Below, piece by piece: positions 1 through 64,000 of a DNA stretch of 64,000 nt. How positions within the stretch are numbered: the first letter of the stretch is position 1; each line of letters starts with the position of its first letter. This stretch comes from an uncultured Gammaproteobacteria bacterium (GTDB lineage Bacteria; Patescibacteriota; Microgenomatia; Levybacterales; UBA12049), in contig OZ246394.1 in NCBI GenBank assembly GCA_965230895.1, positions 833,955 to 897,954 of the forward strand. Direction: 5' to 3'. The position numbers were made by a program, and so were the translations under genes. The notes under the pieces were generated by a model that saw nothing but the letters and a program-made list of their open reading frames with translations, was not told the DNA's origin and searched no databases.

Positions 1-561
1 AACACATTTATATTGCTCGTAACACACTATGACCAAGTATCAAAAGCTGGTGGAAGTACGACACCTCATTATTATCTTAGTCTCTCATTTATGATGATAC
101 TTGCTGTGCTGGGACTTTTCCATGCGCATATAAATAAACTTAAGTTCTTCCCTTACTTAAGTGTCTTACTTATGTTCGTTTTGTTTGCATGGACATGGCT
201 TATCAACTTTAAAAGTACAGATACAGCATTCTGGTCACCCGCAGCGCATTGGCAATTTAAAGACAGCGTGAAAGCATACACGCTCATCAAAGATAACCAG
301 GTTGAAGATTATAATATTGCTGATTTATCAAGTTATAATACCAACGCTTCTGTAATGAAATACCTTTTAAAACGTGACAATATCGAGATTAATACAGACT
401 ACTACCATAACAAACATCTCTTTGTTATAAAGGCTTCAAATACTGATGTGTATGACACGCTTTCGTATGAAGTTGCATTCTTCAAACCTTCAAAAGTGCT
501 CAAAACATGGGAAATAAATGATTATTACAATCTATATTTGTTAGAAAGAACTGGTCAGTAA
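1..561 (+). CDS. C-terminal fragment of a polytopic membrane protein; 5' end lies outside the window. Paralog of the 7423..8958 product and possibly a GT-C-type glycosyltransferase.
   Basis: The frame is open from the window edge. A TM segment is followed by a soluble tail (…KVLKTWEINDYYNLYLLER) resembling the C-terminus of the 7423..8958 protein (…YVTERTWKFQYNTVLKR). Confidence 0.4.
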   Translation, partial: NTFILLVTHYDQVSKAGGSTTPHYYLSLSFMMILAVLGLFHAHINKLKFFPYLSVLLMFVLFAWTWLINFKSTDTAFWSPAAHWQFKDSVKAYTLIKDNQVEDYNIADLSSYNTNASVMKYLLKRDNIEINTDYYHNKHLFVIKASNTDVYDTLSYEVAFFKPSKVLKTWEINDYYNLYLLERTGQ

Positions 562-562
562 A

Positions 563-2020
563 TCAATTTACCTGGAGGATTGTTTCTTCGTCATTTACCT
601 TTATTTCTTTAAATGTATTCGCTGGTGCAGTTGCCTTAAATGCTGTTACATCACTTGTTTTACCATAAATCCACTTAAGCTTTTTCTGCTGCACTCTCGC
701 CAATATTTCTGCTCTAGTAATCCAAAATTGCTCAGTTGAAAGTGTCCCATCTGGTGAAGATAAGATTGTACGATCTGTATAATAAACTGCCGAAGGATAT
801 AAATGATCTAACCGTACAACTGTTTCGCCCGGAGATGTAATTTGATTTATCTTTTTTGCACTTTCAGTCTGGTTTACATTTGCATACGTATCAATAATTG
901 GAATTATATTAATAGTATACGTTCTGTAGGATAACACTGCCGTAATTGCTACGAGAACAATTGCAACTAAAAGATTAATTTGCTTTTGTTTTACAAGCTT
1001 TAAGGCATGATACGTTCCATATGCAATAAGTAATGACCAGAATGGAGTTGCTGGAACCAGATACCAATTATTACTACGTTCAGTAAAACTGAGCTGCGCC
1101 AACAATGCCCCTCCATAAAGTAAAAGTAAAAATGCTTTTGGATCTTTGATATAACGAATTGCAAAAAGAACACCAATGATAAGGATCACTACAAACCGTC
1201 GCTGCAATGAATAATAGGTATAGAGGAAATAATCAGGATTTGCATATTGCAAGCTCACAGTTGCTACACCGTGATCTGCATGAAAGAGAAAATAATTTGC
1301 AAATTCAATCCCGTCCTTGAGTGAACCTCCGATAAGCCAAATTGCAGGCAGAGCAATCATCGCTCCAAACATCTTCAAATATTCAGGGATATTCTTTAGG
1401 ATATTTTTTCTCTCATAGAAGAGTTCATGCAAAACAAAAATAAGTATCGGGAAGAATACTAATTGCGCCCGGGTTAAATAAAGTAGCCCAAAGAGCAACC
1501 CCAGAATAATATACTTGTATTTATGCTTACTTACTTGTACAAGAAAAGCCAGAAGGATTAATAACGTTGGCAGGATATCAATATTCCCACTTCTCATTCT
1601 CCAAACAAATAAATTATTTAGTGCAAGTGTCGCAAACGCCAAAAATGCAGGGACAAACCCATAATTTTTATATGCAAACCACAACACCAACATTAGAACA
1701 GCCACTCCAGCTATCGCAGAAGGAACGCGGACGGAAAGCTCAGAAAGTCCGATGACACTTGAAACAAGGGCAGATAACCACATATAAAGCGGAGGTTTAT
1801 CGAACCACACGGCATTATTCCAATACAGCACAAAAAACTCTTTCGTTTGCAACATATGTCGAGTTGCATCTGCATACCATGCTTCATCCCAGTTTTCTAA
1901 AGGAGATTTGCCTAATTGATAAAAGGCAATGTAGAGAGAAAACAAAAACGCACAAGCAAAAAAGAATTTAATAATAAGAGGAAAATACTTTGACTTGTGT
2001 AGAGTTTTCGCCTGCTTCAC
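563..2020 (-). CDS. GT-C fold membrane glycosyltransferase, family 39 / PMT-ArnT-like
   Basis: About 11 predicted TM helices. The first extracytoplasmic loop carries the acidic motif (ENWDEAWYADATRHM…FDKPPLYMWL) typical of PMT_2/ArnT-type GT39/GT83 enzymes. Confidence 0.6.
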   Translation of the reverse strand: MKQAKTLHKSKYFPLIIKFFFACAFLFSLYIAFYQLGKSPLENWDEAWYADATRHMLQTKEFFVLYWNNAVWFDKPPLYMWLSALVSSVIGLSELSVRVPSAIAGVAVLMLVLWFAYKNYGFVPAFLAFATLALNNLFVWRMRSGNIDILPTLLILLAFLVQVSKHKYKYIILGLLFGLLYLTRAQLVFFPILIFVLHELFYERKNILKNIPEYLKMFGAMIALPAIWLIGGSLKDGIEFANYFLFHADHGVATVSLQYANPDYFLYTYYSLQRRFVVILIIGVLFAIRYIKDPKAFLLLLYGGALLAQLSFTERSNNWYLVPATPFWSLLIAYGTYHALKLVKQKQINLLVAIVLVAITAVLSYRTYTINIIPIIDTYANVNQTESAKKINQITSPGETVVRLDHLYPSAVYYTDRTILSSPDGTLSTEQFWITRAEILARVQQKKLKWIYGKTSDVTAFKATAPANTFKEIKVNDEETILQVN

Positions 2021-2068
2021 TACTTAAGAATAGCATAAGCTCTATGAACTTGGTATAGTAAATATAGA

Positions 2069-2512
2069 ATGAAAAAGCAACTCAAACATAATCTTCATTT
2101 GATAGATAAGAAGCTTCGCTTTAGACTGAGAATTTATTTCATCATCGCACTTGCTTTGATATTGGTACTGCTCTTTAATGTCATTCGTGGTGCATTACGA
2201 ATTGATTTTGGATTATTAGGGCTTATGGCCGGAACAGGTGTTGGGATAATCGCTTCGAGAATGTTTCATACTTCCTGGGATAAAAATGCCAAACAAGTCA
2301 TTAGTAGGATCGACACATTTGGCGTTGGAATCCTTTTACTTTATATTGTTTTCGAGATTTTACGTGAGGATATCGTGAAGGTCTTTACAGGAGACGTACA
2401 AGTAGCTACGACGGGTTTTGCTGTATTGGCTGGAATGATGCTAGGACAACTCATTGGTATGCGAGGGAAGATCATTGAAGTCCTCAAAGAGCAAAAGGTA
2501 TTTGGGAAATAG
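2069..2512 (+). CDS. small 4-TM membrane protein, hypothetical
   Basis: ORF with hydrophobic helices; no recognisable motif. Confidence 0.4.
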   Translation: MKKQLKHNLHLIDKKLRFRLRIYFIIALALILVLLFNVIRGALRIDFGLLGLMAGTGVGIIASRMFHTSWDKNAKQVISRIDTFGVGILLLYIVFEILREDIVKVFTGDVQVATTGFAVLAGMMLGQLIGMRGKIIEVLKEQKVFGK

Positions 2513-2575
2513 TTGACCTATACCACAGCTTTAATTCACCACTTTTTTCTGTCATAATAATCTAAACTATTATTT

Positions 2576-4576
2576 ATGGAAAAAGACGCCAGTGCAAAAC
2601 GATTACAAATGCTTGATGGGATACGCGGCATCGCAATCGTTCTTGTTTTCCTTAACCATGTAGAATTTCCCTTCTCTACACAATTCCTCCATCCTTTAAT
2701 TGCCCAAATGCTTTTTTCAAGTGGCGTTACTGGAGTCTCACTTTTATTTATCCTTTCAGGATTTTTGATGGCATATATTTATCCAAATCCTTCAAGTTAT
2801 AGCCAGTTCCTCCAAAAACGTTATACAAGAATTTTCCCACTCTTCCTTACGATGTCTACAGTCATGCTCTTTTATAAAGTCTTCCCTGAAATGGCGTGGT
2901 ATCTGAAGGCATTGCTTATTCTTGGTTTATCTCTTGGCGTGCATGCCATCTGGGTCTATGGAATCAAGAAAATTGCATCGACACTTTTGAGTAAATTACT
3001 CTTTTATGCATTCGTGGCACTACAGATTTTTGCTGCGCTTTTCTACACACTTTGGATCATGAGACAACCTCCTATTGTCCTCAACCAACAGCTTCCTGAG
3101 ACTTTAAGAAATGGCATCATTTGGCTTACCAATGCTACATTAACCTTACCTTTCGGGACATATATACCTCAACTTGATGGTGTATATTGGAGTCTCACAT
3201 CTGAAATACTTTTTTATGTTGTATATCCAATCATCTGCGTACCATTAATTGGTCTGATGATCAAAAAGAATAGGACCACAAAGATACTTGTACTGTTGGC
3301 ATTGATTCCATTTTTTGCTGGACTCCAAACACTCTCGCAACGGGTGTATGGTTTTGGTATTTTGCAATTTCAACTTTTTTACTATTTCATCTGCGGTATC
3401 ACCCTTGCGTACCTCTACCGAAATCATACAAATATTTTTGACTGGTTAGGAAAGCTCTTCTCAAAGAAAGTACAATTCTTAACAGTACTTCTTTTCCTTA
3501 CTGCCATTTTTGCGAAGACACTTATTTTTGACCAGAAGGCCCAATCACTTGATGTCTGGATACACATTCTTTGGGCTATTCCATTTGGTTTGGTAATCGC
3601 ACTAGCCTTATCAGATAAAACAATGCTTTCTAAGTTTTTGTCTTCAAAGATTCTTGTTTTTCTAGGAACCATAAGCTTTTCTATCTACCTAAGTCATATT
3701 CCTATTGGATTGATCATCAAACAAATCTTTCAACCCACAGATGTCTTTACAAATATCGTCTATGCGTGTCTTCACTTTGGAATGACAGTATTGGTTTCAA
3801 TGCTTCTCTATTACCTTCTTGAACGTCCGTACTTTATGAGAAGAAATGTGAACTCTATCAAGTCTGACACTAAGAAAAAATTGCAAACGGTTATCACTCC
3901 GAAAAAAGCATATTGGACACTGGCTACAATTTGTCTTGTCCTCATTATTGCGATTTTTAATTCATATCAATCAAGCTTTAACTTCTTTTCAAAGGAATAT
4001 GCAATTGATAAATCCACAATAAATCCAGCATCGCTGAGAGAAAGTACTGTTATTTCAATGAGAGAAAATCCGCGAGTTACCGTAGAATTTGTATCTCCAG
4101 ATGATAATCTACAAGTCCTCACAGTAAATGTGGGAGAACAGATTGACGCATCTAATAAAGATCGCAGACAAATATTTACTTTCAAAATTAAAGAAGCTGG
4201 TGCAAAAGACTGGTATGCGACAAATACATATAATCTCGATACGCCTATCGCAAGTGTAAATCACCCTCTTGGATTCCCTACTATTAATAACGCGAAAGGC
4301 AAGAAATATCTCGTCGAATTCAGTGTTGTCTATCCAAGTTCTGGGAAAAATGTCCTGCTCAATACAACACCCACAATGATGTCCAATGTAGTCCCGGTCG
4401 ATAAAAAGAAACTTCTTTCAAACCCGGTAGAATTTATTCTGTTTCTTGAGAATAAATTACAAAATATCTTCAGAAATGATGAGGCAAAAAGAGTACTGAC
4501 GCTCCTTTCACCATTTTTTATAATCACTCTCTATCTTATTTTCAGCGGAATATTTGGTAAAAGAATCAAACAATAA
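2576..4576 (+). CDS. acyltransferase family 3 (OafA/YrhL-like O-acyltransferase) with ~250-aa non-SGNH C-terminal domain and terminal TM helix
   Basis: N-terminal LDGIRGIAIVLVFLNHV motif and ~10 TM helices typical of Acyl_transf_3. The C-terminal soluble domain plus a final TM helix matches the 19700..21658 product. Confidence 0.7.
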   Translation: MEKDASAKRLQMLDGIRGIAIVLVFLNHVEFPFSTQFLHPLIAQMLFSSGVTGVSLLFILSGFLMAYIYPNPSSYSQFLQKRYTRIFPLFLTMSTVMLFYKVFPEMAWYLKALLILGLSLGVHAIWVYGIKKIASTLLSKLLFYAFVALQIFAALFYTLWIMRQPPIVLNQQLPETLRNGIIWLTNATLTLPFGTYIPQLDGVYWSLTSEILFYVVYPIICVPLIGLMIKKNRTTKILVLLALIPFFAGLQTLSQRVYGFGILQFQLFYYFICGITLAYLYRNHTNIFDWLGKLFSKKVQFLTVLLFLTAIFAKTLIFDQKAQSLDVWIHILWAIPFGLVIALALSDKTMLSKFLSSKILVFLGTISFSIYLSHIPIGLIIKQIFQPTDVFTNIVYACLHFGMTVLVSMLLYYLLERPYFMRRNVNSIKSDTKKKLQTVITPKKAYWTLATICLVLIIAIFNSYQSSFNFFSKEYAIDKSTINPASLRESTVISMRENPRVTVEFVSPDDNLQVLTVNVGEQIDASNKDRRQIFTFKIKEAGAKDWYATNTYNLDTPIASVNHPLGFPTINNAKGKKYLVEFSVVYPSSGKNVLLNTTPTMMSNVVPVDKKKLLSNPVEFILFLENKLQNIFRNDEAKRVLTLLSPFFIITLYLIFSGIFGKRIKQ

Positions 4577-4614
4577 GATAGCTGTTATGATACTATTATA
4601 GTGATTCGTAATTC

Positions 4615-5109
4615 ATGAAACGAAACAAGATCTTACTTACTCTTGGCATTTTCCTCCTCTTTTTCCTCGTTGGTGGAGCAACATTTTATTTCTTCGGGCA
4701 AGATATCATGCAATGGTTTGGACCAAAAGATACCAATGTTCCTGGAGGAGCAATTTCAAAAAACGAACCTTTAAAAAAGTGCATCCCTGGAGATAAAAAT
4801 TGCGAAACAAAGAATGATAAAATCATGGCAAACAGACTTGAAGGCCCTGTGGCGAAATTCGTTTCGCATCAATGCGATGGACCAAGAGGATGTCCATCTC
4901 CGACCGATGAAGAAGAAAAAGTGATCGTAAATGCTATCCGAGCATATGTAAAAGATGATACGTTGGAGCTCATACCGATAAATGGTATCACTCCTACAGG
5001 AATAGCATACTATTGCGCAGCAGATAATCGTTGCTGGAGTTATGATACAAAATCTAAAAAAGTAGAGGCATTAAGTACAGAAACTCTTGCTCCTTCGAAT
5101 ACTCAGTAA
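4615..5109 (+). CDS. hypothetical signal-anchored Cys-rich extracytoplasmic protein
   Basis: N-terminal hydrophobic anchor and 8 Cys in the soluble part. Confidence 0.4.
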   Translation: MKRNKILLTLGIFLLFFLVGGATFYFFGQDIMQWFGPKDTNVPGGAISKNEPLKKCIPGDKNCETKNDKIMANRLEGPVAKFVSHQCDGPRGCPSPTDEEEKVIVNAIRAYVKDDTLELIPINGITPTGIAYYCAADNRCWSYDTKSKKVEALSTETLAPSNTQ

Positions 5110-5119
5110 TCATTCCTCA

Positions 5120-6808
5120 TTATTCTTTTGGAGATTCTACGAGTATATATGCAGATTCTGCATATGGGTAAGATATCACCTTCTCATTTTCAGGTAAGAC
5201 AATATTTCTTGTCGGATAAGAAAACTCTTTCAAAACAGCCTTCCCTGCTGCACTATCTTTATCAGTAACGAATAATGTTTTCTTCGATGTAGGATACTTA
5301 TCCCAATTAATTTTCTCAAATCGATATTTGCCTATCTTTTCAGCTGTTAATAAAAGTCCATCTTCTTTGTAGGAAACATTTTTATGATAGATCTCCGGAT
5401 GAAATTTTGTATAAAACACTAATCCTGTATAGGAGAAATCTGTTTTAGGGTCAATAATAATTGCGTCATATTTGCCTTCGTTTGCAGCCAGATATTTACT
5501 CAACTCTGATTCTTGAGAACGCCATATTTTTGCCTGATTGATAGGGAAAACAAAGAAATATGTCACCATGTATGTTAGCACCGCATATGAAACAACAAAG
5601 ATTGATAATATTTGTAATCCCCGTTTAAAAATCAGCTGCTTAACTTTAGTTATGTATTCCCATGCACTTACTGCACCATATGCGGAAAATACAACAAGAG
5701 GGATAACTTGCAAGAAACTTCTCGTTGGATGTGGTACTTCTTGAGTCATGGCAATTACTGCAACCTCAAGTACAAACCATAGGAAGAAAAAGAGAAGGAA
5801 TTTCTCTCTCCTTTTCCATGCAGTCGCGAATCCGATTACTAACGTTATTAATTCAAATATATAGAAGAGTCCATGACCAGCCACTCCGTTTACAGTCTTT
5901 GGTCCAGCCAAAAAGAAAAAATCAATTGAGAATGAGTGGATGAGATTTTTGCAATATTCCCAGATGACAAGCAAATATGAATTGAAAATAAGTTTGGTGA
6001 AAACCTCAGGCAAAAGTACTAAATAGCTTCGGAATTCCATATGTTGCGTCTTAATGAATGGACCATTAAGGAACAGCCCAGATGTCTGATCAACTGTTTT
6101 AGCCATAGAAAGTGTGGCAATAAGAAAAGGCAGCAATGTGACGAAACTAAGTACTATACCAGTAATCTTTGTTGTCACTGACCATCGCGCTATATCTTTA
6201 TAGTGAATTGCTATTAACAAAAGTACTAAAATTGGTGCCATTAGTCGTGTAACATTGTATGCATAGAGGGATAATCCAAAAGCAAAAATGGATATTATCA
6301 AGAACCATATATTTCCTTTTTTCTTTATAGCTAAAGTAAAAAATAGCGATCCTAATAATGCCAAAGATGTTGCTACATTTACCTCAAATCCAGTCCTCGA
6401 AAAGAAAAACTGCCATGGATTGAAAGCCAAGAATAGAGCAGAAGCAACAGCAAAATCATTCCTTTTGGAAGTAATTTTAACTAAAAAGAATAATGAGATG
6501 ATCGCAATTATTCCAAATAACGCGGATGGTAAACGTACAGCAAAAGGTGTAACTCCAAAAACTTTTTCTGATGCAGCAGTTAGATAGATATAAACAGGCA
6601 ATTTATTATCATTAAAGGATTTAAAATATAAAGGGTACGAAACACTATGTTCATCTTTGCCTGTTTCGAGGATAGAATATGCGTTATACCCAATACCAGA
6701 TTCGTCTTTATTGAGGCCTGCAGGTATTGACCCGAGTTGATAAAAGCGGAGAAATAAACTAACACCAAAGAGGAGAACAATAAAAGCTATAAGAAGTTTT
6801 TTTACCAT
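5120..6808 (-). CDS. GT-C fold membrane glycosyltransferase, GT39/PMT family (4-amino-arabinose/mannosyltransferase-like)
   Basis: RFYQLGSIPAGLNKDESGIGYNAYS…LPVYIYL…FAVRLPSALFG matches the PMT_2/ArnT N-terminal signature. Multiple TM helices and a C-terminal soluble domain. Confidence 0.7.
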   Translation of the reverse strand: MVKKLLIAFIVLLFGVSLFLRFYQLGSIPAGLNKDESGIGYNAYSILETGKDEHSVSYPLYFKSFNDNKLPVYIYLTAASEKVFGVTPFAVRLPSALFGIIAIISLFFLVKITSKRNDFAVASALFLAFNPWQFFFSRTGFEVNVATSLALLGSLFFTLAIKKKGNIWFLIISIFAFGLSLYAYNVTRLMAPILVLLLIAIHYKDIARWSVTTKITGIVLSFVTLLPFLIATLSMAKTVDQTSGLFLNGPFIKTQHMEFRSYLVLLPEVFTKLIFNSYLLVIWEYCKNLIHSFSIDFFFLAGPKTVNGVAGHGLFYIFELITLVIGFATAWKRREKFLLFFFLWFVLEVAVIAMTQEVPHPTRSFLQVIPLVVFSAYGAVSAWEYITKVKQLIFKRGLQILSIFVVSYAVLTYMVTYFFVFPINQAKIWRSQESELSKYLAANEGKYDAIIIDPKTDFSYTGLVFYTKFHPEIYHKNVSYKEDGLLLTAEKIGKYRFEKINWDKYPTSKKTLFVTDKDSAAGKAVLKEFSYPTRNIVLPENEKVISYPYAESAYILVESPKE

Positions 6809-6889
6809 TTCTCTCTCTATTTTAACCCTTTACTACAAAAAACCCAATGATCAATTTTAAGAAACTAATTATACTGCTATACTGTCTGT

Positions 6890-7366
6890 ATGAATTTACA
6901 GAGGTTTCGTGCTCAGAAAATAGCGGTGAAGTATGGATTGATTCTTGGAGTATTAATCATTATTCTCAACGCTATACTGACCTTCATCCAGATGACACCA
7001 GCAGCTCATACTATGCTTAGTTATATCACTGTACCGTTCATCATCTTATTTGCAAGCCTTTCTGCATATCAGAGGATGAGACAAACGGGAAATATAGGTT
7101 ATGCAATTCAAAGTAGTATCCTCACAGTAAGCATCAGCATGCTCCTAGGATTTGGGTCACTGTTTATCCTCACGTTTACCTTCATTGAGACTGTCAAGGC
7201 CAATCCAGTGACACTCCACAATTTCGCAGTAAGTGGAGCTAAAGACTTGGATGTCTATATCAGAGATTCTGTCATAGATGCCACGACAAGGTCTGTGCCG
7301 GTCAGTATCGTTATCGGGATAGTATCAGGGGCTTTGGCAGCAAGTATGGTTAAAAGAAACAAATAG
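6890..7366 (+). CDS. small 4-TM membrane protein, hypothetical
   Basis: Hydrophobic ORF, no motif. Confidence 0.4.
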   Translation: MNLQRFRAQKIAVKYGLILGVLIIILNAILTFIQMTPAAHTMLSYITVPFIILFASLSAYQRMRQTGNIGYAIQSSILTVSISMLLGFGSLFILTFTFIETVKANPVTLHNFAVSGAKDLDVYIRDSVIDATTRSVPVSIVIGIVSGALAASMVKRNK

Positions 7367-7422
7367 CTTATGTATGTTGAAAGCGACTAATTAATTAGAC
7401 TAATATAGAATAGCAATCACTA

Positions 7423-8958
7423 ATGAAATCTCGAACAAATAATATTATCCCATCAAAAAAACACTTCTTAAGAATATCTACGATTAGCATTGCAATTCTT
7501 ATCCCTTCTTTTTTTGCAGTGCTTTCACTCATCGGAGGACATCTTTCTCTTTGGTACGATCCTGCAAGAGATCTTTTGAGTGCATGGAACAACCTCTCAG
7601 ATCCCACATTAATTGGTCCAACTTCAGGAATTCCCGGAATCTTTTATGGTCCATATTGGATATGGTTATTAAGTTTTGGCATGCTTTTTTCTAAAGATCC
7701 AGGCGTCATTGCTTTTATAACTGCTTCGTTACCATACCTTATTCTTTTTCCACTTATTTGGTTCCGGTTCTCAAAAATCTGGGGACTCACGACAGTCGTT
7801 TGTGGATGGTTACTCTTTATGTTGAGTACGGGAGGATCGTATGCAACACAATTATGGAATCCTCATCCTGCCCCATTATTTACGCTCATTGTTGTATACC
7901 TTTTATTTGTTATTAATTTTGATAAAGCATCTAAAATGCAAATCATGCTTGCTGCAGTTGCTGGCTTTTTCTTAGGGCTACTCACAACGTTTCATATATC
8001 TTTTGGTATTGCTCTGATATGTGGGGTACTTATTTTTCTCCTTGCACATGCTGTGCATGGCTTCTTAAAAAGTACTAAGAGAAAGCAATTTGTATTAGCT
8101 CGGGCGACATTGTACGGAGTAGTTGCTCTCGGGTTCCTCACTGCATATATCCCTACACTACTCTTTGAGGTACGTCACGGATTTAACCAGACACAAGTAC
8201 TTCTCAATGCGTTAACAAGTTATGGAGATGTTGTAACGGTAAAGGGACTGAGCAAACCACTTATTTTTCAGGAATTTATAAACTCATTTGCAAAGGTTCT
8301 CCATGTACCAGCAAATATTGCTATTGCGATTATTATCCTTTTACCGGCGACGTATATTGTCATGATGAAGCGAGGTATGATTACTATGACACAAGCAGAT
8401 CGTCGCATCCTCATGCTTTTACTTTCGCTTTTAGGTGGTATTCTCCTCATTTACTTTACCGCTCGCAATCCAGTATGGACGTATCACTTTATTGGTGTTG
8501 AGCTAATTCTCTTATTATTAGCTATATTCTTTATTAGCAAAATTTCCTTTTATAAAATAGCTTTGGTTGCATGGACTGTAGTTATAACATTTATGAGCTT
8601 ATCTACCCAAATAACAATGATCAATGCCAAACAGGATACCGGATTCAATGAGCAGAAGAATATTGTTAAAACGGTTGTTGCTGACGCAAAGGGAGATCAG
8701 TATGGAGTTCTTGCGTACAGTGCTTCTATCTATATGTACGATTACAGTTATCTTTTTCAATGGCTTGCAAACAAAGATGTGCCGTATGACCCATCTGCAA
8801 ATAAGGAGGTAGAGACGATATATCTCATTGTCCCAAATGAACGAGATGCAAAGGTGAGTGATTTTATAAATTATCGTACGCCATCTGCCATGTACGTAAC
8901 AGAAAGAACCTGGAAATTTCAATATAATACTGTCTTAAAAAGAGTAAAAGTAGAGTAG
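7423..8958 (+). CDS. polytopic membrane protein, putative GT-C-type glycosyltransferase (paralog of the 1..561 fragment)
   Basis: About 12 TM helices and a C-terminal soluble domain. The first loop has WYDPARD, and the C-terminus resembles that of ORF 1..561. Confidence 0.45.
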   Translation: MKSRTNNIIPSKKHFLRISTISIAILIPSFFAVLSLIGGHLSLWYDPARDLLSAWNNLSDPTLIGPTSGIPGIFYGPYWIWLLSFGMLFSKDPGVIAFITASLPYLILFPLIWFRFSKIWGLTTVVCGWLLFMLSTGGSYATQLWNPHPAPLFTLIVVYLLFVINFDKASKMQIMLAAVAGFFLGLLTTFHISFGIALICGVLIFLLAHAVHGFLKSTKRKQFVLARATLYGVVALGFLTAYIPTLLFEVRHGFNQTQVLLNALTSYGDVVTVKGLSKPLIFQEFINSFAKVLHVPANIAIAIIILLPATYIVMMKRGMITMTQADRRILMLLLSLLGGILLIYFTARNPVWTYHFIGVELILLLLAIFFISKISFYKIALVAWTVVITFMSLSTQITMINAKQDTGFNEQKNIVKTVVADAKGDQYGVLAYSASIYMYDYSYLFQWLANKDVPYDPSANKEVETIYLIVPNERDAKVSDFINYRTPSAMYVTERTWKFQYNTVLKRVKVE

Positions 8959-9087
8959 CATTTAAAAAATTGGACGCTCCTTTATTGGACATATGTCTGT
9001 TTTAAAGAGGCCTTATATCTTTAGTCAATTACACAATGAGCAGGATTAATCCATATGGAGCGTGACAATCAGGTTGTATATCAACTG

Positions 9088-9555
9088 TTAATATTGAATT
9101 TTTTTAAGCCTATCATTGTCAGGAAAAATATAAATAGATATTATCTTTAAATCTCCATCCTCTTCTATATATACCGCTTCTATCCTCCCTGTTGTTCCAT
9201 CTTCATATCGCACAATACCATTGTAATTTGAGGTTGTCGGTCCTCCAATATTTGTCATAAATCGTACATTATATAATTCAACTTCTGAGATATCACTGAA
9301 AAAAAGTTTGGAGTTTACAAATGTTTCTTTAAACTTTTCGTAAGAGATTTGGTTTTGAACCTCTTGTGACATGAAATCATACGCATATTCATATTGTCCA
9401 GCGTCTGTCTTCAACAAAAAGGCATTTGTGATCATTTCAGCTTTATATTTACTAGCTTCTACTTTTTCTGTTAAAAAGCTCGTGGTTATAAAACCTGCTA
9501 TTATTAATACAAAAATTGAAATGAGTGCCCCTTTTAGTATTATGTATTTTTTCAT
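9088..9555 (-). CDS. hypothetical N-terminally anchored extracytoplasmic protein
   Basis: Single N-terminal TM followed by a β-rich soluble domain. Confidence 0.4.
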   Translation of the reverse strand: MKKYIILKGALISIFVLIIAGFITTSFLTEKVEASKYKAEMITNAFLLKTDAGQYEYAYDFMSQEVQNQISYEKFKETFVNSKLFFSDISEVELYNVRFMTNIGGPTTSNYNGIVRYEDGTTGRIEAVYIEEDGDLKIISIYIFPDNDRLKKIQY

Positions 9556-9588
9556 AAGAAGATCTATGCAATTGGGTTCGGTAAGGTC

Positions 9589-10188
9589 TTAAATTTTAAT
9601 CGGCTTTAGGCCTCCATACACAACGTATAATGCAATTCCCCAGATAAATAATCCAATTGGAGAGATTGCGTATTGGAAAAATCCTATAGCTGCTGCTATT
9701 AAACTTGAAATCAGAATAATAAGTTCATCGTCCTTAGGATAGTCTATGAGCATTTGTTCGTGAATATAATGTACGCCTAAGAAATAGTTCGCACCAACGA
9801 TAGCAAGCAATGTAAGAATCATTCCAGTAATTTGTAGTGATGTAGTTGTTCTATTACCTGAACCCATTAAGATAGCTTTAATAACAAGATATCCAATAGC
9901 GATAGCCACAAGTCCGATTTCATAACCGGTAAAAAGAGCGATAAAGTACCAAGCAAGACCGCCCAAAGTCGCAGCTACAAAACCATAGAAAAATGCTTTT
10001 GCGGTGTTGAGTGATTTACTTTCTGCTTCTATTGTTGCAGCAAGCTGTACCTTACAGTTGGCACACATGTTGTAGTCAGAACCATCATTTGCTTGGTAAG
10101 TATGTTGTTTTCCAGCAGGAATACGCTTACCGCAGTTGTTGCAGGTAAGTTTTGTTTTCGTTTTTGAACCAATAGTTAATTTACTCAT
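9589..10188 (-). CDS. zinc-ribbon-containing membrane protein
   Basis: N-terminal CNNCGKR…CANCK zinc-ribbon followed by 4 TM helices. Confidence 0.45.
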   Translation of the reverse strand: MSKLTIGSKTKTKLTCNNCGKRIPAGKQHTYQANDGSDYNMCANCKVQLAATIEAESKSLNTAKAFFYGFVAATLGGLAWYFIALFTGYEIGLVAIAIGYLVIKAILMGSGNRTTTSLQITGMILTLLAIVGANYFLGVHYIHEQMLIDYPKDDELIILISSLIAAAIGFFQYAISPIGLFIWGIALYVVYGGLKPIKI

Positions 10189-10214
10189 AGTAATTTAATA
10201 TAGGATATTATATC

Positions 10215-11087
10215 TTATAGTTTTATTTGTGTCAATACTTTAATTCTCTCTTCAATGGGAGGATGTGTTGATAAAATGCGCTCGACGAAGTCTTTGGATT
10301 TAAAAGGGTTAGAAAAATATAAATGAGCTGTGGAATGAGATGCATTTGGTAACGGCAACTGATCACGACTAATCTTATCTAATGCAGAAATAAGGTGTTT
10401 TGATCGACCTACCATACGAGCTCCTAATGCATCTGCTGCATATTCTCTCTTTCTGGAAACAGCAAGCTTAACAAGTGAAGCACTAATTGGAGCAATCAAG
10501 GCAAATACCATTCCTACCATAGCCATGGCTCCAGATCGATCCTGATCTGCTGCGGTATTAACAATTGATGCTCTCCAATACATATCTGCAATTATTGAAA
10601 TAATACCCGCTAGCGCAGTTGCAATGGCAAGGATCTTCATATCTGAATTCTTAATATGAGCGATTTCGTGAGCAATAACACTTTCAACTTCTTTCTCAGT
10701 TAGCTTTTCAATAAGTCCTCGAGTGACAACGACTGAAGCATGTTTTTCATCTCTACCTGTAGCAAAAGCATTCATAGCATCCTCGTCTATATAATAAATT
10801 TTAGGCATGGCGAGATTATTCGTTTTACAAAGGTTTCCTACTATTTTATAAATTTCTGGTGCTTGTCTCTTGGAAATACTGATAGCCCGTGTTGAAGCAA
10901 TTACGAGCTTGTCAGAGTAATAATATGCTATTAAATTAATTACAGCAGCAATAAGTAAAAAGATACCTGTTCCAGAAAGACCTAAGTTAAAATTACTCGA
11001 AATAATATACCCGAGGATACCTACAGCTGCAGTGAGAGCAGCCATATATAGGTATGAACGAAGAAAATCTATTGAAACAATTTTCAT
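10215..11087 (-). CDS. htpX: zinc metalloprotease HtpX (peptidase M48)
   Basis: HEIAHIKNSDM HExxH motif, two N-terminal TM helices and M48 architecture. The start is taken at MKIV (ATG 11085-11087) rather than the ORF-track start at 11123. Confidence 0.8.
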   Translation of the reverse strand: MKIVSIDFLRSYLYMAALTAAVGILGYIISSNFNLGLSGTGIFLLIAAVINLIAYYYSDKLVIASTRAISISKRQAPEIYKIVGNLCKTNNLAMPKIYYIDEDAMNAFATGRDEKHASVVVTRGLIEKLTEKEVESVIAHEIAHIKNSDMKILAIATALAGIISIIADMYWRASIVNTAADQDRSGAMAMVGMVFALIAPISASLVKLAVSRKREYAADALGARMVGRSKHLISALDKISRDQLPLPNASHSTAHLYFSNPFKSKDFVERILSTHPPIEERIKVLTQIKL

Positions 11088-11094
11088 GTTTGGG

Positions 11095-11123
11095 ACTATA
11101 GCATAACAATAAGAGCATGTCAA
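11095..11123 (-). promoter_or_regulatory. sigma70-like promoter (TTGACA-17-TATAGT) placing the htpX ATG ~7 nt after the -10, i.e. a likely leaderless mRNA
   Basis: Minus-strand TTGACAtgctcttattgttatgcTATAGT lies immediately upstream of the MKIV start. Confidence 0.4.
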
Positions 11124-11254
11124 CTATAGGTCTTTTTGGCAAATTTGATTTTAACACCTTTCCCGGAGGGTGCCTTGTGCCTGCACCTTCAGCCTAGCTT
11201 TTGAAGTGACTCACATGCAGGCTTGGTTCACGCGGAGCGTGGCAATTAAAACAT

Positions 11255-11671
11255 CTATTCACTTAAGAAGTAGAAATCTAATTTTAAACTTGCATTAAGA
11301 CTAGTAATATCTTTTAAGATTTTTTTATCCAAATTAATATATGGATCAAAGTCCGTATAAAGAAGAGTTGACCGAAATTGAGTGTTATATTTTTGAGTTA
11401 ACTCCTGCAGACTATTCTTATGTGATAAGAGTTTAATAAGTAAATGCTCCAAATGATTTTCTATTGGTTCATTTGCATCAAGCTCAGAACTCAAAATCCA
11501 TACATTTTCTTTTATTTTTATTTCAGCTTGAGTTTTCCCTTTTGGCCCTGATCTTTTCAAATCACCTTTTATCCAAGTCTCTGTAGGTTCAATTCCTATT
11601 TTATTTGATATTTCTTGTGGAGAAAAATTGAAACCATATATCTCAAAACTTACTTTCGTATCATTTTTCAT
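11255..11671 (-). CDS. small cytoplasmic protein directly downstream of the RHS toxin gene, a candidate cognate immunity protein (DUF4279-like pattern)
   Basis: Position and orientation are typical of toxin-immunity pairs. VSFEIYGFNFSPQEISNKIGIEPTE…LDFYF resembles DUF4279-type small proteins as I recall them. Confidence 0.4.
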   Translation of the reverse strand: MKNDTKVSFEIYGFNFSPQEISNKIGIEPTETWIKGDLKRSGPKGKTQAEIKIKENVWILSSELDANEPIENHLEHLLIKLLSHKNSLQELTQKYNTQFRSTLLYTDFDPYINLDKKILKDITSLNASLKLDFYFLSE

Positions 11672-11693
11672 ACAATAATTATAACATAAATTT

Positions 11694-14600
11694 CTAAAGG
11701 TTCTTAATATTTATGTTTAATTGATCGGGTTCACCCTTACCGCTTAGTGGTTTTAGGAAGAGTTCTCCAGTATCATCTTTATATATATCTACACCAGATT
11801 GTTGACCTTTAAGATCGTGGATATCAAAGCCTGCTTTCTTTAGCATTTCTATTTCTCCTGAGTTTAATCTCTTCATTTGTGCAGATGCGTTAATTGCATC
11901 AGTTGCATTAAGAATTTTTCCTGCTTTAATTCCTTTTGCTGCAAGTTTAACTTCGCCAAATATAAAGCTTGCACCAATATCAAAACCCGCACCTCCTTTG
12001 TCAGCTAAACTTGAATTTGGATTTCTTAGAGTATTAACAGCTTCTCTATATAATGAGTTATATATTGCTGTAGCTTGTGGTTTTAATACATCCCTTCCTC
12101 CACTCGTATCTTTCTGAGGCTGATTGTTACCTGCACCTGTATTGTAAACGCTATTGTTAATGGAACCATTTTGAATAGATTTTGTCACAACCACATAATT
12201 ATAATAAGTTGCTGTAGTAGGCTTTTGATAATACGCATTCAAAGCTTGATTATATTTAAGAATTTCGTTCACATGTCCAGACGGATCAGTGTACTTAACA
12301 GGATTATTTTGGACATAGGAATAACTATTTAACGTTTGTGGCTCATATACGTTTTTTACAACAAGATCTGGTTGCGTAAACCTCCTCATGTCTGAACTAT
12401 AGTATCGGGCATTATAATAATTCAGTCCTGTCTCACTATCCTTCTCCTGTCCTGTATATTGGAACTTACTCTTCCCTCCACCAGACTTCACCACACCCCA
12501 AGGATCATATGAAGTTTCTTCAGACACAGATCCTCCAGAGTTAGTTAACAAACTCGCAGATCCGAGATGGTCATTTTGATAGTAGAACCTGTTACCACTG
12601 TTATCTCTCTTTGAAAGAAGCTCTCCATTGACCCAGTAATATGCAGTATTCTGTGCAGAACCTCCTACTGGAGTCTTGGTCTCATATCCATCACTCCATG
12701 AGACCACAGTATTTGCGAGAGTCCCAGTGACATAATTCTTCTTCACCATACGGAGACCGTTGTAGTCATAGACATACTCAGCAATAGTATGACTGTTCCC
12801 ACACTCTTTAACTTTAGACAACTGATTTGCTTCATTATATTCATAACATTTCGTCCCATCAGACGTTAAATTCCCATTCGCATCATACGCATATACTGGA
12901 TGCCAGACATTGAAATTATCAAATATTGCTGATGTTGTAGAGGCTTCAGAACTCCATGTACCTACTTGCTGACCGACAATCATCGATGACACAGGGAAAG
13001 GATTGGCGACAGATGCGAAATTACTCCATGTTCCACCATCAGCTGAAGTATCAAAGTACGTCGTACCAGCTGATTCACGTATGCGGAACCATTTATGGAC
13101 AGCTGGATTATAATCATCCTGTGCCAACCAATTAGATGTGCCATTTACTTTTTTGTACGCTCGGATCTTATTTTCTCCGATAAAGAAGAAGAATTGGTTG
13201 GAATTATCTCCATCGACAATGGTGTAGAGTGGGAAGACTTCCCATGAACCTAATGATTGATTCCCAGCATTCACTACCTGCGTAACCACTGAAGAGTTCG
13301 TAAGGTTGTATGCATTACTACTATCAATGCCATAATATCCACCACCTGCGTTACTTGTCGCTGTGAATTGCTGTGCAGAAACAGTCGCGTTGCTTCCACC
13401 CCAGTTCACCCATCTTCCACTATCTATACTTCCCGTACTCCAGTCGTCTACCAAAGTAGCAGTCGGTGCACTCGCATAATTGAAATTATCAAATGTTGCA
13501 CTTGTCGTGGATCCTTCGCTACTCCATGTACCGACTTCTGAACCGATAACCATTTCTGTCACAGCAAATGGATTTGCAACTGATGCAAAATTTGTCCATG
13601 TCGTGCCATTTGCTGAAGTATCAAAATACGTTGTGCCACCAGATTCTCGGATACGGAACCATTTGTGGACTGCAGGATTGTAGTCATCTTGAGCAAGCCA
13701 ATTAGAAGCACCATTTACTTTCTTGTATGCACGAAGCTTGCCCTCTCCGATAAAGAAGAAGAATTGGTTGGAGCTATCGCCATCAATATATGCATATATC
13801 GGATAGACTTCCCAGGATCCGATGCTTTGATTGCCTGCATTGACGACCTCATTGACGATTGAAGAACTCGTCAGATCATACAACTTACCATTTACATCAC
13901 TATCAACTCCATAATATCCACCGCCTGTTGTACTTGTCATTGCAAGTTGATTGCTAGAGACTGTGACTTGTCCACCACCCCAAATATTCCACTTCGTACT
14001 ATTAATAGTCCCAGATGACCACGTGTCAAAAAGTGATGATGTCAAAGGTGTACCAGATCCATTTACATGAGGAGGAGCTACTTTCTCAGTTGACGAAGTC
14101 ATCGCATGGACTTTGCCGTTGGCACCATATCCATAATCAGTATCTACTCCACTATCAGTGAATTTAGTCAGATTACCAATGGAGCTATACTGATATGCAT
14201 AATTGTATCCTGCGGATTCTGAAGCAGTTTTTAGTCGATCAAGATCATCATAGGTAAATGTCTGCGTTTTACTATCTACTGCATCTGTAATACTTGCAAC
14301 GTTACCCACATTATCATAGGCATAGTTCAAGTCTTGCAGACTGCTTGTCTGAATTCTATTTAATCGGAAGTCATTGGTATTGTATGTATAATTCGTCGTT
14401 AATCCATTGTTGAAATTCTTCTGTGTAATCTTCCCCAACGCATTGTAATTCACATTGCTGACGACATTACTGACCGATTCAATCTCTCCCTGATTATTGT
14501 ACGTATTGGTAATAACTTCACTGTCAGGATTTGTTTGTGTTCTGACTCGATCCATCGGATCATACGCAAATTGTGTCGTCTTGGTGACACCACCGACAGT

Positions 14601-17600
14601 TCTGGCTTCCGCAGTTTTGCGAAGAAGATTGTCATAGGTGTAGGAAACACTTCCCGCAGCATCAGTCACACTCGTTAATGTCCCTTTCCTGCTATTCCCA
14701 TCATAGGTGTAGACGACATCAGTATTTGTAGGATAATCTGTCTTCTTGAGTCGATTAATCTCATCATAGGTCTTTACAACTTGCACATCTCTGTTGTCGG
14801 TTTGTTTTGTGAGATTGCCCACTGCGTCATATTCATATTCCCACGTTCCCATGTCAGGATCAGTCATAGATGTTTTACGACCCAAAGCATCATAGGTAAA
14901 AGTAATATCATTGTCTTCATCGTCTGTAATTTGCATTAATAAATCTCGTGAATCATATGCATATGTTGTTTCATATGTTGCTGCGTCATTTACTTCCTCA
15001 ACTTTGACAATCTTATCGAATGCATTTTTATATTCTTTCTTTACGTTACCATTTTCATCAGTTGTTGTTTCTTTCCAGTGGTCATAGGCAATTGTTTTAT
15101 TGTCACCTTTTGGATTGGTAATTGTTACAGGTCTTCCAATTGCATCATATGTTGTTTGTGTATTTCGGATACCACTTAATGGATTTCGATAATAATCATA
15201 GCTATCATCTTCATGTGGAACAGTCACTTTATTGACTTGCCCAGTCGAATCATAATAGGTATTTGTCACGATTTGTTTTGCTGAGGATGTAGCTTCTGCT
15301 TCTGTTCGTGTCGAAATAGTTCGTCCCAGTCCGTCGATCCATGTATATGTATCAAGCGTTGCAGAGGAAGAACCAGTATTTTCTTTCTTTGAAACAAGTG
15401 TCCCATCTACTCCAGCGGTGTAATAGGTGTATTTTGTTGTTGGATAGGTACTGTTATCACCTGGTTTTATCTCTTTGGTAAGCCTTCCATAGACATCATA
15501 TTCATAATCTGTGGTATTACCATTTGGATCAGTTTTGTAGAGAAGATTTCCGGTTCCCAAATCATAATGGACATAGGTTTCATGGTCTTTAGCGTTCATG
15601 CTAAAAGTAGGATATGTTCCTGTCGTATCATAATTTGTGTATGTATAATGTCCATTCGCGTCCTCAACTTCTGTCTGATTTCCAAAAGAATCGTACGTGT
15701 AATTTGTCGTCGGATCGGTCGTAAACAAACCATCAGTCCACTTTACTTCTTTGGTCAAATTACCTTTTGATGGAGCATCACCTAATCCAGAATGTGAATC
15801 ATAATAGAATGAAGTTTCACTTATTTTTGTCGAATCATTTGATGCTTTGAGTGTCGTCTTTTTGGCTGTATTGACGATCCAATCAGTTGTATTGTACGTA
15901 TATTCATTATATGTATAACGCTCGTCCCCACTAACTCCTGTGTCTCCCAATTCAGATTTCTTTGTCACGTTGCCATAACTATCATATTCAAAGTTTGTTT
16001 GCTTTATCTTTGGATTACTAGCTGAGCCATCATAGGTTAAGATTTTCTCTTCTGTTTGTTTCGTCACGGTTACACCATTTGTCGTTGTATAACTCCATGT
16101 TGGCTGCGTCTCACGATATGGATTGTTTGAGCTATCACGTTCTTGCAGCTCACTCAACTTCCCTGTAAGCGTTTCATATTGATGGAAGACATATTTTTTC
16201 TTTGATCCATTTGGCTCAACTGTATTGACGATAGAAAATCCCTGGAACTGTTTAAGATTATGGTCATAAAATCCATCTTGATAACTATATGTTGTGACAT
16301 CATTTGTTTCTTGATCATTGTCCAAACCGTTATTGACAGTCATTTTAGAAACAACCCATACAGGGAAAGAGAGATCAGATTTACTGTCACTACCCGTATT
16401 GTCATAAATTGTTGATGGCTTATATTCAAAATTAACTACTCCGCCTCTATCTGTTGTTACTTGTTTAAGAAGATGAGGAGCATTTCCGTTATTTTTATAA
16501 ACCTTCCATGATGAAAAATCTCCCTTCACAATATCAGGGAGCCCATCACCAGTAACATCAGTCAATTTTGTTTTATTATCATTAGCATTTATATCAACAT
16601 TTGCAGAATACTCTATCCAATTGTCCCATTGATCTGTCCAATGATCGCCCCTACTGACGAGAACCTTCCATCTATCAGCTCCACCTGGATCCTGATTTTC
16701 GTTCCTGACAATATCAATAAGCCCATCCCCATTAGCGTCAGATATTGTCGATTGAGGCTCTTGGAAATGTGCATTGACGGAATAATCAAGCCATATTGTA
16801 AAGCCCCTGAACCCGCTACCAGTATTGAGCCAAACATACCACGTAGCCCAATTGCCATCGTAAACAGTACGGACAACATCTGATATACCATCATTATTTA
16901 CATCAATCAAACGTACTTGAGGACTTCCAAGTCCTGCTGGCATATTTGTTCCATCAACCCAAACATCACGAGTAGTACTCCAACCTGATCCAGTATTTTT
17001 AAATACTTCCCACTGATAACCTCCGTTATTTGCTTTTGTATGGACGATATCAGGAAGTCCATCTCCGGTCATATCAGCTAAAGTGACATCATTCTCTCGA
17101 AGTTTTATAGATCCATCAACACCACTAAGATTCGTCCAATTTTCAGCTGTAGTATTCCAACTAGTACCAGTATTCCTAAATACTTGCCATACATCTGCAT
17201 CAGGAGAACGAACAATATCCGGTAAATTGTCCCCTGTTACATCAATCAATCGTACATACGGAGTGAATTGTGGATCCAGTCCAGCATTTATACCAGCATT
17301 AGTCACCCAATTTGTCCATTGAGTTGGCCATGAGGTTCCCGTATTTATTAAGACTTTCCATGTAAAGTTAATACCTCCATTAAAATCTGTTCCAACCACA
17401 TCCATATAACCATCACCATTTACATCTGACAAAGTGACATTATCTTGCCCTAAATTAAGATTTATATCTTGATTAATCCATGTCTCAGGCGTGGCATTCC
17501 AGCTTCGAGGCTCATTATTATATTCGAAAGAGGTGGTTAAGTAATTAGATCTATCATCGCCTTTCTCAATTATAGAAGTTAAAAGTGGTTGATTACTGAA

Positions 17601-18491
17601 AGTCGGTGTGTAATTCAAATCATACTCTCTGACAAGATCCTCTCCTATGTATACTTCTATATTGTCAAGATTATTGGGATCAAACATGTAACAACCTTGA
17701 ACGAACACTGGACGTGTATAGCCATGTGCAGGGTTGGAACTTCCACTATCTACATAATGAAATTTGATAATACGGGATTGATCGTTGTTATATTTGATTC
17801 TTTCCAGATAGGACCACCCATACGTCTCACCATATGTATAATAAATCTTATTACTATTGGTATCTGTCACAAGGTCGAGATTCCACATGGTAACAAAATC
17901 ACGATCATTACATTCTCGTTCTGATTGCGATTCATAACCGAAACGGTACTTCGTCCCATCTGGTGTGGTCACAACCCAATACTCACCTTTGACATTAGAC
18001 CCCCCAGTAAGCTTTTGAATTTTCAAATAAGATTCTATCTTTGTATGGTACAAACCGTCTGAAGATACATACACAAGTTCATATACCGCACCTTTGAAAT
18101 ATAATTTAAATTTATCATCGCTTGTATTGGTCGGAGTTCCGTTAACGTCACGCTGAATATACTGCTGGTTTAGAAGCCATCCAATACCAGAGTTCATTTT
18201 CATATCCCTCAAACCTGTACTACTATAATTTATTGAAACTTCAGGTGTTAGATCATTGGTACCTTTTGGAACTTTTATTGGATAAGAATAATTCGCAGAA
18301 CCAGTAAAGATATCAGTCGTAAATCTATCACGTTGATATTTTGGTTCTGTAGTATTTTGGATAGAATAATCAGCAAGTATATCACCGCCCCCAGAAAAGA
18401 GAAGAGCAAAAGAACCAAGGAAACCTAAAGCTAACTTTAATTTAAACGAATGCATATGGTAGTAGGGACAGCTACTATCGATACTCAACAC
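11694..18491 (-). CDS. secreted RHS/YD-repeat polymorphic toxin, TcB/TcC-fusion-like, with SpvB-type N-domain, FG-GAP-like repeats, YD shell, RHS core and a variable C-terminal toxin domain
   Basis: Signal peptide, with the probable ATG start at 18455. SpvB-like GSANYSYPIKVPKG…INYSS…GIGWLL, then six or more DxxGDGxxDxV repeats. Dozens of YD repeats follow (YTYDALGRKT, YEYDAVGNLT…). The core ends in NPVKYTDPSGH (~12273), followed by an unassigned ~190-aa tail. Confidence 0.85.
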   Translation of the reverse strand: MLSIDSSCPYYHMHSFKLKLALGFLGSFALLFSGGGDILADYSIQNTTEPKYQRDRFTTDIFTGSANYSYPIKVPKGTNDLTPEVSINYSSTGLRDMKMNSGIGWLLNQQYIQRDVNGTPTNTSDDKFKLYFKGAVYELVYVSSDGLYHTKIESYLKIQKLTGGSNVKGEYWVVTTPDGTKYRFGYESQSERECNDRDFVTMWNLDLVTDTNSNKIYYTYGETYGWSYLERIKYNNDQSRIIKFHYVDSGSSNPAHGYTRPVFVQGCYMFDPNNLDNIEVYIGEDLVREYDLNYTPTFSNQPLLTSIIEKGDDRSNYLTTSFEYNNEPRSWNATPETWINQDINLNLGQDNVTLSDVNGDGYMDVVGTDFNGGINFTWKVLINTGTSWPTQWTNWVTNAGINAGLDPQFTPYVRLIDVTGDNLPDIVRSPDADVWQVFRNTGTSWNTTAENWTNLSGVDGSIKLRENDVTLADMTGDGLPDIVHTKANNGGYQWEVFKNTGSGWSTTRDVWVDGTNMPAGLGSPQVRLIDVNNDGISDVVRTVYDGNWATWYVWLNTGSGFRGFTIWLDYSVNAHFQEPQSTISDANGDGLIDIVRNENQDPGGADRWKVLVSRGDHWTDQWDNWIEYSANVDINANDNKTKLTDVTGDGLPDIVKGDFSSWKVYKNNGNAPHLLKQVTTDRGGVVNFEYKPSTIYDNTGSDSKSDLSFPVWVVSKMTVNNGLDNDQETNDVTTYSYQDGFYDHNLKQFQGFSIVNTVEPNGSKKKYVFHQYETLTGKLSELQERDSSNNPYRETQPTWSYTTTNGVTVTKQTEEKILTYDGSASNPKIKQTNFEYDSYGNVTKKSELGDTGVSGDERYTYNEYTYNTTDWIVNTAKKTTLKASNDSTKISETSFYYDSHSGLGDAPSKGNLTKEVKWTDGLFTTDPTTNYTYDSFGNQTEVEDANGHYTYTNYDTTGTYPTFSMNAKDHETYVHYDLGTGNLLYKTDPNGNTTDYEYDVYGRLTKEIKPGDNSTYPTTKYTYYTAGVDGTLVSKKENTGSSSATLDTYTWIDGLGRTISTRTEAEATSSAKQIVTNTYYDSTGQVNKVTVPHEDDSYDYYRNPLSGIRNTQTTYDAIGRPVTITNPKGDNKTIAYDHWKETTTDENGNVKKEYKNAFDKIVKVEEVNDAATYETTYAYDSRDLLMQITDDEDNDITFTYDALGRKTSMTDPDMGTWEYEYDAVGNLTKQTDNRDVQVVKTYDEINRLKKTDYPTNTDVVYTYDGNSRKGTLTSVTDAAGSVSYTYDNLLRKTAEARTVGGVTKTTQFAYDPMDRVRTQTNPDSEVITNTYNNQGEIESVSNVVSNVNYNALGKITQKNFNNGLTTNYTYNTNDFRLNRIQTSSLQDLNYAYDNVGNVASITDAVDSKTQTFTYDDLDRLKTASESAGYNYAYQYSSIGNLTKFTDSGVDTDYGYGANGKVHAMTSSTEKVAPPHVNGSGTPLTSSLFDTWSSGTINSTKWNIWGGGQVTVSSNQLAMTSTTGGGYYGVDSDVNGKLYDLTSSSIVNEVVNAGNQSIGSWEVYPIYAYIDGDSSNQFFFFIGEGKLRAYKKVNGASNWLAQDDYNPAVHKWFRIRESGGTTYFDTSANGTTWTNFASVANPFAVTEMVIGSEVGTWSSEGSTTSATFDNFNYASAPTATLVDDWSTGSIDSGRWVNWGGSNATVSAQQFTATSNAGGGYYGIDSSNAYNLTNSSVVTQVVNAGNQSLGSWEVFPLYTIVDGDNSNQFFFFIGENKIRAYKKVNGTSNWLAQDDYNPAVHKWFRIRESAGTTYFDTSADGGTWSNFASVANPFPVSSMIVGQQVGTWSSEASTTSAIFDNFNVWHPVYAYDANGNLTSDGTKCYEYNEANQLSKVKECGNSHTIAEYVYDYNGLRMVKKNYVTGTLANTVVSWSDGYETKTPVGGSAQNTAYYWVNGELLSKRDNSGNRFYYQNDHLGSASLLTNSGGSVSEETSYDPWGVVKSGGGKSKFQYTGQEKDSETGLNYYNARYYSSDMRRFTQPDLVVKNVYEPQTLNSYSYVQNNPVKYTDPSGHVNEILKYNQALNAYYQKPTTATYYNYVVVTKSIQNGSINNSVYNTGAGNNQPQKDTSGGRDVLKPQATAIYNSLYREAVNTLRNPNSSLADKGGAGFDIGASFIFGEVKLAAKGIKAGKILNATDAINASAQMKRLNSGEIEMLKKAGFDIHDLKGQQSGVDIYKDDTGELFLKPLSGKGEPDQLNINIKNL
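12910..14065 (-). repeat. tandem in-frame duplication (2 x ~570 bp) inside the RHS gene, encoding two ~190-aa β-sandwich/lectin-like modules
   Basis: ccgataaagaagaagaattggttgga occurs at 13177 and again at 13747. The protein copies SGTINSTKWNIWGGG…FFFFIGEGKLRAYKKVNG…TFDNFN and SGSIDSGRWVNWGGS…FFFFIGENKIRAYKKVNG…IFDNFN are ~70% identical. Confidence 0.8.
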
Positions 18492-18681
18492 TTGAGTACA
18501 AATCTATAATACACATATACTCAACTCTACTGTCAATTGGAATTAAATGCGAAAAAATACTATTTGGCAAAGTTGAAATTACATATACATTGCTGTGCCG
18601 GATAAAATTCAGTTTTTCTTAAGACTATATTAAGAAATTCATCTCTGGTATTCTTTTTTTCTTTTCTGCATAATAGAGAGT

Positions 18682-19224
18682 ATGGCTGAGACAGAGCATC
18701 ACAAATTACGTACGCATAAGACCGCTTCTTATCATAAACGTCTTCATAGTCGTCGTCATATCATCAAAAGCTTCAAAGCAGAAGCAAATGCAAAACGAAC
18801 TGTTTCAGAAAAGATTGCTGATACCTTAACAGCTCGATTAGGAACAATGGTATTTCTCATCGCAAATGCTTTGTTCTTTGTAGTATGGATTGCACTGCAT
18901 ATGGGTATCTTTCCCTACTCTGCACAATTTGACCCGTATCCATTTAACTTTTTAACATTTGTCGTTTCACTTGAGGCAATCTTTCTAGCAATTATAGTTT
19001 TGATTTCTCAGAACCGATCCGCAAAAATTGATGAGATACGAGAAGAAACAGCACTTCAGATCAATACAATCGCCGAAGAAGAAATTTCAAAGATGCTTGA
19101 GCTCCAAATCAAAATCCTGCAGAAGCAAGGAGTTGATCTATCAAAAGATCCTGAAATTATGGAAATGCTTGAACCGACATCACCAGAAGAGATTGAAAGA
19201 GCGCTGGAAAAGGAAAATAAATAA
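18682..19224 (+). CDS. DUF1003 family membrane protein
   Basis: FDPYPFNFLTFVVSLEAIFLAIIVLISQNRSA matches the DUF1003 signature. Confidence 0.6.
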   Translation: MAETEHHKLRTHKTASYHKRLHSRRHIIKSFKAEANAKRTVSEKIADTLTARLGTMVFLIANALFFVVWIALHMGIFPYSAQFDPYPFNFLTFVVSLEAIFLAIIVLISQNRSAKIDEIREETALQINTIAEEEISKMLELQIKILQKQGVDLSKDPEIMEMLEPTSPEEIERALEKENK

Positions 19225-19698
19225 TTACCTCTTTTCTAACCCAAGTAAAAATTCTTTACATTGTATTCCAGCGACATATCCTCCAAAAGTTCCATTACTG
19301 GCCAGCACTCTGTGACAAGGGACGATAATACAAATCGGATTTCTTCCGACTGCTGATCCGACAGCTCGCACAGCTTTTGGTTTTCCGATCTTTTCAGCCA
19401 AAAACGTATAGGAAACTGTTTTACCCGCTGGTATTTCTCGTAGTGCGTTCCATACTGATTCCTGAAAAGGAGTCCCAGCAAACGTTACTGGAAAGCTAAA
19501 CGTATTTCGTTTCCCTTCAAAATATTCGAGTAGTTCTTCCTTTGCTTTTTTCAAGATTGGATCATCAGAATCTTCCATCCAATCCGATGGAATGCTTGTA
19601 AAATACCTGTCACCTTCTATATGTAAATGTGTAATTGCCTTGGCATCTGATGCAATAGTAATTATACCGACGGGTGAACTTAATTTTAAGTACTTCAT
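19225..19698 (-). CDS. ogt: methylated-DNA-protein-cysteine methyltransferase
   Basis: IPCHRV-type active site (IIVPCHRVLASNG) and VSYTFLAEKIGKPKAVRAVGSA helix-turn-helix. Confidence 0.85.
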   Translation of the reverse strand: MKYLKLSSPVGIITIASDAKAITHLHIEGDRYFTSIPSDWMEDSDDPILKKAKEELLEYFEGKRNTFSFPVTFAGTPFQESVWNALREIPAGKTVSYTFLAEKIGKPKAVRAVGSAVGRNPICIIVPCHRVLASNGTFGGYVAGIQCKEFLLGLEKR

Positions 19699-19699
19699 A

Positions 19700-21658
19700 T
19701 TATTTTTTTCTTTTTAGATATTCCTGCAATGGAATGAGGAGTGTTAGTATACTAACAAAAACAACGGCGAAAACAAAATGAAGATTTGTAAATACAAAGA
19801 GTATTCTATTTGCTATGTAGTGAATTGGATTATGTAATAGGTTGTTTCTCGAATTCGCATAAACACTGACCATACTGGTTGAGGAAGAATCAATAAATAT
19901 CTGATCATGTTCTTCTCCATCAGTTAATGACAACTCTAACACATACTTCTTATTGTCTGATTGAGGGAGCTTTTCCGCCAACTCAAACTTTAATATCTGT
20001 GAATTTTCGAGATTATATGCTTTCTCATCATATTGTTCTAATAGCTTACCGTTGCTATCAAATAGTCTCGCATGTACATATGCTTTCTTTTCTTTCTCTG
20101 GCCCTGGCCTGTCGACACTATCAACATACCGAATACGTGCTGACATTTCTTCTAAATCATTTTCTTTTGCTGTAAATGGTATTTTCAAATCTGATTTTAG
20201 TAGTGATATTTCACCAGCAGATGATTGAAGCATATGCCGGTGCAATAACTGAGTGGCCGAATAATTCCCAGAATATAGTAAGAATAAAACTAGCATAACG
20301 GAGACAGAGATAATTATCGATTTTCGAGAGAAAGTATATGGGTCGCCTTTGCTTTTTACTTTTATATCTTTTCGCGAAGGCTTACTCAAAAAGTATTGCC
20401 TTTCAACAAAATAGAAAAGAACCCATGCTATTATCACAGAAGAAGCAAGTGCGATAAAAAATAAAAGTAATTCAGAAGGGATATACGGAGGAAGTATTTG
20501 TTTCATCGCATTCATAAACGACTTAAGCCATTCACCAATATGTGCATGAATAAGATAAAGCGAATAACTAATCAGACCTAGAGAGACAAAAACCTTTTTA
20601 CTAAAGATACTATATATAATAGTACGAGTATTAATTGCTGTGAGAACAACAAATGCAATAATCCAACTTGATATGAGGTAATAAAGGTTCATTCCATAGA
20701 CACTTTGTCCATAACGTATATTTGCATCTCCCCACTGTATGAAAATAAGTAAAAATAAGCCGATGAACCCGATAATAGGATTACTGACAATTGGTTCTAA
20801 TTTCTTCCAAATAGTTCCTTGCGATTGATAGATAACTCCAATCACTACACCAGCAACAAAACCACTTGTCCTAGCAATATTCATACTTTGTAAAGCAGCG
20901 ACAGAAGCAACTGCATAATCCAAATCGAATAAAATTTTCGTTACACCAAGAACAATACAAATACCCAGAATTACTCCAAATCGTTTTGCTAAAAAGATAA
21001 GTGGTATAACAATAAATGGATACACAATGTAAAAAAGTATTTCCGGAGCTAGACTCCAAAATACTGCTCCTAATCTAGGTATTTCTTTTGCAAATGGTGT
21101 CGTTAATGTGAGATTAGAAAGTAATAGTACGTAGTCTTTCAAAAGCGGAGAGAGAGTTGCTTCATGATAAATGTTTGGTGTTATAAAGAGATTAAAAAGT
21201 AACATCCCAACTTGCAGTGAAATAAAGATCCAAAAAATCCACTTCCCTATTTTCCCAGCATTGGATGATGTACGTAAAAAATTCCACCCATAATAGACAA
21301 GCAATGTTACACAGGTAAGGATACATAAGCTAATATAATATGGGATCGTTGGATCTAAAGAGATGAACCAAAGCGCAAAAACGATTACAGCATAAACTGG
21401 AAAAATTCGCAGATACCGCTTCTGAATAAATTTTGCTGCATGAGGGATAGATGGGTACAGCAGAGCCATTAAAAAACCCGACAATACAAAAAGAATTTGT
21501 ACAGCATTTGATCCTCCAGAAAAAACATCAAATATTGTGATGAAAATTGGATGTGGAAAAAGTACTGGAAGTGAATATCCGATATGTGTCAGTACAACCG
21601 ATAATGCAGCAAAACCTCGTAGACCATCGAGTGCAGGTAATCTATTATTCACTCGCAC
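19700..21658 (-). CDS. acyltransferase family 3 protein with C-terminal soluble domain and terminal TM (paralog of the 2576..4576 product)
   Basis: LDGLRGFAALSVVLTHI N-terminus and ~10 TM helices. The C-terminal domain architecture is the same as in 2576..4576. Confidence 0.7.
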   Translation of the reverse strand: MRVNNRLPALDGLRGFAALSVVLTHIGYSLPVLFPHPIFITIFDVFSGGSNAVQILFVLSGFLMALLYPSIPHAAKFIQKRYLRIFPVYAVIVFALWFISLDPTIPYYISLCILTCVTLLVYYGWNFLRTSSNAGKIGKWIFWIFISLQVGMLLFNLFITPNIYHEATLSPLLKDYVLLLSNLTLTTPFAKEIPRLGAVFWSLAPEILFYIVYPFIVIPLIFLAKRFGVILGICIVLGVTKILFDLDYAVASVAALQSMNIARTSGFVAGVVIGVIYQSQGTIWKKLEPIVSNPIIGFIGLFLLIFIQWGDANIRYGQSVYGMNLYYLISSWIIAFVVLTAINTRTIIYSIFSKKVFVSLGLISYSLYLIHAHIGEWLKSFMNAMKQILPPYIPSELLLFFIALASSVIIAWVLFYFVERQYFLSKPSRKDIKVKSKGDPYTFSRKSIIISVSVMLVLFLLYSGNYSATQLLHRHMLQSSAGEISLLKSDLKIPFTAKENDLEEMSARIRYVDSVDRPGPEKEKKAYVHARLFDSNGKLLEQYDEKAYNLENSQILKFELAEKLPQSDNKKYVLELSLTDGEEHDQIFIDSSSTSMVSVYANSRNNLLHNPIHYIANRILFVFTNLHFVFAVVFVSILTLLIPLQEYLKRKK

Positions 21659-21664
21659 ATTATA

Positions 21665-22135
21665 CTAATTTCCATGTGCTGAGTGAACTACTGCATGGCC
21701 TTTCCCTCGAGAGATTAACCAATAGTTCACAGGATAAGCGAAAATAAATGCGACAGCTAAAGCAAAAACTAAGCTTCCCCAAAAGAGTATTGATGTAATG
21801 TGCGCATCCATTGCACCAGGAATGAAATACATAATCGCATTATCAACGATTTCCATAATTGCGATAGACATAGTATCTGACGCAAAAGAGAGCGGTAGTG
21901 CTTTTCTTAAAGAAAGTCCTGATTTCAGAAGTGGCATCATTGTTAATGAATATCCAAAAAAGAAAGCGAGAATAACTGATACAATTATCGTTTCGATATT
22001 TGGCCAATTAAAAATTGTTCCTAATGTCATACCAAGTATTTCCCCAATTGCGCACCCTGTCAGGCAATGTACTGTCGCCATAAATGCGACGCTTTTAAGT
22101 TTTGTTTGCGTGTGATTATGATGTTCGTGGTTCAT
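21665..22135 (-). CDS. DUF4396-like membrane protein with CxxGC motif and His-rich N-terminus
   Basis: MNHEHHNHT… HCLTGCAIGE motif and four TM helices. It lies in an operon with DUF305 and CsoR genes. Confidence 0.4.
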   Translation of the reverse strand: MNHEHHNHTQTKLKSVAFMATVHCLTGCAIGEILGMTLGTIFNWPNIETIIVSVILAFFFGYSLTMMPLLKSGLSLRKALPLSFASDTMSIAIMEIVDNAIMYFIPGAMDAHITSILFWGSLVFALAVAFIFAYPVNYWLISRGKGHAVVHSAHGN

Positions 22136-22136
22136 A

Positions 22137-22721
22137 TTATTTTTGTTTTTTAAGTAAACTTTGCATCAATGTAATTTCTTCATTTTGTGTAGAAACGATG
22201 TCATTTCCTAATGTCTTTAGTTCAGTTCTTTTTGTAATTGGTTGGATTGCTTTTGCCATGGAGACAGCCGCTTGATGGTGGATAATCATATCGTTCAAAT
22301 AAGATTGCTCTGCTTCTTCTGCACTTTTTCCAGCAAATGATTTCATCATTGGTTGATAGGATCCATTGTCTTTGTATTCTTGATGAAACCACTCCCTGTA
22401 CAAGTTTTTCATCTGAGTAATTTCCTTTTCTTGTGCAGAAATTATATTTTGAGCAAGCTCTTTCACTTCCGGTGTTGTAGCAATTTGTAGTATTTCTTGC
22501 GATGATTTGACCGCTTCTTCGTGATGAGGAATCATCCCTTCAATGAATGATTTGTCATCCTTCACCATCATTGCATGTTGATCATGTCCCATGGATGAAT
22601 GCATGTCTTGAGATATTTTCTCCATTCCTTGATGCACTGCATTGTCATGATCCTTATTTTGAATAAACCATCCTCCAATACCAATAAGTATGAGTATAGA
22701 TACAATTACTACGTATTTCAT
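22137..22721 (-). CDS. DUF305 domain secreted/anchored protein (metal-homeostasis associated)
   Basis: Two copies of the DUF305 HH motif (MIPHHEEAVKSS and MIIHHQAAVSMA) and an N-terminal TM helix. Confidence 0.6.
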   Translation of the reverse strand: MKYVVIVSILILIGIGGWFIQNKDHDNAVHQGMEKISQDMHSSMGHDQHAMMVKDDKSFIEGMIPHHEEAVKSSQEILQIATTPEVKELAQNIISAQEKEITQMKNLYREWFHQEYKDNGSYQPMMKSFAGKSAEEAEQSYLNDMIIHHQAAVSMAKAIQPITKRTELKTLGNDIVSTQNEEITLMQSLLKKQK

Positions 22722-22990
22722 TTGCTGTTGCGCTTAAAAAGTTTCACTAATTCTTCTGTTGCTTTCTCTGGTTCTTCTTTAAACATCTCAGAAACATGTG
22801 TTGTGAGATGTCTTTCAAAGAGAACTGTATCAAGGCTTCGGAGAGAACTTTGAATGGCCAGGCTTTGGGTAAGAAGGTCCATACAATATTCATCATTGTC
22901 AATCATCTTTTGCAAACCATCCAATTGGCCTTTGATGATATTAATTCGCTTCTGAGCATGAACTTTCACGTCTTCGTAATGTGATTTCAT
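22718..22990 (-). CDS. csoR: CsoR/RcnR family metal-sensing transcriptional repressor
   Basis: RINIIKGQLDGLQKMIDNDEYCMDLLTQ…HLTTH is the DUF156/CsoR signature with C and H ligands. Its stop overlaps the DUF305 gene start. Confidence 0.75.
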   Translation of the reverse strand: MKSHYEDVKVHAQKRINIIKGQLDGLQKMIDNDEYCMDLLTQSLAIQSSLRSLDTVLFERHLTTHVSEMFKEEPEKATEELVKLFKRNSK

Positions 22991-23043
22991 GAATTTATGA
23001 TATACCCCTAGGGGGTATATGTCAAGTGGATAATTAGAGTATA

Positions 23044-24129
23044 ATGTTGATTATGACAACTGCTGACATTCTCAGAATAAGACTATATAACGAACAACTC
23101 GTTGATCATCAATTTAAAGAGGTTGCAGAACTCGTTAAACACTTAGGCGCAGTCCAATCACAAGATTATGCAGGAGCAAAATGGGGTTTGGCGCAAAGAC
23201 TTTCAAACGTATCTGATGCAGATTTGGATAAAGCATATGACAATGGAGAGATATTACGAACACATGCACTTCGTCCGACATGGCATTTTGTCCATCCTGA
23301 AGATATCTTATGGATCCTTAGCTTGAATGCACCGGGATATAAAAGAATTGCGAGATATTATTACACACAGTTAGGATTAGATGAAAGAGTGATGAAGAAA
23401 TCTCAAGAAATTATTCACGATGCATTACATGGAGCAAAAGCTTTAACTCGGACAGAACTCGGTGAACATTTACTCAAAGCGGATATCCCAGGCAAGGGAC
23501 AAGCACTTGGACATATTATGGGAGAAGCTGAGATTGATGGAGTTATCTGTAGTGGACCTCGCCAGGGGAAACAGTTTACCTACATGCTCATCGAAGATCG
23601 TGCGCCACAAGCAGGGAAATTGGAGTGGGATGAGGCGCTGGCCGAACTAACGAAACGATATTTTACTAGTCATGGACCTGCACAAATCAAAGACTTTGCT
23701 TGGTGGGCTGGATTGCCAATGGCTGAAGTGAGAAAGGGATTGGATATAAATAAAAATAATTTAGTAAAAGCAACTATCGATGGCAGTGACTATTGGTTTT
23801 CTGAGCAGACTCAAGTGAAAAGTTCTCTGCCAAAAGATGTATATCTTCTTCCGAACTATGATGAGTATGCTATTGCTTATAAAGACCGTTCGGCATTTTA
23901 TAATTCAGAGCTGGGAGCAATTTCAAGTGCACGAGGAAATCTCATCTTTAACCATATGATTTTTATCGAAGGAAAGATTGTCGGGATGTGGAAGAGAACA
24001 GTTCAGAAAAAGACAGTCGAGATAGAAACACTATTGCATCGAGAACTAACTACTGATGAAACCACCCGTCTTCATGAAGCGGCCGAACGGTACGGAAACT
24101 TCCTTGGCCTTAATGTTACGATTAAGTAG
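23044..24129 (+). CDS. winged-helix DNA glycosylase AlkZ/YcaQ-like (HTH_42 family)
   Basis: N-terminal catalytic-type motif AVQSQDY (Q-x-Q) and winged-helix repeats; the length fits the AlkZ family. Confidence 0.5.
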   Translation: MLIMTTADILRIRLYNEQLVDHQFKEVAELVKHLGAVQSQDYAGAKWGLAQRLSNVSDADLDKAYDNGEILRTHALRPTWHFVHPEDILWILSLNAPGYKRIARYYYTQLGLDERVMKKSQEIIHDALHGAKALTRTELGEHLLKADIPGKGQALGHIMGEAEIDGVICSGPRQGKQFTYMLIEDRAPQAGKLEWDEALAELTKRYFTSHGPAQIKDFAWWAGLPMAEVRKGLDINKNNLVKATIDGSDYWFSEQTQVKSSLPKDVYLLPNYDEYAIAYKDRSAFYNSELGAISSARGNLIFNHMIFIEGKIVGMWKRTVQKKTVEIETLLHRELTTDETTRLHEAAERYGNFLGLNVTIK

Positions 24130-24205
24130 CCTTAGACCTCTTTTGACATATTACATATTGCATCATTCAATATATTATTATATAAATAAGTAACAAGCTT
24201 TATAT

Positions 24206-25459
24206 ATGTCTGCCCCATATAAAAAGAATTATAAGAAATTGTTTTCTGCTGTATTTATCATATTCAGCCTACTTGGTGCATTTCAAGCCACCATTGATCA
24301 TCAAACACCTACTCACACTACGGTGTTAGGTGCCGAGCGAAAAATTACCCCAACTCCAAAGCCTTTAAAGGTAAAAGCTACGCCAACCCCTATAAATAAG
24401 CCTAAAATAATTACTCCTGAAACTACTCTCTCTGGCCTGAAAGTGCAAGGGAATACTCTTGTAAATAATCAAGGAAGATCCGTCATTCTCAGAGGTGCTA
24501 ATAGAAGTGGTACTGAATATGCATGCGTTGGTGGAGGATTTTCAGAAGGTCCAACTGATGCAAATTCACTACAGGCAATGAAAAAATGGAAACTTAATAC
24601 CGTTCGTGTTCCATTGAATGAATCCTGCTGGCTCGGCATTAATGGTGTTAAATATGGTGGATCAGCGTATCAAAAATCAATTCAAACCTATGTAAACACA
24701 ATCACTAATAATAATATGGTCGCTATTTTGGATCTTCACTGGAATGCGCCTGGAACTATAAAAGCCGAAGGACAAAATCCTATGCCAGATGCAGATCATT
24801 CACCTACATTCTGGAAAGAAGTTGCAACGACATTTAAATCAAATGACAGAGTAATCTTTGATATCTTTAATGAGCCTGATCCTATCCCATATCGAGATAA
24901 TTACCCTGGTGGTTTTTCAAAATGGCAACAGGATGATTTCAACTGTTTACTCAATGGATGCGAAGTAACAACGAAAAAAGATAATGTAAAATATCAGGCT
25001 GTCGGGACACAAAAGTTAGTTGATACAGTAAGAGCAACTGGAGCAAAAAATATTATTATGGTTGCTGGCATCCAATCCGCACAAACAATCACACAATATA
25101 AAGGCAATAAAAACTCAAATCCAAGCGGTTACATGCCAATTGACCCACAAAAGAATTTAGCTGTCGCAATGCATCAATACAATAAAGCTGCCTGTTCAGA
25201 TATAAAGTGTTGGGAAGATACTGTCGCACCAGTCGCAAAAGTCTACCCAATTATTACGGGAGAATTTGGTGATACTGATTGTTCAGATACCTACACAAAA
25301 CAATTACTTCCGTGGCTGGATAAGAATAAAATTAGCTATGTTGGCTGGACATGGGATGTTTGGGCAAATAGTTGCGAGACCTTGATCAAAGATTACAATG
25401 GGACTCCAACCCAACCGTACGGCCAAGCATATTACAATCACCTCCAAAAAGTTAATTAA
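24206..25459 (+). CDS. glycoside hydrolase family 5 (cellulase-like), signal-anchored
   Basis: IFDIFNEP (acid/base Glu) and IITGEFG (nucleophile Glu) GH5 signatures, preceded by a Pro/Thr-rich linker. Confidence 0.75.
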   Translation: MSAPYKKNYKKLFSAVFIIFSLLGAFQATIDHQTPTHTTVLGAERKITPTPKPLKVKATPTPINKPKIITPETTLSGLKVQGNTLVNNQGRSVILRGANRSGTEYACVGGGFSEGPTDANSLQAMKKWKLNTVRVPLNESCWLGINGVKYGGSAYQKSIQTYVNTITNNNMVAILDLHWNAPGTIKAEGQNPMPDADHSPTFWKEVATTFKSNDRVIFDIFNEPDPIPYRDNYPGGFSKWQQDDFNCLLNGCEVTTKKDNVKYQAVGTQKLVDTVRATGAKNIIMVAGIQSAQTITQYKGNKNSNPSGYMPIDPQKNLAVAMHQYNKAACSDIKCWEDTVAPVAKVYPIITGEFGDTDCSDTYTKQLLPWLDKNKISYVGWTWDVWANSCETLIKDYNGTPTQPYGQAYYNHLQKVN

Positions 25460-25486
25460 TAAACACTTCGAATGGTATAATAAGGT

Positions 25487-26083
25487 ATGACATTTACATA
25501 TCCTCTCAAACTTAATTTTAAACTAATCGCTCTCGCTCCACGAATATCAGTTGTTGATTCAAAAGATCAGGAAATCTTTTACATCGAACAGAAAGTACTT
25601 GCTCTGAAAGAAGCAGTAAAAGTTTTTGATAATCAAAAAGATAAAAATCTCTTGTATACAATGCAGGCTAATCAAATAATTGATTTTGGGGCGACATATA
25701 CTTTTAGAGATAAAAATGGCCATGAAATTGGAACGATACAACAAGAAGGTATGCGGTCGTTGTTTCAAGCAAGTTATACAATTACAGATAAAAAAGGCGC
25801 TTCTTTATACACTATCAAGCAAACGAATCCTATGATCGCAGTTCTTGATTCATTAATTAACATTATTCCCTTTGCAGAACTTGTAAGTGGATTTATCCTT
25901 AATCCTACATATGCCGTCACAAAAAATGATAGTCAGCAGGTAATTTTTACAATGAAAAAGAAACCAAGCTTTTTTGAATCAAATTTCGAAGTTATAAATG
26001 ATGAAGAAATCTCAGATAAGGATGAACTATTACTCATACTGTCGATGCTTATGCTTGTACAATTAGAGCGAAATAGAGGCTAA
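25487..26083 (+). CDS. hypothetical protein (possibly tubby-like/LOR fold)
   Basis: ORF only; a weak resemblance to LURP-one-related proteins that cannot be confirmed. Confidence 0.3.
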   Translation: MTFTYPLKLNFKLIALAPRISVVDSKDQEIFYIEQKVLALKEAVKVFDNQKDKNLLYTMQANQIIDFGATYTFRDKNGHEIGTIQQEGMRSLFQASYTITDKKGASLYTIKQTNPMIAVLDSLINIIPFAELVSGFILNPTYAVTKNDSQQVIFTMKKKPSFFESNFEVINDEEISDKDELLLILSMLMLVQLERNRG

Positions 26084-27070
26084 TTACTTATAAAACTCGA
26101 AGATTATGAACAGTAAGTAGATGACAAGCAAAGCAATCCCGTTTCTTCTCGAGATAAACTTCTTTGTGGTAAAGAACACATAAAATAATCCCAATGCGGT
26201 AGCAATAAATATAAATGTTACGAAGAAATTATCGACAGTTATTACTTCCCCATTGTGTAGCAATGTAAACACACCAAAAAGAATTGTATTAACTGCTGCT
26301 GATCCAAGATAATCTCCCATTGCCACTTCTTTTTTCCCTGAAACCACAGACCGAATCGCTATAGAAAGCTCTGGTAGATTAGTTCCCAGAGAAATGATAA
26401 TTAATCCGATATAAAACGTCGAAACATTAAAAACATCGGCGAAATAAACAGTCTTATCAACGATAATATTACTTGAGAGAAAGACTAAACCTATACCTAC
26501 AAGCATCGTGAGAATATCCTTAAGAGAATATGCTTTCGAATTTAGAAGTTCTTTGTTTTCACGATTGAGAATACCATCTTTCCTCTCCACAAGATACAGT
26601 AATGCAATATACATAACTACCAATAATGCACCTTCAATATTTGTAATCTTTTTATCTAAAACCAATAACGATGGAGCAGATATAACCGCGAGCGTTGCAA
26701 TTAATGTTTTTTTATCCAGTTCGTGTTTGAGGCTAATTCCTTTTCCAAAAACTGCAAGAACGGGAATAATAAAAAGAAACATAACAACTATGCCTCCAAG
26801 GAGATTTCCTACAAATATTTCAGCGTCGTGATCCGCCACGGCTTGTATACCCACAGAAAATTCAGGGATAGAAGTAAGTAATCCGAGGAAAATAAATGAA
26901 AATGCAAAAGCCGAAAGCCGAAGCCTACTTGAGAATTTTGTGGCTGCTGCGACGATTAACCCCGAACCATACCAGATAAGTACGAAAGCAGCGATGTAGA
27001 GTAGTGTGTTGATTGTATTATCAAAAAGCATTCCTCTCTTTAGTATATAAAGAAAAGCTGAGGCTGACAA
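26084..27070 (-). CDS. Ca2+:cation antiporter (CaCA, YrbG-like)
   Basis: Two alpha-repeat motifs (LLTSIPEFSVG and LGTNLPELSIA) in a 10-TM protein. Confidence 0.6.
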   Translation of the reverse strand: MSASAFLYILKRGMLFDNTINTLLYIAAFVLIWYGSGLIVAAATKFSSRLRLSAFAFSFIFLGLLTSIPEFSVGIQAVADHDAEIFVGNLLGGIVVMFLFIIPVLAVFGKGISLKHELDKKTLIATLAVISAPSLLVLDKKITNIEGALLVVMYIALLYLVERKDGILNRENKELLNSKAYSLKDILTMLVGIGLVFLSSNIIVDKTVYFADVFNVSTFYIGLIIISLGTNLPELSIAIRSVVSGKKEVAMGDYLGSAAVNTILFGVFTLLHNGEVITVDNFFVTFIFIATALGLFYVFFTTKKFISRRNGIALLVIYLLFIIFEFYK

Positions 27071-27078
27071 GTCAACGC

Positions 27079-27501
27079 TTACTCATCAATCTGCTTTGAA
27101 ATCCTTTGCAACAATTCATCCATCGAGAAGGGTTTCTCCATAAAATCATCAGCTCCCGCCTTCAAAGCTGACCAACCGATATCTCGGCTTGCTGAAAACA
27201 GAATAATTGGAATATTCTTTGTTTCGGAATTATTTTTAAAGAATCTACAAAAATCTCTCCCATCCTGCCCTTGCATCCATACATCCATAAGGATTAAATC
27301 TATTTCCTTAGAATTGATATCATAGAGTTTTTCAGGATCTGTAATGATTGATACCTGATAGCCTTCATCCATGAGCATTAACTTAACAGCTTCGCAGATC
27401 GTTTTATCATCATCTGCAATGAGGACTCTTTTATTATATTTCGCTTGATATTTCTGGGACCCTCCAGATATATACGGATTGTATTTTTGATGGAATTCCA
27501 T
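27079..27501 (-). CDS. single-domain response regulator (CheY-like receiver)
   Basis: LIADDD…LILMDVWM… receiver signature and a conserved Lys. Confidence 0.75.
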   Translation of the reverse strand: MEFHQKYNPYISGGSQKYQAKYNKRVLIADDDKTICEAVKLMLMDEGYQVSIITDPEKLYDINSKEIDLILMDVWMQGQDGRDFCRFFKNNSETKNIPIILFSASRDIGWSALKAGADDFMEKPFSMDELLQRISKQIDE

Positions 27502-27597
27502 AATACAATTATTCTATATTGTATTTATTTGATAATCGTAAGAAGGATGCTAAAGAAATGTTTACGTTATTTCAAAAAAGTGTAAGTATACTCAAGT

Positions 27598-28149
27598 TTA
27601 CTTTCTAAATCTTCTTGGGGCATCTGCTGGGATTTTTGATGTATTCAATGGCAATTTTGTTGGAGAACTATCAACATCATAGGTTTGTCCTCGTTCCATG
27701 GAGACAGTTGGTTTACTAAATCGTTCAGGATAAAGACGTACTGCATGTGCTTCAAAGATACTTAAGGCAGAATTTCTAGCCGAGAAAATGTGGGTAGCTT
27801 TTTCAGAATCCATTTCCCCTGAAAGTTTTTTACCATTCTGTCCTAAAGGATCGGAAATGGTTGATAAACGATCAGTAGGGACTCCACCAACTACACGAGC
27901 AAGAGCATCCCTCAAATGTATTCTACCATCAGAGCCATTCTCTTTTAAATAACTTGCGGCCGCTTCTTGATATTCTAAAGCAGCATCTACAATGGCTTTC
28001 TTTGATGTTAATGAATCCGGATCAACAATGACTTCCGGCAGCAGCAATGCTGGAACAGGTAAAGGCTGCTCAACAATTGGTTGTTGAATAGCTTCAGGTG
28101 CTATTATTTCTTTATAGTCCGGCAGATAACCGGCTTCAATTAAACTCAT
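27598..28149 (-). CDS. hypothetical protein
   Basis: ORF between lon and a receiver gene; no motif. Confidence 0.35.
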   Translation of the reverse strand: MSLIEAGYLPDYKEIIAPEAIQQPIVEQPLPVPALLLPEVIVDPDSLTSKKAIVDAALEYQEAAASYLKENGSDGRIHLRDALARVVGGVPTDRLSTISDPLGQNGKKLSGEMDSEKATHIFSARNSALSIFEAHAVRLYPERFSKPTVSMERGQTYDVDSSPTKLPLNTSKIPADAPRRFRK

Positions 28150-28228
28150 CCATACATTGTAAAGCTTATTGGAAAAACCACTTGACTATAGGATGACGTA
28201 AACCTGACAAAATTTTTGGGGTTTTTGG

Positions 28229-30598
28229 CTATATTGCCTGATGTGCGGTAACTACTGGCTCTTCTTCAACTTCTTTATCCGCTACTTTGGCTTTTGGAAG
28301 AGGCTTTGTAAGAGCAATCTTCAATACTTCATCCATCTGACTTACGAACTTAAAGTGTAAGTCTTTGACAACTTCTTGTGGGATATCTTCAAGATCCTTC
28401 TTATTATCCTTTGGTAAGATAATAGTTTTCAAACCAGCTCTGTGCGCAGCAATAACCTTTTCTTTTACTCCGCCAATTTCAAGCGCTCGTCCTCGAAGGG
28501 TAACTTCACCAGTCATAGCAACTTTGCGATTAACCGGAATCTTTGTGAGTGCAGAAACAATTGCTGTTGAAATTGCGAGTCCTGCTGAAGGACCATCTTT
28601 TGGAACTGCACCTTCAGGAACGTGTACATGAATATCAGTTTTCTGGAATAATTTATCTGAGATTCCCATTGTATGAGCTCGTGATCTGATATATGAAAGT
28701 GCTGCTTGAGCAGACTCCTTCATAACATCTCCCAATTGACCGGTCAATGTAAGGACACCTTTACCTGGCATGAGTGCAACTTCGATAAAGAGGATATCTC
28801 CACCAGCTTCAGTCCATGCTAATCCGGTGGTCTGACCTATTTCATCTTTCTTTTCCATCATTGTACCGTGATACTTCATAGGACCAAGATACTTTGGAAT
28901 ATCTGCAGCTTTAATTACAATCTTTCCTTTTTCACCCTCAGCTACTTTCTTTGCAACTTTTCGGAGAACCGTAGCGATTCTTCTTTCGAGATTACGGACA
29001 CCAGCTTCACGAGTGTAATGATGAATGATGTATTGCAAAGCTTCATCCGTTAATTCAACTTGTTTATCCTTCAAACCATGATTTTCAAGTTGCTTGTTGA
29101 TCAAGAAGTCATGAGAGATCTTAAACTTTTCGTCATGTGTATATCCTGCGAAATGAATGATTTCAAGTCGGTCACGAAGTGCCGGTGGGATTGTATCCAA
29201 AACGTTTGCTGTAGTGATAAACATTACATTTGAGAGATCAAATGGAACTTCAAGGTAATGATCTGAAAATGTACCATTTTGTTCTGGATCCAGAGCTTCA
29301 AGAAGCGCACTTGATGGATCTCCTCTGAAATCTGATCCTACTTTATCAATTTCATCAAGCATAAAGACTGGATTTTTTGTACCTGAATCTTTGATACCCT
29401 GGATAATACGTCCTGGAAGTGCGCCAACGTATGTTCGGCGGTGTCCCCGAATTTCAGCTTCATCACGGATACCACCGAGTGATACACGAACGAACTTTCG
29501 ACCTAAAGCACGGGCAATTGATTTACCAATTGAAGTCTTACCAACACCTGGAGGCCCTGCAAAACAAAGGATCGGACCCTTCATCTTTCCTGAAAGCTTA
29601 TGAACTGCGAGGTATTCGATAATACGCTCTTTTGCTTTGGATAAACCATAATGATCCTGATCCAAAATCTTTTCCGCAGTCTTGATATTTGAACTATCTT
29701 TACTTTCCTGACCCCATGGAAGTGCAACCATCAAATCGAGATAGTTACGGATATATCCAGCTTCAGGATTGAATTGATTCATGTTCTGGAGCTTATTAAG
29801 TTCTTTGCGTGCCTTTTCTTCAACTTCTTGAGGCATCTTTGCTTCTTTAATCTTGTTGAGTAACACTCGGATTTCTGAGTTTTCTTCTTTATCACCTAAT
29901 TCTTCTTCAATGGTTCGGAGTCTTTCCCGAAGCATTGCTTCTCGTGCACCTTTTTCAAACCGTTCTTGTGTCTTTGAAGCAATTCGGCGTTCTAATTCAA
30001 GAATCTTGATTTCTTTTGCAAGAAGCTCAGTTAATTTCTGCAAACGTGCTTTTACATCAGTCATTTCAAGAAGATCTTGACGTTCTTGAGGCTTCAAATC
30101 CAATGCTGAAGCAATAAGATCTGAAAGTTCTGCTGGAGAAGTTTCTGACATGATATTCATGAATAAAAGAAAATCTGCTGACTTACCGAAGTTCATAGCT
30201 TTTCGGAATTCATTTGTTAGGTGATTGCAGAGCGCTTTTATTTCTTCATTCTTTTCAACTTCTTCTGGGAGCTCGACAACTCGTGCCATAAAGTATGAAT
30301 CATGTCTCTCATATCCAAGGATCTTAACACGGGACAAACCTCGAACTTGCGCATTGATTTCACCATCAGTTCTGATCATGCGTTCGATTCGGGATAATGT
30401 ACCGATCTCATAGAGATCATCAGAACTTGGATCATTGAGACGAGCATTCTTTTGAAGAACAAAACATACAACTCGTTCTTTTTGAAATGCTGATTCAAGG
30501 GCTGCAAGACTCTTTGGACGTCCAAAGGTGAGGACTGAATCCGTACTTGGGAAGATTATTCCGTCTCTAATTGGGATTACTGGGACAACTTTTTCCAT
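28229..30598 (-). CDS. lon: ATP-dependent Lon protease
   Basis: LON N-domain, GPPGVGKTS Walker A, DEIDK Walker B and the PKDGPSAG catalytic Ser motif. Confidence 0.95.
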   Translation of the reverse strand: MEKVVPVIPIRDGIIFPSTDSVLTFGRPKSLAALESAFQKERVVCFVLQKNARLNDPSSDDLYEIGTLSRIERMIRTDGEINAQVRGLSRVKILGYERHDSYFMARVVELPEEVEKNEEIKALCNHLTNEFRKAMNFGKSADFLLFMNIMSETSPAELSDLIASALDLKPQERQDLLEMTDVKARLQKLTELLAKEIKILELERRIASKTQERFEKGAREAMLRERLRTIEEELGDKEENSEIRVLLNKIKEAKMPQEVEEKARKELNKLQNMNQFNPEAGYIRNYLDLMVALPWGQESKDSSNIKTAEKILDQDHYGLSKAKERIIEYLAVHKLSGKMKGPILCFAGPPGVGKTSIGKSIARALGRKFVRVSLGGIRDEAEIRGHRRTYVGALPGRIIQGIKDSGTKNPVFMLDEIDKVGSDFRGDPSSALLEALDPEQNGTFSDHYLEVPFDLSNVMFITTANVLDTIPPALRDRLEIIHFAGYTHDEKFKISHDFLINKQLENHGLKDKQVELTDEALQYIIHHYTREAGVRNLERRIATVLRKVAKKVAEGEKGKIVIKAADIPKYLGPMKYHGTMMEKKDEIGQTTGLAWTEAGGDILFIEVALMPGKGVLTLTGQLGDVMKESAQAALSYIRSRAHTMGISDKLFQKTDIHVHVPEGAVPKDGPSAGLAISTAIVSALTKIPVNRKVAMTGEVTLRGRALEIGGVKEKVIAAHRAGLKTIILPKDNKKDLEDIPQEVVKDLHFKFVSQMDEVLKIALTKPLPKAKVADKEVEEEPVVTAHQAI

Positions 30599-30647
30599 AA
30601 TTTATTTAAGTAATTTACTGACTGTTTGTGGATGTCTGTAAATCGTA

Positions 30648-30682
30648 TTAGCAATCTATCATAGATTCTGCTAATTGTCAAT
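30648..30682 (-). promoter_or_regulatory. lon promoter (-35 TTGACA at 30677-30682) overlapped by a CIRCE-like inverted repeat (30648..30674)
   Basis: TTAGCAATC-tatcataga-TTCTGCTAA compared with CIRCE TTAGCACTC-N9-GAGTGCTAA gives 14 of 18 half-site positions. An extended palindrome TTAGCA..ATCTAT c ATAGATTCTGCTAA overlaps the spacer and -10 region. Confidence 0.35.
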
Positions 30683-30788
30683 GACTCAGACTAGATCATT
30701 GTTTTTTCTATAAGTACTGAGCCAATTTAGGATTACAATGTATCAACTTAACCTAAAACTGTCAACCCTAATTCGCGTATTGAAAGTA

Positions 30789-31154
30789 TTATTTAGCCTT
30801 AGTATGCTTCTTCACCATATAGAGAAGATCATCTATATTAAAGGGTTTTAGAAGAAAATCATCAGCTCCAGCTTCCTTTGTAATTTTTTCAGTTTCATTA
30901 TTTGCGGACATCATAACGAGAGGAATATGTTTAGTGTGCGGTTTGGATTTAATATTTTTGGCAATTTCGCCACCGTCTTCTCCGAAAAGCCAAATATCCA
31001 ATAGGATCATATCCGGAACATGTTTATCCACTGTCTTGTAAACAAGTTCACCTTGATCTGCAGTTAAGACATCATAGCCTTCGTTTTCTAAAATTATCTT
31101 AACTACTTCTATGATTGCTTTATCGTCTTCTGCGACGAGTATCTTTTTCTTCAT
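30789..31154 (-). CDS. single-domain response regulator (receiver), co-transcribed with sortase
   Basis: VAEDD…ILLDIWL… receiver signature; the start abuts the sortase stop. Confidence 0.75.
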   Translation of the reverse strand: MKKKILVAEDDKAIIEVVKIILENEGYDVLTADQGELVYKTVDKHVPDMILLDIWLFGEDGGEIAKNIKSKPHTKHIPLVMMSANNETEKITKEAGADDFLLKPFNIDDLLYMVKKHTKAK

Positions 31155-31763
31155 CTACTTTTCTACTAATTTCGAATATATCACGTGTCTATCCGAATAT
31201 CCGTTTTCTTTATTCCAATCACCATCACATGTGATGAGATTAAGCATTGGGGCTGAAGCATTACCAAAAACCTTTTCTATAGGAAATTCTTTATTTGGAT
31301 ATTTCTCAGAATCTGTGACTTCAAATGTCCAATCCTTTCCCTTGTCATCAGTTACAATTATTTCGTCTCCAACTTTCAACTTTGCTAAGTCCCAGAATAC
31401 AGCAGCTGTTCCATCTTTTTTATCATAATGGCCGGCAAGAACAGCATTTCCGTTCATTCCTGGTCGAAACCCTGGATTATACCAAGCTGTATTTTCATCA
31501 TTGCTAGGAGTATCCATTCTTCCTTGAGAATCATTTGCTACGGATTCTATTTCCGCATCAACGTTAATTGATGGGATACGAACCTTCTTTGGCAAACCTG
31601 GAAGTGGAGCTTCAGGCTTTTTAGCCAGTTCTTCTTCTGTTTGTTGAGACTGGGTTGAAAGGACTTGTTTGTCATTATCATTTTTGACGAAGTGTGAGGC
31701 AGATGTCCCGATTATTATCCCAGAAACAATAATTACGACTATTGTTACGAGTACTTTTAACAT
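31155..31763 (-). CDS. sortase family transpeptidase
   Basis: N-terminal TM anchor, catalytic His (LAGHY), TLITC-type NLITCDG Cys motif and downstream Arg. Confidence 0.8.
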   Translation of the reverse strand: MLKVLVTIVVIIVSGIIIGTSASHFVKNDNDKQVLSTQSQQTEEELAKKPEAPLPGLPKKVRIPSINVDAEIESVANDSQGRMDTPSNDENTAWYNPGFRPGMNGNAVLAGHYDKKDGTAAVFWDLAKLKVGDEIIVTDDKGKDWTFEVTDSEKYPNKEFPIEKVFGNASAPMLNLITCDGDWNKENGYSDRHVIYSKLVEK

Positions 31764-31793
31764 AATAAATTAAAATTTTAATTTGCTTTCAAC

Positions 31794-31833
31794 GGAGCAA
31801 GATGTATCAACAATGGTCAACACATCTTGCTCC
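31794..31833 (-). promoter_or_regulatory. perfect 12-bp stem hairpin between the small peptide gene and the sortase gene (attenuator or stability element)
   Basis: GGAGCAAGATGT-N16-ACATCTTGCTCC. Confidence 0.4.
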
Positions 31834-31871
31834 ATATATTTAAACGACATATTAGTTTAACTAATAGAAGC

Positions 31872-32054
31872 TTAGTTAGCTCTGAGACCAGTTGCTGGTG
31901 CTTCACTTGGCATAGCTGCACTAGTAGTTGGTGTTACAGTTGTCGTGTTGTTTGTTGTGTTTGTTGGTGTTGCTGTTTGTGCAAATGTCATTGTTGCCGC
32001 TGCCATTGCTGAAACTGCGAATACACCTGTTGCGATTACTGCTTTTTTGATCAT
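31872..32054 (-). CDS. small secreted Thr-rich peptide (signal peptide plus ~35 aa) ending in …EAPATGLRAN
   Basis: Strong SD (GGGAGGTG) before the ATG. A cleavable signal peptide, then a T/N-rich mature part. The gene sits first in the operon with the sortase. Confidence 0.5.
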   Translation of the reverse strand: MIKKAVIATGVFAVSAMAAATMTFAQTATPTNTTNNTTTVTPTTSAAMPSEAPATGLRAN

Positions 32055-32448
32055 ATACTCACCTCCCTTCGTGCAATTGAATTTACTCTTTTATTTTAAA
32101 GCTTAAACGAGTAGAAGCTTCACCGTTCCCATCAATAAACTGATGAGGAACGATAATTCATCCTAACATACTTTTTATTTTGACGTCAACCGCATAGCTA
32201 TTTTCTTACATCTAAAAGTACCTGACTCTTTAAATATTCATACATAAGGATTAGTTTTTTACATTAAAAAAGCAGTTTTTTTGATTTTTTCTATTAAGTA
32301 ATTACATAAAACTTAAGAAAAATAGCTCAACATTTCTTTCTAATTCCTTACAAGATTTTGGTAGATCTCTTATTGTTAAGCATTATCCTAACTCTATAAC
32401 GAACAGATTAATAAATTTACGATATGTATGAAAGGAGGTGAATAGATA

Positions 32449-32634
32449 ATGGCAAAAACAATGAAAAAAGGAAAAGGTCGTGGATTTGCTTCAATGAGCA
32501 AAGACAAACAGCGAGAAATCGCAAGTAAAGGAGGTCGTGCTGCACATAGCAAAGGTACAGCTCATAAGTGGACGAGCGAAGAAGCTCGAAAAGCTGGACA
32601 ACTTGGTGGCCGAGCACGCCAAAAGAAGTCTTAA
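32449..32634 (+). CDS. KGG-repeat general stress protein (YciG/Con-10-like)
   Basis: SKGGRAAHSKG… KGG repeats and a perfect SD (AAAGGAGGTG). Confidence 0.65.
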   Translation: MAKTMKKGKGRGFASMSKDKQREIASKGGRAAHSKGTAHKWTSEEARKAGQLGGRARQKKS

Positions 32635-32724
32635 TGACTTTAAAAGTCTTAACCGTTATATACGGGAAGCGAAATGATTTCGCTAGGTACTGCCCAATGC
32701 AGAGAAAGGAGGTGTAAAAAACGT

Positions 32725-32976
32725 ATGAATATTTTATCTTGGTTAATCTTTGGAACTATTGTAGGAATCGTTGCAAATGCAATTGATCCTTCGCCTAATA
32801 GAGGAGGTATCTTTGGATCTATCTTATTAGGAATTGTAGGAGCATTGGTCGGTGGATTCCTAGCCAATCTTATATTCGGTATAACGGTAACCGGATTTAA
32901 TGTAACATCATTCTTAGTCGCTATTGCAGGATCGCTATTATTACTCTTTGTCGGTAAGGCAATGCGGAGAGCCTAA
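32725..32976 (+). CDS. GlsB/YeaQ/YmgE family (transglycosylase-associated) stress membrane protein
   Basis: MNILSWLIFGTIVGIVANAI…GGIFGSILLGIVGALVGGFLANL is the Transgly_assoc signature. The SD is AAAGGAGGTG. Confidence 0.8.
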   Translation: MNILSWLIFGTIVGIVANAIDPSPNRGGIFGSILLGIVGALVGGFLANLIFGITVTGFNVTSFLVAIAGSLLLLFVGKAMRRA

Positions 32977-33007
32977 GAAATATGTTTAACAATGTTAAAG
33001 GGAGATG

Positions 33008-33055
33008 AGCAATCCCAGTAGTTACGAAGAAATAATTGGGATTGCTTTTCTCTCT
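33008..33055 (+). terminator. rho-independent terminator after the YeaQ-like gene
   Basis: AGCAATCCCA-N19-TGGGATTGCT followed by TTTCTCTCT. Confidence 0.5.
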
Positions 33056-33086
33056 AAATAAAATCTCTTGAAAGGAGGTGAATAAT

Positions 33087-33395
33087 ATGCAACTTATGCA
33101 AAATCAACAAAAAAAGAATAAACAAATAAGCCCACTTGCTGCTGGAATAACCGGTGTGGTGATTGGAGCAGCAGGAGCAGCTGCTATTGCGCTATCTGAT
33201 AAAGATACACGCAAAAAAGTAACTGTTAAAGCAATGAAAGCAAAGGATGATCTTCAGAAATGGAGTACAAAGACTGTCAAAGATATGCAAAACCGCAGAG
33301 AAAAGATAAAAACTGACTCTAAAGAAACAATCGATGACAATAAAGCAGCTGTCTCAAAGCAAATAAAAGATAAAATTGATGAGACGTTCAAATAA
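33087..33395 (+). CDS. YtxH-like small stress protein (N-terminal TM plus coiled-coil)
   Basis: GAGAAAIALSDKDTRKK… pattern; SD GGAGGTG 6 nt before the ATG at 33087. Confidence 0.5.
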   Translation: MQLMQNQQKKNKQISPLAAGITGVVIGAAGAAAIALSDKDTRKKVTVKAMKAKDDLQKWSTKTVKDMQNRREKIKTDSKETIDDNKAAVSKQIKDKIDETFK

Positions 33396-33423
33396 GCAAA
33401 TACATTAAAGCATTAAAAGGAGG

Positions 33424-33455
33424 AGATCTAATCTTCTCCTTTTTGCTTTAGAGAG
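33424..33455. terminator. bidirectional intrinsic terminator between the convergent stress gene and crp
   Basis: AAAAGGAGGAGAT-ctaa-ATCTTCTCCTTTT with A- and T-tracts on either side. Confidence 0.55.
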
Positions 33456-34137
33456 CTGTTTGAAGATGTGAACTGTTTTGCGAAAATAATGATATTTCTT
33501 CTTCAAATCGTTTAATATTTTTAATGGAGAGCAGCTTCCCAGACCTGCCTATAAACCCTTTCTTCTCAAGCTTTTTCATCTCAAGAGAGGTGGTTTCTCT
33601 CGTCAATCCGACTAATGCCGCGATATCACGATGTGTCAAAGGAACTTCAATAAGTACTTCATTATCCCCACTTGGCTTTCCGAAGCGCTTTGCACAAATA
33701 AGTAACGTTGTCGACACCTTCACATACGCATTACTTAAGATAAGGTATTCCATCCTGCTAAAGACGCTATCAACTTTACCCATTGCTTGAGAGGCTAAAT
33801 CATATAAGATATCGGGTTTAGTAGTAATAAACTTAATGAATTCATCTTGAGGAGCACTCCATAATTCGAGTTGCGTAAGTGCTTCAAGATAATATCCATT
33901 TACATTTTTACTGAAACCTGACGTAAAAGGGAAAAAGTCTTTTGGTTTGAGAATCGATAAAGTTAGCTCTTCACCATCCTCTGTAATTTTATATACACGC
34001 ACAAAACCATTCTTTATATAAAACACACTTTTGGGAGAATCATTTGGATGGAGGATCATAACACGCTTTTTATAATAGTGGAGAGGGTTTCGTTCAAAGA
34101 ATTCATCTAACTGAGTAGCAATTGTCTTTTTTATCAT
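33448..34137 (-). CDS. Crp/Fnr family transcriptional regulator
   Basis: N-terminal cNMP-binding β-roll and C-terminal HTH (RDIAALVGLTRETTSLEMKKLEKKGFI). Confidence 0.8.
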   Translation of the reverse strand: MIKKTIATQLDEFFERNPLHYYKKRVMILHPNDSPKSVFYIKNGFVRVYKITEDGEELTLSILKPKDFFPFTSGFSKNVNGYYLEALTQLELWSAPQDEFIKFITTKPDILYDLASQAMGKVDSVFSRMEYLILSNAYVKVSTTLLICAKRFGKPSGDNEVLIEVPLTHRDIAALVGLTRETTSLEMKKLEKKGFIGRSGKLLSIKNIKRFEEEISLFSQNSSHLQTAL

Positions 34138-34266
34138 ATTCTTAGATTAATATATATAATACGAATACGTCTTGATAGAAAAATGTGTATTATGTAAGAA
34201 ATCATTAAGAAATGGCTATAGACTCTTTGTGATTCGCTTGTAATTTGGTAAGATTACCTTTGTAAA

Positions 34267-35439
34267 ATGAAAATTGATATTTTGGAGCAGATATATCTGA
34301 CTTCCACGGATCTTCTCAATGCAAATTCACCGAAAAAGCTTGAAACTACAATCGTAGAATCAGCGAAAAGATTAAGCGGAGCTGATTACTCACAACTTTA
34401 TTTTAATCAAAAAGACAGATTGAAAAAGGTGCAAAGCTCAGATGCCGAGGTAAAGAAATGTACCATGGTTAAAATGCCAGGGTTTAAAAAATACGCATTA
34501 AAACATAATATTGTTTCTGTGCCCCAGGATGTTTTAAAAACATGGAATATTGATCATATGCCTCCTAATATCCATGCAATTAACATTCTTCCCCTTCTAC
34601 ATAAAGAGGCTACATTAGGTTTTGTTGTATTATTCTTTACAGAGAAAAAGGAGATTCCGGATCATATTAAACATGCACTCTTTACACTCAGCCAGATAGC
34701 GGTTTTGGCTGTAACAAAGTCCAGAATTCAAGAGGAATCAAAAAAGGCTTTAGAAATTAGAGATAGATTTATATCATTAGCATCACATGAATTGAGAACT
34801 CCTCTAACATCGCTCCATGGGTATATTCAACTATTACATGCACGAATGACTGGCAAAGATTCCGTGGAAGCACGCTGGATTAACGAACTCCATATTGAAA
34901 GTATCCGTTTAACTACTCTTGTAAAAGAACTTCTTGATGTAAATAGAATTAAACAAGGCCAATTTGCTTTTGTATTTAGTGAAGTTCCTATGCAAGAGGT
35001 CATCCAACGAGCAATTGAACATTACCGATTAACAAGCGCTGATCACCCCATTGTTTTTCAGAATAAACTCGAAGATGACGGCAAAGTTGTTGGAGACTTC
35101 GATAAATTAGTTGAAATGGTGTCAGGACTCTTAGGGAATGCTATTAAATTCTCAAAACCTCAGGAGAAAATTACAATTACGCTTAAAAATTTGCAAGGTA
35201 CACTTTCGCTTACAGTAAGAGATACTGGAAAAGGAATAAGTAAAAAGGATCTTGCTGCAGTATTTGATGGATTTTATAAAAGTTCGCATGCAAGTCATTT
35301 AGAAGGAATGGGTGTAGGATTACTTTTGGCAAAGCATATTGTAGAAAATCACCGTGGCAAGATTAAAATTACATCGAAAGAAAATAAAGGTACGAAAGTA
35401 GAAATTATTCTCCCGTCAATTAAAGCGACTCCCCTTTAA
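34267..35439 (+). CDS. cytoplasmic sensor histidine kinase (sensor domain, HisKA and HATPase_c)
   Basis: H-box SHELRTPLTSLHGY, N-box GNAIKFS, G1 DTGKGI and G2 GMGVGL; no TM helices. Confidence 0.85.
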   Translation: MKIDILEQIYLTSTDLLNANSPKKLETTIVESAKRLSGADYSQLYFNQKDRLKKVQSSDAEVKKCTMVKMPGFKKYALKHNIVSVPQDVLKTWNIDHMPPNIHAINILPLLHKEATLGFVVLFFTEKKEIPDHIKHALFTLSQIAVLAVTKSRIQEESKKALEIRDRFISLASHELRTPLTSLHGYIQLLHARMTGKDSVEARWINELHIESIRLTTLVKELLDVNRIKQGQFAFVFSEVPMQEVIQRAIEHYRLTSADHPIVFQNKLEDDGKVVGDFDKLVEMVSGLLGNAIKFSKPQEKITITLKNLQGTLSLTVRDTGKGISKKDLAAVFDGFYKSSHASHLEGMGVGLLLAKHIVENHRGKIKITSKENKGTKVEIILPSIKATPL

Positions 35440-37026
35440 AATGCAGGCTTCGTAAGGTTTTAATGTGATTTTTGTAGTATGAGAATCTTTGTGCTGATCA
35501 AAAGCCGTACTTAAAAGCAATTCACCATTCTTTACTGAGCACTCCTGCTCCTGATCTGTAAAGTTCAATAAGATTAATCTTGAATCATCTTCAACCGATC
35601 TTGTAAAAGCGAATACATTATTATTCTGGGCATCAAAATCATCATATGCTCCATTTAAGAAAACAGTATCTTCAATGCGCAACTTTAAGAGTTTCCTATA
35701 AAGTTTTAACATTGACGTCTCTTGAGAATCTTGCATTGCCACATTTCTTTCCTTCCAAACATCTTCTAGCGGTAGCCATGGTCTTCCTTTCGTAAATCCG
35801 GCATTGTCTGATGTATCCCACTGCATTGGCGTCCGCACAGGATCACGTCCAAAACCTGGCGAACCAAATTCTTTCATATCGTGAACCATTTCCCGTGGAA
35901 TATGAACGTCTTCCATCCCAAGTTCTTCACCATAGTAAATGACTGGCATTCCAGGGAGAGTGAGCAATAATACAGCGGCAATCTTTGCTTGTCCGCGACC
36001 AAATCGTGTAGCAACTCGAGGTTTGTCATGATTGCCGAAAACAAAAGTTGGAAGCTCTTTTGGCGTCAGTGCTTTAATGTACGCTGTTACAAATTTTCGA
36101 TATGATTCAGCACTCCAGGGAATTCGTTGAAGTTCAAAATTGAAAGGGATGACATTGCCACTCGAAATACTTTCGTAGTACTGTTTATAAAGAGGAATTG
36201 CATCGGTACCTTTTTTATTGAGATATGACTCTGTAACAAGAAAGCCTTCTTTACTGTTTTCACTGATAAACTTCCCGAGATCATCGATAATGTCGAAGAG
36301 TTCCGCTTGATCACGCATGTAAATATGTAATTTCTTATAAAATGGTTGGATTTTCCCTTCTTGATATGTAGGATCATCAGGTTCATCAAGAAAACGTTGG
36401 TCTTTCCACAAATAATTCGCTGCATCCAATCGAAAGCCATCGACTCCCCGATCAATCCAGAACTTAATAATATCTTTGACCGCTTGCATCACTTCAGGAT
36501 TTGTCCAATTCAGATCTGGTTGTTCTGTTAGAAAAGAATGGAAATAGTATTGTCTTGTTTTTTCGTCAAATTCCCAGGCGGTGGGTTCAAAAACACTCAT
36601 CCAATTATTTGGGACACTTCCATCAACTGGATCCTTCCATATGTACCAATCTCTTTTGGGGTTGTCGCGGCTTGATCTCGATTCTTTAAACCATGGATGC
36701 TGGTCAGAAGTATGATTAACGACTAAATCTATAACTACTTTTATATCACGGGCATGACACGCATTGATAAGATCTTCAAAATCATTAAGTGTTCCAAATT
36801 CTGTGGATACATCGCAGTAATCCACAATATCATAGCCGCCATCTTTCATGGGTGAGGGATAAAAAGGAGTGATCCAAATAGCATTAATGCCTAAATCGTG
36901 GAGATATTCGAGTCGTGAGATTATACCTGGGATATCACCATAACCATCACCATTGGAGTCTTGAAAACTACGAGGATATATTTCGTAAAGTACGAGATTA
37001 TTCTTTGATAACATAACCAAAGCCAC
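35416..37026 (-). CDS. GH13 alpha-glucosidase / oligo-1,6-glucosidase / trehalose-6-P hydrolase family
   Basis: YEIYPRSFQDSNGDGYGDIPGI…DLVVNHTSDQHPWF, GVDGFRLDAANYL nucleophile region, and EELG…NHD. Confidence 0.85.
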   Translation of the reverse strand: MALVMLSKNNLVLYEIYPRSFQDSNGDGYGDIPGIISRLEYLHDLGINAIWITPFYPSPMKDGGYDIVDYCDVSTEFGTLNDFEDLINACHARDIKVVIDLVVNHTSDQHPWFKESRSSRDNPKRDWYIWKDPVDGSVPNNWMSVFEPTAWEFDEKTRQYYFHSFLTEQPDLNWTNPEVMQAVKDIIKFWIDRGVDGFRLDAANYLWKDQRFLDEPDDPTYQEGKIQPFYKKLHIYMRDQAELFDIIDDLGKFISENSKEGFLVTESYLNKKGTDAIPLYKQYYESISSGNVIPFNFELQRIPWSAESYRKFVTAYIKALTPKELPTFVFGNHDKPRVATRFGRGQAKIAAVLLLTLPGMPVIYYGEELGMEDVHIPREMVHDMKEFGSPGFGRDPVRTPMQWDTSDNAGFTKGRPWLPLEDVWKERNVAMQDSQETSMLKLYRKLLKLRIEDTVFLNGAYDDFDAQNNNVFAFTRSVEDDSRLILLNFTDQEQECSVKNGELLLSTAFDQHKDSHTTKITLKPYEACILKGSRFN

Positions 37027-37669
37027 GAACTGAATGCAGTAGCTTTTTCTCTGAATCTGAGTCTACTTTCTTTCGGAGATAGCCCATATAGACGTCAACA
37101 ACACGGGTTTCAACATCGCTTGAATAGAGCCAAATTCTTGAAAGAATCATTTCTCGAGTAAGAATACGACCTTTATTGCTCATAAGGTATTGGAGTAATT
37201 TAAATTCCTGAGGAGTAAGCTGAATTTGTTTGCCACTTCTTTTGACTTCCATTGTCTTTGAATCAAGTTCAAGATCTGCAACTTTAAGAATTGCTTCATT
37301 ACTCACTTGCTTTCGAAGTCGAGCTTTAATGCGGGCTAGGAATTCATCAGCCACAAATGGTTTGGTCATATAATCATCCGCTCCAAGATTTAATCCCTCA
37401 ACGATATCGTTGATAGAATCTTTTGCTGTAAGAATAATAATTGGAAGGTCTTTATATTTCTTGCGGATTTCACGAGTTACAGCCTCACCAGACATAACTG
37501 GAAGACCAAGATCCATGACAACCAAATCAGGTTCAGTTTTTTTGAAGTAATCTAAGGCCGCGATTCCATCAGAAACGGTATGAACGGAATATCCGTTATC
37601 AAGAAGAAGTTCTTTAAGATATTTTTGCAATCCACGGTCGTCTTCGACCACAAGTATTGTTTGCATCAT
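36998..37669 (-). CDS. OmpR-family response regulator (receiver plus winged-helix)
   Basis: ILVVEDD…LVVMDLGLP receiver and LTPQEFKLLQYL…RVVDVYMGYLRKK trans_reg_C domain. The start is taken at MMQTIL, and the stop overlaps the GH13 gene start. Confidence 0.8.
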   Translation of the reverse strand: MMQTILVVEDDRGLQKYLKELLLDNGYSVHTVSDGIAALDYFKKTEPDLVVMDLGLPVMSGEAVTREIRKKYKDLPIIILTAKDSINDIVEGLNLGADDYMTKPFVADEFLARIKARLRKQVSNEAILKVADLELDSKTMEVKRSGKQIQLTPQEFKLLQYLMSNKGRILTREMILSRIWLYSSDVETRVVDVYMGYLRKKVDSDSEKKLLHSVRGFGYVIKE

Positions 37670-37926
37670 AACTCGTGACATTATAGCAACAAATGTAAGA
37701 ACGCACAACTCATAAAATTGTTTTACCCGTAATCGACTATAAGACAAGAATAATTGTTGCATTCAGTACAACGATGAGCTTGACTGAAAAGTAAGTAATT
37801 GTTATAAATTTACATAATACTTCAATCACTTCAAACTCTTCCGTATCTAGAAACTCATCTTTTTTACAAAATATTTCATTATTTACACATTTCTTACCTC
37901 TTTATGATTGAAAATTTATATGGGTC

Positions 37927-37955
37927 TTGACATAATAAAAGGTTGTTCATATACT
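37927..37955 (+). promoter_or_regulatory. sigma70-like promoter TTGACA-17-TATACT upstream of the GH18 gene (short or leaderless 5' end)
   Basis: Consensus -35 and near-consensus -10 lie 16 nt before the ATG. Confidence 0.35.
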
Positions 37956-37971
37956 GACTCTCATAGATCCC

Positions 37972-39315
37972 ATGAACATGTCTCTGCCCAAAAATTCCAA
38001 AATAGAAAGTCCTGCTGAGAGTAAAAACTTGAGTAACGAACTTATTAAAAAATCTAAAAAAGGTACACTTTTCGCTTTTGTAAATTGCTTCCTTATTATT
38101 GTATGTCTTCTTTTAGCAGTCGCTTCAGACCAATATAATGTGCATGCCTTAACACACCTCATTTCCCCTAAAGCAGCAGCATCTGATACTAAACCATCGC
38201 TGACTCCATTGAAGGAAACGAAAAAAGGGTATCAAGTATACGGATACGCTCCTCATTGGACATTCAATAAACTTGATGATGTCGACTTCAACGCTTTAAC
38301 AACATTTGCATACTTTGGCGTTCCAATCCAAATAGATGGAAGTTTGGACAGAAAGGATAAAGGCTATGAAGTATTTAAAAGTGATGAAGCAACAAGAATC
38401 TTTCAAAAGGCTCATGATGCCGGGACAAAAGTAAACCTTACCGTCACAATTATGGATAACGATAAGATCCTTGCGTTCTTAGATAATCCAATAGCCCAAG
38501 ATGCTGCAGTCAATGAAATTGTTACAGAAGTAAAAGCTCGCGGCATTGATGGTGTCAGTATCGATGTAGAATATGTAGGGAAACCGGATGATCAATACCG
38601 TGGAAAGTTCAGCAATTTTGTCGCTCATGTTACTGAAAGCATGCACCAAGAAGTTCCAGGGTCACAAGTAACAGTTGCTGTTTATGCACTTTCAGCTAAA
38701 CAACCGCAACTTTATGACATCGCTGCTTTAGGAAAAAGTGCAGACAGCATTTTTATGATGGCATATGACTTCTCTGTAAAAGGATCGAAGACGTCATCAC
38801 CGACAGCACCTCTTTATGGACATCAGAATGGGAAATATTCATATGATATTGCCACCGCTGTTGAAGACTTCTTAAAAGTTATGCCTGCTGAGAAGTTAAT
38901 TCTTGGAGTTCCCTACTATGGATACAACTATGTTGTCACAACTCCTGTGGTTAAAAGCGCGACGAAACCAGCAACATGGAAAAGTAGTCCATCTGTCCAA
39001 ACCTATGCGCTTGCGCAATCCAACGTTAATGCGAACATGGACGGAATAAAAGCGTATCAAGAAGGCTGGGATGATGATGCGCAAGTCGGATGGAGAGCAT
39101 ATAAACTTGCAAATACCAACACATGGAGAATGATCTTCGTTGAAGATGAGAAATCACTCGGTATCAAATATGACTTCGCAAAGTCTCAAAACCTTGGCGG
39201 TGTCGGGATTTGGGCTTTAGGATTTGATCACGGACATACAGAACTTTGGTCTCTATTACGAGACAAATTTGGGACAAAAGATATCGCTGACAGCCGAGGA
39301 CTTTTATATAAGTAA
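37972..39315 (+). CDS. glycoside hydrolase family 18 (chitinase-like), N-terminally anchored
   Basis: DGVSIDVEY catalytic DxxDxDxE motif and (β/α)8 signatures; TM anchor. Confidence 0.8.
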   Translation: MNMSLPKNSKIESPAESKNLSNELIKKSKKGTLFAFVNCFLIIVCLLLAVASDQYNVHALTHLISPKAAASDTKPSLTPLKETKKGYQVYGYAPHWTFNKLDDVDFNALTTFAYFGVPIQIDGSLDRKDKGYEVFKSDEATRIFQKAHDAGTKVNLTVTIMDNDKILAFLDNPIAQDAAVNEIVTEVKARGIDGVSIDVEYVGKPDDQYRGKFSNFVAHVTESMHQEVPGSQVTVAVYALSAKQPQLYDIAALGKSADSIFMMAYDFSVKGSKTSSPTAPLYGHQNGKYSYDIATAVEDFLKVMPAEKLILGVPYYGYNYVVTTPVVKSATKPATWKSSPSVQTYALAQSNVNANMDGIKAYQEGWDDDAQVGWRAYKLANTNTWRMIFVEDEKSLGIKYDFAKSQNLGGVGIWALGFDHGHTELWSLLRDKFGTKDIADSRGLLYK

Positions 39316-39317
39316 TT

Positions 39318-40427
39318 ATGAATAATCAAAACATGCCCAACAATTTCTTTGATTCGTTACCAGTATCAAGAAAGCAATTACGCATCTTCCTCTGCACCTT
39401 CCTTGCAATGTTTATAATGGTTTGCCTTCAGCATCTAGGTGTACATGCTCCAGCAAATCCCATAAAACTCGTCATGCCAATTCCCCAGGAAAAAGCTGTT
39501 GAAGAGACTGGTGCAATGAAAATGATTCGCCCACTTCTTGAATCAGTACCAAACACCTTTGTACTAAAGAATCCTACAAGTCCTTTCTTTTCCCCGGCGC
39601 ATGCTTCCTCAATTATGGATAGTGCTGCAGGATATGCAGTTATAGATCTTGATACAGGTGAGGTCATTGCTGCAAAGGAAGGAAATGCTCGATTGCCAAT
39701 AGCATCGATTACGAAAACAATGACAGCTATTGTGGCATTAGATCTTGCAGATCCTTCAGAGCTTTTTACAGTATCAGAACATGCAGCAAGTATTGAACCT
39801 ACAAAGATTGGTGTCATACCAGGAGAAAAGATGACATTAGATGAATTACTTCATGGATTGATGCTCGTATCAGGAAATGATGCAGCTGAAGTCATAAGAG
39901 AAGGCGTTGATGCAAAATATACTGAAAGGATCTTTATCAAAGCAATGAATGAGAAAGCAAAGTTCTTAGGGCTCAAGAATACTCATTTTGCCAATCCTCA
40001 AGGCTTTGATGATCCCCAGAATTATAGTTCTGTCGAAGACCTCGCGATATTAACACATTATGCTCTGAACTATTATCCAGAATTGGCTTCAATTGTCTCA
40101 AAGGATTATTATTTCCTTCCAGCAAATGCAAACCACAAACAATTTGATATGTATAACTGGAATGGTTTAATTGGCGTCTATCCAAATGCTCAAGGAGTCA
40201 AAATCGGAAATACCGATGATGCAGGAAAGACAACGATCGTCACAGCAACCCGAGGTGGTAAACGCATGGCTGCTATCGTTTTGGGTGCACCAAGAATTCT
40301 CGAACGAGATCTTTGGGCAGCACAACTCCTTGATCTTGGGTATCAACGAACACTCGGTTTAAAACCGGTACATGTTACAGAAGAACAACTTGGTAAGAAA
40401 TACAGTACGTGGAAGTATTGGAATTAA
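39318..40427 (+). CDS. D-alanyl-D-alanine carboxypeptidase (peptidase S11, PBP5-like)
   Basis: SITK (SxxK), SGN (LVSGNDAAE) and KIGNT (KTG-like) active-site motifs with a signal anchor. Confidence 0.85.
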   Translation: MNNQNMPNNFFDSLPVSRKQLRIFLCTFLAMFIMVCLQHLGVHAPANPIKLVMPIPQEKAVEETGAMKMIRPLLESVPNTFVLKNPTSPFFSPAHASSIMDSAAGYAVIDLDTGEVIAAKEGNARLPIASITKTMTAIVALDLADPSELFTVSEHAASIEPTKIGVIPGEKMTLDELLHGLMLVSGNDAAEVIREGVDAKYTERIFIKAMNEKAKFLGLKNTHFANPQGFDDPQNYSSVEDLAILTHYALNYYPELASIVSKDYYFLPANANHKQFDMYNWNGLIGVYPNAQGVKIGNTDDAGKTTIVTATRGGKRMAAIVLGAPRILERDLWAAQLLDLGYQRTLGLKPVHVTEEQLGKKYSTWKYWN

Positions 40428-40438
40428 TGGCTTTATCA

Positions 40439-40491
40439 GTTTCGGTTGGTAGTATCACCGTGGCTTTATTATCACCGCTACCAACCGAAAC
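40439..40491 (+). promoter_or_regulatory. 14-bp perfect-stem hairpin immediately after the carboxypeptidase gene
   Basis: GTTTCGGTTGGTAG-N25-CTACCAACCGAAAC; the loop contains TATCACCG twice. Confidence 0.4.
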
Positions 40492-40522
40492 ACGTCTCAT
40501 AATTTCAATGAAAGGAGGAAGT

Positions 40523-40606
40523 ATGCAGGAAATAATTAGAATCATAGTTGAAGCATTAACAGGGAAAAAACCGGCAGTACAACCTGTTTATGTTCCTAGT
40601 AAATAA
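40523..40606 (+). CDS. possible 27-aa small protein
   Basis: AAAGGAGGAAG SD 4 nt before the ATG; there is no other support. Confidence 0.2.
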   Translation: MQEIIRIIVEALTGKKPAVQPVYVPSK

Positions 40607-40712
40607 CTAGAAGCTCATCAATAATCTTACATATATCTTACGTAGTTGTTATTCTTTTCTTATTTGACTCTTGACAGTCTTTTAAAAATTACCGTATAGT
40701 AATAGATGTCCC

Positions 40713-40847
40713 ATGATGAAAGAACTTATAAATGCAATCGGAATCACTCCAACACAGGTAAGAATTTTCTTATTTACGTTCATTACTGTTTCAGTTGTTG
40801 TGACTTTACAGCACCTTGGAATTCGATCTCCTTTACACCTCTTTTAA
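40713..40847 (+). pseudogene. 44-codon ORF duplicating the N-terminal signal-anchor of the 39318 carboxypeptidase (gene remnant or small anchored peptide)
   Basis: TPTQVRIFLFTFITVSVVVTLQHLGIRSP aligns with SRKQLRIFLCTFLAMFIMVCLQHLGVHAP. Confidence 0.35.
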
Positions 40848-40888
40848 GCTTGACAAATAGTTCATAATTTAACATCATAAAGTACACC

Positions 40889-42109
40889 ATGTTTTTTTAC
40901 GCGGGTATTGCTCTGTCCATTTTCCTAGGTGCCCTCACTCTGTACATTATCAACAGGAGCTATTCTAACGGAATCAAAAAAGCCCAAGAAACAATTATAG
41001 AATCAATCAACAACGGTATTATCGGCGTTGATACAAACCGAAATATTATTATGGCAAATACAGCTTTTACAAAGCTTGTGAAGATGCCTAAAGAGAAGAT
41101 CCTTGGACAGCACGTTGATACAATAATGAAGCTTTACGGCGGACAAACACTTGTTCCATTTGAAATTTACAGCCAACCTTCTGAAGCAACATCTCGAAAT
41201 GGAGTTAAGTTACGAGACGCTGAAGGAGAAATCCCCCTCTCTTTGACAATCTCTCCATATGTTTTCGGTGATCAGAAAAAAGGCTTTCTTATTACAACGC
41301 ATAATCTATCGCAAGAGCATCAACTTGAGGAAATGAAAGTTGATTTCGTTTCAATGGCAGCACATGAACTTCGTACACCACTCACTGCGATTAGAGGATA
41401 TGCTTCCCTGCTTCAGATGCATTACTCTGCGCATTTAGAAGAAGCAGCAAAAGAATTATTGACTCGACTTATTGTCAGTACAACTAATTTAACCAATCTT
41501 ATTGACAATCTCCTCAGTGTCTCACGTATTGAACGAAATAATTTAACAATTGATACCAAACCAATCGAGTTAAATATAATTGTGAATGATATCTTTGAGA
41601 GTTTCCGCCAACAAGCACAAACGCGTAAGCAAACCTTTACCCTTTCAATGCCTGAACATCTACCACCCGTTATGGCTGATCCTTTCAGGATTGGACAAGT
41701 ATTTATTAACCTCATAGGCAACGCAATTACGTATACTCAAGAAGGAGGAGCCATTTCTGTCACAGTCTTAGTTCGAGATAGATACCTCGAAGTTGCGATA
41801 CAAGATAATGGTGAAGGCATCCCAGCAGAAGCTTTGCCTCGATTATTTACTAAATTCTTCCGTGTTTCAGGATCGCTTGAGCAAGGTTCAAAAGGTACTG
41901 GACTTGGTCTCTATATTACAAAATCAATTATTGAGATGCATAAAGGTAAGATTTGGGCGGAAAGTACTATTAATAAGGGATCCATATTTACATTTACATT
42001 ACCTATTGCAACACAAGACGAAATTACAAAGCAAAAAGAGCATCCTATGAACGATTTCTTGACAGTCAAAAATGGACAAGGTATCATAGTTAAGAAAACA
42101 GAATCATGA
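40889..42109 (+). CDS. membrane sensor histidine kinase (TM, PAS, HisKA and HATPase_c)
   Basis: AAHELRTPLTAIRGYASLL H-box and GNAITYT, DNGEGI, GTGLGL ATPase boxes. N-terminal TM and PAS-like region. Confidence 0.85.
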   Translation: MFFYAGIALSIFLGALTLYIINRSYSNGIKKAQETIIESINNGIIGVDTNRNIIMANTAFTKLVKMPKEKILGQHVDTIMKLYGGQTLVPFEIYSQPSEATSRNGVKLRDAEGEIPLSLTISPYVFGDQKKGFLITTHNLSQEHQLEEMKVDFVSMAAHELRTPLTAIRGYASLLQMHYSAHLEEAAKELLTRLIVSTTNLTNLIDNLLSVSRIERNNLTIDTKPIELNIIVNDIFESFRQQAQTRKQTFTLSMPEHLPPVMADPFRIGQVFINLIGNAITYTQEGGAISVTVLVRDRYLEVAIQDNGEGIPAEALPRLFTKFFRVSGSLEQGSKGTGLGLYITKSIIEMHKGKIWAESTINKGSIFTFTLPIATQDEITKQKEHPMNDFLTVKNGQGIIVKKTES

Positions 42110-42510
42110 GAAAAGTACTCATCGCAGAAGACGATTTCTTTATCCGGGATATATACAGTAAAGTTTTTACTTTATCTGGATATGAAGTTGCTGTCGCTGT
42201 TGATGGAATGGATGCCCTCGAAAAAATTAAAGCACAACAATATGACATGGTCCTTCTTGATATCATGATGCCCCGAATGACAGGTATTGATGTTCTTAAA
42301 AATATTAGAACTATGGAAACTCCTGCAAAGAACACTCCAGTTTTTATTATTACAAACCTTGGACAACAAAATGTTATTGAAGAAGCGTTCAAGCTTGGCA
42401 TGGATGGATATATATTGAAGTCACAGGTTACACCACAACAGATAGTTGATGAAATAAATAATTTCTTTCTTACGAAGGAATCTATGCCTCAAGGAGAAAC
42501 TAATCAGTAG
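42106..42510 (+). CDS. single-domain response regulator (receiver), translationally coupled to the kinase
   Basis: ATGA start/stop overlap and the LIAEDD…MVLLDIMMP receiver signature. Confidence 0.8.
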   Translation: MRKVLIAEDDFFIRDIYSKVFTLSGYEVAVAVDGMDALEKIKAQQYDMVLLDIMMPRMTGIDVLKNIRTMETPAKNTPVFIITNLGQQNVIEEAFKLGMDGYILKSQVTPQQIVDEINNFFLTKESMPQGETNQ

Positions 42511-42898
42511 TTTTCAAAATCTTTATAATAAGCTCCCGTTCTCGTGGCCCATCAAGCTCTACAATGATCAGTCTTTGCCATACACCAACATCAAGGCGGC
42601 CTTCATTAATTGGTAGCACGACTGAAGTTCCTATCATACTTGTAAGTATATGATCAACCACATGCGCAGGGTTATGAGGATGACGATATTGGAGCTTGGG
42701 CATTATTGCTTCAAATGCATCGAGCATATCAAGATCTGTTCCAGGATCAAGATCTGCGGTCGTTAGTGCTGCAGTTGTATGTTTAATTGTAATGACACAA
42801 ACACCTTGCTCAATTTCTCGCTTTGCAAGATGCGCATCAACTATATCCGTAATATCGACAATTGCTTTCTTTCTGGGAGTTTTTATATGCAGCTGCAT
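42500..42898 (-). CDS. yjbQ: YjbQ/UPF0047 family (secondary thiamine-phosphate synthase-like)
   Basis: Full-length match to the YjbQ pattern (…ITDIV…GVCVI…HTTAALTTADLDP…NPAHVVDHILTSMIG…). Confidence 0.75.
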   Translation of the reverse strand: MQLHIKTPRKKAIVDITDIVDAHLAKREIEQGVCVITIKHTTAALTTADLDPGTDLDMLDAFEAIMPKLQYRHPHNPAHVVDHILTSMIGTSVVLPINEGRLDVGVWQRLIIVELDGPRERELIIKILKTTD

Positions 42899-43006
42899 AA
42901 GGTCATTATATCAGCTATTACCAAACGCTCTCCATAGCAGGATATTGACAAGAAAGCTTCACAAAGCATATTATTAATATAGAACCTTTTTTAAGATTCT
43001 ATAATA

Positions 43007-43588
43007 GTGAAAGCATTTATCTCATCACCTAAATTTATTATGATAACGGTCGCCGTATTGGCGCTTATTGTCATCCCTCTCACAATCATTCAATCTCAAT
43101 CGCAACAAAATACACAACAGCAAGCGGATGAAGTTTCATGGGATACAGACCAGTCTGCCTCAACGACATGTCCTGATGACGGAAGTGGAGTTATTATTTC
43201 TGCAACATTTTCCAATACAGAACCGAAAAGAACCTCAACTGATATGGATGTTGTCGTGAAAGACCAACAAACAGGTAAATCAGTTGATATGGGTATGGTC
43301 CGAGGAGGAGAAACTAAAACAGTAGAAATCCATACAGAGAAATCTACGCTCAAGGCTGGATCTGTAACATTTACTCTTAAATGGAGTGATGGACATAGTG
43401 GTGTTGATAGTAGAACCGCAAGCTATAAAGCAGTTAGTGATTGTATTAAACCAACTGCAACGCCAACACCTTCACCAACAGTTACACCAACTCCTGTTCC
43501 TTCAGGTGAACCAACTCCTACTCCAACTGTTTGCCCAACATTGGGACCTGTAAAGAACGTCACCATCGAGTGCCCGAATTGTCCATAA
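43007..43588 (+). CDS. anchored surface protein: a novel ~110-aa Cys-pair domain followed by a TPTPSP linker
   Basis: N-terminal TM. The domain SWDTDQSASTTCPDDGSG…TASYKAVSDC is paralogous to the N-domain of the next gene. Confidence 0.5.
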   Translation: MKAFISSPKFIMITVAVLALIVIPLTIIQSQSQQNTQQQADEVSWDTDQSASTTCPDDGSGVIISATFSNTEPKRTSTDMDVVVKDQQTGKSVDMGMVRGGETKTVEIHTEKSTLKAGSVTFTLKWSDGHSGVDSRTASYKAVSDCIKPTATPTPSPTVTPTPVPSGEPTPTPTVCPTLGPVKNVTIECPNCP

Positions 43589-43594
43589 TAATGC

Positions 43595-45022
43595 GTGAAT
43601 ACACTAGAGTCTAAACCATCACAAAAAGTACCATTTTTAATCCTTCTCGGAGTTGTTCTCCTTGGAATCCCGCTAACAGTGTTCGCACTGCAGCAAACGC
43701 AAATTTTTCAACAATTTGCTTGGGGTACAGAACAATCTGCGGAGGCTATTTGTTCTACTGAAAATGGCGGTGCAGTTGTAAAAGTAAGCTTCACAAACAC
43801 TGAGCGATCCAAAGCAATGGACGTTGTCGTGACAGATATCCAATCAGGGAAAACAGTTGATTTAGGGACAGTTAATGCCAAAGAGACGAAAGAAGGAGAA
43901 ATCATCACCGAATCGCAAACGCTCGAAGATGGTGGAGTTAAATTTGATTTAACATGGACTGATGGTACATCAGGGAAAGATAGTCGTACAGCAACATATA
44001 AAGGCGTTTCAGAATGCGCACCTCCTCCTCCATTCTGTCCAGCAAACCCAGACATAAATCGTGGCACATGTAAATGGGATGCTCTTGAAGGAGCTGAGGG
44101 CTACGATGTCGTTGTAACAGACAAAGAAACTGGTGAACCAGTCAAAAATGAAAGTGTTGGCAAAGACACTACTGAAACAACATTTGTTATGACTCCTGGA
44201 AAGGCTTATACATGCAAAGTAACACCAGTAAATGCTTGTGGCAAAGGTGTAGATACGGAAAGTCCAGAGAAGATTTGTACAGTTCCGACACCAACTCCTA
44301 CAGTTTCACCAACGCCACCAGTTTGTCCTGAGCCTCCATTAAAGAATGGTGTCTGTAAATGGGATGCGCTTGAAGGAGCTACAGAGTATAAGATTACTAT
44401 CCGAGATGCTGACAAAGATGAAATTATCAAAACTGGTACAGTAAAAGCACCAGATACATCATTCCAATATCCTGCTAATCCAACAACAAAGTATCAATGT
44501 ATAGTCACCGCTGTGAACAAATGTAGTGAAGCACCACCAGTGGAAAGTCCACCAATATCATGTGTCCAACCATCACCAACACCTACATTGCCTGGTCCGA
44601 CGCCAACTCCTACAACGCCGTCGCCAACTCCGACACCTACAGTTGTGCCGCCAACGGCTACACCAATACCACCGACGCCAACACCTACGGTGCCAGCGCC
44701 AACTCCAACACCTATTGTTATAGTCCGTGTACCAACGTATATTACGCAACCACCGGTCCAACAGCCACCTGTACAACAACCGCCGGTTCAACAACAACAG
44801 CCACCTGTTGTGGTACAGCAACCACCTGTTGTCGTACGACAGCCAGGCCAGGTCATTCAGCAACCAGGACAGACTGTGGTAATTCAACCTACCCTTGCAC
44901 CTGGACAACCATCACCAGTACCAACAATGAAGCCAACAGGAAGTGTATCTAATTCAGTTATGCTTGTTAGTGCAAGTGTTGTTCTTTTGATCGCTGGAAC
45001 GCTTGTATTCTTTATTCTCTAA
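43595..45022 (+). CDS. large anchored surface protein: paralogous N-domain, two ~90-aa Cys-containing Ig/FN3-like modules, a Pro/Thr/Gln-rich low-complexity stalk and a C-terminal TM
   Basis: Modules GTCKWDALEGAEGYDVVVTD… and GVCKWDALEGATEYKITIRD…. PTPTP and PPVQQ repeats. Terminal hydrophobic helix VMLVSASVVLLIAGTLVFFIL. Confidence 0.55.
   Translation: MNTLESKPSQKVPFLILLGVVLLGIPLTVFALQQTQIFQQFAWGTEQSAEAICSTENGGAVVKVSFTNTERSKAMDVVVTDIQSGKTVDLGTVNAKETKEGEIITESQTLEDGGVKFDLTWTDGTSGKDSRTATYKGVSECAPPPPFCPANPDINRGTCKWDALEGAEGYDVVVTDKETGEPVKNESVGKDTTETTFVMTPGKAYTCKVTPVNACGKGVDTESPEKICTVPTPTPTVSPTPPVCPEPPLKNGVCKWDALEGATEYKITIRDADKDEIIKTGTVKAPDTSFQYPANPTTKYQCIVTAVNKCSEAPPVESPPISCVQPSPTPTLPGPTPTPTTPSPTPTPTVVPPTATPIPPTPTPTVPAPTPTPIVIVRVPTYITQPPVQQPPVQQPPVQQQQPPVVVQQPPVVVRQPGQVIQQPGQTVVIQPTLAPGQPSPVPTMKPTGSVSNSVMLVSASVVLLIAGTLVFFIL
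44560..44900 (+). repeat. low-complexity coding repeats (ACNCCN PT-rich and three 15-nt CCACCGGTCCAACAG-like units)
   Basis: Visible direct repeats; they generate spurious ORFs in the other frames. Confidence 0.6.
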
Positions 45023-45037
45023 ACGTATACTACAACC

Positions 45038-46195
45038 ATGATTAACCGGTTGGAGCCTGTAAACTTTCTCCTTGTTAGCATTATTCCCCATGATATAAGC
45101 GACGAAGAAACCTTTAAAGACTTGAAAGAGCTAAAAGCGCTCGTTGAAGCTCATGGAGGAAAAGTTGTTGAATTCGTAATACAGCGCCGAGAAGTACATG
45201 ATAAAGGATTATACATAGGCAAAGGGAAAATATTTGAAATAGCTGATCTCATCAAAGAGCATAATGTTGATGCAGTAGTGCTGAATGCTGTTGTAAAACC
45301 TGGCCACATATTTGAAATTAAAAATATGCTGCATCAAGCTAAGCAAGGTATTGAAGTCTGGGATAGGGTCGATTTAATTCTGCAAATTTTCTCGAGACAC
45401 GCAAGTACAGCAGAGGCAAAACTACAAATAGAGCTCGCTGCAATGCGACATATGGGACCAAGGATTTATGGCATGGGTAAAGTAATGTCACGACAAGGAG
45501 GAGGAATAGGAACGCTGGGTGTAGGAGAAACCAATACTGAACTTATGAAACGACATTGGCGCACTCAGATGAAGAAAGTTCAAGATAAACTAAAAAAACT
45601 CTCGATAGATCGTGAGAGACAACTGACGAGAAGAGAAAAAAATGGATTAAAAACTGTTTCAATTGTTGGATATACAAATGCTGGAAAATCTTCTCTTTTT
45701 AACTTTGTCACTGGCAAGAAGAAGAATGTAGAAAACGCTCTCTTTGTCACTCTTGATAGTAGCGTCGGAAAGATTAAACTTCCAAAATCAAAAGAGATGA
45801 TCCTTCTCTCAGACACAATCGGCTTTATACGTAATCTCCCAACAGAACTTATTGACGCTCTCCGTTCTACGCTTATGGAATCGATGCACGCAGATCTTCT
45901 TATCCACGTGATTGACGCTTCTGATGATGATATAGAACGGAAAGTACAAGCTGTCGAAGATGTTTTATCAAGCTTGGATATTCAACAAAAAAAGCGTATC
46001 TATGTATTCAATAAGATCGACCAGATAGACAGAACTTCTTTAAATCTATTTAAAGAACAGTTTAATGATTTTCATCCACAGTTCATTTCTGTAAAGCAGG
46101 AGACTGGTATTGAAAAATTACTTGAAGCAGTGGATGACGTAATAAATAATAATGACACCCATATTCTTCGAAAGAAAAAGCGCATTCATGTATAA
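45038..46195 (+). CDS. hflX: GTPase HflX
   Basis: HflX N-domain followed by G1 GYTNAGKSSLFN, G3 DTIGF and G4 NKID motifs. Confidence 0.85.
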   Translation: MINRLEPVNFLLVSIIPHDISDEETFKDLKELKALVEAHGGKVVEFVIQRREVHDKGLYIGKGKIFEIADLIKEHNVDAVVLNAVVKPGHIFEIKNMLHQAKQGIEVWDRVDLILQIFSRHASTAEAKLQIELAAMRHMGPRIYGMGKVMSRQGGGIGTLGVGETNTELMKRHWRTQMKKVQDKLKKLSIDRERQLTRREKNGLKTVSIVGYTNAGKSSLFNFVTGKKKNVENALFVTLDSSVGKIKLPKSKEMILLSDTIGFIRNLPTELIDALRSTLMESMHADLLIHVIDASDDDIERKVQAVEDVLSSLDIQQKKRIYVFNKIDQIDRTSLNLFKEQFNDFHPQFISVKQETGIEKLLEAVDDVINNNDTHILRKKKRIHV

Positions 46196-46197
46196 CG

Positions 46198-47724
46198 TTA
46201 TACTTTTCCTTTTTTAATTCGTTCTATTGTGAAGAATGATATGATCGCACTGAGAAAAGCAAGCGCAGCCCCAATACCGATAACTATTCTAAACGAATAG
46301 AGAAAAGCTTCATCTATCCGTTGCTTTGCTTCAGAAGAAGTATGGCTATCAAAATTTTCTGGTATTTGAATCCCACCTAATTTATTTTTTTGTGAAATAA
46401 TTTGTTCTTGTTGTGATTGAGATAGATTAGACTTCTGCACCGAATCAATAAGATGAGAAGAAAAAGTCATAGACATAATTGCACCTAATAATGCGATGGC
46501 AAGCAACGCGGCAACTCGAGATACAGCATTGTTAACACCTGAAGCAGCACCAGAATAACGTTTATCAACAGCTAATGCTGACTTCGTAAGAGGAGCAATT
46601 ACGAGAGACATACCAAGTCCAAATAAAATTAGTCCAGGCAAAAATGCTACAAAATAATTTGCATTCATTCCTGGCAAAATCATCGAAACCATACCAACAC
46701 CTACAATAATTGGTCCGAGAATCATTGGAATTCGTGGACCAATTTTGTCACTTAGTGAACCAGCTGGACCTGAAAGAAATGTGATTAGGAGAATTGATGG
46801 TAGCATTCCTAACCCTGCAATAATTGGCGAATAGTGCTGTAATTGTTGGAAATTAAGGATCAGAAAAAAGATAATTCCATTGAGAGCAAAATAGAGAAAA
46901 AGAGTAACGAGATTAGCGCCAGTAACTAATTTTGATTGAAAGATCTTCAATGGAAAAATAGGTTCTTCAATCCTTTTCTCCATAAATGCAAACGTACAAA
47001 TTGAAGCAACTCCAAAGATAAGACTTCCTATAACCCATGTATTATAAAGTCCTTGGACAGGAGCTTCGATCAATGCATACGAAATGCCAAGTAGTCCCAC
47101 TAATAGCAAAACTGTCCCAAGAATATCAAGTCGTTGTGAAGCATCATTGCGTGTTTCGGGAACATACTTCAATGTTAAAAATATTGCGAGTAAGCCAATA
47201 GGGATGTTTATATAAAAGATTGATTGCCAACCCAAGACTTCAACCAACCATCCTCCAAGAAATGGTCCAAGTGCTGCAACTCCCCCCGCAAAGCCGGACC
47301 ATAATCCAATTGCTTTTCCCTGCTCTTTATCTTCAAATGCAGTACTTATAATACTGAGACTTCCAGGTATCATCATCGCAGCGCCAATTCCTTGAAACGT
47401 CCGAAACGCAATTAATTGCTCTATTGTTTGCGAGATGCCGCAAAGAAAAGAAGCAAGGATAAACAACCCAATTCCATAAAGAAAAACTTTTTTTCGTCCA
47501 AAGCGATCTCCGAATGAACCACTAATCAATATTAATGATGCTAATATTAATGCATAACTGTTAACGATCCATTGCATGTTATCAAGGGTTGCATTGAGGG
47601 AAGTTTGGATAACGGGGATAGCGATATTGACAACAGTTCCATCAAGAAATGCCATACCACTTGCTAGGATAGTACCAGCGAGAACCATTTTGCCTGCAAA
47701 ATTGCTTACAGTATATTTGCTCAT
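46198..47724 (-). CDS. MFS transporter, DHA2 (EmrB/QacA) 14-TM family
   Basis: 14 predicted TM helices and MFS motifs (GRKKVFLYG, LQGIGAAMM). The start is taken at MSKYTV. Confidence 0.8.
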   Translation of the reverse strand: MSKYTVSNFAGKMVLAGTILASGMAFLDGTVVNIAIPVIQTSLNATLDNMQWIVNSYALILASLILISGSFGDRFGRKKVFLYGIGLFILASFLCGISQTIEQLIAFRTFQGIGAAMMIPGSLSIISTAFEDKEQGKAIGLWSGFAGGVAALGPFLGGWLVEVLGWQSIFYINIPIGLLAIFLTLKYVPETRNDASQRLDILGTVLLLVGLLGISYALIEAPVQGLYNTWVIGSLIFGVASICTFAFMEKRIEEPIFPLKIFQSKLVTGANLVTLFLYFALNGIIFFLILNFQQLQHYSPIIAGLGMLPSILLITFLSGPAGSLSDKIGPRIPMILGPIIVGVGMVSMILPGMNANYFVAFLPGLILFGLGMSLVIAPLTKSALAVDKRYSGAASGVNNAVSRVAALLAIALLGAIMSMTFSSHLIDSVQKSNLSQSQQEQIISQKNKLGGIQIPENFDSHTSSEAKQRIDEAFLYSFRIVIGIGAALAFLSAIISFFTIERIKKGKV

Positions 47725-47769
47725 CTTTCCAGAGTATAGCAAAAGTAAAAATACATGTATAATACTTTT

Positions 47770-48144
47770 ATGGAAATTTTGTATACCATTCAAGGAATCA
47801 TCAAAAAAGGTGCTGGAAAAGGTCGTGAATTTGGTTATCCAACTGCAAATGTAAGCTTACAAGATCATGTCCCTCCTGGTGTTTATATATCGCAAGTTAT
47901 TTTAGAAGAGAAAGTATATAACGCAATAACATTTATAGGAAGTGCAGTAACATTTGGGGATCCTGAATATAAATCAGAGACAACTCTTCTTGATTTCGAT
48001 CAGGATATTTATGGAAAAGAAATAACAGTAAACTTACTCAAGAAAGTACGAGATAATGCAAAATTTGAAAGTGAGGAAGCATTAATTAAACAAATGGATA
48101 AAGATATGTTAACTACGAGAAGCTTTTTCGATGATATCCGCTGA
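47770..48144 (+). CDS. ribK: monofunctional riboflavin kinase
   Basis: GIIKKGAGKGREFGYPTANVSL and …LLDFDQDIYGKEITVNLLKKVRDNAKFES flavokinase signatures. The start is taken at MEILYT. Confidence 0.75.
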   Translation: MEILYTIQGIIKKGAGKGREFGYPTANVSLQDHVPPGVYISQVILEEKVYNAITFIGSAVTFGDPEYKSETTLLDFDQDIYGKEITVNLLKKVRDNAKFESEEALIKQMDKDMLTTRSFFDDIR

Positions 48145-49050
48145 TTTCTTTTGTAACGGTTTCGTAACTTGATAGATAGCAACCAGTAACAATGCTACAC
48201 CAAAAATCTGTGTCCAACTTAACACTTTTCCAAACACGAAGTAATCAATCAGAATTGCCGATGCAGGCCAGACAAGTTCGCACAATGTCGTAATTCTTGC
48301 AGGTGTTTTCTTCAATCCATAATAGTAAAAACCTAAAGCAAGCATACCAGTAGAGAATGTAATAATGAGTAGTGTCTGTAGTTGAGAGAATGTAATCGCG
48401 GTAAGCGCTGTTCCTTGGTTGCTTGCAAGAATAATAAGGAGTGCAAAAACAGGAGCAAGAAGAAAACGTAATGCTGTCGCCGCAAGGAACGAAACTTTAT
48501 TGAGAACAAACTTACTGATTGCCGTTGATGACCCCCAAAGAACTCCAGCAAGTAATGCAAGGAGTCCCGCCATTGCTGTTTCACTTCCAGTATTGAGATT
48601 TACTGTCAGGTCTTTAAACGAGATAAAGTATGCAGCAACCAATGCAACAATTGCCCACAAAATAAACTTTTTGCTAACTTTTTCTCGTAATAATATTGCT
48701 GCTGTCAGAATTGCCCAAATTGGTTGGAGCTGTTGTTGTAATAATACTACAACTGAGTATTGTGAATACTGAATCTTACCCAATGCTGCGGTATAAAGCA
48801 TTGTCCCCAAAGCACCTGAGAATAAAGCAACTGCGAGAATCGCAATCCATTCTTTCCTTGTAAGCTTTTTTAATTCTTTAAACCAATATCTGGAAAGGAA
48901 AAGAAGCACGACAGCACCTATAATATGTTCATAAAATACGATGACTGCAGGAGGAAGCGAGTATAGATTTATCCGTAGGAGTCCATCAAAACTCCACAAT
49001 AAAGCTGCAATAATAACAAACAGCGGACCAAAGGCTGCAATTTTTTTCAT
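48109..49050 (-). CDS. EamA/DMT superfamily transporter, predicted riboflavin importer (RibN/ImpX-like) because of the upstream FMN riboswitch
   Basis: 10 TM helices in two EamA repeats, with an RFN-like element in the 5' UTR. Confidence 0.6.
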   Translation of the reverse strand: MKKIAAFGPLFVIIAALLWSFDGLLRINLYSLPPAVIVFYEHIIGAVVLLFLSRYWFKELKKLTRKEWIAILAVALFSGALGTMLYTAALGKIQYSQYSVVVLLQQQLQPIWAILTAAILLREKVSKKFILWAIVALVAAYFISFKDLTVNLNTGSETAMAGLLALLAGVLWGSSTAISKFVLNKVSFLAATALRFLLAPVFALLIILASNQGTALTAITFSQLQTLLIITFSTGMLALGFYYYGLKKTPARITTLCELVWPASAILIDYFVFGKVLSWTQIFGVALLLVAIYQVTKPLQKKSADIIEKASRS

Positions 49051-49100
49051 ATAATCTTCCTTTCTTTCTGATCAAAGATCAGAATAGCAAAATAAATTTG

Positions 49101-49205
49101 CTTCCCGACTGTACGGTCGCTGTCTGAGTTACACAGACTCGTGATGCGCTATGCGTATCTCGTGGAGTTTTACCACCGATGTTGAATTACACAAACCCCT
49201 GAAAG
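49101..49205 (-). ncRNA. FMN riboswitch (RFN element), divergent variant
   Basis: Minus strand CAGGGGUUUGUGUAAUUCAACAUCGGUGGUAAAACUCCACGAG…GAGUCUGUGUAACUCAGACAGCGACCGUACAGUCGGGAAG resembles the RFN consensus …GCAGGGUGAAAUUCCCGACCGGCGGUAGUAAAGCCCGCGAGC…GGAUUCAGUUUAAGCUGAAGCCGACAGUGAAAGUCUGGAUGGGAGAAG. Compensatory changes keep the stems (GUGG/CCAC for GCGG/CCGC, and GUCUG/CAGAC for UUCAG/CUGAA). Confidence 0.5.
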
Positions 49206-49215
49206 AATTGTATTT

Positions 49216-49244
49216 ATAATAGATGGTGTAGAAGAGGTTGTCAA
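49216..49244 (-). promoter_or_regulatory. sigma70-like promoter TTGACA-17-TATTAT driving the riboswitch and transporter
   Basis: Consensus -35 and a good -10 lie ~10 nt upstream of the RFN element. Confidence 0.45.
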
Positions 49245-49259
49245 CAGATGTTTGGAGAA

Positions 49260-49745
49260 TTAATGTTTAATATCACGTGCAACGTCCAACGCTTTCAGAA
49301 CAGCTTGTGCACCTTCAATACCTTTATTATGATCATTATCACCTGCACGAGCTTCTGCTTGCGCTTTTTCAAAAACAGCAAGAATTTCTATCGCTACCGG
49401 CATTTTATAATCTTGTGATAATTGCATTAATGCTCTTGCACATTCATTAGCGATCATTTCAAAATGATATGTCTCACCTTTTACAATAATTCCAAATGTG
49501 ATAATTGCATCAAACTTTTTTGATTCGGCTGCGACTTTGGCAACGAAGGGAATTTCCCAAGCACCAGGAGCATTAAAGATCTCAATATTTTCTTCATGAA
49601 CACCTGCATCTAAAAGCGTATTCTTTGCATGTTTTTCTAAGTTATCATTAAGTTCCTGATGATAATCAGTTCTAATAATTGCTATACGGATATTCGCTGG
49701 ATTAAGTACGTGCAACACTAATTTTTTATCTTGCTTTTGTATCAT
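49260..49745 (-). CDS. ribH: 6,7-dimethyl-8-ribityllumazine synthase
   Basis: APGAWEIP and GIIVKGETYHFEMIA lumazine synthase motifs. Confidence 0.85.
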   Translation of the reverse strand: MIQKQDKKLVLHVLNPANIRIAIIRTDYHQELNDNLEKHAKNTLLDAGVHEENIEIFNAPGAWEIPFVAKVAAESKKFDAIITFGIIVKGETYHFEMIANECARALMQLSQDYKMPVAIEILAVFEKAQAEARAGDNDHNKGIEGAQAVLKALDVARDIKH

Positions 49746-49746
49746 C

Positions 49747-50328
49747 TTATTTATTTATAACAAATTTCTCTAAATATTTTGCCAATACATCAACTTCAAT
49801 ATTTACAATATCGCCAGGTTTAGTCGTATGTACCATGGTTTTATCCCATGTATGAGGAATGATACCAACCGTGAAAGTTTCTTTATCTACTGAGATCACT
49901 GCCAAGGAAATTCCATTCATTGTTATTGAACCCTTCGCAACAATATATTTTGCAATCGATTCGGGGATGAAGACTGAGAAGATTCTACTATTCCCTTCGT
50001 CTTTTATTGACTGTATCTTCCCTACTGCATCGACATGTCCTTGGACAATATGACCAGCAAGGAATGTTTCACTCGTTGCAGGCAATTCTAAATTTACCAG
50101 ACTTCCAATTTCTAATTGCTGAATATTTGTTTTGGCAGCTGTCTCTGGCATAAATTCTATAGAAAATGTTTCATTATCAAAAGCGACAGCAGTGAGACAA
50201 ATTCCATCGACAGCGATACTCATCCCCAAGCTTAACTTATCGAGAAGACCTGCATCAGTTGTAACTACTAATTTATTTGAAGTTTTTTCTTTGATAGTAC
50301 CAAGATGCGTAATGATTCCAGTGAACAT
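49747..50328 (-). CDS. ribE: riboflavin synthase alpha subunit
   Basis: MFTGIITHLG start and two Lum_binding repeats. Confidence 0.85.
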   Translation of the reverse strand: MFTGIITHLGTIKEKTSNKLVVTTDAGLLDKLSLGMSIAVDGICLTAVAFDNETFSIEFMPETAAKTNIQQLEIGSLVNLELPATSETFLAGHIVQGHVDAVGKIQSIKDEGNSRIFSVFIPESIAKYIVAKGSITMNGISLAVISVDKETFTVGIIPHTWDKTMVHTTKPGDIVNIEVDVLAKYLEKFVINK

Positions 50329-50399
50329 TTCCAAATTATATCACCCTTTATCTTTTTGTGGACAAGCAATAGATATTTATAAAAGATAGAGAAAGAGCA

Positions 50400-50978
50400 T
50401 TAAACTTCAAGCGGATGACGTTCTACATTTTGAACAGTTCCATCTGATAATGTTACTTCTATAATTTCACCGCGTTGGATAACTTTCTCAGCATTTTCAG
50501 GATCCCAGAAATAACGCGGCGCTTCCTCCTGAATTAAATAATAATAAAGTACTGTCAAAGGGTCTCCGTGCGAAATAAGAATTGTATCTCTGCCATCGGC
50601 AACGGTCTCATCACAAATACTTTTCATTCTTTGCAGCATAGATTTGTGTGTCTCACGAGTTCTATTATCTTCTTCTTCAATCCAATGCTTTTCTGATGCA
50701 TGTACTTTTCCTTGCAATTCTGGACATGATGATTCAATGAGCCTTCGGTCAATTATCACCATTGATTTCGTCTGAGCAGCAATAATCTCTGCAGTTTGTA
50801 CAGTGCGGACAATTGGGCTGGCGATAATTGGCGTTTTATGTAACTCTCTTTTTATGAACCATTCTCCTAGCGTATCTGCCTGTCTTCTGCCAAACTCTGT
50901 TAGATGAAAAGGGAGGTGAAAAGCGTAAAGATGTGCTGGATTGTAGTATTCTGTGTGACGAACAAAATAAAGTTTCAT
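50400..50978 (-). CDS. histidine phosphatase superfamily protein (PGM-like branch)
   Basis: VRHTE (RHG variant), SPIVRTVQTAEI and LISHGDPL motifs. Confidence 0.6.
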   Translation of the reverse strand: MKLYFVRHTEYYNPAHLYAFHLPFHLTEFGRRQADTLGEWFIKRELHKTPIIASPIVRTVQTAEIIAAQTKSMVIIDRRLIESSCPELQGKVHASEKHWIEEEDNRTRETHKSMLQRMKSICDETVADGRDTILISHGDPLTVLYYYLIQEEAPRYFWDPENAEKVIQRGEIIEVTLSDGTVQNVERHPLEV

Positions 50979-51005
50979 ATATAGAGTATATGGTACAATT
51001 TATGC

Positions 51006-51629
51006 ATGAATCAAGAGTTTGATCGTCAAATCCAAAATCTCCTCGATAAAGAGTATCCAAAACTCCTTGGGATTTCTGAAAATGAATTGAAAGAAAAGCT
51101 TGAACTGCTGAGAGAAAACTTACCGATAAGTGGTGAGGTAAACATTGAAAATGGTACATTACCGTTTGTAATTGTGATCAAAAGCCCTCAGAGTGAGTCT
51201 GAGCGGCTAATGGACCTCGTTATAAGAGATGGCAAACAAGGATTCTCAAAAATGTTTCCTCATGAAGCGAAAGAGTTTTTTCCAACTGATTTAGTTAAAA
51301 TTCCAGATAGTATTGCGTATTTACTGATAAATATTGACCGAGGAAAAGAAAATTTGAATGTTGCTCCAAATGACGCTCTTAAAACGATTAAGAACCAGAA
51401 ACGCACACCGCTCACAATTGATGAAGGAATTGCATTAATAACACAGTATCCAGAATTCCTATTTAAAAATAATTGTTTCTCGCTCCTTGGATCACGATGT
51501 CCGGGAAATAAACGGGTTCCGGCAATATGGATTAATGCTGCGAAACGACCAAATCTTGGTTGGTGCTGGGATGGTAATCCTCATACTTGGCTTGGCTCAG
51601 CATCATGTGAGAAGAGAGTTGGAATATAA
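51006..51629 (+). CDS. hypothetical protein
   Basis: ORF only. Confidence 0.35.
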   Translation: MNQEFDRQIQNLLDKEYPKLLGISENELKEKLELLRENLPISGEVNIENGTLPFVIVIKSPQSESERLMDLVIRDGKQGFSKMFPHEAKEFFPTDLVKIPDSIAYLLINIDRGKENLNVAPNDALKTIKNQKRTPLTIDEGIALITQYPEFLFKNNCFSLLGSRCPGNKRVPAIWINAAKRPNLGWCWDGNPHTWLGSASCEKRVGI

Positions 51630-52463
51630 TTATTTTAACTGAGTATCCTCAAATTCTTGTAATGCTACCTCAAGCTTTTTTCCGTATTGTTCTTCGAAGA
51701 TAGTCCTATGGAGCGATGGTGTTTTGAGATATTCATGATTAAATGTATTAAACTTTTCCTGCCCATACGATTCAATCAGATATTTAATAAATTCACCATA
51801 CAATGTATGCGAGACTTTATATCGCTCTGCGGATTCTTCATTTAACCCTTTAAAAGCATCTGCTACATAAGGAGAATCGCCTTCAGTAGATTCTTCAAGT
51901 CGTGCTTTTTTCAAATGCTCAATGAACTCATCATGCGAATAAAATCTTGGGCCACCGACATAAAATGGAACACCTTCTGAAATGTATGTAATACTTCCCG
52001 CCCTGGAAGCATTAAAAATATTTGTATTTTGATGATGCAGCAAATGTACTAATTCATGCTTTACATATTCTTCTTCATTTAATTCTTGTTCAGCAATTTT
52101 CTCTGCGTTAATATATAGAATATCGCCTGTCATTAAAGCTACTCCGCCTAAGCCATCAGTATGTAACCAAGGGATATATCCTCTCATGTGATCTTTATCC
52201 GTACGAATAATTTTTATGCTTCGTGAAATTGGTAAATCAAATGTTGTACTTGTATCTGAGAGGAATGTTTCAAGAGACTGATAATACGAGGGTAATGCAG
52301 TATCCTGTGCAAAATACACAGAATATGTTTGCGATTTATATTCTTTATATCCCGATTTTATTGGATTCCACGGAAATAAGGGACCCCATACAAAAAGGTA
52401 ATAAACGAGGATGACACAAATTGCTGATATCCAATATCGTTTTTTAAACTTTCGAAATTTCAT
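51630..52463 (-). CDS. membrane-anchored putative zinc metallopeptidase (HExxH…E)
   Basis: N-terminal TM; KHELVHLLHH followed by ISEG, a gluzincin-like arrangement. Confidence 0.4.
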   Translation of the reverse strand: MKFRKFKKRYWISAICVILVYYLFVWGPLFPWNPIKSGYKEYKSQTYSVYFAQDTALPSYYQSLETFLSDTSTTFDLPISRSIKIIRTDKDHMRGYIPWLHTDGLGGVALMTGDILYINAEKIAEQELNEEEYVKHELVHLLHHQNTNIFNASRAGSITYISEGVPFYVGGPRFYSHDEFIEHLKKARLEESTEGDSPYVADAFKGLNEESAERYKVSHTLYGEFIKYLIESYGQEKFNTFNHEYLKTPSLHRTIFEEQYGKKLEVALQEFEDTQLK

Positions 52464-52468
52464 TGCGG

Positions 52469-53821
52469 TTATGCGTTTTTATGATTTTTACCCAACCAAA
52501 AACCGAGTGCAATCCAAAATGCAGTGACAAGATACGCGATGATAAAAGCAATGCCAGAACCAAATTCATGGATGACAATTGCAGCCATTGCGGTAACAAT
52601 TCCCCCACCCATAAATGGTTCAAAGGCCAATTGCTTGTATGAAAAAGTTTCCTTTGCTTTCACGTCATTTCGAGGATCAACGAGACGATTAAGTAACAAC
52701 CCTGTTGCTGTCATTCCCATTGATTGCCCGACGTTAGTAATACCATTTACAAACCAATGCTGTGGGAAAAACTTTGGAGCAAAGAAATAGAAACTTCCTA
52801 AAATCCAAAGAACCCCAGCGCCAGCAAGAATTAAAAAGACTGCCCAGTTCTCACCGATGACTTTTAGAGACACTGTGGCAATTGCACTAGCAATTAATAA
52901 GTCTAAACTAATGGAACTGAAATTCTCGACAGTTCGACGCTTTATCAAAGATTGCTTATCCATTTTCTTCATACCAAGTTGCACAAATAATCCGCCAAGC
53001 ATTGCAAGTGTAAATAGTGGAAGATACGTAAAGAATCTAATGTCGGTAAATTGTTGCATAACAACTTCTTCAAGTTGTATGAGCCCTTGCAATAGTACCC
53101 ACCCAATTCCTATAGATGCTGCGAATGCTCCAATTGCAGTAAGAAGAATCCTGGGATGTTCATTAAACTTACTTGCCAGATCAAGAAGATCATAACCACT
53201 TTTGATAAGTTGTTTTTCCTGTTCCTTCCAGACTTCTTCATCATCCAATTTTGTCCGTCGTCGGTTATAAAGATTTACTAGGATTACTCCACTAACAATG
53301 GCTGCTATCAAACTAAAGGTCGCCAAACCTAATGCAATATCTGTACCTTCTGACCAACCGAGCTCTTCAAAGGTTGGAGCAAGTCCGGCAGCAGTACCAT
53401 GTCCTCCTTCAAAACTTATTTCGATTAGCGATCCAACCATAGGATTTGTCCCAAATAACGGAGACAACACAAAAAGAGAAAGTGCGATGCCGATAACATA
53501 TTGTCCCCAGGCCAGTGTATTTCCAAATGCGATCATCGGTGCAGAAGTTTTCCAAATTTCTTTCATGCTTGGGATAAACTTGCCGAGGAAAAGTCCTGCG
53601 AATACAACGTTAATGAGATATTTGGGAAATTGCTCCCAAAAGCTAGTGACGTCAGTTCCTATGTATCCAAGAATTTGTGGACCGAGGAGTAATCCAATTA
53701 TTCCTGCAATGAGCGAACTGGGTATAAAAAGATGCTGAAAGAAGGGCGTTCGTCTTTTGATAAAACGAGCAACGAGGATAATTATCAGAAGTAAGATGAA
53801 GCTATCAACAATTGGTGGCAT
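52469..53821 (-). CDS. gltS: sodium/glutamate symporter GltS family
   Basis: EISFEGGHGTAAGLAPTFEELGW matches the GltS SGGHGTGAA motif. N-terminus FFQHLFIPSSLIAGIIGLLLGPQ. Confidence 0.6.
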   Translation of the reverse strand: MPPIVDSFILLLIIILVARFIKRRTPFFQHLFIPSSLIAGIIGLLLGPQILGYIGTDVTSFWEQFPKYLINVVFAGLFLGKFIPSMKEIWKTSAPMIAFGNTLAWGQYVIGIALSLFVLSPLFGTNPMVGSLIEISFEGGHGTAAGLAPTFEELGWSEGTDIALGLATFSLIAAIVSGVILVNLYNRRRTKLDDEEVWKEQEKQLIKSGYDLLDLASKFNEHPRILLTAIGAFAASIGIGWVLLQGLIQLEEVVMQQFTDIRFFTYLPLFTLAMLGGLFVQLGMKKMDKQSLIKRRTVENFSSISLDLLIASAIATVSLKVIGENWAVFLILAGAGVLWILGSFYFFAPKFFPQHWFVNGITNVGQSMGMTATGLLLNRLVDPRNDVKAKETFSYKQLAFEPFMGGGIVTAMAAIVIHEFGSGIAFIIAYLVTAFWIALGFWLGKNHKNA

Positions 53822-53863
53822 ATAAAAAGTATAGCAAAAATAAGGTAAAACGAACTGATCTAT

Positions 53864-54472
53864 TTAAGGTGTCGTTGACGGATCAGGAGTAGCTGTCGAT
53901 GGAACATCTGTCGGGGGTACTGAAGTTGGAACTGCAGTTGGGTCTGGAGCTTTTGTCGCTGTCGGTTCTGGTGCCTTTGTTGGAGCAGATGTTGCTGTTG
54001 GTGCAGTAGTAGAAGCAGGCTTTGTCGGAATAGGTGGCGTTTTCTTCGAATCTGCTGTTCCTTCATTAGCTCCGTAAACTTCCGGCATTGGTAGCTCTTG
54101 TTGCTTCTCTTGTTGTTGTACTGGCGTTATCTGTGTCTGCTTTTTAGATACATCAAGATTTTTTGAAGGATCGTCCTTCCCCATGAACATATCGATAGAA
54201 AAAATTGCAATAAAAGCAACAGCTAGAACTCCTCCAACAATCCCTAACCATTTCGTCATTGAATCTGGAGTGGCATTAAGGTCCGCAAAGAAACCAGTTT
54301 TTTCTTCCTTTTCTTTATTCTCAAAATTTTCGACAATCACTTCTGGCTCCGTCTCATCGTTTTTTTTCTCGGTTCCTTCTTTTGCTTCTTCAACTGATTC
54401 TTCTTTTGCCACTAATTCCGCATTCCCGTCTTCCACTTGCGAATCTTCTTTCTTTGTTTCGGAAGTATCCAT
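53864..54472 (-). CDS. anchored protein with acidic N-terminus, one TM and a Pro/Thr/Ala-rich extracellular tail
   Basis: TAPTATSAPTKAPEPTATKAPDPTAVPTSVPPTDVP low-complexity tail. Confidence 0.4.
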   Translation of the reverse strand: MDTSETKKEDSQVEDGNAELVAKEESVEEAKEGTEKKNDETEPEVIVENFENKEKEEKTGFFADLNATPDSMTKWLGIVGGVLAVAFIAIFSIDMFMGKDDPSKNLDVSKKQTQITPVQQQEKQQELPMPEVYGANEGTADSKKTPPIPTKPASTTAPTATSAPTKAPEPTATKAPDPTAVPTSVPPTDVPSTATPDPSTTP

Positions 54473-54511
54473 ATGATCTAAGTATAAACAAATGGGGTTG
54501 ATTTAACAATA

Positions 54512-55108
54512 TTATTTGGCTATTTTTGCAGGCGTGTAGTATACACCGAGAACTCCAGAGGACTCGAAAGCTTTTGCGTATGTAAGCTGCAATTTATTTC
54601 TTTCCTCAAGATCTTTAAACAATGGCATCCCTTTCCCAAGAACAATTGGCTGTACTTTGAATCGGTATTCATCAACAAGATTGAGTCGTACCAATGTCTG
54701 AGCTAAGCTAACTCCTCCGAATAGGACTATATCGCCTCCTTGAGACGCTTTAAGATTTGTTACTTCTCTAATAATATCTTCATCGTTTTGTACAGAAAGG
54801 ACAAAAGAATTATTCCACTCTGCTTTTTGAAGTGTTTTGGATACAACGTACTTTGGAGAATCAATCAACCAATTTGCAAACTCTACAAGTTCTTTTGGAC
54901 TATTCGGATCCTTCGCCATTGCAGGCCATGCTTGAGAAAAACCTTCATAAAGAACTCTGCCCATAATCATACTATCCACAGTCTTGAGAAGATCTGGGAT
55001 AAGTGACATTGAGACCACAGGATCCTGGATTTCCCAATCCAGTTCCCCTTTTGGACCACTGACATACCCATCGACAGAAAGTACCATGTATAAAATTATT
55101 TTTCTCAT
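54512..55108 (-). CDS. dihydrofolate reductase-like (RibD_C family) protein
   Basis: MRKIILYMVLSVDGYVSGPKGELDW signature; length ~198 aa. Confidence 0.7.
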   Translation of the reverse strand: MRKIILYMVLSVDGYVSGPKGELDWEIQDPVVSMSLIPDLLKTVDSMIMGRVLYEGFSQAWPAMAKDPNSPKELVEFANWLIDSPKYVVSKTLQKAEWNNSFVLSVQNDEDIIREVTNLKASQGGDIVLFGGVSLAQTLVRLNLVDEYRFKVQPIVLGKGMPLFKDLEERNKLQLTYAKAFESSGVLGVYYTPAKIAK

Positions 55109-55109
55109 A

Positions 55110-55481
55110 TTATGCAGCTGCCTCATTAACTTCGAAGATACCAAATGTATTTCCCTGCGTATCTATAAAATATCCTTGCCAACATCGACCTGGGACAGCA
55201 AATTTTTGCATTGCAACTTTCCCTCCGAGAGAAAGAATTTTCTGTGCCATTGAATCAAAATTATCTACCTCTATCGAACAGACAAAGGCATTTGCGCCAC
55301 CAGAAACAACTGGAGCAGAACGTTTAAGTAGACCTCCATTTATGCCATTTGTTTTAATATCATAAAATTCCACTGGGGCTCCTTCTTGTTTGGTGAACTC
55401 CCATCCAAAAAGCTGTCCATAAAAATCTTTTGCTGCAGCAGGATCATCTGCATGAATTTCAAAGAACATGACGTTATTCAT
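55110..55481 (-). CDS. VOC/glyoxalase family protein
   Basis: FEIHADDPAAAKDFYGQLFGWEF; paralog of the 57267 product. Confidence 0.75.
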   Translation of the reverse strand: MNNVMFFEIHADDPAAAKDFYGQLFGWEFTKQEGAPVEFYDIKTNGINGGLLKRSAPVVSGGANAFVCSIEVDNFDSMAQKILSLGGKVAMQKFAVPGRCWQGYFIDTQGNTFGIFEVNEAAA

Positions 55482-55582
55482 AAATCATAGTGTATCAGAA
55501 ATAGCTCATCTTAAAAATAATAATTCTGTAAGAAGAGTACTCTTACAGAATATCGAACAGTTTTTACTTATACTGTTGCTCT

Positions 55583-55849
55583 ATGCTTAAAGACTTTTTC
55601 TTTATGGGAGTTTTTATAGTGGGTTTGATTACTGCACAAATTGCTGGCATCGCTTTAGGAGAACAATTCGCAGGTGTTGAGAGTTCTGTAGAGCAACAAC
55701 CTTCGAGAACAACTCCCAAGGATATAATCTCGCCAACTGTAAGCCCTGCTATTTCTCCAGACGCATCAGAACTTGAAGACAATCCGGAACGAGAAGATGA
55801 TGATAATCCTGGAGAAAGCAGTAGAAATAGACGAGGAAGAGACCACTAA
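55583..55849 (+). CDS. small anchored acidic protein, hypothetical
   Basis: ORF with an N-terminal TM. Confidence 0.3.
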   Translation: MLKDFFFMGVFIVGLITAQIAGIALGEQFAGVESSVEQQPSRTTPKDIISPTVSPAISPDASELEDNPEREDDDNPGESSRNRRGRDH

Positions 55850-55852
55850 AGC

Positions 55853-56416
55853 TTAGATAAAAGCATATCGCTTGCTGTCACCATCCATATACGACTCTGC
55901 TAATCCTTCATCAACAAGTGAGTCCCAAATACTTCGCGCTGCATCTGCTATTGTTACACCAGAGTGTAAAGGTACATCATAAAGCATCTGCGCCATACCG
56001 TTCATCATCTCTACACGTCTTTTCCCGAAACCTTTTCTTTTCTCTTCGCTAAACGTGTATCCGACAAATGGTTTGCCTGAGTTACCTCGAGCCATTTCTC
56101 CATATCCTTGCATGCCACCATGCGAATTGGTATCAAAGAAATACGTCCAATCAAATGTTGATCCATTTTCATTCTTCACTGTCTTCTGAGCAATATATGT
56201 CGCATCTCCACTATCATGTTCTACTCTATAAAACGAGTCAAATTTTCCATTTATATGATTCATTGTCCGCAAACCCAAACGGCTATCAAAAAGATCCATT
56301 GCTGCAGTAGGAATATCTTGGGAAGCTATGGATTTTACCTTTCCTTGGGGAAATTCTTTTGAGAACTTTATGCTATCAATTTTAGGACGGATTGGAAGAT
56401 CAACTTCAACAGGCAT
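55853..56416 (-). CDS. hypothetical protein
   Basis: ORF only. Confidence 0.35.
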   Translation of the reverse strand: MPVEVDLPIRPKIDSIKFSKEFPQGKVKSIASQDIPTAAMDLFDSRLGLRTMNHINGKFDSFYRVEHDSGDATYIAQKTVKNENGSTFDWTYFFDTNSHGGMQGYGEMARGNSGKPFVGYTFSEEKRKGFGKRRVEMMNGMAQMLYDVPLHSGVTIADAARSIWDSLVDEGLAESYMDGDSKRYAFI

Positions 56417-56438
56417 TAGATTATTGTAGCACGGAAAA

Positions 56439-56879
56439 TTATGCTTTTTTAAGTCGGAGTTTGCCTCCCCACCAGACGAGAGGATATGCTGTCACTGCTA
56501 GAGCAATTGGATACCAATGTTCAGATAAATTCCATCCAACAATCATACCGATAACTCCACCAATTGTTCCAATAACCGCTAGAACTTTCACATGCTTCAT
56601 TGGGTTCTGTGGAGCTAGCATCGCAGTGACGTAACCACCTAAAACTGTATACGCACTTCTGTATAGTAATGCTAAAAAGAGCATCCATCCCGGCATATAA
56701 GCATTTGCATCTGGTTGCGGGAAAAGACCTGCTGATTCCAGAAGAGAATCCGTCATTGTCGAGAGAAGTACGACGACAAGAAATCCTGCAAGGACAGCCC
56801 AAATGCTTTTCAAAACATTGCCTTTAGACTTTGTGGATTTAGTCTTTTTTGCTACCTTTTTCTTTACTGCTTTTGCCAT
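56439..56879 (-). CDS. membrane protein with Lys-rich N-terminus, hypothetical
   Basis: KKKVAKKTKSTKSKG followed by 4 TM helices. Confidence 0.4.
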   Translation of the reverse strand: MAKAVKKKVAKKTKSTKSKGNVLKSIWAVLAGFLVVVLLSTMTDSLLESAGLFPQPDANAYMPGWMLFLALLYRSAYTVLGGYVTAMLAPQNPMKHVKVLAVIGTIGGVIGMIVGWNLSEHWYPIALAVTAYPLVWWGGKLRLKKA

Positions 56880-56981
56880 CTACTTAAAGTATATGGAGAA
56901 GATTTTTGTTTGACAATAGATCAATATTGTTAATACTTTACTTACAAAGATCAGCAAAAAGTGATAGTATAGTACCTACAT

Positions 56982-57254
56982 ATGGACATCCAAACATTAC
57001 AAACGGTCTATTATTCGATGAGCATTGTCTTTATGACACTTTTTCTCATTGCAATAATTGCTTTAATTATCGTTGGCATTAAACTTCTTATCAAAGTAAA
57101 TAGGATTCATCGCCAGATTGATGATATCCTGACTCAATTTCAGGAAAATCCGACAGGAAAAGCTTCTGAAATATTAATGAGTGTCGGTGCCGGGCTTGCA
57201 AATGCAGGAGTACAAAAAGTAAAGGAAATCATTGAAGATAAAAAGCGAAGGTAA
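56982..57254 (+). CDS. small single-TM protein, hypothetical
   Basis: ORF. Confidence 0.35.
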   Translation: MDIQTLQTVYYSMSIVFMTLFLIAIIALIIVGIKLLIKVNRIHRQIDDILTQFQENPTGKASEILMSVGAGLANAGVQKVKEIIEDKKRR

Positions 57255-57266
57255 AAGAAGTGTCAT

Positions 57267-57641
57267 ATGAATAAAGTTATACATTTTGAAATTCCATTTG
57301 ATGATAAGGAACGTGCAAAGAAGTTTTATGGTGAAACCTTCGGATGGGAATTTGACGAGATACCAGAAATAAACTACACCGGCATCAAAACAACTCCAAC
57401 AGATGAAACGAGTTTGCCTTTGGAACGAGGAGTGATCAATGGTGGATTAACAGAAAGAGCAAAGGACACGCCAACTCCAGTGATAACAATCGAGGTCGAC
57501 TCAATTGATGATTATGTAAAAAAGGTCGAATCAGCCGGCGGACAAAGCATTAGCCCAAAAGGCGAAGTCCCACAAATGGGATATTATGCGTATGTAAAAG
57601 ATAGCGAAGGTAATGTGATTGGTTTGTGGGAGAATATATAA
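57267..57641 (+). CDS. VOC/glyoxalase family protein (paralog)
   Basis: FEIPFDDKERAKKFYGETFGWEF. Confidence 0.75.
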   Translation: MNKVIHFEIPFDDKERAKKFYGETFGWEFDEIPEINYTGIKTTPTDETSLPLERGVINGGLTERAKDTPTPVITIEVDSIDDYVKKVESAGGQSISPKGEVPQMGYYAYVKDSEGNVIGLWENI

Positions 57642-57642
57642 T

Positions 57643-59880
57643 TTAAATATATTTACTTGTCAATGAATTCTTTGCTTCTTTGAGATCTTTTGGAGTTCCT
57701 TCGAACATTACTTCCCCACCTTTATGGCCACCTTCAGGACCCATATCGATGATCCAGTCAGCATTTCTTATAACATCCAAATTATGCTCGATCACAACGA
57801 CAGTATTTCCTGCATCAACCAAACGATTCATAATAGTGAGCAAATGCTCAATGTCACTCATGTGCAGACCAGTTGTCGGTTCGTCCATCACATAAATACT
57901 TCCCTTTTTGTGGAGTTCACTCGCCAATTTAATCCTTTGGCATTCTCCACCAGATAATGTATTTAATGGTTGCCCCAATTTGATGTATGTTAATCCTACA
58001 TCGTTCATCGCCTGCAATTTCTTCTTCACTTCTTTCAGTTCAAAGAATTCTAAAGCTTCAACGACAGTCATATCCAGAACATCTGCAATGGATTTACCAT
58101 GCAGTTTGTATTCCAACACTTCATCTTTAAATCGTTTTCCCTGGCAAATGTCACATGGTGTTTTAACTCCTTCAAGAAATGCCAAATCTGTATACACAAC
58201 TCCTTGACCCTGGCAGTTCTCACAAGCACCTTTGGAATTGAAACTAAACAATCCCGGTTGCACTTTATTGGCATCTGCAAAAGCTTTGCGGACATCATCC
58301 ATAATTCCAGTATACGTTGCTGGATTACTTCGTGAATTTGCGCCAACTGCTGATTGGTCGATGACAATTGCATCAGGATGTTGTTTGAGGAAGACTTGAT
58401 GAATTAAGGAACTCTTACCGGATCCTGCAACCCCTGTGACAGCGGTTAAAATACCTGTTGGGATATCTACACTAACATCCTTTAAATTATTTGCCTTTGC
58501 ATTTTTGATACTCAATGCTCCAGTGGCTTTTCTAAAAGAATCTTTAATTGGCATCTGTTGATTAAGATGCGTCCCGGTTAATGTATCTGATTTGAGAAGC
58601 TCTTCCAAGCTTCCTTCGAAGACAACTTTTCCACCACCACTTCCGGCTTTTGGTCCGACATCAATGACATGATCTGCGACTTTGATAACATCTGGATCAT
58701 GTTCGACGACGATGACTGTGTTTCCTTTGTCTCGAAGCTTCTTTAATAAATCGTTTAAGCGATGAACATCCCGAGGATGAAGACCAACACTTGGTTCGTC
58801 AAAGATATACATGACATCGATCAGACTTGAACTCAAATGCTTCACCATTTTTATACGCTGTGATTCTCCACCGGATAACGTATCGGTTTCGCGGTTCAAA
58901 CTCAGATATCCCAAACCAATATCCACAACATGCTGCAGGCGCTCTTTCAAAGTCTTAATCATTGATTCTGCCATTGGCTCATCGATCTTTTCGACTTCTT
59001 TGATCAAATCTCCAACTTCCATTGCAGCAAGTTCTGCAATATTTTTGCCGTTAATTTTAGATGCTAAAACCTTTTTATTAAGACGAGCTCCATGACACTC
59101 GTTACATGGACCATATTCGAGATATGGAGCAACTGCTTTCTGTGTTCTTTCAGAAAGTGTTTTTAAATCTCTTTTGATGTATGAACGAGTAAGCTTTTCG
59201 ATAATTCCCAAATATGTAGCATTCATAGTATTGCTTCCAATTTGTAATTTAAACTTTCTGTCTTTTCCATTCATAAGAAGATCCATTTCTTCTTCGGTAA
59301 AGTCTTTCAGCTTTTTGTCATTATCAAAGAAACCTGATCCTTTATATGCTTCTTTTTCCCAACCAGAAAAGAGAGGAACTTGTATAGCATCTTCATTAAG
59401 AGATTTTTCCATATCTAGGAAGCCTGCAGTATTAAACTGAATTTTCTTTCCCAATCCATTACATTCAGGACACATTCCTTGTGGATCGTTGAATGAATAA
59501 ACATTGGAGAAGCCAGCAGATGGATGACCAACTCTCGAAAAAAGTAATCGAAGGATCGTGTAAATATCAGTGATCGTTCCCATTGTAGAATGAGATCCAC
59601 CACCCATTCTTTTCTGGTCAACCATAATTGTCATACTGAGGTTTTCAATTGCATCCACTTCAGGTTGAGAATACTTCGGGAGGAAGTTGCGGACGAACAT
59701 ACTGAACGTTTCGTACTCTTGTCTCTTTGCTTCAGTTGCAATCGTGTCAAAAACAATTGAAGATTTTCCACTTCCTGAAACTCCAGTAAAAATATTGATT
59801 TTGCGCTTTGGGATCTGAAGAGAGATATCTTTGAGATTATTTTCGCGCGCACCTTTAAGGACGATGTATTCTTGATTCAT
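57643..59880 (-). CDS. UvrA-family ABC ATPase, short (class II-like, 745 aa)
   Basis: Two ABC cassettes with zinc-finger insertions (CPECNGLG, CENCQGQG). The protein is ~200 aa shorter than canonical UvrA. Confidence 0.9.
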   Translation of the reverse strand: MNQEYIVLKGARENNLKDISLQIPKRKINIFTGVSGSGKSSIVFDTIATEAKRQEYETFSMFVRNFLPKYSQPEVDAIENLSMTIMVDQKRMGGGSHSTMGTITDIYTILRLLFSRVGHPSAGFSNVYSFNDPQGMCPECNGLGKKIQFNTAGFLDMEKSLNEDAIQVPLFSGWEKEAYKGSGFFDNDKKLKDFTEEEMDLLMNGKDRKFKLQIGSNTMNATYLGIIEKLTRSYIKRDLKTLSERTQKAVAPYLEYGPCNECHGARLNKKVLASKINGKNIAELAAMEVGDLIKEVEKIDEPMAESMIKTLKERLQHVVDIGLGYLSLNRETDTLSGGESQRIKMVKHLSSSLIDVMYIFDEPSVGLHPRDVHRLNDLLKKLRDKGNTVIVVEHDPDVIKVADHVIDVGPKAGSGGGKVVFEGSLEELLKSDTLTGTHLNQQMPIKDSFRKATGALSIKNAKANNLKDVSVDIPTGILTAVTGVAGSGKSSLIHQVFLKQHPDAIVIDQSAVGANSRSNPATYTGIMDDVRKAFADANKVQPGLFSFNSKGACENCQGQGVVYTDLAFLEGVKTPCDICQGKRFKDEVLEYKLHGKSIADVLDMTVVEALEFFELKEVKKKLQAMNDVGLTYIKLGQPLNTLSGGECQRIKLASELHKKGSIYVMDEPTTGLHMSDIEHLLTIMNRLVDAGNTVVVIEHNLDVIRNADWIIDMGPEGGHKGGEVMFEGTPKDLKEAKNSLTSKYI

Positions 59881-59909
59881 AGGAGAGTGGAAAAATTATA
59901 TCACAGATA

Positions 59910-60266
59910 TTATTTTGAAGAGGTTTCTTTTTGCCAAGGCCAGCGACCTTCAATTTCCATATCAAAAGTTATACTGAGGAATGAACGGATTACCACAATC
60001 ACAGCTAAAACCCCTACGCTTGTAAAGCTTGGCTCTCCAGTAACAGAACGGATGATATCTCCTGCAACAAGGAATTCTAATCCAAGCAGAATACAACGAC
60101 CAAGATTCTTTCTAAACGATTTATAAAGAAATGTATAGGATTTACCGTCAAAGAATTCTATCCCTACAAGTATTATTGATGCTACAACTCCGACGATAAT
60201 GACAAACACACCAACTAAATCTAATATTTCTCCTGCTATTTGGGCTAAAGCTAATGGATCAAACAT
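59910..60266 (-). CDS. DUF1622 family membrane protein
   Basis: MFDPLALAQIAGEILDLVGVFVIIVGV… pattern; start at the ATG with a GAGGAC SD. Confidence 0.5.
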   Translation of the reverse strand: MFDPLALAQIAGEILDLVGVFVIIVGVVASIILVGIEFFDGKSYTFLYKSFRKNLGRCILLGLEFLVAGDIIRSVTGEPSFTSVGVLAVIVVIRSFLSITFDMEIEGRWPWQKETSSK

Positions 60267-60333
60267 AAAAGTCCTCACTATTAAGAGTGGCAAAGAACAG
60301 CAATTTTGTCAAATAGAACTGAGCAAAAAGATT

Positions 60334-60520
60334 TTGGATTTGCGGAAACATGTGGTATACTGGATGTACTCCAAAGGGGAGTAACTGACGATCACTTGAT
60401 CGGAGATAGAATCAACATCACGAACACTGGTTCTATCAGCTAATTTTAGCTCCAGCCAGACCTTTGGCCTATTTTCGCATACGCGAGAAGATGAGGCCGA
60501 AGGTTTTTTTGTTTTTAACC
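60334..60520 (+). ncRNA. candidate sRNA or cis-regulatory leader with promoter (TTGGAT-16-TATACT) and strong intrinsic terminator, upstream of the zinc-ribbon gene
   Basis: Several hairpins (UACUCC/GGAGUA, GAUAGAAUC/GGUUCUAUC, AGCUAA/UUAGCU) followed by ACCUUUGGCC-N25-GGCCGAAGGU and UUUUUUUGUUUUU. Confidence 0.4.
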
Positions 60521-60566
60521 CCACAGCCTCATTAATACATTCTTACTATGAAAGGAGGTGATACAC

Positions 60567-60821
60567 ATGAAATGTCCAGTAGACGGAGCAGAACTAAAAG
60601 TATCTGATCGCGAAGGAGTCGAAATCGATTATTGTCCAAAATGTCGTGGGATTTGGTTGGATCGTGGAGAGCTCGACAAAATTATCGATAGATATGACGG
60701 CGGCAACATGAACGATGAGGATGATCGTCGTGGTGGTCGTAGAAACAATCGAAACGATGACGATGAAGAAGGCGGATTTTTGGGTAATATATTCGGCGGA
60801 TTCGGAGGTCGTGACGACTAA
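60567..60821 (+). CDS. TFIIB-type zinc-ribbon protein with Gly/Arg/Asp-rich tail
   Basis: CPVDG…CPKCRGIWLDRGELDKII (zf-TFIIB-like) and SD GGAGGTG. Confidence 0.6.
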   Translation: MKCPVDGAELKVSDREGVEIDYCPKCRGIWLDRGELDKIIDRYDGGNMNDEDDRRGGRRNNRNDDDEEGGFLGNIFGGFGGRDD

Positions 60822-60873
60822 TAAAATATTTTTATGTCCGGTGCTGGTAGTGTATTGTTATCAGCACCGGATA

Positions 60874-61221
60874 TTATTTCCAGCGAGAAGTTACTTCTTC
60901 TTCTGACGAAACAAATAAATAATCTCCCTGCTTATTACTTTCATAAATAAATGCCTTTAAACTCTCACTCTTATATTTTGAAAAGTCACCGATAATTGCC
61001 AAGCGAACATGATAGTTACTAAATTTCTGCAAAACATCACCTAATTTCTTTGTACTTAGGTCAAAGAAGTCTTTTCCGAAATTGTACTCATGAAGAATAA
61101 TGAAATCAGAAGATGCACTTGCCATAATATCTAATGCGTCGTCAGTATTTGAAATTAAGACATCTTTTGAAGTAACTTCACATATTTCAACACCATGGTT
61201 ATGGATAACTCTCATGTCCAT
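60874..61221 (-). CDS. DUF4180 family protein
   Basis: …DALDIMASA…IILHEYNFGKDFFDLSTKKLGDVLQKFSNYHVRLAIIGDFSKY…FIYESNK matches my recollection of DUF4180. Confidence 0.5.
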   Translation of the reverse strand: MDMRVIHNHGVEICEVTSKDVLISNTDDALDIMASASSDFIILHEYNFGKDFFDLSTKKLGDVLQKFSNYHVRLAIIGDFSKYKSESLKAFIYESNKQGDYLFVSSEEEVTSRWK

Positions 61222-61246
61222 AGAAAAATTGTAACATATACAGCAA

Positions 61247-61615
61247 TTATTTTTTTTGCTCTTCGAGGTAGGTTTTGAGTCGGAGGGAAACTATTTTGCG
61301 GATCAATGGCAATGGTAAAGGCTTATTCATTGGAAATTGTATTGTCCCTTTTCCGGATGTATTATATTCTGCACTTTCAGGAAACTTCTCAATCATTTCA
61401 TTTGTAAAAGGATAAAGAGAAATATGTTTTTTCCATGCAGCAAAATAAATAATATAATCACCATTGAGAAAAAATGTCGGCATATTATAACGAATACCTT
61501 CTTCTACATTTGGGATTTCCTCTTCGATAGTTTTTTTTAATGTACGGAGGATAGGTTGTACATCATCGGGAAATGTCTTTATATAATTATCAATTGTTGC
61601 AATTTCGTTTGCCAT
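61247..61615 (-). CDS. DUF1801 (YdhG-like) protein
   Basis: IDNYIKTFPDDVQPILRTLKKTIEEEIPNVEEGIRYNMPTF pattern. Confidence 0.65.
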   Translation of the reverse strand: MANEIATIDNYIKTFPDDVQPILRTLKKTIEEEIPNVEEGIRYNMPTFFLNGDYIIYFAAWKKHISLYPFTNEMIEKFPESAEYNTSGKGTIQFPMNKPLPLPLIRKIVSLRLKTYLEEQKK

Positions 61616-61691
61616 AAAGTAGAACAACTATTAAAATCTTGGCTGGCACTACTGGACTATGTAGGAACTTTCTATAGAACAACTAATGATG

Positions 61692-62327
61692 TCATATTTT
61701 GCTAAAAAAGTACTTAAATAGTTCTCTATTTGCATCCTCATCAAATTGAAGATAAACAGTATCATTTACTTTGATTATTTTATCTTTATTTTCTATTGAT
61801 TCATTAATAGTCTTCAGAAGATCCATTTTTTTCTCAAATAACATATTTGCTTGCTCGATCCAGTCGTATTTACTTTTATTATTCCAGGATAACGTCATTC
61901 CAGCGAAGTCATCTGCATCAATTTCGGTTGGTGGCTTTTTTAAGAGAAAGCTCAGAAGACGATCTTTATAAAAAGATTTTATATTGCTCGCTCGCTGTTG
62001 GACGTGCTTTAATTCATGAGAGATTACGTGATCCGGGTCATACTTATCTATAGCTGCTGTTCCAATCCAACTAATAAGCTTCACATCATTAACGAATAAG
62101 TCCTCAAGTTCGCTAATCTCTGGATATAATCGCTTAAGCCATTGAAACTCTTCTTTCGGAATTAACACAGCTGGAGTATGTTCTCCTAAGGATAGTTCTA
62201 TATCTCCATAGAACCTGGACTGATATAAAGCTACCTCAATATTTACATCTTTGAAATATTGATCGTTTAAGTTCAAAGCCCGACCAATAACAACTGGATC
62301 TACATCATTTATTTTTTTTATTTTCAT
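61692..62327 (-). CDS. hypothetical protein with HExxH motif
   Basis: SHELKHVQQ; AT-rich gene. Confidence 0.35.
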   Translation of the reverse strand: MKIKKINDVDPVVIGRALNLNDQYFKDVNIEVALYQSRFYGDIELSLGEHTPAVLIPKEEFQWLKRLYPEISELEDLFVNDVKLISWIGTAAIDKYDPDHVISHELKHVQQRASNIKSFYKDRLLSFLLKKPPTEIDADDFAGMTLSWNNKSKYDWIEQANMLFEKKMDLLKTINESIENKDKIIKVNDTVYLQFDEDANRELFKYFFSKI

Positions 62328-62388
62328 AATTTAAAACTTATACTACATACCCAGGGTTATCTCTAAAAACGCAACTTCCATCTCAATA

Positions 62389-63240
62389 TTAACTTGGATA
62401 TCCTTCCACTGACATTGCACTGTAAATCAACATCAAGTCTTTTGCAGTACGGTTTCTATCAATTATTCTTTTAATTTCATCATATCGATCATAATATTGT
62501 TTTAAGAATAAAGCCATGCTTACAAAGCAAGAGGTAAGAGCAACACTTATCATATTAATCTGGTTTTCTCTTCCATGAATACTTTCAAGTTCATGTAAAG
62601 TTGTTAAATCTGTATGTACACTTGCAGATAAATGACTATATATATCATCATAGAGATATTCATTAAAGTTTGCAGCCAAAGCAATAGTTTTCCAACCCCC
62701 TTTAGGCTTCCAATCAAAATATTTAATCTTTTTTGATATAACTTTTGTATGCTCCTTTGGAGAAATATTTGCAGATAAAAACTTAGATATTTTAATTTGT
62801 CGGATTATTTTATTAATTTGTTTTCTTTCGGCTTTTTGTGTTTGCCTAATAAGTTCAGTTGGAGCATTTATTTTTTGTCTATTAACTAAGTACGTTAGCT
62901 CCCAAAGTTTCCATCGAAGTTTCTTCTCATACAGCTTTCTATTATCAAAATACATATAAAACATTGTCAAATATGCTTCTTGTGCAGCCCGGGAAAGTAC
63001 ATTAATTGAATGAAAATCCATATAGTTTACTTGCGTATCTAAGTAGGAAATCGAAGGTTTGGTAAATTCCATTAAATCAGCAATACTAAGCAAATGGGTA
63101 GAGAACTTTAAGGATATTTTCTCCATATCCACGATCCATTCCGTATTTCTATCAACAACTATCCCCTTATTTCCTTCAATTACATCTAAACAAGCTGCTA
63201 ATAAAATGTGATATGCTTCAATCTTTTGCTCGTATGTCAT
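62389..63240 (-). CDS. hypothetical protein
   Basis: ORF in the AT-rich block; no motif. Confidence 0.35.
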   Translation of the reverse strand: MTYEQKIEAYHILLAACLDVIEGNKGIVVDRNTEWIVDMEKISLKFSTHLLSIADLMEFTKPSISYLDTQVNYMDFHSINVLSRAAQEAYLTMFYMYFDNRKLYEKKLRWKLWELTYLVNRQKINAPTELIRQTQKAERKQINKIIRQIKISKFLSANISPKEHTKVISKKIKYFDWKPKGGWKTIALAANFNEYLYDDIYSHLSASVHTDLTTLHELESIHGRENQINMISVALTSCFVSMALFLKQYYDRYDEIKRIIDRNRTAKDLMLIYSAMSVEGYPS

Positions 63241-63251
63241 TTTTAATATAT

Positions 63252-63806
63252 TTATTTTCTGAGTTTTTCGACAATCATTCTGTCGCGTCGTTTAATTGCC
63301 ATTACTTCTCCATAAATCTTATCAATAAGCTCTTGAGGAACATCTTGTGGAATGCCTTCCTTTAGTTTTTCAGCAAATCGAATTGCCATCTTCGCTCTTT
63401 CCTGAAGTTGTTGTGGTAAGTCTCCAAGTTTCAAATGGTGATCGGCTTTTTTGTATCCATACTTCTCGTATTTTTGAAAAAAAGAATTGATATCCTTTAC
63501 ATATTTACTGCTACCCCCTGGATTGCGTGTATATAAAATGAATTCTTCATAACGGAAGCCAACGTTAACTATAAAATCTTGCTTAAAAATAGGCTCCTTT
63601 AATTTATGATGGTATGTGTAAACACCAATTACTTCATCCCCGGTGGGAGGGTAAGATGTCACGATCATAGCAGGTGAAACAAACTTTTCTGGATAAATAT
63701 TTTTTAGAGCTCGGAAAAAATCAGGATGTTTTTTACACCAGTTTACAAGCTCTTCGGAGAAAGGCTGTAGTTCAAGTATTACCTCTTCTAATGTAATCTT
63801 AGGCAT
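63252..63806 (-). CDS. hypothetical protein
   Basis: ORF lying 11 bp upstream of the next gene and 17 bp downstream of ispH. Confidence 0.35.
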   Translation of the reverse strand: MPKITLEEVILELQPFSEELVNWCKKHPDFFRALKNIYPEKFVSPAMIVTSYPPTGDEVIGVYTYHHKLKEPIFKQDFIVNVGFRYEEFILYTRNPGGSSKYVKDINSFFQKYEKYGYKKADHHLKLGDLPQQLQERAKMAIRFAEKLKEGIPQDVPQELIDKIYGEVMAIKRRDRMIVEKLRK

Positions 63807-63823
63807 AATTTTTTATAATTATA

Positions 63824-64000
63824 CTACTTTAATCTTACTGGCAATCGAGGGAATTTCTCTGTTTCTTCCACGCCATCAACAAATTTTATACCTCTTTGCG
63901 GATCCAATCGAGACATAATATCTAATATCTGCTCTCCCGGGGTTGATGCAGCTGCAGTAATCCCGACTACAGTATCTTCAACCTCCCTTGGAAGTTCCTC
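63824..64000 (-). CDS. ispH: C-terminal fragment of 4-hydroxy-3-methylbut-2-enyl diphosphate reductase (IspH/LytB-like); 5' part outside the window
   Basis: …VVGITAAASTPGEQILDIM… resembles the IspH GITAGASTP C-terminal motif. Confidence 0.4.
   Translation of the reverse strand, partial: EELPREVEDTVVGITAAASTPGEQILDIMSRLDPQRGIKFVDGVEETEKFPRLPVRLK

Follow-up and report, generated by a model that had tools for sequence, protein, structure and literature searches.

The pairing of the Ntox33 toxin domain with DUF4279 proteins has already been predicted in the literature. In Salmonella, the PAAR-Rhs-Ntox33 protein CFSAN070114_4426 of SPI-19 and the DUF4279 protein CFSAN070114_4425 were predicted in silico to form an effector/immunity pair (PMC13304343, 2026). 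DUF4279 corresponds to the immunity family FdL-Imm5, which is composed of a single ferredoxin-like (FdL) domain and a C-terminal extension, and Ntox33 is found among the toxins that are coupled to FdL immunity families (Li et al. 2022, PMC9424270). The available text of that study does not state explicitly which FdL family is paired with Ntox33. CdiI of Burkholderia pseudomallei 1026b (PDB 4G6V chain B) was grouped with DUF4279 in the same study as a single-domain ferredoxin-like immunity protein. Ntox33 itself was defined by the motifs [DN]xHxxK and DxxxD, and no immunity partner was given for it (Zhang et al. 2012, PMC3482391). A review of July 2026 lists the domain as 'novel fold, activity unknown' and adds no validation reference. 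A search of the literature returned no experimental report of Ntox33 toxicity or of DUF4279 neutralisation.

The window described here, i.e. the whole 64-kb stretch of DNA that was analysed, belongs to a member of the Levybacteria (Patescibacteria, candidate phyla radiation). Its Lon protease is 98% identical to that of one MAG (CAZDOJ010000001.1) and 73-90% identical to those of dozens of further MAGs, many of which carry the label Candidatus Levybacteria or Levyibacteriota. The window encodes a large RHS protein with an Ntox33 tip, and the next gene on the same strand is a 138-aa open reading frame (ORF) of the DUF4279 family that very probably encodes the cognate immunity protein of the Ntox33 domain. 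As in Salmonella SPI-19, an Rhs protein with an Ntox33 tip and a DUF4279 protein thus follow each other in a two-gene unit. The carriers differ, however. The Salmonella protein (1369 aa) is a type VI effector with a PAAR domain, whereas the RHS protein of the window carries a Sec signal peptide, FG-GAP repeats and TcdB_toxin_midN but no PAAR domain. The two DUF4279 proteins are only distantly related in sequence, and the nearest relatives of the window protein outside its own lineage are approximately 40-45% identical. The FdL-Imm5 members of Li et al. resemble the window gene in Pfam family, fold architecture and a position directly after a polymorphic toxin, but their carriers are Sec-exported BetaH/S8-peptidase toxins of Gram-positives, in contrast to a 2253-aa RHS protein in Levybacteria. 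Only the Levybacteria host and the Sec-exported, TcB-like RHS carrier are unusual at the present locus. The genome spends approximately 7 kb on a secreted RHS weapon and an antidote with a probable promoter of its own, which bears on competition among bacteria with small genomes. Several MAG records whose Lon protein is 72-98% identical to that of the window are titled 'uncultured Gammaproteobacteria bacterium' and are probably mislabelled.

A further system with a similar layout is the WapA/WapI pair of Bacillus subtilis, a wall-associated, Sec-exported RHS toxin and its downstream immunity gene, reportedly described by Koskiniemi et al. in 2013. Like the window protein, WapA is an RHS protein with a signal peptide, belongs to a cell that has no outer-membrane secretion machine and carries a polymorphic tip after the motif of the RHS core, with the immunity gene located directly downstream.

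The WapA tips differ from Ntox33 in being tRNases, and the WapI proteins are unrelated to DUF4279.

The RHS toxin gene and the adjacent DUF4279 gene

An overview of the locus is given in Table 1. The reading frame of the toxin gene extends to a GTG codon at 18491 (11694..18491, 2265 aa) and is closed by a TAG stop codon at 11696-11694. The protein (N-terminus MHSFKLKLALGFLGSFALLFSGGGDILA) has a Sec-type signal peptide and, according to the Pfam scan, FG-GAP repeats, TcdB_toxin_midN, RHS repeats (11 stretches), an RHS core and the Ntox33 tip, and no PAAR domain was detected in it. The Ntox33 profile matches the very C-terminus (E 1e-15, 58.4 bits vs. a threshold of 28.4). DIHDLK and DIYKD in the tip fit the two defining motifs of the domain, and the invariant residues H, D, K, S, D, K, D and G are all kept in an alignment with Ntox33 domains of other loci. 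The stretch that separates the repeat region from the C-terminal core contains two tandem repeats of approximately 190 aa with 71% mutual identity (RHS aa 1487-1865; 12876-14033, minus strand). Both are shared with the orthologue of the sister strain L008, have no significant Pfam match and may be lectin-like insertions.

Table 1 Features of the RHS toxin locus. Positions are those of the window
Feature	Position	Strand	Description and basis
RHS/YD polymorphic toxin gene	11694..18455	minus	2253 aa from ATG 18455 (gene call on identical metagenome contigs); Pfam
DPSGH motif	12273..12287	minus	aa 2069-2073; end of the conserved RHS core and boundary of the exchangeable C-terminal tip; comparison with L008
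Ntox33 toxin domain	11703..11882	minus	aa 2204-2263; motif DIHDLKG...DIYKDD; PF15533
Extended -10-like box TGTTATAAT	11678..11686	minus	6 nt before the immunity ATG, inside the 22-nt spacer (11672-11693); promoter scan
DUF4279 (FdL-Imm5) ORF, immunity gene candidate	11255..11671	minus	138 aa, stop codon included in the positions; ORF list and PF14106
G+C-rich patch	11147..11252		106 nt, up to 60% GC, between the immunity stop codon and the htpX promoter; GC scan
Motif CACGCTCCGCGTG...CCTGC	11241..11217	minus	inside the G+C-rich patch
Promoter-like site TTGACA-17-TATAGT (TG) for htpX	11095..11123	minus	near-consensus; consensus match only
htpX-like M48 peptidase gene	10215..11087	minus	next gene after DUF4279; Pfam
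Examples of TGnTAnnnT before start codons	11678-11686 (-), 11095-11103 (-), 6875-6883 (+), 25473-25481 (+), 53828-53836 (-)		

The original prediction, made from the sequence of the window, had placed a cytoplasmic 138-aa ORF with a resemblance to DUF4279 proteins immediately behind the toxin stop codon and on the same strand. All of this is borne out, cytoplasmic location being itself a prediction. The ORF and the RHS gene share the minus strand, which had been left unstated, and the start codon, ATG 11671, begins with the 23rd base past the toxin stop. This ATG is the first start codon of the stop-to-stop frame 11258..11710. The protein reads MKNDTKVSFEIYGFNFSPQEISNKIGIEPTE...LDFYFLSE, the same peptide that had been quoted. 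DUF4279 is its sole Pfam match and scores 78.5 bits, the gathering threshold being 25 (E 6e-22), covering residues 12-129 and model positions 1-114 of 116. The protein has no hydrophobic segment (maximal Kyte-Doolittle mean over 19 residues 0.71) and a pI of 5.95, and is therefore predicted to be cytoplasmic. A profile built from 72 relatives matches only this ORF in the window (E 4.5e-51), and a six-frame profile search of the 64 kb yielded exactly one DUF4279 and one Ntox33.

An AlphaFold2 model based on the alignment of 72 sequences (pLDDT 96.4, pTM 0.89) has the topology beta-alpha-(beta meander)-alpha-alpha-beta-alpha-beta. As modelled, the protein is a single ferredoxin-like domain with a C-terminal extension, in agreement with FdL-Imm5 of Li et al. 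2022. A Foldseek comparison of the model with the PDB gave no match at E <= 1e-3, no relative with a solved structure came up in sequence and profile searches of the PDB, and NCBIfam lacks a model for it. The family has many, highly diverged members, which form 751 clusters at 50% identity (E <= 1e-3). A single-protein locus search of GTDB species representatives found no locus with the DUF4279 protein.

The identical 138-aa sequence is present on seven independent metagenome contigs with the gene order kept, and also on a 1.61-Mb NCBI contig. Relative to the 87% identical orthologue of strain L008, dN/dS is 0.18 at a dS of 0.35, which identifies the ORF as a genuine coding gene. That it is not a functional gene has next to no probability. 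Its small size and the absent Shine-Dalgarno motif are all that speaks for such a reading, and the missing motif is the rule in this genome; the strong HMM match, the confident fold, the substitution pattern and the recurrence on independent contigs stand against it. The G+C content falls from 39% in the remaining RHS gene to 35% in the toxin tip and 28.3% in the immunity gene (window 37.4%), a gradient that is consistent with an exchanged cassette.

Linkage of Ntox33 and DUF4279 in other genomes

The genomic context of DUF4279 was looked up for five distant homologues. Four of them (26-45% identical to the window protein) are linked to Ntox33, and in each of these the Ntox33 protein is encoded directly upstream with a gap of 1-3 nt or an overlap of 4 nt. 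The upstream gene encodes a 1792-aa RHS-Ntox33 protein for homologue P0160 (3-nt gap), a 385-aa non-RHS Ntox33 protein for P0175 from a Verrucomicrobium MAG (3-nt gap, 6/6 contigs) and an RHS-Ntox33 protein of 862-889 aa for P0189 from an Opitutaceae MAG (4-nt overlap). For P0152, the closest homologue outside the lineage (45% identical), it is a cut ORF with an Ntox33 C-terminus (E 1e-16, 1-nt gap). The fifth homologue, from a Gemmataceae MAG, is preceded by an ORF of 69 aa in which Ntox33 is not recognisable.

Three plasmid-borne homologues were found by tblastn. In Aureibacter, DUF4279 is preceded by an orphan RHS-core fragment, and a polymorphic toxin type 47 gene is part of the same island. 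Those on a Niallia megaplasmid, adjoining dltBCD, and on a Pontibacter plasmid, adjoining an IS110 transposase gene, have no recognisable toxin neighbour. Both the Gemmataceae 69-aa ORF and the orphan RHS tail of Aureibacter were considered as Ntox33 relatives and dismissed, the profile matches (E 0.02-0.03) being too weak. In two of the MAGs (Verrucomicrobium, L013 5485-8420; Gemmataceae, L111 4531-6465), DUF4279 and its small upstream partner are located just 3' of an iron-containing alcohol dehydrogenase gene.

Homologs that occur without any link to toxin genes had been named in the original prediction as evidence that would speak against an immunity gene. Among distant family members this is partly the case, since the DUF4279 genes of Niallia, Pontibacter and the Gemmataceae MAG lack a recognisable toxin neighbour. 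This is expected of orphan immunity genes; because of these three, toxin linkage cannot be taken as proven for the entire family.

In the opposite direction, five Ntox33 proteins were picked solely because they are located on long contigs. In four of these contexts (Nocardia rhizosphaerae, a Saccharibacteria genome and two MAGs) the next gene is DUF4279, the closest spacing being an overlap of 4 nt and the widest a gap of 16 nt. The downstream gene of the fifth encodes a 183-aa protein that aligns to the DUF4279 profile in hhalign (85% probability, E 6.7e-6) and is a probable divergent DUF4279. The Ntox33-DUF4279 pairing is thereby supported by genomic contexts from both sides and independently of the earlier predictions. 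The immunity-gene assignment of the original prediction is upheld by the position of the ORF, its DUF4279 family and the adjacency of Ntox33 and DUF4279 across phyla and scaffolds, whichever of the two served as the starting point of the search.

Candidatus Saccharibacteria (L103; CP065016.1, 209770-218135), another genome of the candidate phyla radiation, has a series of small genes on one strand. It includes an Imm33-like gene as well as a 121-aa Ntox33 protein followed by DUF4279. The histidine motif of this Ntox33 protein reads SPEQLK instead of D.HDLK, and the toxin may accordingly have lost its activity.

The Ntox33 carriers of the linked pairs vary and comprise RHS proteins of several sizes, non-RHS proteins and short proteins. 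The linkage of DUF4279 hence tracks the Ntox33 toxin domain and not the N-terminal delivery scaffold. This is the pattern that marks immunity genes, and it speaks against a secretion adaptor. A role of the DUF4279 protein as a toxin accessory (chaperone, stabiliser or export adaptor) instead of an inhibitor would have precedents, since some small genes of RHS and T6SS loci do encode adaptors. However, the Eag/DUF1795 and DUF4123 adaptors are directed at the N-terminal delivery part, and their genes are usually found upstream, whereas DUF4279 follows Ntox33 across unrelated scaffolds, including proteins of 79-191 aa without any delivery part. It also persists past the replacement of a toxin tip (see below). 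Furthermore, four tandem DUF4279 repeats each are present in two proteins (556 and 575 aa), an architecture that suits poly-immunity and not chaperoning. An accessory function is thus very unlikely.

The short forms raise another reading, in which Ntox33 and DUF4279 constitute an intracellular toxin-antitoxin or abortive-infection module that was captured by an RHS gene. Many Ntox33 proteins are short (79-240 aa), have no recognisable export domain and are directly followed by DUF4279, so that they resemble two-gene toxin-antitoxin modules. On the other hand, short forms are typical of orphan tips, and many of them stem from cut contigs. In most type II systems, the antitoxin has a DNA-binding domain and is usually encoded upstream of an intracellular toxin. 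At the present locus, the antidote gene is located downstream of the toxin, its product has no Pfam domain besides DUF4279 and hence none for DNA binding, and the toxin domain is the tip of an RHS protein with a signal peptide. No match to the anti-phage defence models of PADLOC was obtained. A captured module of this kind is most improbable.

For the favoured pairing of toxin and immunity protein, the divergence of toxin cores and immunity proteins was compared over nine pairs. The two are correlated (Mantel r 0.58, p 0.011), with a value that is inflated by shared ancestry and depends partly on a single cluster of three pairs. Divergence is faster in the immunity proteins, with identities of 17-27% as compared to 36-50% for the toxin cores.

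Replacement of the toxin tip in sister strain L008

The sister strain L008 offers a natural comparison for tip replacement. Up to DPSGH (aa 2069), which fits the DPxGx motif at the end of RHS cores, the RHS proteins of the window and of L008 share 75% identity; past this motif the figure is 15%. No Pfam family matches the L008 tip, which comprises approximately 170 aa. A 122-aa DUF6984 gene overlaps its end and is presumably the tip's own immunity gene, and the two likely form an uncharacterised toxin-immunity pair (L008 6300-7390). Located 125 nt past DUF6984 is the intact orthologue of the window's DUF4279 gene. DNA homology to the window resumes at the 22-nt spacer in front of DUF4279, and no Ntox33 remnant is left in the L008 locus. 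In view of its low dN/dS, the L008 gene is interpreted as an orphan immunity gene that is still under selection after its toxin tip had been replaced.

The flanks of the two loci differ as well. In L008 (7933-8533), the gene directly behind DUF4279 is convergent and homologous to window gene 4615-5109. The two are separated in the window by approximately 6 kb (5110-11254) with htpX and five other genes. The closely related strains differ here by a rearrangement or indel beside the toxin locus.

The L008 arrangement could also be read to mean that DUF4279 serves the cell in a way that has nothing to do with the toxin and follows the RHS gene only incidentally, or that the window gene is a remaining orphan without a match in the present tip. 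The L008 orthologue sits behind a non-Ntox33 toxin and a DUF6984 gene, and the toxin-less genes of the Niallia megaplasmid, the Pontibacter plasmid and the Gemmataceae MAG would be in line with this. However, the present tip of the window is Ntox33, i.e. the partner found in 4/5 DUF4279-seeded and 4-5/5 Ntox33-seeded contexts, the spacing of the pairs is tight (4-nt overlap to 22 nt), and the L008 arrangement is what tip replacement predicts. Taken together, an unrelated role or a mismatched orphan is unlikely.

According to the preferred model of a cognate pair, the RHS protein would be exported by Sec, and its RHS shell would enclose a tip of approximately 190 aa that reaches from behind DPSGH to the 65-aa Ntox33 domain at the end. 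The small, acidic, cytoplasmic DUF4279 protein would bind the Ntox33 domain one-to-one and block this domain in the producing cell as well as in siblings to which the toxin is delivered. Tip and immunity gene would represent an exchangeable cassette, and expression of the immunity gene, as a leaderless mRNA from a promoter of its own with an extended -10 box, would not depend on transcription of the toxin gene. Physical binding of DUF4279 to Ntox33, neutralisation and use of this promoter are features that we infer from the sequence comparisons.

Transcription signals of the probable immunity gene and the downstream region

A promoter scan in front of the immunity gene identified the candidate TTAAGA-18-TATAAT with TG, of which L008 keeps the -10 box as TGATATGAT. 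Start codons throughout the window were inspected for similar signals. A Shine-Dalgarno-like motif is found at only one of the 43 presumed genes. A TAnnnT hexamer that ends 4-11 nt before the start codon is present at 25/43 genes (random rate 0.17), and the extended -10 form TGnTAnnnT occurs 5-7 nt before the start, nearly always at 6 nt, in eight of them (random rate 0.014). Both the immunity gene and htpX are among these eight. This pattern suggests that leaderless transcripts are common in this genome. The immunity gene would probably have its own promoter in the region of the toxin stop codon and the spacer and give rise to a leaderless mRNA. Such independent transcription is considered at least as likely as co-transcription with the toxin. 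With an extended -10 box of its own, the gene is probably expressed without depending on read-through from the toxin gene, which makes biological sense for an antidote.

The original prediction had regarded the small gene as the end of the toxin transcription unit, with htpX following under its own promoter. The former is not established, in view of the extended -10 box of the immunity gene. The separate status of htpX is supported by the near-consensus site upstream of it, as a consensus match, and by L008, in which htpX does not follow DUF4279.

The spacer between the immunity gene and the htpX promoter contains a G+C-rich patch (Table 1). A structured RNA gene was considered as an explanation and rejected: no tRNA was found and no Rfam family matched at the gathering or at a permissive threshold, which also holds for tRNAs and Rfam families in the entire 64-kb window, and the folding energies are no better than those of shuffled sequences on either strand. 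A likeness of the patch to the L008 spacer upstream of DUF4279 comes down to a short shared motif. In the window, the motif CACGCTCCnnnTGn(4-9)CCTGC closely follows the stop codons of two genes on the minus strand, at 11217-11241 (-) and 9040-9064 (-), and also after DUF4279 in L008 (7994-8018, +). For a looser form of it, 0.07 chance occurrences are expected in the window. The patch with its motif may represent a lineage-specific 3'-end or terminator element.

Follow-up and report, generated by a model that had tools for sequence, protein, structure and literature searches.

What does a very long RHS protein encoded on the chromosome of a small-genome CPR bacterium carry at its C terminus, how would the producing cell survive that cargo, and how would it reach another cell without a dedicated secretion machine? 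These questions are raised by an open reading frame in a 64,000-nucleotide stretch of DNA (hereafter the window). We consider it probable that the locus is a two-gene TcdB/TcaC (Tc BC-like) polymorphic toxin–immunity module on a Levybacteria-like CPR/Patescibacteria chromosome, working by the mechanism proposed below. The longest form of the reading frame spans 11694..18491 on the minus strand and has 2265 codons, with a GTG start at 18491. It exists as the first-pass annotation described it, but an ATG at 18455, which encodes M13 of the long form, is more likely than the GTG to be the start codon because public gene calls begin there and the N termini of close homologues align there. The toxin gene is thus taken as 11694..18455, with 2253 codons plus a stop, and its product has been called with 100% identity in public assemblies. 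The gene is real and intact. Residue numbers refer to the 2253-aa form throughout, and the toxin gene, all of its parts, and the immunity gene lie on the minus strand. Scans for promoters and terminators around the operon gave results no better than shuffled sequences, and no tRNA or Rfam element was found in the window.

The first 29 residues (18369..18455) read as a Sec-type signal peptide, in agreement with the earlier annotation, with an n-h-c pattern that runs MHSFKLK / LALGFLGSFALLF / SGGGDILA|DY. This call comes from reading the sequence together with the equivalent N termini of close homologues, which, when aligned from M13, are n-h-c signal peptides ending in ..FA|(D/N)Y at the same place. 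The rest of the protein had been described as a secreted TcB/TcC-like polymorphic toxin, and profiles match each of the SpvB, FG-GAP, YD, and RHS-core regions on which that description was built. The SpvB domain occupies residues 51-209 (17829..18305; PF03534 at E 1.8e-10, scoring 40.9 bits where 22 is the cut-off), a match that appears only in a scan restricted to the N-terminal 327 aa. It is followed by a six-bladed FG-GAP, or integrin-like, β-propeller at residues ~330-645 (16521..17468), recognized by FG-GAP_3 (PF13517) in five stretches and containing six DxxGDxxxDIV motifs within residues 344-643, which start at residues 344, 405, 461, 518, 573, and 633. A TcdB_toxin_midN region covers residues 625-754 (16194..16583; PF12256, 8.5e-20). 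The main run of YD/RHS repeats, which makes up the shell, extends over residues 755-1462 (14070..16193) and ends in ...YGYGANGKVHAMTS, with RHS_repeat (PF05593) matching 11 stretches at 1.6e-33 and YD_repeat_2x (TIGR01643) six stretches at 1.3e-24. The closing part of the shell and the RHS-associated core occupy residues 1853-2061 (12273..12899; Rhs_assc_core, TIGR03696, 1.3e-21), and the core ends where it had first been placed, at DPSGH (residues 2057-2061).

An AF2 model of residues 1054-2253 has an all-β YD part with pLDDT >90 and a core with pLDDT ~90. Foldseek matched this model to the shells of RHS proteins, Tc BC, and teneurins. For this C-terminal 1200-aa model the best query-normalized TM score was 0.42, to TcdB2-TccC3 (4O9X), with T6SS Rhs proteins scoring 0.15-0.29, whereas Foldseek E-values for the same model favoured the T6SS Rhs proteins, with large rmsd. 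A phmmer search against PDB sequences retrieved teneurin-like proteins (TLPs) as the best matches and did not retrieve Tc BC chains. When the whole protein was searched against contigs of species-representative genomes, the sole match was a 28%-identical Cerasicoccus locus.

The first-pass annotation had expected the shell to release its C-terminal payload by autoproteolysis, and the motif for such cleavage is intact. The RHS core motif PxxxxDPxG[L/H], with its conserved arginine and two aspartates, is present as NNPVKYTDPSGH, and the candidate aspartyl-protease residues are R2017 (12405-12407), D2030 (12366-12368), and D2057 (12285-12287). We judged the R...D...D spacing against the published RHS/TLP motif: the two aspartates are 27 residues apart, whereas D2116 and D2140 of a bacterial teneurin-like protein of solved structure are 24 apart. 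In the bipartite protease motif, the first half reads QPD, where the canonical form is DPxG. From these residues, cleavage is predicted to occur after DPSGH (12273-12287).

The 192 aa after the core (residues 2062-2253) correspond to the tail of about 190 residues noted previously, which had been said to match no toxin fold that could be named. That statement does not hold for the last ~62 residues. Residues 2192-2253 (11697..11882) match the Ntox33 toxin domain (PF15533, 2.8e-17) at 58.4 bits when the whole protein is scanned and 63.4 bits when the tail is scanned alone, with a cut-off of 28.4 and E-values from 1e-16 to 3e-17. Both Ntox33 motifs, [DN]xHxxK and DxxxD, are present, as DIHDLK at residues 2211-2216 and DIYKD at residues 2223-2227, which together supply an H-K-D triad. 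A protein homology search with the 140-aa tail alone gave no hits and failed to recover the parent protein itself, and a tblastn search of plasmids was then used. In a three-phylum alignment with Ntox33 proteins from Deinococcus and Pseudomonas, the D, H, K, and D residues are invariant. The stretch between the core and this domain (residues 2062-2190, 11886..12272) is a low-complexity linker or pre-toxin region with a GC content of 0.34, no family match, and pLDDT <50 in the model, and is predicted to be disordered. Such a region is what one would see if the tail merely extended the structure and had no toxic fold of its own, but we regard that reading as extremely improbable given the above-cut-off Ntox33 match in the last 62 residues, the retention of its motifs across phyla, and the adjacent immunity gene. 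The function of Ntox33 has been described in the literature as 'function unclear' (2022) and 'novel fold / unknown' (2026).

The immunity gene (11255..11671) begins 22 nt downstream of the toxin stop codon and encodes a 138-aa DUF4279 protein (PF14106, 6e-22) that has no signal peptide. DUF4279, also called FdL-Imm5, is a published immunity family associated with Ntox33, and the earlier proposal that this ORF is the immunity partner of the toxin is likely to be right. A PAAR-Rhs-Ntox33 effector with DUF4279 immunity has been published from Salmonella SPI-19 (PMC13304343), and our tblastn search of plasmids found an Ntox33 gene followed by a DUF4279 gene on one Deinococcus plasmid and on Pseudomonas plasmids. 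The order of the two genes is therefore conserved in three phyla as well as documented in the literature, and the DUF4279 protein would neutralize the toxin. GC content is 0.38-0.44 in the body of the toxin gene, lower in its tail (0.34-0.35), and lowest in the immunity gene (0.28). Further downstream, an HtpX-like M48 peptidase (10215..11123) was considered as a processing partner and is probably not one, as it is absent beside the more distant homologue P0008; the contig that encodes another homologue, P0004, ends too soon past the toxin gene to tell. A sortase is also encoded in the window. The closest named homologues of Lon, 94% and 90% identical, belong to Ca. Levybacteria / Levyibacteriota, and it is from these that the host is taken to be Levybacteria-like.

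The chassis agrees with the TcdB/TcaC-type class of polymorphic toxins, defined by a signal peptide, SpvB, integrin-like β-propeller, RHS repeats, and a variable C-terminal toxin (Zhang et al, 2012; PMC3482391). All of these defining elements are confirmed by profiles in the present protein, whose close relatives vary in their tails and which has an immunity gene downstream. In contrast to that class as described in 2012, the protein has a twin concanavalin A (ConA)-like insert before its core and comes from a CPR host, a lineage that is not on the 2012 list. The same survey lists Ntox33 with T2SS only, with no repeats and no immunity partner, whereas here it is found on an RHS chassis with DUF4279.

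With the BC components of the Photorhabdus and Yersinia Tc toxins (TcdB2-TccC3, PDB 4O9X; YenB/YenC), the protein shares the SpvB domain, FG-GAP propeller, and TcdB middle/N-terminal region, and by its sequence it would also share the RHS cocoon of Tc BC with its aspartyl autoprotease and encapsulated C-terminal payload. These features, together with the 0.42 match of the half-shell to TcdB2-TccC3, are what would be expected of a fused BC subunit from a classical ABC (Tc) complex that acts on eukaryotic cells and needs a TcA encoded elsewhere. However, we consider this origin very unlikely. The 64-kb window, taken from a genome with a longest public contig of 1.6 Mb, has no TcA-like ORF, every ORF >300 aa having been scanned, and the protein differs from Tc BC in being a single polypeptide with a Sec signal and lectin-type shell inserts, in a small-genome CPR host. 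A cognate cytoplasmic immunity gene points to a target that the producer itself has, and Ntox33 is a payload of interbacterial systems, T6SS Rhs and S8-PTS/ABP among them. The payload is of an antibacterial type with an immunity gene, unlike the eukaryote-directed ADP-ribosyltransferase of Tc BC.

The first-pass annotation had found no TcA, T6SS, or T7SS genes in the window, and this still holds, with no such family among the ~42 ORFs scanned; the other ~19 ORFs with 110 aa or more are shorter than 300 aa. The Salmonella SPI-19 effector resembles the present protein in having Ntox33 at the C terminus of an Rhs protein and DUF4279 encoded directly downstream (PMC13304343), but it is delivered by a T6SS and has a PAAR N terminus, where the present protein has a Tc BC-like one. 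The Ntox33 toxins of the S8-PTS/ABP systems are small Sec-secreted BetaH toxins that occur with an S8 peptidase (PMC9424270; PMC13460014). Neither PAAR nor BetaH was found in the present protein in the Pfam scan. With no PAAR domain and no T6SS families in the window, the protein does not match the description of a T6SS Rhs effector.

Sec export of an RHS-shell toxin has a counterpart in Bacillus WapA, which is likewise exported by Sec. It is also found in the BiTLP of walled bacteria (PDB 9IFO/9PT5; PMC13018210), and TLPs resemble the present protein in further ways. Their polymorphic C-terminal toxin is enclosed in the shell and cut free by the protein itself, as is predicted here, an immunity gene lies nearby, and additional domains are of an adhesion type. 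The defining feature of TLPs is an FN-plug + NHL + YD-shell superfold, which in most cases is accompanied by a TIP domain (PMC13018210). The present protein does not fit this definition: it carries SpvB and an FG-GAP propeller instead, no NHL domain was found in it in a Pfam scan with E up to 1, and no cell-wall anchoring domain was found.

The feature that sets the protein apart, and that had been missed in the earlier annotation, is an insert of ~390 aa between the YD repeats and the core, consisting of two tandem repeats. Unit 1 (residues 1466-1662, 13470..14060) is a ConA-like jelly roll, and unit 2 (residues 1660-1852, 12900..13478) is 69% identical to it. The insert has the curved two-sheet β-jelly-roll fold of the ConA-like lectin/glucanase superfamily. 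It has no Pfam match, and its profile, searched against PDB sequences, matched only RET, at chance level. It defines a large family of ConA-like domains outside Pfam, which comprises ~4800 clusters at the 50% identity level. The 1200-aa model predicts the two inserted domains poorly, with pLDDT 30-80. Most likely, both domains sit outside the shell, a placement favoured by size arguments and by the mosquito protein SGS1 (PDB 8FJP; PMC9935623), whose Rhs/YD sequence is interrupted by a CBM and a lectin domain that decorate the exterior of its shell. SGS1 is a structural precedent for the insert, although it is a salivary protein of a eukaryote, its payload is a membrane helix, and its additions are Ig-like sandwiches in mid-shell rather than ConA-like jelly rolls in the pre-core loop.

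The inserted domains most likely bind, or possibly cut, glycans on the surface of target cells. If they were enzymes, glycanases or lyases rather than passive lectins, they could open the wall of the target cell for entry of the payload. The family does have three invariant acidic residues, E139, E182, and D191. The catalytic signature of GH16 enzymes is a contiguous ExDxxE motif on one strand. This contiguous motif is not conserved in the insert because the three acidic residues are far apart in sequence, and no match to PF00722 (GH16) was found. Identity of the insert to any enzyme is only 5-15%, and non-catalytic members of the fold, including the L-type lectins ERGIC-53, VIP36, Emp47p, and peanut lectin as well as phage receptor-binding CBMs, score like the enzymes. 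Furthermore, homologues carry extra domains at the site of the insert, and PA14 and F5/8-type-C binding domains are among those that Pfam assigns to these homologues. We therefore think it unlikely that these domains are enzymes and favour glycan binding.

Comparison with homologues bears on whether the protein is used as a toxin at all. Three close homologues (P0002-P0004) align with 92-94% of the protein at 69-75% identity, and their tails are unrelated. Downstream of P0004 is a different small ORF, of 111 aa, that reads as membrane-spanning, and downstream of the 50%-identical P0008 are DUF695 and DUF7674. Swapped tails and different downstream ORFs in sister proteins are a signature of selection on toxin function, and a variable C-terminal toxin on a conserved body followed by a cognate immunity gene is the pattern that characterizes RHS polymorphic toxins. 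However, about 85-93 of the 120 homologues share only the N-terminal ~1450 aa and have neither RHS core nor toxin. Past the same junction, these core-less proteins have C-terminal extensions of about 50 to 1900 aa, and the extensions inspected by sequence are arrays of glycan- or surface-binding-type domains. One homologue, P0006, on a 95-kb contig, truly stops at the junction. We considered whether the genes of toxin-less homologues might be split, so that a separate ORF after them would encode the core, and rejected this idea, as the next ORF after P0006, of 251 aa, is unrelated. The sources of many homologues are named as CPR or DPANN organisms.

With most homologues lacking a toxin, the chassis may primarily do something other than deliver toxins. 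The present protein could then mainly be an adhesin or attachment device on the surface of an episymbiotic CPR cell, in a teneurin-like use, in which the shell and the lectin-type domains would keep the cell bound to its partner and the toxin tail would be secondary or serve only in kin discrimination. Besides the core-less homologues, their surface-binding arrays, the true end of P0006, and the frequent CPR or DPANN sources, the proposal that bacterial teneurin-like RHS proteins act in cell-cell interaction is consistent with such a role. For this copy, though, we judge it rather unlikely: its core is intact, its Ntox33 motifs are conserved, it has a dedicated immunity gene, and the tails and downstream ORFs of its sister proteins have been exchanged. 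Nor did the Pfam scan find a cell-anchoring domain or sortase signal in the protein.

We therefore return to the polymorphic toxin–immunity module, for which we propose the following mechanism. The signal peptide would direct Sec export of the 2253-aa protein. By homology to solved shells, the SpvB region, six-bladed β-propeller, and YD repeats would form a closed RHS shell with the 192-aa C-terminal region inside. The aspartyl-protease site formed by R2017, D2030, and D2057 would cut after DPSGH, freeing the payload within the shell. This payload, which ends in Ntox33 with its D-x-H-x-x-K and D-x-x-x-D residues, would be toxic inside bacterial cells, and the DUF4279 protein, encoded 22 nt downstream and remaining in the cytoplasm, would shield the producer. 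The two ConA-like domains, located in the pre-core loop and most likely outside the shell, would grip, or possibly cut, glycans on the target-cell surface and would thereby give the protein a targeting device of its own, doing the work of a TcA partner, T6SS, or T7SS.

Much of this locus is familiar. The Ntox33-DUF4279 pair and the chassis class are already known, and the locus is mostly ordinary save for the two sugar-binding-type domains in its shell. The earlier claim of an unassigned effector matters little, since both effector and immunity partner have been catalogued before and the chassis class was defined in 2012. Ntox33 is very small (~65-75 aa) and widespread, and the locus adds another clean toxin–immunity pair to those available for it. 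The ConA-like insert family, with its ~4800 clusters, is worth curating. More broadly, the Tc BC-like chassis is apparently present in many copies in ultra-small CPR bacteria and DPANN archaea, mostly decorated with glycan-binding domains and often toxin-less, an abundance that bears on how episymbionts recognize and treat their partner cells. Tentatively, and as a possibility that we rate below the module itself, a CPR episymbiont may manipulate its host, or fight on contact, by means of an RHS cocoon that is self-sufficient and TcA-independent, with the pre-core loop acting as a plug-in site for swappable glycan-recognition cassettes (ConA-like domains here, others such as PA14 and F5/8-type-C in relatives) that retarget the cocoon to different cell surfaces, with swappable payloads such as Ntox33, and with the toxin-less relatives in CPR and DPANN organisms being converted adhesins. 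If true, prokaryotes would have followed a path from toxin to adhesin like the one taken by teneurins.

An ORF at 11694..18491 on the minus strand, reported in the first-pass annotation as a secreted RHS toxin, is present and contains 2265 codons counted from a GTG. The biologically likely start of the toxin is the ATG at 18455, 12 codons inside this longest ORF, because public gene calls yield an identical 2253-aa product (P0001) and because the N termini of close homologues align there, each showing a basic n-region that precedes a hydrophobic core and the sequence ..FA followed by (D/N)Y. These N termini have the form of classical signal peptides, and the toxin is probably exported. Profile searches bore out all of the domains named at first reading: RHS_repeat in 11 stretches (1.6e-33), TcdB_toxin_midN (8.5e-20), FG-GAP_3 in five stretches, YD_repeat_2x (1.3e-24), an RHS repeat-associated core that ends with DPSGH at residues 2057-2061 (1.3e-21), and SpvB, which exceeds its cut-off (1.8e-10) only in a separate scan of the N-terminal 327 aa. 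The toxin also contains six DxxGDxxxDIV blade motifs, which would fit a six-bladed propeller. The aspartyl autoprotease site anticipated near DPSGH has its expected residues in R2017, D2030, and D2057, the last within DPSGH itself. The 13-residue spacing from R2017 to D2030 can be set beside the counterpart residues R2103/D2116/D2140 of a solved bacterial teneurin-like protein (PMC13018210), but the first protease half-motif is QPD rather than the DPxG expected for an RHS aspartyl autoprotease. In a 1200-aa structural model the shell parts have pLDDT >90, the tail has pLDDT <50, and the residues inserted before the core have pLDDT 30-80.

The chassis corresponds to the 'TcdB/TcaC' polymorphic toxin class described in 2012, with a signal peptide, SpvB, an integrin-like propeller, and RHS (PMC3482391). 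Compared by sequence, the toxin is closest among solved proteins to bacterial teneurin-like proteins and to T6SS Rhs effectors, and the modeled half-shell appears nearest to TcdB2-TccC3 by query-normalised TM score. Without the NHL and FN-plug superfold the toxin is not a teneurin-like protein, and without PAAR it is not a T6SS Rhs protein. The earlier remark that TcA, T6SS, and T7SS genes are absent holds for the window only, where none was found among ~42 ORFs scanned, including every ORF >300 aa (the ~19 others are all <300 aa). We consider it very improbable that the protein is a BC subunit whose TcA partner lies far away in the genome.

The tail was at first taken for an unassigned effector, but its final ~62 residues score 58-63 bits with Pfam Ntox33 (PF15533), for which the curated cut-off is 28.4. 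Two motifs, [DN]xHxxK and DxxxD, define this family (PMC3482391), and the toxin tail has DIHDLK (2211-2216) and DIYKD (2223-2227). Residues 2062-2190, modeled with low confidence, form a low-complexity linker that matched no family in the Pfam scan. The immunity ORF (11255..11671), 22 nt downstream of the toxin gene, encodes a DUF4279 protein (6e-22) without a signal peptide. In the literature DUF4279 is the immunity family FdL-Imm5, and a link between FdL-type immunity proteins and Ntox33 is on record. A 2026 paper describes a Salmonella PAAR-Rhs-Ntox33 effector whose partner is DUF4279 (PMC13304343); the payload-immunity pair is already published. For Ntox33 itself, a 2022 study found no relative by profile and structure searches, and a 2026 review gives it as 'novel fold, unknown'. 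A tblastn search of plasmids with the tail recovered genes named 'polymorphic toxin type 33' from Deinococcus and Pseudomonas amygdali, in each case with a DUF4279 gene directly next, and the D, H, K, and D of the Ntox33 motifs are invariant across the alignment of the toxin with these plasmid homologues. A non-toxic tail is extremely improbable. When the 140-aa tail was used in a word-indexed protein search, nothing came back and the parent P0001 itself was missed; an empty result of that search is therefore no sign of absence for short domains. On the P. amygdali plasmid pCOR6617 (locus L014, 3959-4599), a free-standing 75-aa Ntox33 ORF and a DUF4279 gene lie amid IS elements and beside a RelE/Phd module. 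The Ntox33 domain can therefore occur in a minimal cassette of two genes, much like a toxin-antitoxin pair or an orphan cassette.

Judged by its sequence, the locus has the behavior of a polymorphic toxin. The nearest relatives (P0002-P0004) are 69-75% identical to the toxin over 92-94% of its length and have unrelated tails, for which no Pfam family was matched, while the tail of P0010 is Ntox44. The small ORFs that follow the toxin genes also differ from one relative to another: the one behind P0004 encodes a 111-aa protein, apparently membrane-spanning after a glycine-rich tail, and P0008, 50% identical to the toxin, is followed by DUF695 and DUF7674. GC content is 0.38-0.44 in the toxin body (0.41-0.44 in the core and inserts), 0.34-0.35 in the tail, 0.28 in the immunity gene, and 0.36 in the flanks, with a sharp step at the core/tail boundary. 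The drop across the tail and immunity gene (11255-12272) fits lateral exchange of a toxin-immunity cassette.

Between ...YGYGANGKVHAMTS (about residue 1462) and YAYDANGNL (1855) are two tandem concanavalin-A-like (ConA-like) units (1466-1662 and 1660-1852; window 12900-14060, minus strand), mutually 69% identical and absent from the first-pass annotation. Neither matched any Pfam model, NCBIfam model, or PDB sequence. A model of the unit from a 19-sequence alignment is all-beta (pLDDT 93.9, pTM 0.90). At the nucleotide level the two units (13470-14060 and 12900-13478) are 0.75-0.82 identical in the center, a value that falls to 0.52-0.57 at the N-terminal edge; gene conversion between the tandem copies could explain this, as could tighter constraint on the core strands. 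A profile of the unit gave 4837 matches at E<=1e-3, counted as clusters at 50% identity, and 470 at E<=1e-30 among 1.84 billion representative proteins. The matching proteins range from 158 to 2899 aa, with many architectures and 1-8 copies of the unit each, and one (P0249) has a marginal GH43_C2 match (23.1 bits against a cut-off of 22.7). By these profile matches, the unit represents a large domain family without a Pfam model. The GH16 signature is a contiguous ExDxxE. This motif is not conserved in the insert, as the invariant acidic residues E139, E182, and D191 (unit numbering) are far apart in the sequence. These features favor glycan binding, although the invariant acidic residues leave some room for an enzymatic role; that the inserts act as wall-degrading enzymes, a variant of the main model, seems unlikely. 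In the mosquito SGS1 structure, CBM and lectin domains encoded as Rhs/YD insertions decorate the shell exterior (PMC9935623). By our own estimate from published shell volumes, two 21-kDa folded domains and a 21-kDa tail exceed the RHS shell interior. From this precedent and the size estimate we infer that the inserts probably face outward.

The insertion point before the core was compared in the 120 best homologues of the toxin. Its flanks are joined directly in eight, for example as ...PHAVTNIGGTSYSYDNNGN in Tenacibaculum, while ~20 have 55-695 extra residues, followed by the core and a 174-295-aa tail; whole-protein precomputed Pfam lists for such homologues include PA14, F5/8-type-C, and others. 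Roughly three quarters keep the SpvB-propeller-YD module (~1450 aa) and are missing the RHS core and toxin (e.g. P0006, P0007, P0009, P0013, P0015-P0033; locus L009, 8001-15323). After the same junction these have C-terminal extensions which, in the sequences read, are arrays of glycan-binding-type domains (ConA-like units, PA14, F5/8-type-C, and others). Some, not all, are genes cut by contig ends; P0006, on a 95-kb contig, has a true stop after three ConA-like units, followed by an unrelated ORF. The pre-core junction thus appears to be a family-wide insertion hot spot, and the core-less homologues resemble shells that are open or toxin-less and may serve as adhesins. That the protein studied here, with its core and Ntox33 tail, is itself primarily an adhesin is unlikely.

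By gene content the window is ordinary chromosome, encoding LonA, an HflX-like GTPase, a UvrA-like ABC ATPase, riboflavin synthase subunits, two-component systems, several PMT_2 glycosyltransferases, acyltransferases, glycoside hydrolases, and a sortase; no tRNA gene or Rfam family reached threshold in the whole 64 kb. Among Lon proteins with a named source, the nearest (94% and 90% identity) are from Candidatus Levybacteria/Levyibacteriota, and other close ones are labeled Saccharimonadales or Patescibacteria. Homologues of the toxin are labeled at their sources as CPR bacteria, DPANN archaea (Woese-, Pace-, and Nanoarchaeota), Methanosarcinaceae, Geobacter relatives, and others. The genes flanking the toxin locus (563-6808, 19700-21658) include two for PMT_2 glycosyltransferases and two for ~650-aa Acyl_transf_3 proteins, which suggests a region devoted to cell-envelope glycan modification. 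A 60-aa ORF (31872-32054, minus strand), with a signal-peptide-like start, a Thr/Pro-rich body, and the end ...EAPATGLRAN, lies immediately upstream of the sortase gene (31155-31763) on the same strand and, by eye, may encode a small sortase substrate with an atypical sorting signal. At 32449-33395 on the plus strand, three clustered small ORFs, a 61-aa Lys/Gly/Arg-rich ORF, a 100-aa glycine-zipper membrane ORF, and a 105-aa charged helical ORF, look, again by eye, like general stress or membrane-stress proteins.

A limited literature search for polymorphic or Rhs toxins in CPR/Patescibacteria gave only incidental title or abstract matches. Apparently new are an Ntox33 payload on a TcdB/TcaC chassis in a CPR bacterium, a ConA-like domain family lacking a Pfam model, and a modular pre-core insertion site together with toxin-less derivatives. 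The domains, motifs, gene pairing, polymorphism, and insert fold are direct results of the analysis, and export, encapsulation, cleavage, the placement and role of the inserts, and toxicity are inferred. In the best-supported account, the toxin would be a Sec-exported, self-contained Tc BC-like cocoon that encloses its own Ntox33 tail, which would be cleaved off inside it. The two ConA-like domains, probably external, would recognize target-cell glycans, the toxin would be let out by an unspecified step to act inside bacterial cells, and the cytoplasmic DUF4279 protein would shield the producer.

Follow-up and report, generated by a model that had tools for sequence, protein, structure and literature searches.

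The locus described here lies within a 64-kb window, by which we mean the whole stretch of DNA that was analysed. A peptide ORF, a hairpin, a sortase gene and a receiver gene were located in that order, all on the minus strand, and the gene set named in the preliminary description, including the strong Shine-Dalgarno sequence of the 60-aa ORF, was thus recovered in full. The features of the locus are as follows.

32054..31872, minus strand: peptide ORF, 60 aa, MIKKAVIATGVFAVSAMAAATMTFAQTATPTNTTNNTTTVTPTTSAAMPSEAPATGLRAN
32067..32060, minus strand: Shine-Dalgarno sequence GGGAGGTG, 5 nt 5' of the peptide ATG, read from the sequence
32160..32189, minus strand: promoter-like site TTGACG-18-TAGGAT 5' of the peptide gene, a weak match based on the consensus only
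31980..32054, minus strand: predicted signal peptide, residues 1-25 (MIKK, hydrophobic core, TFA; predicted site between A and Q)
31890..31979, minus strand: predicted mature peptide Q26-T55, a low-complexity T/N/P/A core followed by MPSEAPAT
31872..31889, minus strand: predicted leaving group G56-LRAN and stop codon, with no hydrophobic or basic anchor
31792..31835, minus strand: RNA hairpin of 20 bp between the peptide and sortase genes, with a perfect 12-bp outer stem at 31794..31833
31155..31763, minus strand: class F-type sortase, 202 aa (Pfam, NCBIfam)
30789..31154, minus strand: stand-alone receiver (REC), 121 aa (Response_reg)
30648..30674, no strand assigned: CIRCE-like inverted repeat TTAGCAATC-N9-TTCTGCTAA, the boundary of the unit, overlapping a promoter-like site for lon
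28229..30598, minus strand: lon gene, downstream of the unit

The receiver abuts the sortase gene, as had been described, its ATG following the sortase TAG with no spacer. Since sites such as TTGACG-18-TAGGAT are no commoner in the region than in shuffled sequences, the promoter-like site is regarded as a candidate only.

Orthologues of the peptide ORF differed at many codons by synonymous changes only (for example, 22 synonymous versus 15 non-synonymous codons between the window and locus L009), and all length differences between orthologues were multiples of three. We therefore conclude that the small ORF is truly protein-coding and under purifying selection. The preliminary description had allowed for an ORF that was not conserved or not translated, and the orthologues, with their synonymous codon changes, speak against this. 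By sequence pattern, the N-terminus of the product has an n-h-c organization, with MIKK, an 18-residue hydrophobic stretch, and TFA followed by Q. Small residues at -3 and -1 were kept across 27 peptide homologues, and Gln at +1 (Q26) was invariant in both peptide alignments (27 and 40 homologues). We predict a Sec signal peptide, with signal peptidase I cleavage between A and Q. In the best 120 homologues, the mature part had a median length of 30 aa and was composed to 81% of T, P, S and A (29% T, 22% P, 18% S, and 12% A), with a low-complexity core of 23-67 aa that varied in sequence. Lys was found in the mature part of 7 of these 120 homologues, and the mature window peptide has none. The alignments revealed that only the ends of the peptide are conserved, while the core is variable. 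The signal peptide and the T/N/P/A-rich mature part noticed earlier were thus confirmed, the former as a sequence pattern.

The recognition element common to the family is [V/M]PxxAPxTG, with the cut predicted between T and G; the window version is MPSEAPATG. P53, T55 and G56 (the P, T and G of APxTG) were invariant in the 27- and 40-sequence peptide alignments, P49 was invariant in the larger alignment and nearly so in the smaller one, and [AP]PxTG was present in 120 of the 120 best peptide homologues. Where a classical motif has Leu, this family has Ala or Pro at the first position, which counts against the reading preferred below. In the window peptide, the predicted cleavage site lies within VPSEAPATGLRAN / AAMPSEAPATGLRAN, and the TG is followed by four residues only, LRAN. 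Tails after the motif were 1-6 residues long in the best 120 homologues (12 residues in one case) and never 0, as would be expected if a leaving group is required; the residue after TG was R in 35/120, K in 4/120, and M, F or L in 70/120, and the window tail has one Arg. The preliminary description had pointed to a sortase-type motif without the usual hydrophobic and basic tail. The motif and the absence of a tail of the usual kind were upheld in the family, P, T and G being invariant and the tails short in all 120 best homologues. The window peptide and a set of 40 homologues gave no match to the Pfam model Gram_pos_anchor or to TIGR01167, while the conventional neighbour of the Jeotgalibacillus sortase does match Gram_pos_anchor. 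Stop-codon read-through or recoding to a hidden anchor was considered and rejected, as the downstream frame has more stops and no hydrophobic stretch. According to PMC4723074, S. aureus SrtA builds short, anchorless, exogenous LPETG peptides into the wall; the tail is therefore not a chemical necessity.

No other part of the module is as conserved as the hydrophobic N-terminus. In loci where the sortase catalytic domain was only 52-61% identical, residues 1-25 of the peptide were 88-100% identical (22-25/25), and the 22 synonymous-only differences between the window and L009 are spread over only 60 codons, so that many must fall in the N-terminal segment. Such high conservation of a signal peptide may mean that it is not just cleaved off. 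It also argues for an alternative that we consider unlikely, namely that the peptide is a membrane-to-wall tether like Braun's lipoprotein (Lpp), whose uncleaved N-terminal segment would remain in the membrane while the sortase joined the C-terminal Thr to peptidoglycan, the spacer of approximately 30 residues stapling both together. A tether would explain why a C-terminal anchor is dispensable, and its product would be small, abundant-looking, and C-terminally linked, like Lpp. The analogy with E. coli Lpp, a small abundant envelope polypeptide joined at its C-terminus to peptidoglycan by a Cys transpeptidase, is functional only; Lpp differs by its lipobox, lipid anchor, coiled coil, and Lys attachment by L,D-transpeptidases, and is not homologous to the window peptide. 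The small residues at -3 and -1 and the invariant +1 Gln are, however, what a signal peptide would show if it were cleaved and the newly exposed N-terminus were functional, and in the wider family the hydrophobic segment diverges freely (5-15/25 identical).

A peptide ORF of 42-90 aa was found directly upstream of the sortase gene in 56 of 80 related loci that were collected by their sortase. In their products, the signal peptide is followed by an invariant Gln at +1, approximately 30 residues of T/P/S/A, and [V/M]PxxAPxTG; after the motif come 1-9 residues, in no case a hydrophobic tail. When the search started from the peptide, a sortase gene was present 24-140 nt downstream in four of four loci, with unrelated flanks. 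There was one peptide per sortase; tandem precursor copies, which were looked for as well, were ruled out. At 50% identity, the peptide family falls into at least 336 clusters, every one annotated as "hypothetical", and hundreds of uncultivated (CPR/Patescibacteria) lineages carry the peptide-sortase cassette. Searches of Pfam and NCBIfam returned nothing relevant for the window peptide (E <= 1) or for 40 homologues (E <= 0.01), and no published description of the peptide family or of the cassette was found in the literature on class F sortases, CPR/Patescibacteria/Microgenomates, Chloroflexi sortases, or tail-less signals. A second peptide-hairpin-sortase module was found in the same genome.

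In a neighbour-joining tree, the sortases with a mini-substrate formed one contiguous block. The sortases of Jeotgalibacillus, L055 and L079, each with a conventional neighbour (MPETG/LPETG/LPATG, a transmembrane segment and a basic tail), fell outside this block. Comparison of MPETGMGG followed by a transmembrane segment with APATGMGG followed by a stop codon provides a direct evolutionary link to the classical sortase substrates. From these sequence comparisons, we conclude that the mini-protein is a conserved partner of the sortase, and that peptide, hairpin, and sortase make up the functional unit.

These data bear directly on the possibility that there is no functional link at all, the secreted peptide being fortuitous or unrelated and the sortase serving conventional LPXTG proteins encoded elsewhere. 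Within the 64-kb window, no ORF of at least 40 aa containing xPxT[GAS] followed by a hydrophobic or basic tail was present; this search for other substrates covered 64 kb of the genome, which leaves some room for such proteins, and Méheust et al. 2019 (PMC6744442) reported sortases to be near-ubiquitous in Microgenomates with no partner mentioned. Set against this are the adjacency of the two genes in 56/80 sortase-first and 4/4 peptide-first loci with otherwise unrelated flanks, the invariant P/T/G motif, the co-clustering of the peptide with the sortase clade, the duplication of the pair as a pair in one genome, and purifying selection on the ORF. An absence of any link is, in our view, scarcely credible.

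The sortase matched the Pfam model Sortase (PF04203) with E = 1.1e-23 over the full profile (1-125). The best NCBIfam match was class_F_sortase (138.1 bits, E = 1.7e-40), with class E next (38.7 bits, 9e-10); the score of 138 is below the curated class_F_sortase cut-off of 166 bits. Homologues of 39-50% identity are labelled "class F sortase" by NCBI. By sequence, the window enzyme thus appears closest to class F, as a divergent subclade. His112 (31430..31428), Cys179 (31229..31227, within NLITC, a TLxTC-like motif) and Arg192 (31190..31188) were invariant in a 22-sequence sortase alignment. In order, the protein has a membrane helix (approximately residues 3-22), a linker rich in Q, E, K and P (23-57), and the catalytic domain (58-202); MLK leads into the hydrophobic stretch V4-G19 (VLVTIVVIIVSGIIIG), after which comes the polar linker. 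This layout points to an enzyme anchored in the membrane by its N-terminus, with the catalytic domain predicted to be extracytoplasmic. In the AF2 model, the pLDDT of 10-residue blocks was 83-98 over most of residues 51-202, and 68-75 in three blocks. A fold search with the model returned sortases for all 50 of the PDB matches listed (E = 5.7e-10 for the best and 2.1e-8 for the last), confirming the fold as that of a sortase in general, of no particular class; by sequence, only distant sortase E and A/B entries of the PDB were found. The earlier assignment of the gene as a sortase was therefore upheld by Pfam, the best match to class F, the invariant triad, and the fold. No REC-sortase fusion was present among the 120 sortase homologues listed, all of which carry the Sortase Pfam domain. 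The sole extra annotation in this set was a PUA_4 call (PF20260) in one homologue.

Propionibacterium/Cutibacterium acnes provided the first characterized class F enzyme (Di Girolamo et al. 2019, as referenced in PMC8225981 and PMC13251363); the citing papers present it as a housekeeping sortase for LPXTG proteins, whereas the window enzyme pairs with one tailless mini-substrate. Beyond this one example, no physiological role of a class F sortase is known according to PMC13251363 and PMC8225981, and Actinoplanes showed no phenotype after a quadruple srtF deletion (PMC13251363).

The inverted repeat between the peptide and sortase genes is present as it had been described, perfect over 12 bp at 31794..31833; as sense-strand RNA, it grows to 20 bp (31835..31792) through G-U pairs. 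The calculated folding energy was -35.2 kcal/mol (z = -7.65 versus shuffles), and none of 200 shuffled sequences folded as well. A hairpin with z below -3, unrelated in sequence, was present in the same peptide-sortase gap in 27 of 31 loci, and compensatory changes were observed at three hairpin pairs among seven close relatives. An Rfam search of 30400..32700 returned a chance-level match only (E = 0.55, wrong strand), and a known RNA family was rejected on this basis. The window hairpin lacks a U-tract, with GUUGAAAGC coming directly after the stem, and a terminator scan did not call it, so that any termination at this site is putative; the equivalent hairpins of L031, L063, L028 and L038 have U-rich tails. 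The sortase ATG is not preceded by a Shine-Dalgarno sequence. Attenuated expression of the enzyme, as suggested in the preliminary description, is consistent with a hairpin kept in position, through which less enzyme than substrate may be made.

The receiver matched Response_reg with E = 2.3e-24 over positions 1-110 of 111 and has no output domain. As read from the sequence, all pocket residues are present, namely the phospho-acceptor Asp53 (30998..30996), E9/D10/D11, S83 and K103. In 12 of the first 17 relatives, a REC gene lies just after the sortase gene on the same strand within approximately 60 nt, with a spacer of up to 50 nt or, in L005, an overlap with the sortase gene. The REC-bearing loci belong essentially to one Levyibacteria-like clade, and the 12 have in common a syntenic block, HK-Crp-YtxH-GlsB-KGG followed by peptide-sortase-REC-CIRCE-Lon. 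The CIRCE-like element of the window recurs, as TTAGCA-N15-TGCTAA, upstream of lon in 15 related loci. No REC gene adjoins the sortase gene in the remaining sortase-first loci or in any of the four peptide-first loci, and downstream of the second module in the window genome come cupredoxin, DsbD and HMA genes, with no receiver. Conservation of the peptide-sortase-REC triad had been named as a check in the preliminary description; the peptide-sortase pair is indeed conserved (56/80 loci), but REC is restricted to 12 related loci, and the paralogous module lacks it. We conclude that the receiver is a clade-specific, co-transcribed neighbour and not part of the enzyme system. Since only approximately two sortase residues precede the membrane helix in the cytoplasm, a cytoplasmic receiver cannot regulate the sortase by contact. 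Through the receiver gene, the locus would be tied in its expression to the stress/Lon block next to it.

A signalling or RiPP-like role, in which the sortase would trim or cyclize the peptide and the product would be sensed by the neighbouring REC and HK, draws on the same part of the locus. The order of precursor, hairpin, and enzyme is that of many RiPP and pheromone operons; as in nisA-nisB-type RiPP/lantibiotic operons, a small precursor gene and a stable hairpin precede an enzyme gene, which would imply an excess of precursor. REC is co-transcribed here, and HK or REC genes also neighbour the module, variously arranged, in several further lineages (L013, L018, L030, L044, L062 and L075/L089). 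Unlike RiPP/lantibiotic operons, the window locus has no conserved core peptide or tailoring enzyme; the enzyme is a sortase, and the sortase is the only conserved neighbour, with no RiPP-type modifying enzymes. A low-complexity core, variable in length and sequence and conserved only at its ends, is a poor fit for a ligand recognized by a receptor. The neighbouring HK consists of HisKA and HATPase_c only, with no membrane or extracellular sensor segment, and no two-component genes occur near most loci. We consequently give the signalling reading little credence. For an association of the module with two-component genes beyond the one clade, a few independent cases were found, too few and too phylogenetically dependent to carry a conclusion.

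Among known systems, the cassette has in common with the classical SrtA/LPXTG pathway a Sec signal peptide, PxTG with invariant P, T, and G, and a membrane-anchored Cys transpeptidase with a His-Cys-Arg triad. Unlike SrtA substrates, the window family has only 1-6 residues (12 in one case) in place of the hydrophobic segment and charged tail, has an extended [V/M]PxxAPxTG motif with Ala or Pro at position 1, and carries a cargo of approximately 30 low-complexity residues with no folded domain. One sortase beside one cognate substrate with a variant motif, the two being inherited together, is also the arrangement of SrtB/NPQTN-type and class GN 'marine' cassettes; the targets of these sortases are folded proteins with complete tripartite sorting signals, unlike the window peptide. 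As in class C sortase pilin operons, a structural subunit gene, expected to be the higher expressed, lies beside a dedicated sortase gene, but the window peptide has neither a pilin/Ig-like (CnaA/CnaB) domain nor a pilin-motif Lys. Identity with a sortase-assembled pilin was rejected on the basis of Lys content. Of the suggestions made in the preliminary description, the pilin- and RiPP-like readings fared poorly, given Lys in only 7/120 homologues, no folded domain, and a variable low-complexity core.

A related alternative, that the sortase links mini-peptides to one another, for example head to tail via the Gln26 alpha-amine, would yield a mucin-like Thr/Pro filament or coat, pilus-like but made without pilin domains. 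An invariant +1 Gln is not usual in sortase substrates and could act as a nucleophile determinant, the locus is built like a highly expressed subunit with its dedicated sortase, and pili-like appendages are known on CPR cells. There is, however, no Lys nucleophile and no pilin fold; an N-terminal Gln is prone to cyclize, which blocks the amine, and we know of no precedent for alpha-amine polymerization by a natural sortase. The only CPR-specific pili in the papers found, the Pam pili, are assembled by donor-strand exchange with no sortase among the proposed assembly components (bioRxiv 10.64898/2026.03.03.709456). We regard polymerization as decidedly improbable.

The reading that we prefer, with moderate confidence, is that of a dedicated sortase with an abundant, tailless mini-substrate that is probably ligated to peptidoglycan. 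The 60-aa precursor would be made in bulk from its strong Shine-Dalgarno sequence, with the hairpin past the stop codon ending or stabilizing most transcripts, while the membrane-anchored class F sortase would be produced in low amounts, with no Shine-Dalgarno sequence, from read-through transcripts. Sec would export the precursor via a classical, unusually conserved signal peptide, which until cleaved would be its sole membrane tether. The sortase would read [V/M]PxxAPxTG and cut between Thr55 and Gly56, releasing GLRAN, and the Thr/Pro/Ser-rich peptide of approximately 30 residues would be passed via its C-terminal Thr to an amine acceptor, most likely a peptidoglycan precursor or its cross-bridge. 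The signal peptidase cut would bare the invariant Gln, which would probably cyclize to pyroglutamate. The outcome might be a dense, protease-resistant, possibly O-glycosylated peptide layer on the wall of the ultra-small CPR cell; PMT_2 glycosyltransferase genes are present in the window and lend circumstantial support to glycosylation of the peptide. Several points count against the model. A cleaved peptide with no C-terminal anchor could diffuse off before the sortase acts, and the Ala or Pro at the first motif position, the class F score below the cut-off, the high conservation of the signal peptide, the missing U-tract and the 64-kb scope of the substrate scan weigh on the same side.

A broader generalization, which we put forward as speculative and rather unlikely, is that the CPR clade of class F-like sortases carries out tailless sorting, with the conserved signal peptide of the substrate, in place of a C-terminal anchor, presenting a Thr/Pro/Ser-rich peptide of approximately 30 residues. 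Ligation en masse, to peptidoglycan amines or head to tail via Gln, would give a hitherto unrecognized, probably glycosylated coat or filament that is a major component of the envelope of ultra-small bacteria, and this would be the first physiological role for class F.

The cassette is a variant of the sortase/LPXTG theme that is new as far as the literature searched shows. The envelope of CPR/Patescibacteria is essentially uncharacterized, despite the large share of bacterial diversity that these organisms represent, and the one-to-one pairing of a sortase with a tailless 30-residue substrate offers a concrete hypothesis for the natural substrate of the enzyme and for a new wall component. 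Natural acceptance of a short, soluble APxTG peptide, if true, would be of interest for sortase-mediated ligation. Predictors that require a motif, a hydrophobic segment, and a charged tail would miss the whole peptide family. The same would apply to the Ferritin_2 proteins without a tail that neighbour class F sortases in Chloroflexi.

The gene layout set out in the preliminary description (peptide ORF, Shine-Dalgarno sequence, hairpin, sortase gene and abutting receiver gene) is present in every detail, on the minus strand of the window:

32067..32060, minus strand, Shine-Dalgarno sequence GGGAGGTG of the peptide ORF, read from the sequence
32054..31872, minus strand, peptide ORF, 60 aa, read from the sequence
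31794..31833, minus strand, hairpin, a perfect 12-bp repeat that extends to 20 bp via G-U pairs in the sense-strand RNA
31763..31155, minus strand, sortase, 202 aa (Pfam Sortase, E = 1.1e-23)
31154..30789, minus strand, stand-alone receiver (REC), 121 aa (Response_reg, E = 2.3e-24)

The peptide precursor begins with MIKK, an 18-residue hydrophobic stretch and TFA, with Q26 the first residue past the predicted signal-peptidase site. The mature peptide (30 residues, nearly all T/N/P/A) has the C-terminal end MPSEAPATG-LRAN. Many codon differences between orthologous peptide ORFs are synonymous only, and indels come in multiples of three; between the window and the related locus L009, the 60-codon ORF has synonymous and non-synonymous codon differences in a ratio of 22:15.

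A sortase-first scan, with one genome per species, yielded 80 loci. Directly upstream of the sortase gene, 56 of them have a same-strand ORF of 42-90 aa that encodes a signal peptide, then a core rich in T, S and P, and finally xPxTG with just 1-9 residues behind it; most of the others are cut at a contig end or belong to other sortase subclades. The small ORF is thus conserved, and of the peptide-sortase-REC triad proposed earlier the peptide-sortase pair stands, while the receiver does not: of the 80 loci, only 12, all among the first 17 relatives, have a REC orthologue right behind the sortase. When four peptide homologues on long contigs were looked up instead, a sortase gene was found 24-140 nt downstream of each, in mutually unrelated flanks (DAG kinase and ROK; GAF histidine kinase; MFS and LysM; PBP1 and a PAS protein). 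Peptide and sortase occur one to one, and in a neighbour-joining tree the mini-substrate sortases sit together in a single uninterrupted block. Judged from these sequences, the peptide ORF is a real gene and the sortase's partner. A dedicated pair of sortase and substrate is the best-supported explanation, against the rival that the two are functionally unlinked.

The same genome contains a second, paralogous peptide-hairpin-sortase module outside the window (loci L084-L086). Its peptide, P0124, ends in SSAPATGRAE, its sortase, P0021, is 55% identical to the window sortase, and its hairpin is its own, differing from the window hairpin. The genes that follow are copper-related (cupredoxin, DsbD-like, HMA), and a receiver is absent there. 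Short-read contigs end inside the peptide gene of this module, perhaps because the signal peptides encoded by the two peptide genes are near-identical.

The window sortase scored 138 bits with the NCBIfam class_F_sortase model versus 39 for class E, short of the curated class F cut-off of 166. His112, Cys179 (within NLITC) and Arg192 are invariant among 22 homologues, the catalytic domain is confident in an AF2 model, and the top PDB fold matches are all sortases. The enzyme has about two cytoplasmic residues, an N-terminal membrane helix and a polar linker. Its closest relatives come from MAGs of Levyibacteriota and other Microgenomates; the window's source contig is 1.61 Mb long. Recent papers call the physiological roles of class F sortases unknown (PMC13251363).

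An exhaustive HMM search placed the peptide family at 336 clusters at 50% identity, with lengths of 49-89 aa in all of the best 150 of these. Q26, P53, T55 and G56 are invariant in both homologue alignments (27 and 40 sequences); P49 is invariant in the larger and almost so in the smaller. The conserved element is [V/M]PxxAPxTG, and [AP]PxTG is present in all of the 120 best database homologues, followed by 1-6 residues (in one case 12) and never by zero. Their mature part has a median of 30 aa (T 29%, P 22%, S 18%, A 12%), with Lys in only 7 of the 120. The homologues carried no name other than "hypothetical" and no Pfam domains, and the family had no Pfam or NCBIfam matches, LPXTG-anchor models included. 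A low-complexity, anchor-less peptide of about 30 residues, widely distributed in CPR in a fixed cassette, is undescribed in Pfam, NCBIfam and the literature searched.

Related class F sortases of Jeotgalibacillus, L055 (a Paceibacterota MAG) and L079 (a Peregrinibacteria MAG) lie downstream of a gene whose product carries a complete sorting signal; one such signal reads MPETG-MGGAADQSNAG, TM segment, RKRVFQS, and the Jeotgalibacillus neighbour, a DUF4397 protein, matches Gram_pos_anchor. Unlike these classical signals, the mini-peptides stop exactly where the hydrophobic segment would start (APATG-MGGQ, APATG-FGGN, APATG-LGG). Chloroflexi class F sortases (L027, L032, L053, L064) represent a third state: they adjoin proteins with a Ferritin_2 domain, 220-270 aa long and in one case bearing a Tat signal, whose C-terminus is MP[SNR]TG plus 11-15 non-hydrophobic residues. 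These are candidates for a second, independent kind of tailless substrate. Since both kinds lack the tail, tailless signals recur in this sortase lineage and are no accident of annotation. Already known are the class of the enzyme and the underlying scheme of a motif, a Cys transpeptidase and a dedicated target next to it. Undescribed in the databases and papers searched are the substrate type, its breadth in CPR bacteria and the fixed cassette architecture; what lies beyond the genomics we infer.

The precursor would be exported via Sec and either held by its signal peptide or left to diffuse within a narrow wall zone. The sortase would cut the T55-G56 bond, free GLRAN and join the peptide to an amine. 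For non-pilin sortase substrates, peptidoglycan is the default acceptor; rival readings are head-to-tail polymerisation of the peptides through Gln and a processed signalling peptide. S. aureus SrtA is reported to put short anchor-less LPETG peptides into the wall (PMC4723074), which shows that the tail is chemically dispensable. The mature peptide would start with the invariant Gln, which suggests that it is capped as pyroglutamate. Capped in this way, amide-linked at the C-terminus and Pro-rich in its core, the product would be protease-resistant. O-glycosylation is plausible from the T/S/P composition and from two window genes for PMT_2 (GT-C, protein-mannosyltransferase-like) proteins, a circumstantial link:

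563..2020, minus strand, PMT_2 gene
5120..6808, minus strand, PMT_2 gene

Elsewhere in the window, a 2265-aa ORF (11694..18491, minus strand) possibly encodes a giant surface protein; no xPxT[GAS] was found within 45 residues of its C-terminus.

Peptide residues 1-25 (31980..32054) are 22-25 of 25 identical (88-100%) between the window and L005-L014, loci of a Levyibacteria-like clade. In the same comparison the sortase catalytic domain is 52-61% identical and the sortase's own membrane helix matches at 7-16 of 23 positions. Given the 22:15 ratio over 60 codons, many synonymous changes fall inside the signal-peptide segment. A signal peptide that is merely removed would not usually be so conserved, and this is not fully explained. 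We prefer a role in retention or presentation; it could also reflect targeted secretion of the YSIRK signal-peptide kind, or an anchor that stays in the membrane permanently, the latter matching a rival in which the peptide keeps its N-terminal anchor and tethers membrane to wall.

The 108-nt spacer between peptide and sortase genes is dominated by the hairpin (dG -35.2 kcal/mol, z = -7.65; equally good folding in 0 of 200 shuffles). Its stem is kept in seven close relatives, with three compensated pairs, and in 27 of 31 loci the gap holds a hairpin of unrelated sequence with z < -3. U-tracts resembling those of intrinsic terminators follow several of these; none follows the window hairpin, where a terminator scan gave no call. 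The window hairpin may attenuate transcription or shield the 3' end of a short peptide mRNA. The strong peptide Shine-Dalgarno sequence, the lack of a recognisable one before the sortase gene and this hairpin jointly point to a design that would supply much substrate and little enzyme.

The receiver ATG directly follows the sortase TAG. The 12 loci with REC share a wider synteny of HK, Crp, YtxH-like, GlsB-type and KGG stress genes, the divergent peptide-sortase-REC genes, and lon; L015 is without REC yet retains peptide, sortase, CIRCE and lon. With only about two sortase residues in the cytoplasm, a cytoplasmic receiver would be unable to touch the enzyme. Being also clade-limited and missing from L015 and the second module, REC does not belong to the conserved module and is best seen as a clade-specific co-transcribed neighbour. 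Between REC and lon lies a further element:

30648..30674, CIRCE-like inverted repeat TTAGCAATC-N9-TTCTGCTAA

The repeat and a promoter-like site (TTGACA-17-TAGATT) overlap immediately before lon, which therefore has a putative heat-shock-type operator of its own. A CIRCE-like element upstream of lon is also found in L004-L009, L011, L012, L014-L017 and L020, and TTAGCA-N15-TGCTAA occupies the same position in the window and 15 related loci. This placement suggests that Lon is under HrcA-type heat-shock control in these CPR genomes.

Outside the REC clade, histidine-kinase, PAS or receiver genes occur within ~2 kb of modules in L013, L018, L030, L044, L062, L075/L089 and L093, in varying orientations; they are suggestive and may reflect a weak general tie to two-component signalling, or chance, but are too sparse to interpret. 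Beside the window module, a stress/signalling block (32449..35439 and 27079..27501), syntenic in L004-L014, comprises a KGG-repeat protein, a Transgly_assoc (GlsB/YeaQ-type) protein, a YtxH-like ORF, a Crp-family regulator and a cytoplasmic HisKA/HATPase kinase. Downstream of lon, the window encodes another stand-alone receiver.

Follow-up and report, generated by a model that had tools for sequence, protein, structure and literature searches.

A divergent FMN-class riboswitch with a two-hairpin insert in the leader of a predicted riboflavin importer from Microgenomates

Introduction

FMN riboswitches have served as signposts to riboflavin transporters. RibU, RibM, RibN and ImpX were all identified via FMN riboswitches upstream of their genes, and riboflavin import by ImpX, RibN and others has been confirmed by showing that they rescue an E. 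coli ribB mutant at low riboflavin (PMC4418817). RibN, a DMT family protein (PMC10012899), occurs in alpha- and gamma-Proteobacteria, with an FMN riboswitch ahead of it in alpha-Proteobacteria; its characterised members include those of R. leguminosarum, O. anthropi and V. cholerae. ImpX is found in Fusobacteria, Firmicutes and Proteobacteria; the same study describes it as a distant homolog of eukaryotic RFT2/SLC52 and reports it from riboflavin prototrophs only (PMC4418817). An earlier, first-pass annotation of the locus studied here had assigned both RibN and ImpX to the DMT family, which agrees with the description of RibN (PMC10012899) but not with that of ImpX as a distant RFT2/SLC52 homolog (PMC4418817).

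The FMN aptamer contacts its ligand through G10, G11, G32, G62 and G84, which face the ribityl-phosphate moiety, and through A48, A85 and A99, which face the isoalloxazine ring (3F2Q numbering; Atilho et al. 2019, PMC6298564). In rare variants of the class (subtypes 1 and 2) the ribityl/phosphate contacts are altered by G-to-A changes, and these RNAs do not accept FMN (PMC6298564).

The present analysis concerns a stretch of 64,000 nucleotides, referred to as the window, in which the minus-strand leader of an EamA/DMT transporter (49207..49058) is a genuine FMN-class riboswitch, an element of the ordinary kind. CPR bacteria, to which the closest relatives of this transporter belong, have very small genomes and are believed to rely on other organisms for many cofactors, and their acquisition of vitamins is poorly annotated. 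No description of FMN riboswitches or of a transporter-kinase module in CPR was found in the searchable literature.

Identification of the riboswitch

The ribH stop codon lies at 49260 and the transporter AUG at 49050, and the minus-strand region between the two genes is made up of a promoter and a leader. After the TATTAT box the sequence continues with 8 nt, the segment UUCUUUC-AGGGG, an FMN-like core that reaches GUCGGGAAG (49101), two hairpins, the purine tract AGAAAGGAAG, and AUUAU-AUG. The riboswitch is thus located in the 5' leader, behind the promoter and ahead of the SD and AUG of the transporter. Its aptamer core, comprising J1/2, P2, P3, P4, P5, P6 and the first part of J6/1, occupies 49102..49200 of the minus strand, as delimited by the RF00050 alignment, family covariation and column conservation.

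In a permissive Rfam scan of 401 nt (48950..49350), the full RF00050 (FMN) model (positions 1-138) matches 49092..49210 of the minus strand with 59.3 bits and an E-value of 4.3e-13; the remaining four matches are snoRNA models with E-values of 5-8. The curated gathering score of RF00050 is 66.2 bits, above the score of the window element, and a scan of the whole window at the gathering threshold returned nothing. The pairs of P1 are flagged as non-canonical in the RF00050 alignment. The element is far beyond chance yet formally sub-threshold, and the E-value together with conservation in 54 orthologous loci rules out a chance match. The first-pass annotation had called the element divergent, a fitting term for a match that is sub-threshold yet full length. 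It had also expected a covariance-model search with RF00050 to recover the element; such a search does give a highly significant full-length match with the six-stem fold, but on a strict reading the score stays below the gathering value. The core motifs and the hairpin CUGAUCUUUGAUCAG (49082..49068) that the annotation quoted are present in the sequence. Its interval, 49101..49250, does hold the element but omits the 3' third, that is, the hairpins at 49101..49066 and the P1 3' strand with the SD at 49064..49058.

A scan of one genome per species yielded 80 transporter loci from Levy-, Roizman-, Gottesman-, Davies- and Curtissbacteria, and nhmmer with the window aptamer finds a match upstream of the transporter in 53 of them. 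RNAalifold, applied to an alignment of 21 compact members, predicts the six-stem FMN fold (P1-P6) with compensatory changes in P2-P5. A covariance model built on the same alignment finds the element in 54 loci and in the window, where it scores 87.9 bits; each of these loci has a single match, which invariably lies directly ahead of the transporter gene. Among the 74 Microgenomates loci with at least 250 nt of upstream sequence, which were considered evaluable, the riboswitch precedes the orthologous EamA/DMT transporter in 54 and is missing, as judged by the family covariance model, in 20.

The resulting 55 sequences were aligned by fitting to the covariance model, a procedure that favours structure. 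Standard pairs fill 95.8% of the cells of this alignment, as compared with 36-53% when the partners are slid. Double-sided changes are found in 296 cells vs 85.7 +/- 11.0 in shuffles, none of the 500 shuffles reaching the observed value. With P6 in the Rfam/crystal register, 20 of the 29 pairs show compensatory changes across the 55 orthologous leaders, in keeping with six helices. The P6 register proposed by RNAalifold (CGAC/GUCG) was dropped, as C-G to G-C swaps are seen only in the Rfam/crystal register. Two observations lead us to regard the covariation signal as real, namely the loss of pairing in the slid controls and the fold that RNAalifold gives independently. The stem-preserving compensatory substitutions that had been put forward in favour of a real element are therefore upheld by strong covariation over 55 orthologous leaders. 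The FMN riboswitch proposed at first pass is real, as seen from the full-length RF00050 match (E 4e-13), the six-stem fold that covaries in 55 leaders, and the intact contact nucleotides described below.

A pattern scan of metagenomes returned 47 stretches, mostly chance matches in unrelated high-GC coding DNA; 12 were judged to be riboswitches (L085, L087, L090, L091, L098, L102, L107, L112, L118, L119 and L121 are the named ones). In CPR contigs from metagenomes, ribB-like and ribE-like genes are also found behind this type of riboswitch.

Ligand pocket

Contact positions were assigned by mapping the 3F2Q numbering onto the junction motifs, using what we take to be the 3F2Q sequence; every listed base identity agrees. 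On the minus strand, G10-12 correspond to 49199..49197, G32/33 to 49177/49176, A48 to 49160, G62 to 49140, G84/A85 to 49118/49117, and A99 to 49103. The window has G at positions 10, 11, 12, 32, 33, 62 and 84, and A at positions 48, 85 and 99. These nucleotides are kept in 53-55 of the 55 family members, with the exception of A85, which is G in six. The window J6/1 reads GAAG vs GAUG in most relatives, a change of U100 to A. Given this presumed correspondence with 3F2Q, the pocket is predicted to be of the FMN type and not that of an altered-specificity variant, and the window RNA would be expected to bind FMN.

Two-hairpin insert

The structural deviation from the compact relatives is an insert at 49101..49066, located between J6/1 (GAUG; GAAG in the window) and an (A)AA segment followed by the distal P1 3' strand. 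It consists of hairpin A, GCAAA-UUUAU-UUUGC (49087..49101, minus strand), and hairpin B, UUCUGAUC-UUU-GAUCAGAA (49066..49084, minus strand), both of which form in the MFE structure. Most relatives instead proceed from P6 directly to GAUG-AAA-GAAAGAAU, with UUCUUUC/GAAAGAA as P1. The junction closed by P1 is therefore larger when the insert is present.

The insert is shared by the window and L003, L011, L019, L031, L035, L037, L055 and L080. The metagenome pattern scan adds L090, L098, L102, L107, L119 and L121, including a GC-richer lineage with a canonical GUCUUC/GAAGAC P1. Fourteen of 15 inserts form two adjacent hairpins of unrelated sequence, with a mean z of -3.9 relative to dinucleotide shuffles; for the window insert, dG is -11.8 vs -3.3 +/- 2.2 in shuffles (z -3.9). 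The distal purine strand pairs with the P1 5' strand over 5-9 bp in all 13 members in which the strand can be assigned.

The insert also accounts for the low RF00050 score, since the Rfam model cannot span it and P1 is aligned into hairpin A instead. Of the compact relatives, all eight score above the gathering value (77.8-98.1 bits); of the 11 insert-bearing members, only two do so (69.0 and 70.6 bits). The CUGAUC...GAUCAG hairpin, previously suggested as a possible expression platform, does not keep that role: it is the core of insert hairpin B (CUGAUCUUUGAUCAG), and the likely platform is P1, with the putative SD in its 3' strand. The insert may also be functional in itself, e.g., by delaying closure of P1 during transcription or by tuning the ligand dependence of P1.

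Promoter, transcript start and P1

The promoter scan places the -35 box, TTGACA, at 49239..49244 and the -10 box, TATTAT, at 49216..49221 (minus strand; spacer of 17), with 11 of 12 matches to the consensus. The near-consensus promoter noted at first pass is supported by this score and by phylogenetic footprinting, which finds its position to be conserved. TTGAC is present upstream of 39 of the 55 orthologous riboswitches, 37 have a TAnnnT box whose end lies exactly 8 nt ahead of the first P1 pair (a sharp peak), and 35 of the 55 elements display the full TTGACn-16..18-TAnnnT-6..10-P1 arrangement. Transcription is predicted to start at about 49209, 1-2 nt before P1, which places P1 essentially at the 5' end of the RNA. 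Among the window genes, a -10 box close ahead of the start codon, as expected for leaderless genes, occurs in 16 of 59, vs 13 of 59 in a control interval.

The P1 5' strand, UUCUUUC (49207..49201, minus strand), is near-invariant in the family and pairs in the MFE structure with GAAAGGA at 49064..49058. In this register the 3' strand overlaps the SD-like GGAAG (49060..49056), which stands 5-7 nt before the transporter AUG. The duplex has an energy of -6.8 kcal/mol and contains one G-U pair. At least three registers are possible within 49068..49055, and in one of them the SD core stays unpaired. Helix P1 is AU-rich and already present in the ligand-free MFE structure, so that switching is not evident from thermodynamic modelling by itself. 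SD-like motifs precede five of 59 longest-ORF starts in the window, a count for which the choice of start codon is uncertain. SD usage is apparently low (5/59), and the reading of the purine tract as an SD therefore rests on position and analogy. In the compact relatives, only 3-7 nt separate the end of the P1 3' strand (GAAAGGAAGAAU or similar; GAAAG(A/G)AAGAAU) from the AUG and no other element intervenes, so that the ribosome-binding site must lie in P1.

Many other relatives have CCCCGAAAGGGG followed by U6-8, directly abutting the AUG. The segment CUUUCGGGG, which comprises the P1 5' strand and J1/2, has its reverse complement in the 5' half of CCCCGAAAGGGG. This suggests control by a terminator and an antiterminator, again with OFF logic. 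The window leader lacks the CCCCGAAAGGGG element, and a terminator scan of this leader finds no terminator.

Transporter and gene neighbourhood

The gene behind the riboswitch (48109..49050, minus strand) encodes an EamA/DMT transporter of 313 residues, a predicted riboflavin importer, with two EamA domains recognised by Pfam (118 bits). It has more than 1200 homologs. The best of these are 70-84% identical Microgenomates proteins and, where named, are DMT family transporters of Levybacteria, Roizmanbacteria or Microgenomates (Patescibacteria/CPR). The only NCBIfam models that match are TIGR00950 and YddG, which are generic/exporter models and both fall far below their cutoffs. Pfam at E-values up to 1 returns EamA plus negligible UAA and MitoNEET_N matches and no SLC52-type family, and a PDB profile search matches the protein only to the DMT permease LicB. 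DMT proteins are often exporters.

A monofunctional riboflavin kinase of 129 residues is encoded on the plus strand (47755..48144). The ORF covers positions 5-124 of the 124-position Flavokinase profile (PF01687) with 114.3 bits (E 5e-33) at a Pfam cutoff of 19.6. It is convergent with the transporter gene and overlaps its 3' end by 36 nt. In 45 of the 75 loci with enough downstream sequence, the kinase lies within ~1.4 kb of the transporter: it is convergent in 20, directly downstream on the same strand in 21, and upstream in four. The kinase is also present in 15 of the 20 riboswitch-negative loci. This linkage supports a module for import and trapping of riboflavin. The prediction of a riboflavin importer, already made at first pass, gains from conserved linkage of the transporter both to the FMN riboswitch (54/74) and to the kinase (45/75).

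On the other side of the transporter lie ribH, encoding lumazine synthase (49260..49745, minus strand; DMRL_synthase 145 bits, TIGR00114 above cutoff), and ribE, encoding riboflavin synthase (49747..50334, minus strand; NF006767 210 bits, above cutoff). All three genes of the previously proposed ribK-ribH-ribE locus are therefore present, but not in that order, with the kinase on the opposite side of the transporter. The ribH gene is the upstream neighbour and lies outside the control of the FMN riboswitch. Directly next to ribE, the ORF at 50400..50978 encodes a histidine-phosphatase family protein (His_Phos_1) and no kinase. A RibD_C-only protein (54512..55144) is encoded ~5 kb from the transporter. 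Pfam scans of 40 distinct window ORFs reveal no ribA, ribB, deaminase or FAD synthetase. The ribH/ribE/phosphatase neighbourhood is syntenic only in the closest relative, L001, and the adjacency is therefore lineage-specific. In 79 of the 80 loci, rib biosynthesis genes are not nearby.

Regulatory mechanism and transported substrate

We favour, with a probability of about 0.7, a reading in which the FMN-class riboswitch at the start of the transcript controls the transporter as an OFF switch based on P1 and the SD, coupled to riboflavin import and trapping by the kinase. Abundant FMN would bind the six-stem aptamer and stabilise the closing helix P1, in which UUCUUUC (49207..49201) is paired with GAAAGGA (49064..49058). 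The ribosome-binding site would reside inside the P1 3' strand, 7 nt before the AUG, and would be hidden on FMN binding, so that translation of the transporter is turned off. Sequestration of the SD by P1 would thus be the regulatory step, and the switch would operate with neither a separate sequestor hairpin nor a terminator. The transporter would import riboflavin, its most likely substrate, and the adjacent kinase would convert it to FMN, which would be trapped in the cell and sensed by the riboswitch. Riboflavin import followed by phosphorylation to FMN is the most economical reading because of the kinase linkage and the OFF logic.

The identity of the transported compound is where this reading is most open to a competing one. 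The riboswitch could be real and the transporter could move another flavin-related compound: FMN/FAD, an exported flavin, or a biosynthetic intermediate such as 6,7-dimethyl-8-ribityllumazine or 5-amino-6-ribitylaminouracil, which would feed the adjacent ribH/ribE. Both in the window and in L001, the transporter does sit beside ribH, ribE and the histidine phosphatase, with the RibD_C-only protein ~5 kb away, and the Pfam scan of 40 distinct window ORFs finds no ribA, ribB or deaminase. Many EamA-family proteins are exporters, and the best NCBIfam matches are to generic or exporter models. However, repression by FMN suits an importer or a biosynthesis gene and not an exporter, and rib biosynthesis genes are absent from the surroundings of the transporter in 79 of 80 loci, whereas 45 of 75 have the kinase, whose substrate is riboflavin; in 21 loci this gene is co-directional and directly downstream. 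We therefore regard a different substrate as unlikely. Less likely still is a mechanism in which P1 does not sequester the SD and the effector is premature termination or RNA decay, brought about by the inserted hairpins (e.g., hairpin A plus a U-rich tract). The terminator platform of many relatives, CCCCGAAAGGGG plus U6-8, offers a precedent, and UAUUCU does follow hairpin A. This hairpin is, however, a weak 5-bp stem with two G-C pairs and no U-run, the terminator scan is negative for the leader, and the window is without the CCCCGAAAGGGG element; moreover, the spacing from the P1 3' strand to the AUG is as short as in the compact relatives that have no other platform.

The aptamer itself could have drifted to another ligand, like the rare FMN variants of Clostridioides difficile, or could be a decaying, non-functional relic. 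The RF00050 score below the gathering threshold, the U100-to-A substitution in J6/1 and the transporter gene downstream, as in known variants (PMC6298564), are all compatible with such a history. Those variants have G-to-A changes at the ribityl/phosphate contacts (PMC6298564), whereas all contacts are intact in the window. The insert in P1 accounts for the score deficit, every stem is intact, and the family model reaches 87.9 bits, all of which makes drift or decay very improbable. The OFF switch with riboflavin import and kinase trapping remains our preferred description of the locus.

Wider implications

Three broader proposals are put forward tentatively and as a set, which we would place somewhat short of even odds: the two-hairpin insert may define a subclass of FMN riboswitches that is systematically missed by Rfam thresholds; the highly conserved Microgenomates EamA/DMT family may be riboflavin importers distinct from RibN/ImpX; and the combination of EamA/DMT transporter, monofunctional flavokinase and FMN riboswitch may be the main flavin salvage module of reduced-genome bacteria. 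As the insert-bearing elements escape the Rfam gathering threshold, surveys of CPR vitamin auxotrophy that are based on riboswitches will undercount them. The locus supports a confident and testable call for a widespread Microgenomates "DMT family transporter", namely riboflavin import, phosphorylation and FMN feedback, and is useful for annotation of CPR genomes and for improvement of the Rfam model.

Comparison with known systems

The window element resembles the RFN elements of RF00050, such as those of B. subtilis ribD and F. nucleatum impX (PDB 3F2Q), in its six stems, junction motifs, ligand contacts, 5'-UTR location and OFF logic. It differs from them in having a two-hairpin domain between J6/1 and the P1 3' strand. 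Two further differences concern the family as a whole: its P1 is near-invariant (UUCUUUC/GAAAGRA) and doubles as the ribosome-binding site, and its aptamer starts at the 5' end of the transcript. The rare FMN variants are likewise divergent FMN-like aptamers upstream of a transporter gene, and in subtype 1 the ribosome-binding site is again predicted to be concealed within P1; unlike them, the window keeps every contact nucleotide and shows none of the G-to-A changes (PMC6298564).

The transporter is similar to RibN, as described, in being a DMT/EamA-type permease of ~300 residues behind an FMN riboswitch, usually monocistronic (PMC4418817; PMC10012899). The comparison with RibN is by description and family type only; unlike RibN, the window family is found in CPR/Microgenomates and is tightly linked to a monofunctional riboflavin kinase, a link that the accessible parts of the RibN literature do not describe. 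With ImpX it shares a monocistronic transporter gene behind an FMN riboswitch (PMC4418817). In contrast to ImpX, an RFT2/SLC52 homolog by that description, the window protein has EamA as its only non-negligible Pfam match, even at E-values up to 1. The riboswitch, the probable importer and the flavokinase all belong to known kinds with a modest structural twist, and the understanding of how FMN riboswitches act is unchanged.

Proposed expression platform and pocket changes in relatives

In many relatives a conserved CCCCGAAAGGGG hairpin lies immediately before the transporter gene, and the run of six to eight uridines (U6-8) that follows it abuts the AUG; loci with this arrangement include L045, L062, L070, L016, L023, L028, L043 and L065, among others. 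Read in reverse complement, the 5' half of the hairpin matches exactly the aptamer segment CUUUCGGGG, which comprises the 5' strand of the closing helix P1 and the adjoining junction J1/2. This exact complementarity suggests that in these relatives the aptamer's 5' end could take part in an antiterminator, and termination and SD masking are possibly combined.

The family of 55 orthologous leaders also varies at the FMN-binding pocket, with changes at A85 and G98 (3F2Q numbering) read at positions 92 and 105 of the family model, A3. The FMN-contact nucleotide A85 is replaced by G (GCGGCCG) in six members (L005, L011, L035, L037, L055 and L058). All six additionally carry GUCGGAAU instead of GUCGGGAU, which places an A at the G98 position, a substitution found in eight family members in total. 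With these paired substitutions the binding pocket may have changed in a coordinated way.

Genes behind the riboswitch

The CPR-type FMN riboswitch is also found upstream of biosynthesis-like genes in the metagenome contigs L085 (about 6560..6710), L090 and L107, where it precedes one DHBP-synthase-like gene (MFSSIPTAIEELKKG...) and riboflavin-synthase-like genes (MYTGII..., MFTGII...). From this gene order, some Microgenomates are predicted to regulate riboflavin biosynthesis with the same type of riboswitch. Many MAG records (TPA assemblies) in which this Microgenomates-type transporter occurs together with the riboswitch bear the title 'uncultured Gammaproteobacteria' or 'Pseudomonadales' (L002, L004, L006-L008, L011, L012 and other loci). 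These titles are probably taxonomic mislabels.

Gene arrangement and start signals

The riboflavin kinase (47755..48144, +) and transporter (48109..49050, -) genes are convergent, and their 3' ends overlap by 36 nt (48109..48144). Some 20 relatives share this convergent, near-overlapping layout, so the two genes may be subject to transcriptional interference or to antisense effects. On its other side, the kinase gene diverges from a DHA2/EmrB-type MFS efflux gene (46198..47793, -), which is likewise present in the closest relative, L001, with 72% identity. The annotated starts of the MFS and kinase genes overlap by 39 nt, and the start of the MFS gene (TTG) probably lies further downstream.

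Start signals were surveyed for the 59 window ORFs of at least 120 aa, using longest-ORF starts. Only five of the 59 are preceded by an SD-like motif. Many have a TATAAT-like box a few nucleotides upstream, as leaderless transcription would require, but a positional test gave 16 such starts versus 13 in the control interval, a difference that does not separate the two. The window also holds a 2265-aa ORF at 11694..18491 (-).

Riboflavin pathway genes

A stand-alone RibD_C gene (pyrimidine reductase-like, without the deaminase domain) lies at 54512..55144 (-), roughly 5 kb away from ribE and ribH. The 40 distinct window ORFs that were scanned include no ribA, ribB or deaminase, so the pathway may be partial or scattered. 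Directly upstream of ribE-ribH is a histidine-phosphatase (His_Phos_1) gene (50400..50978, -), which L001 keeps at the same place (1185..1754) with 79% identity. Its product could carry out the otherwise elusive dephosphorylation step in riboflavin biosynthesis, which in known cases falls to HAD-family enzymes.
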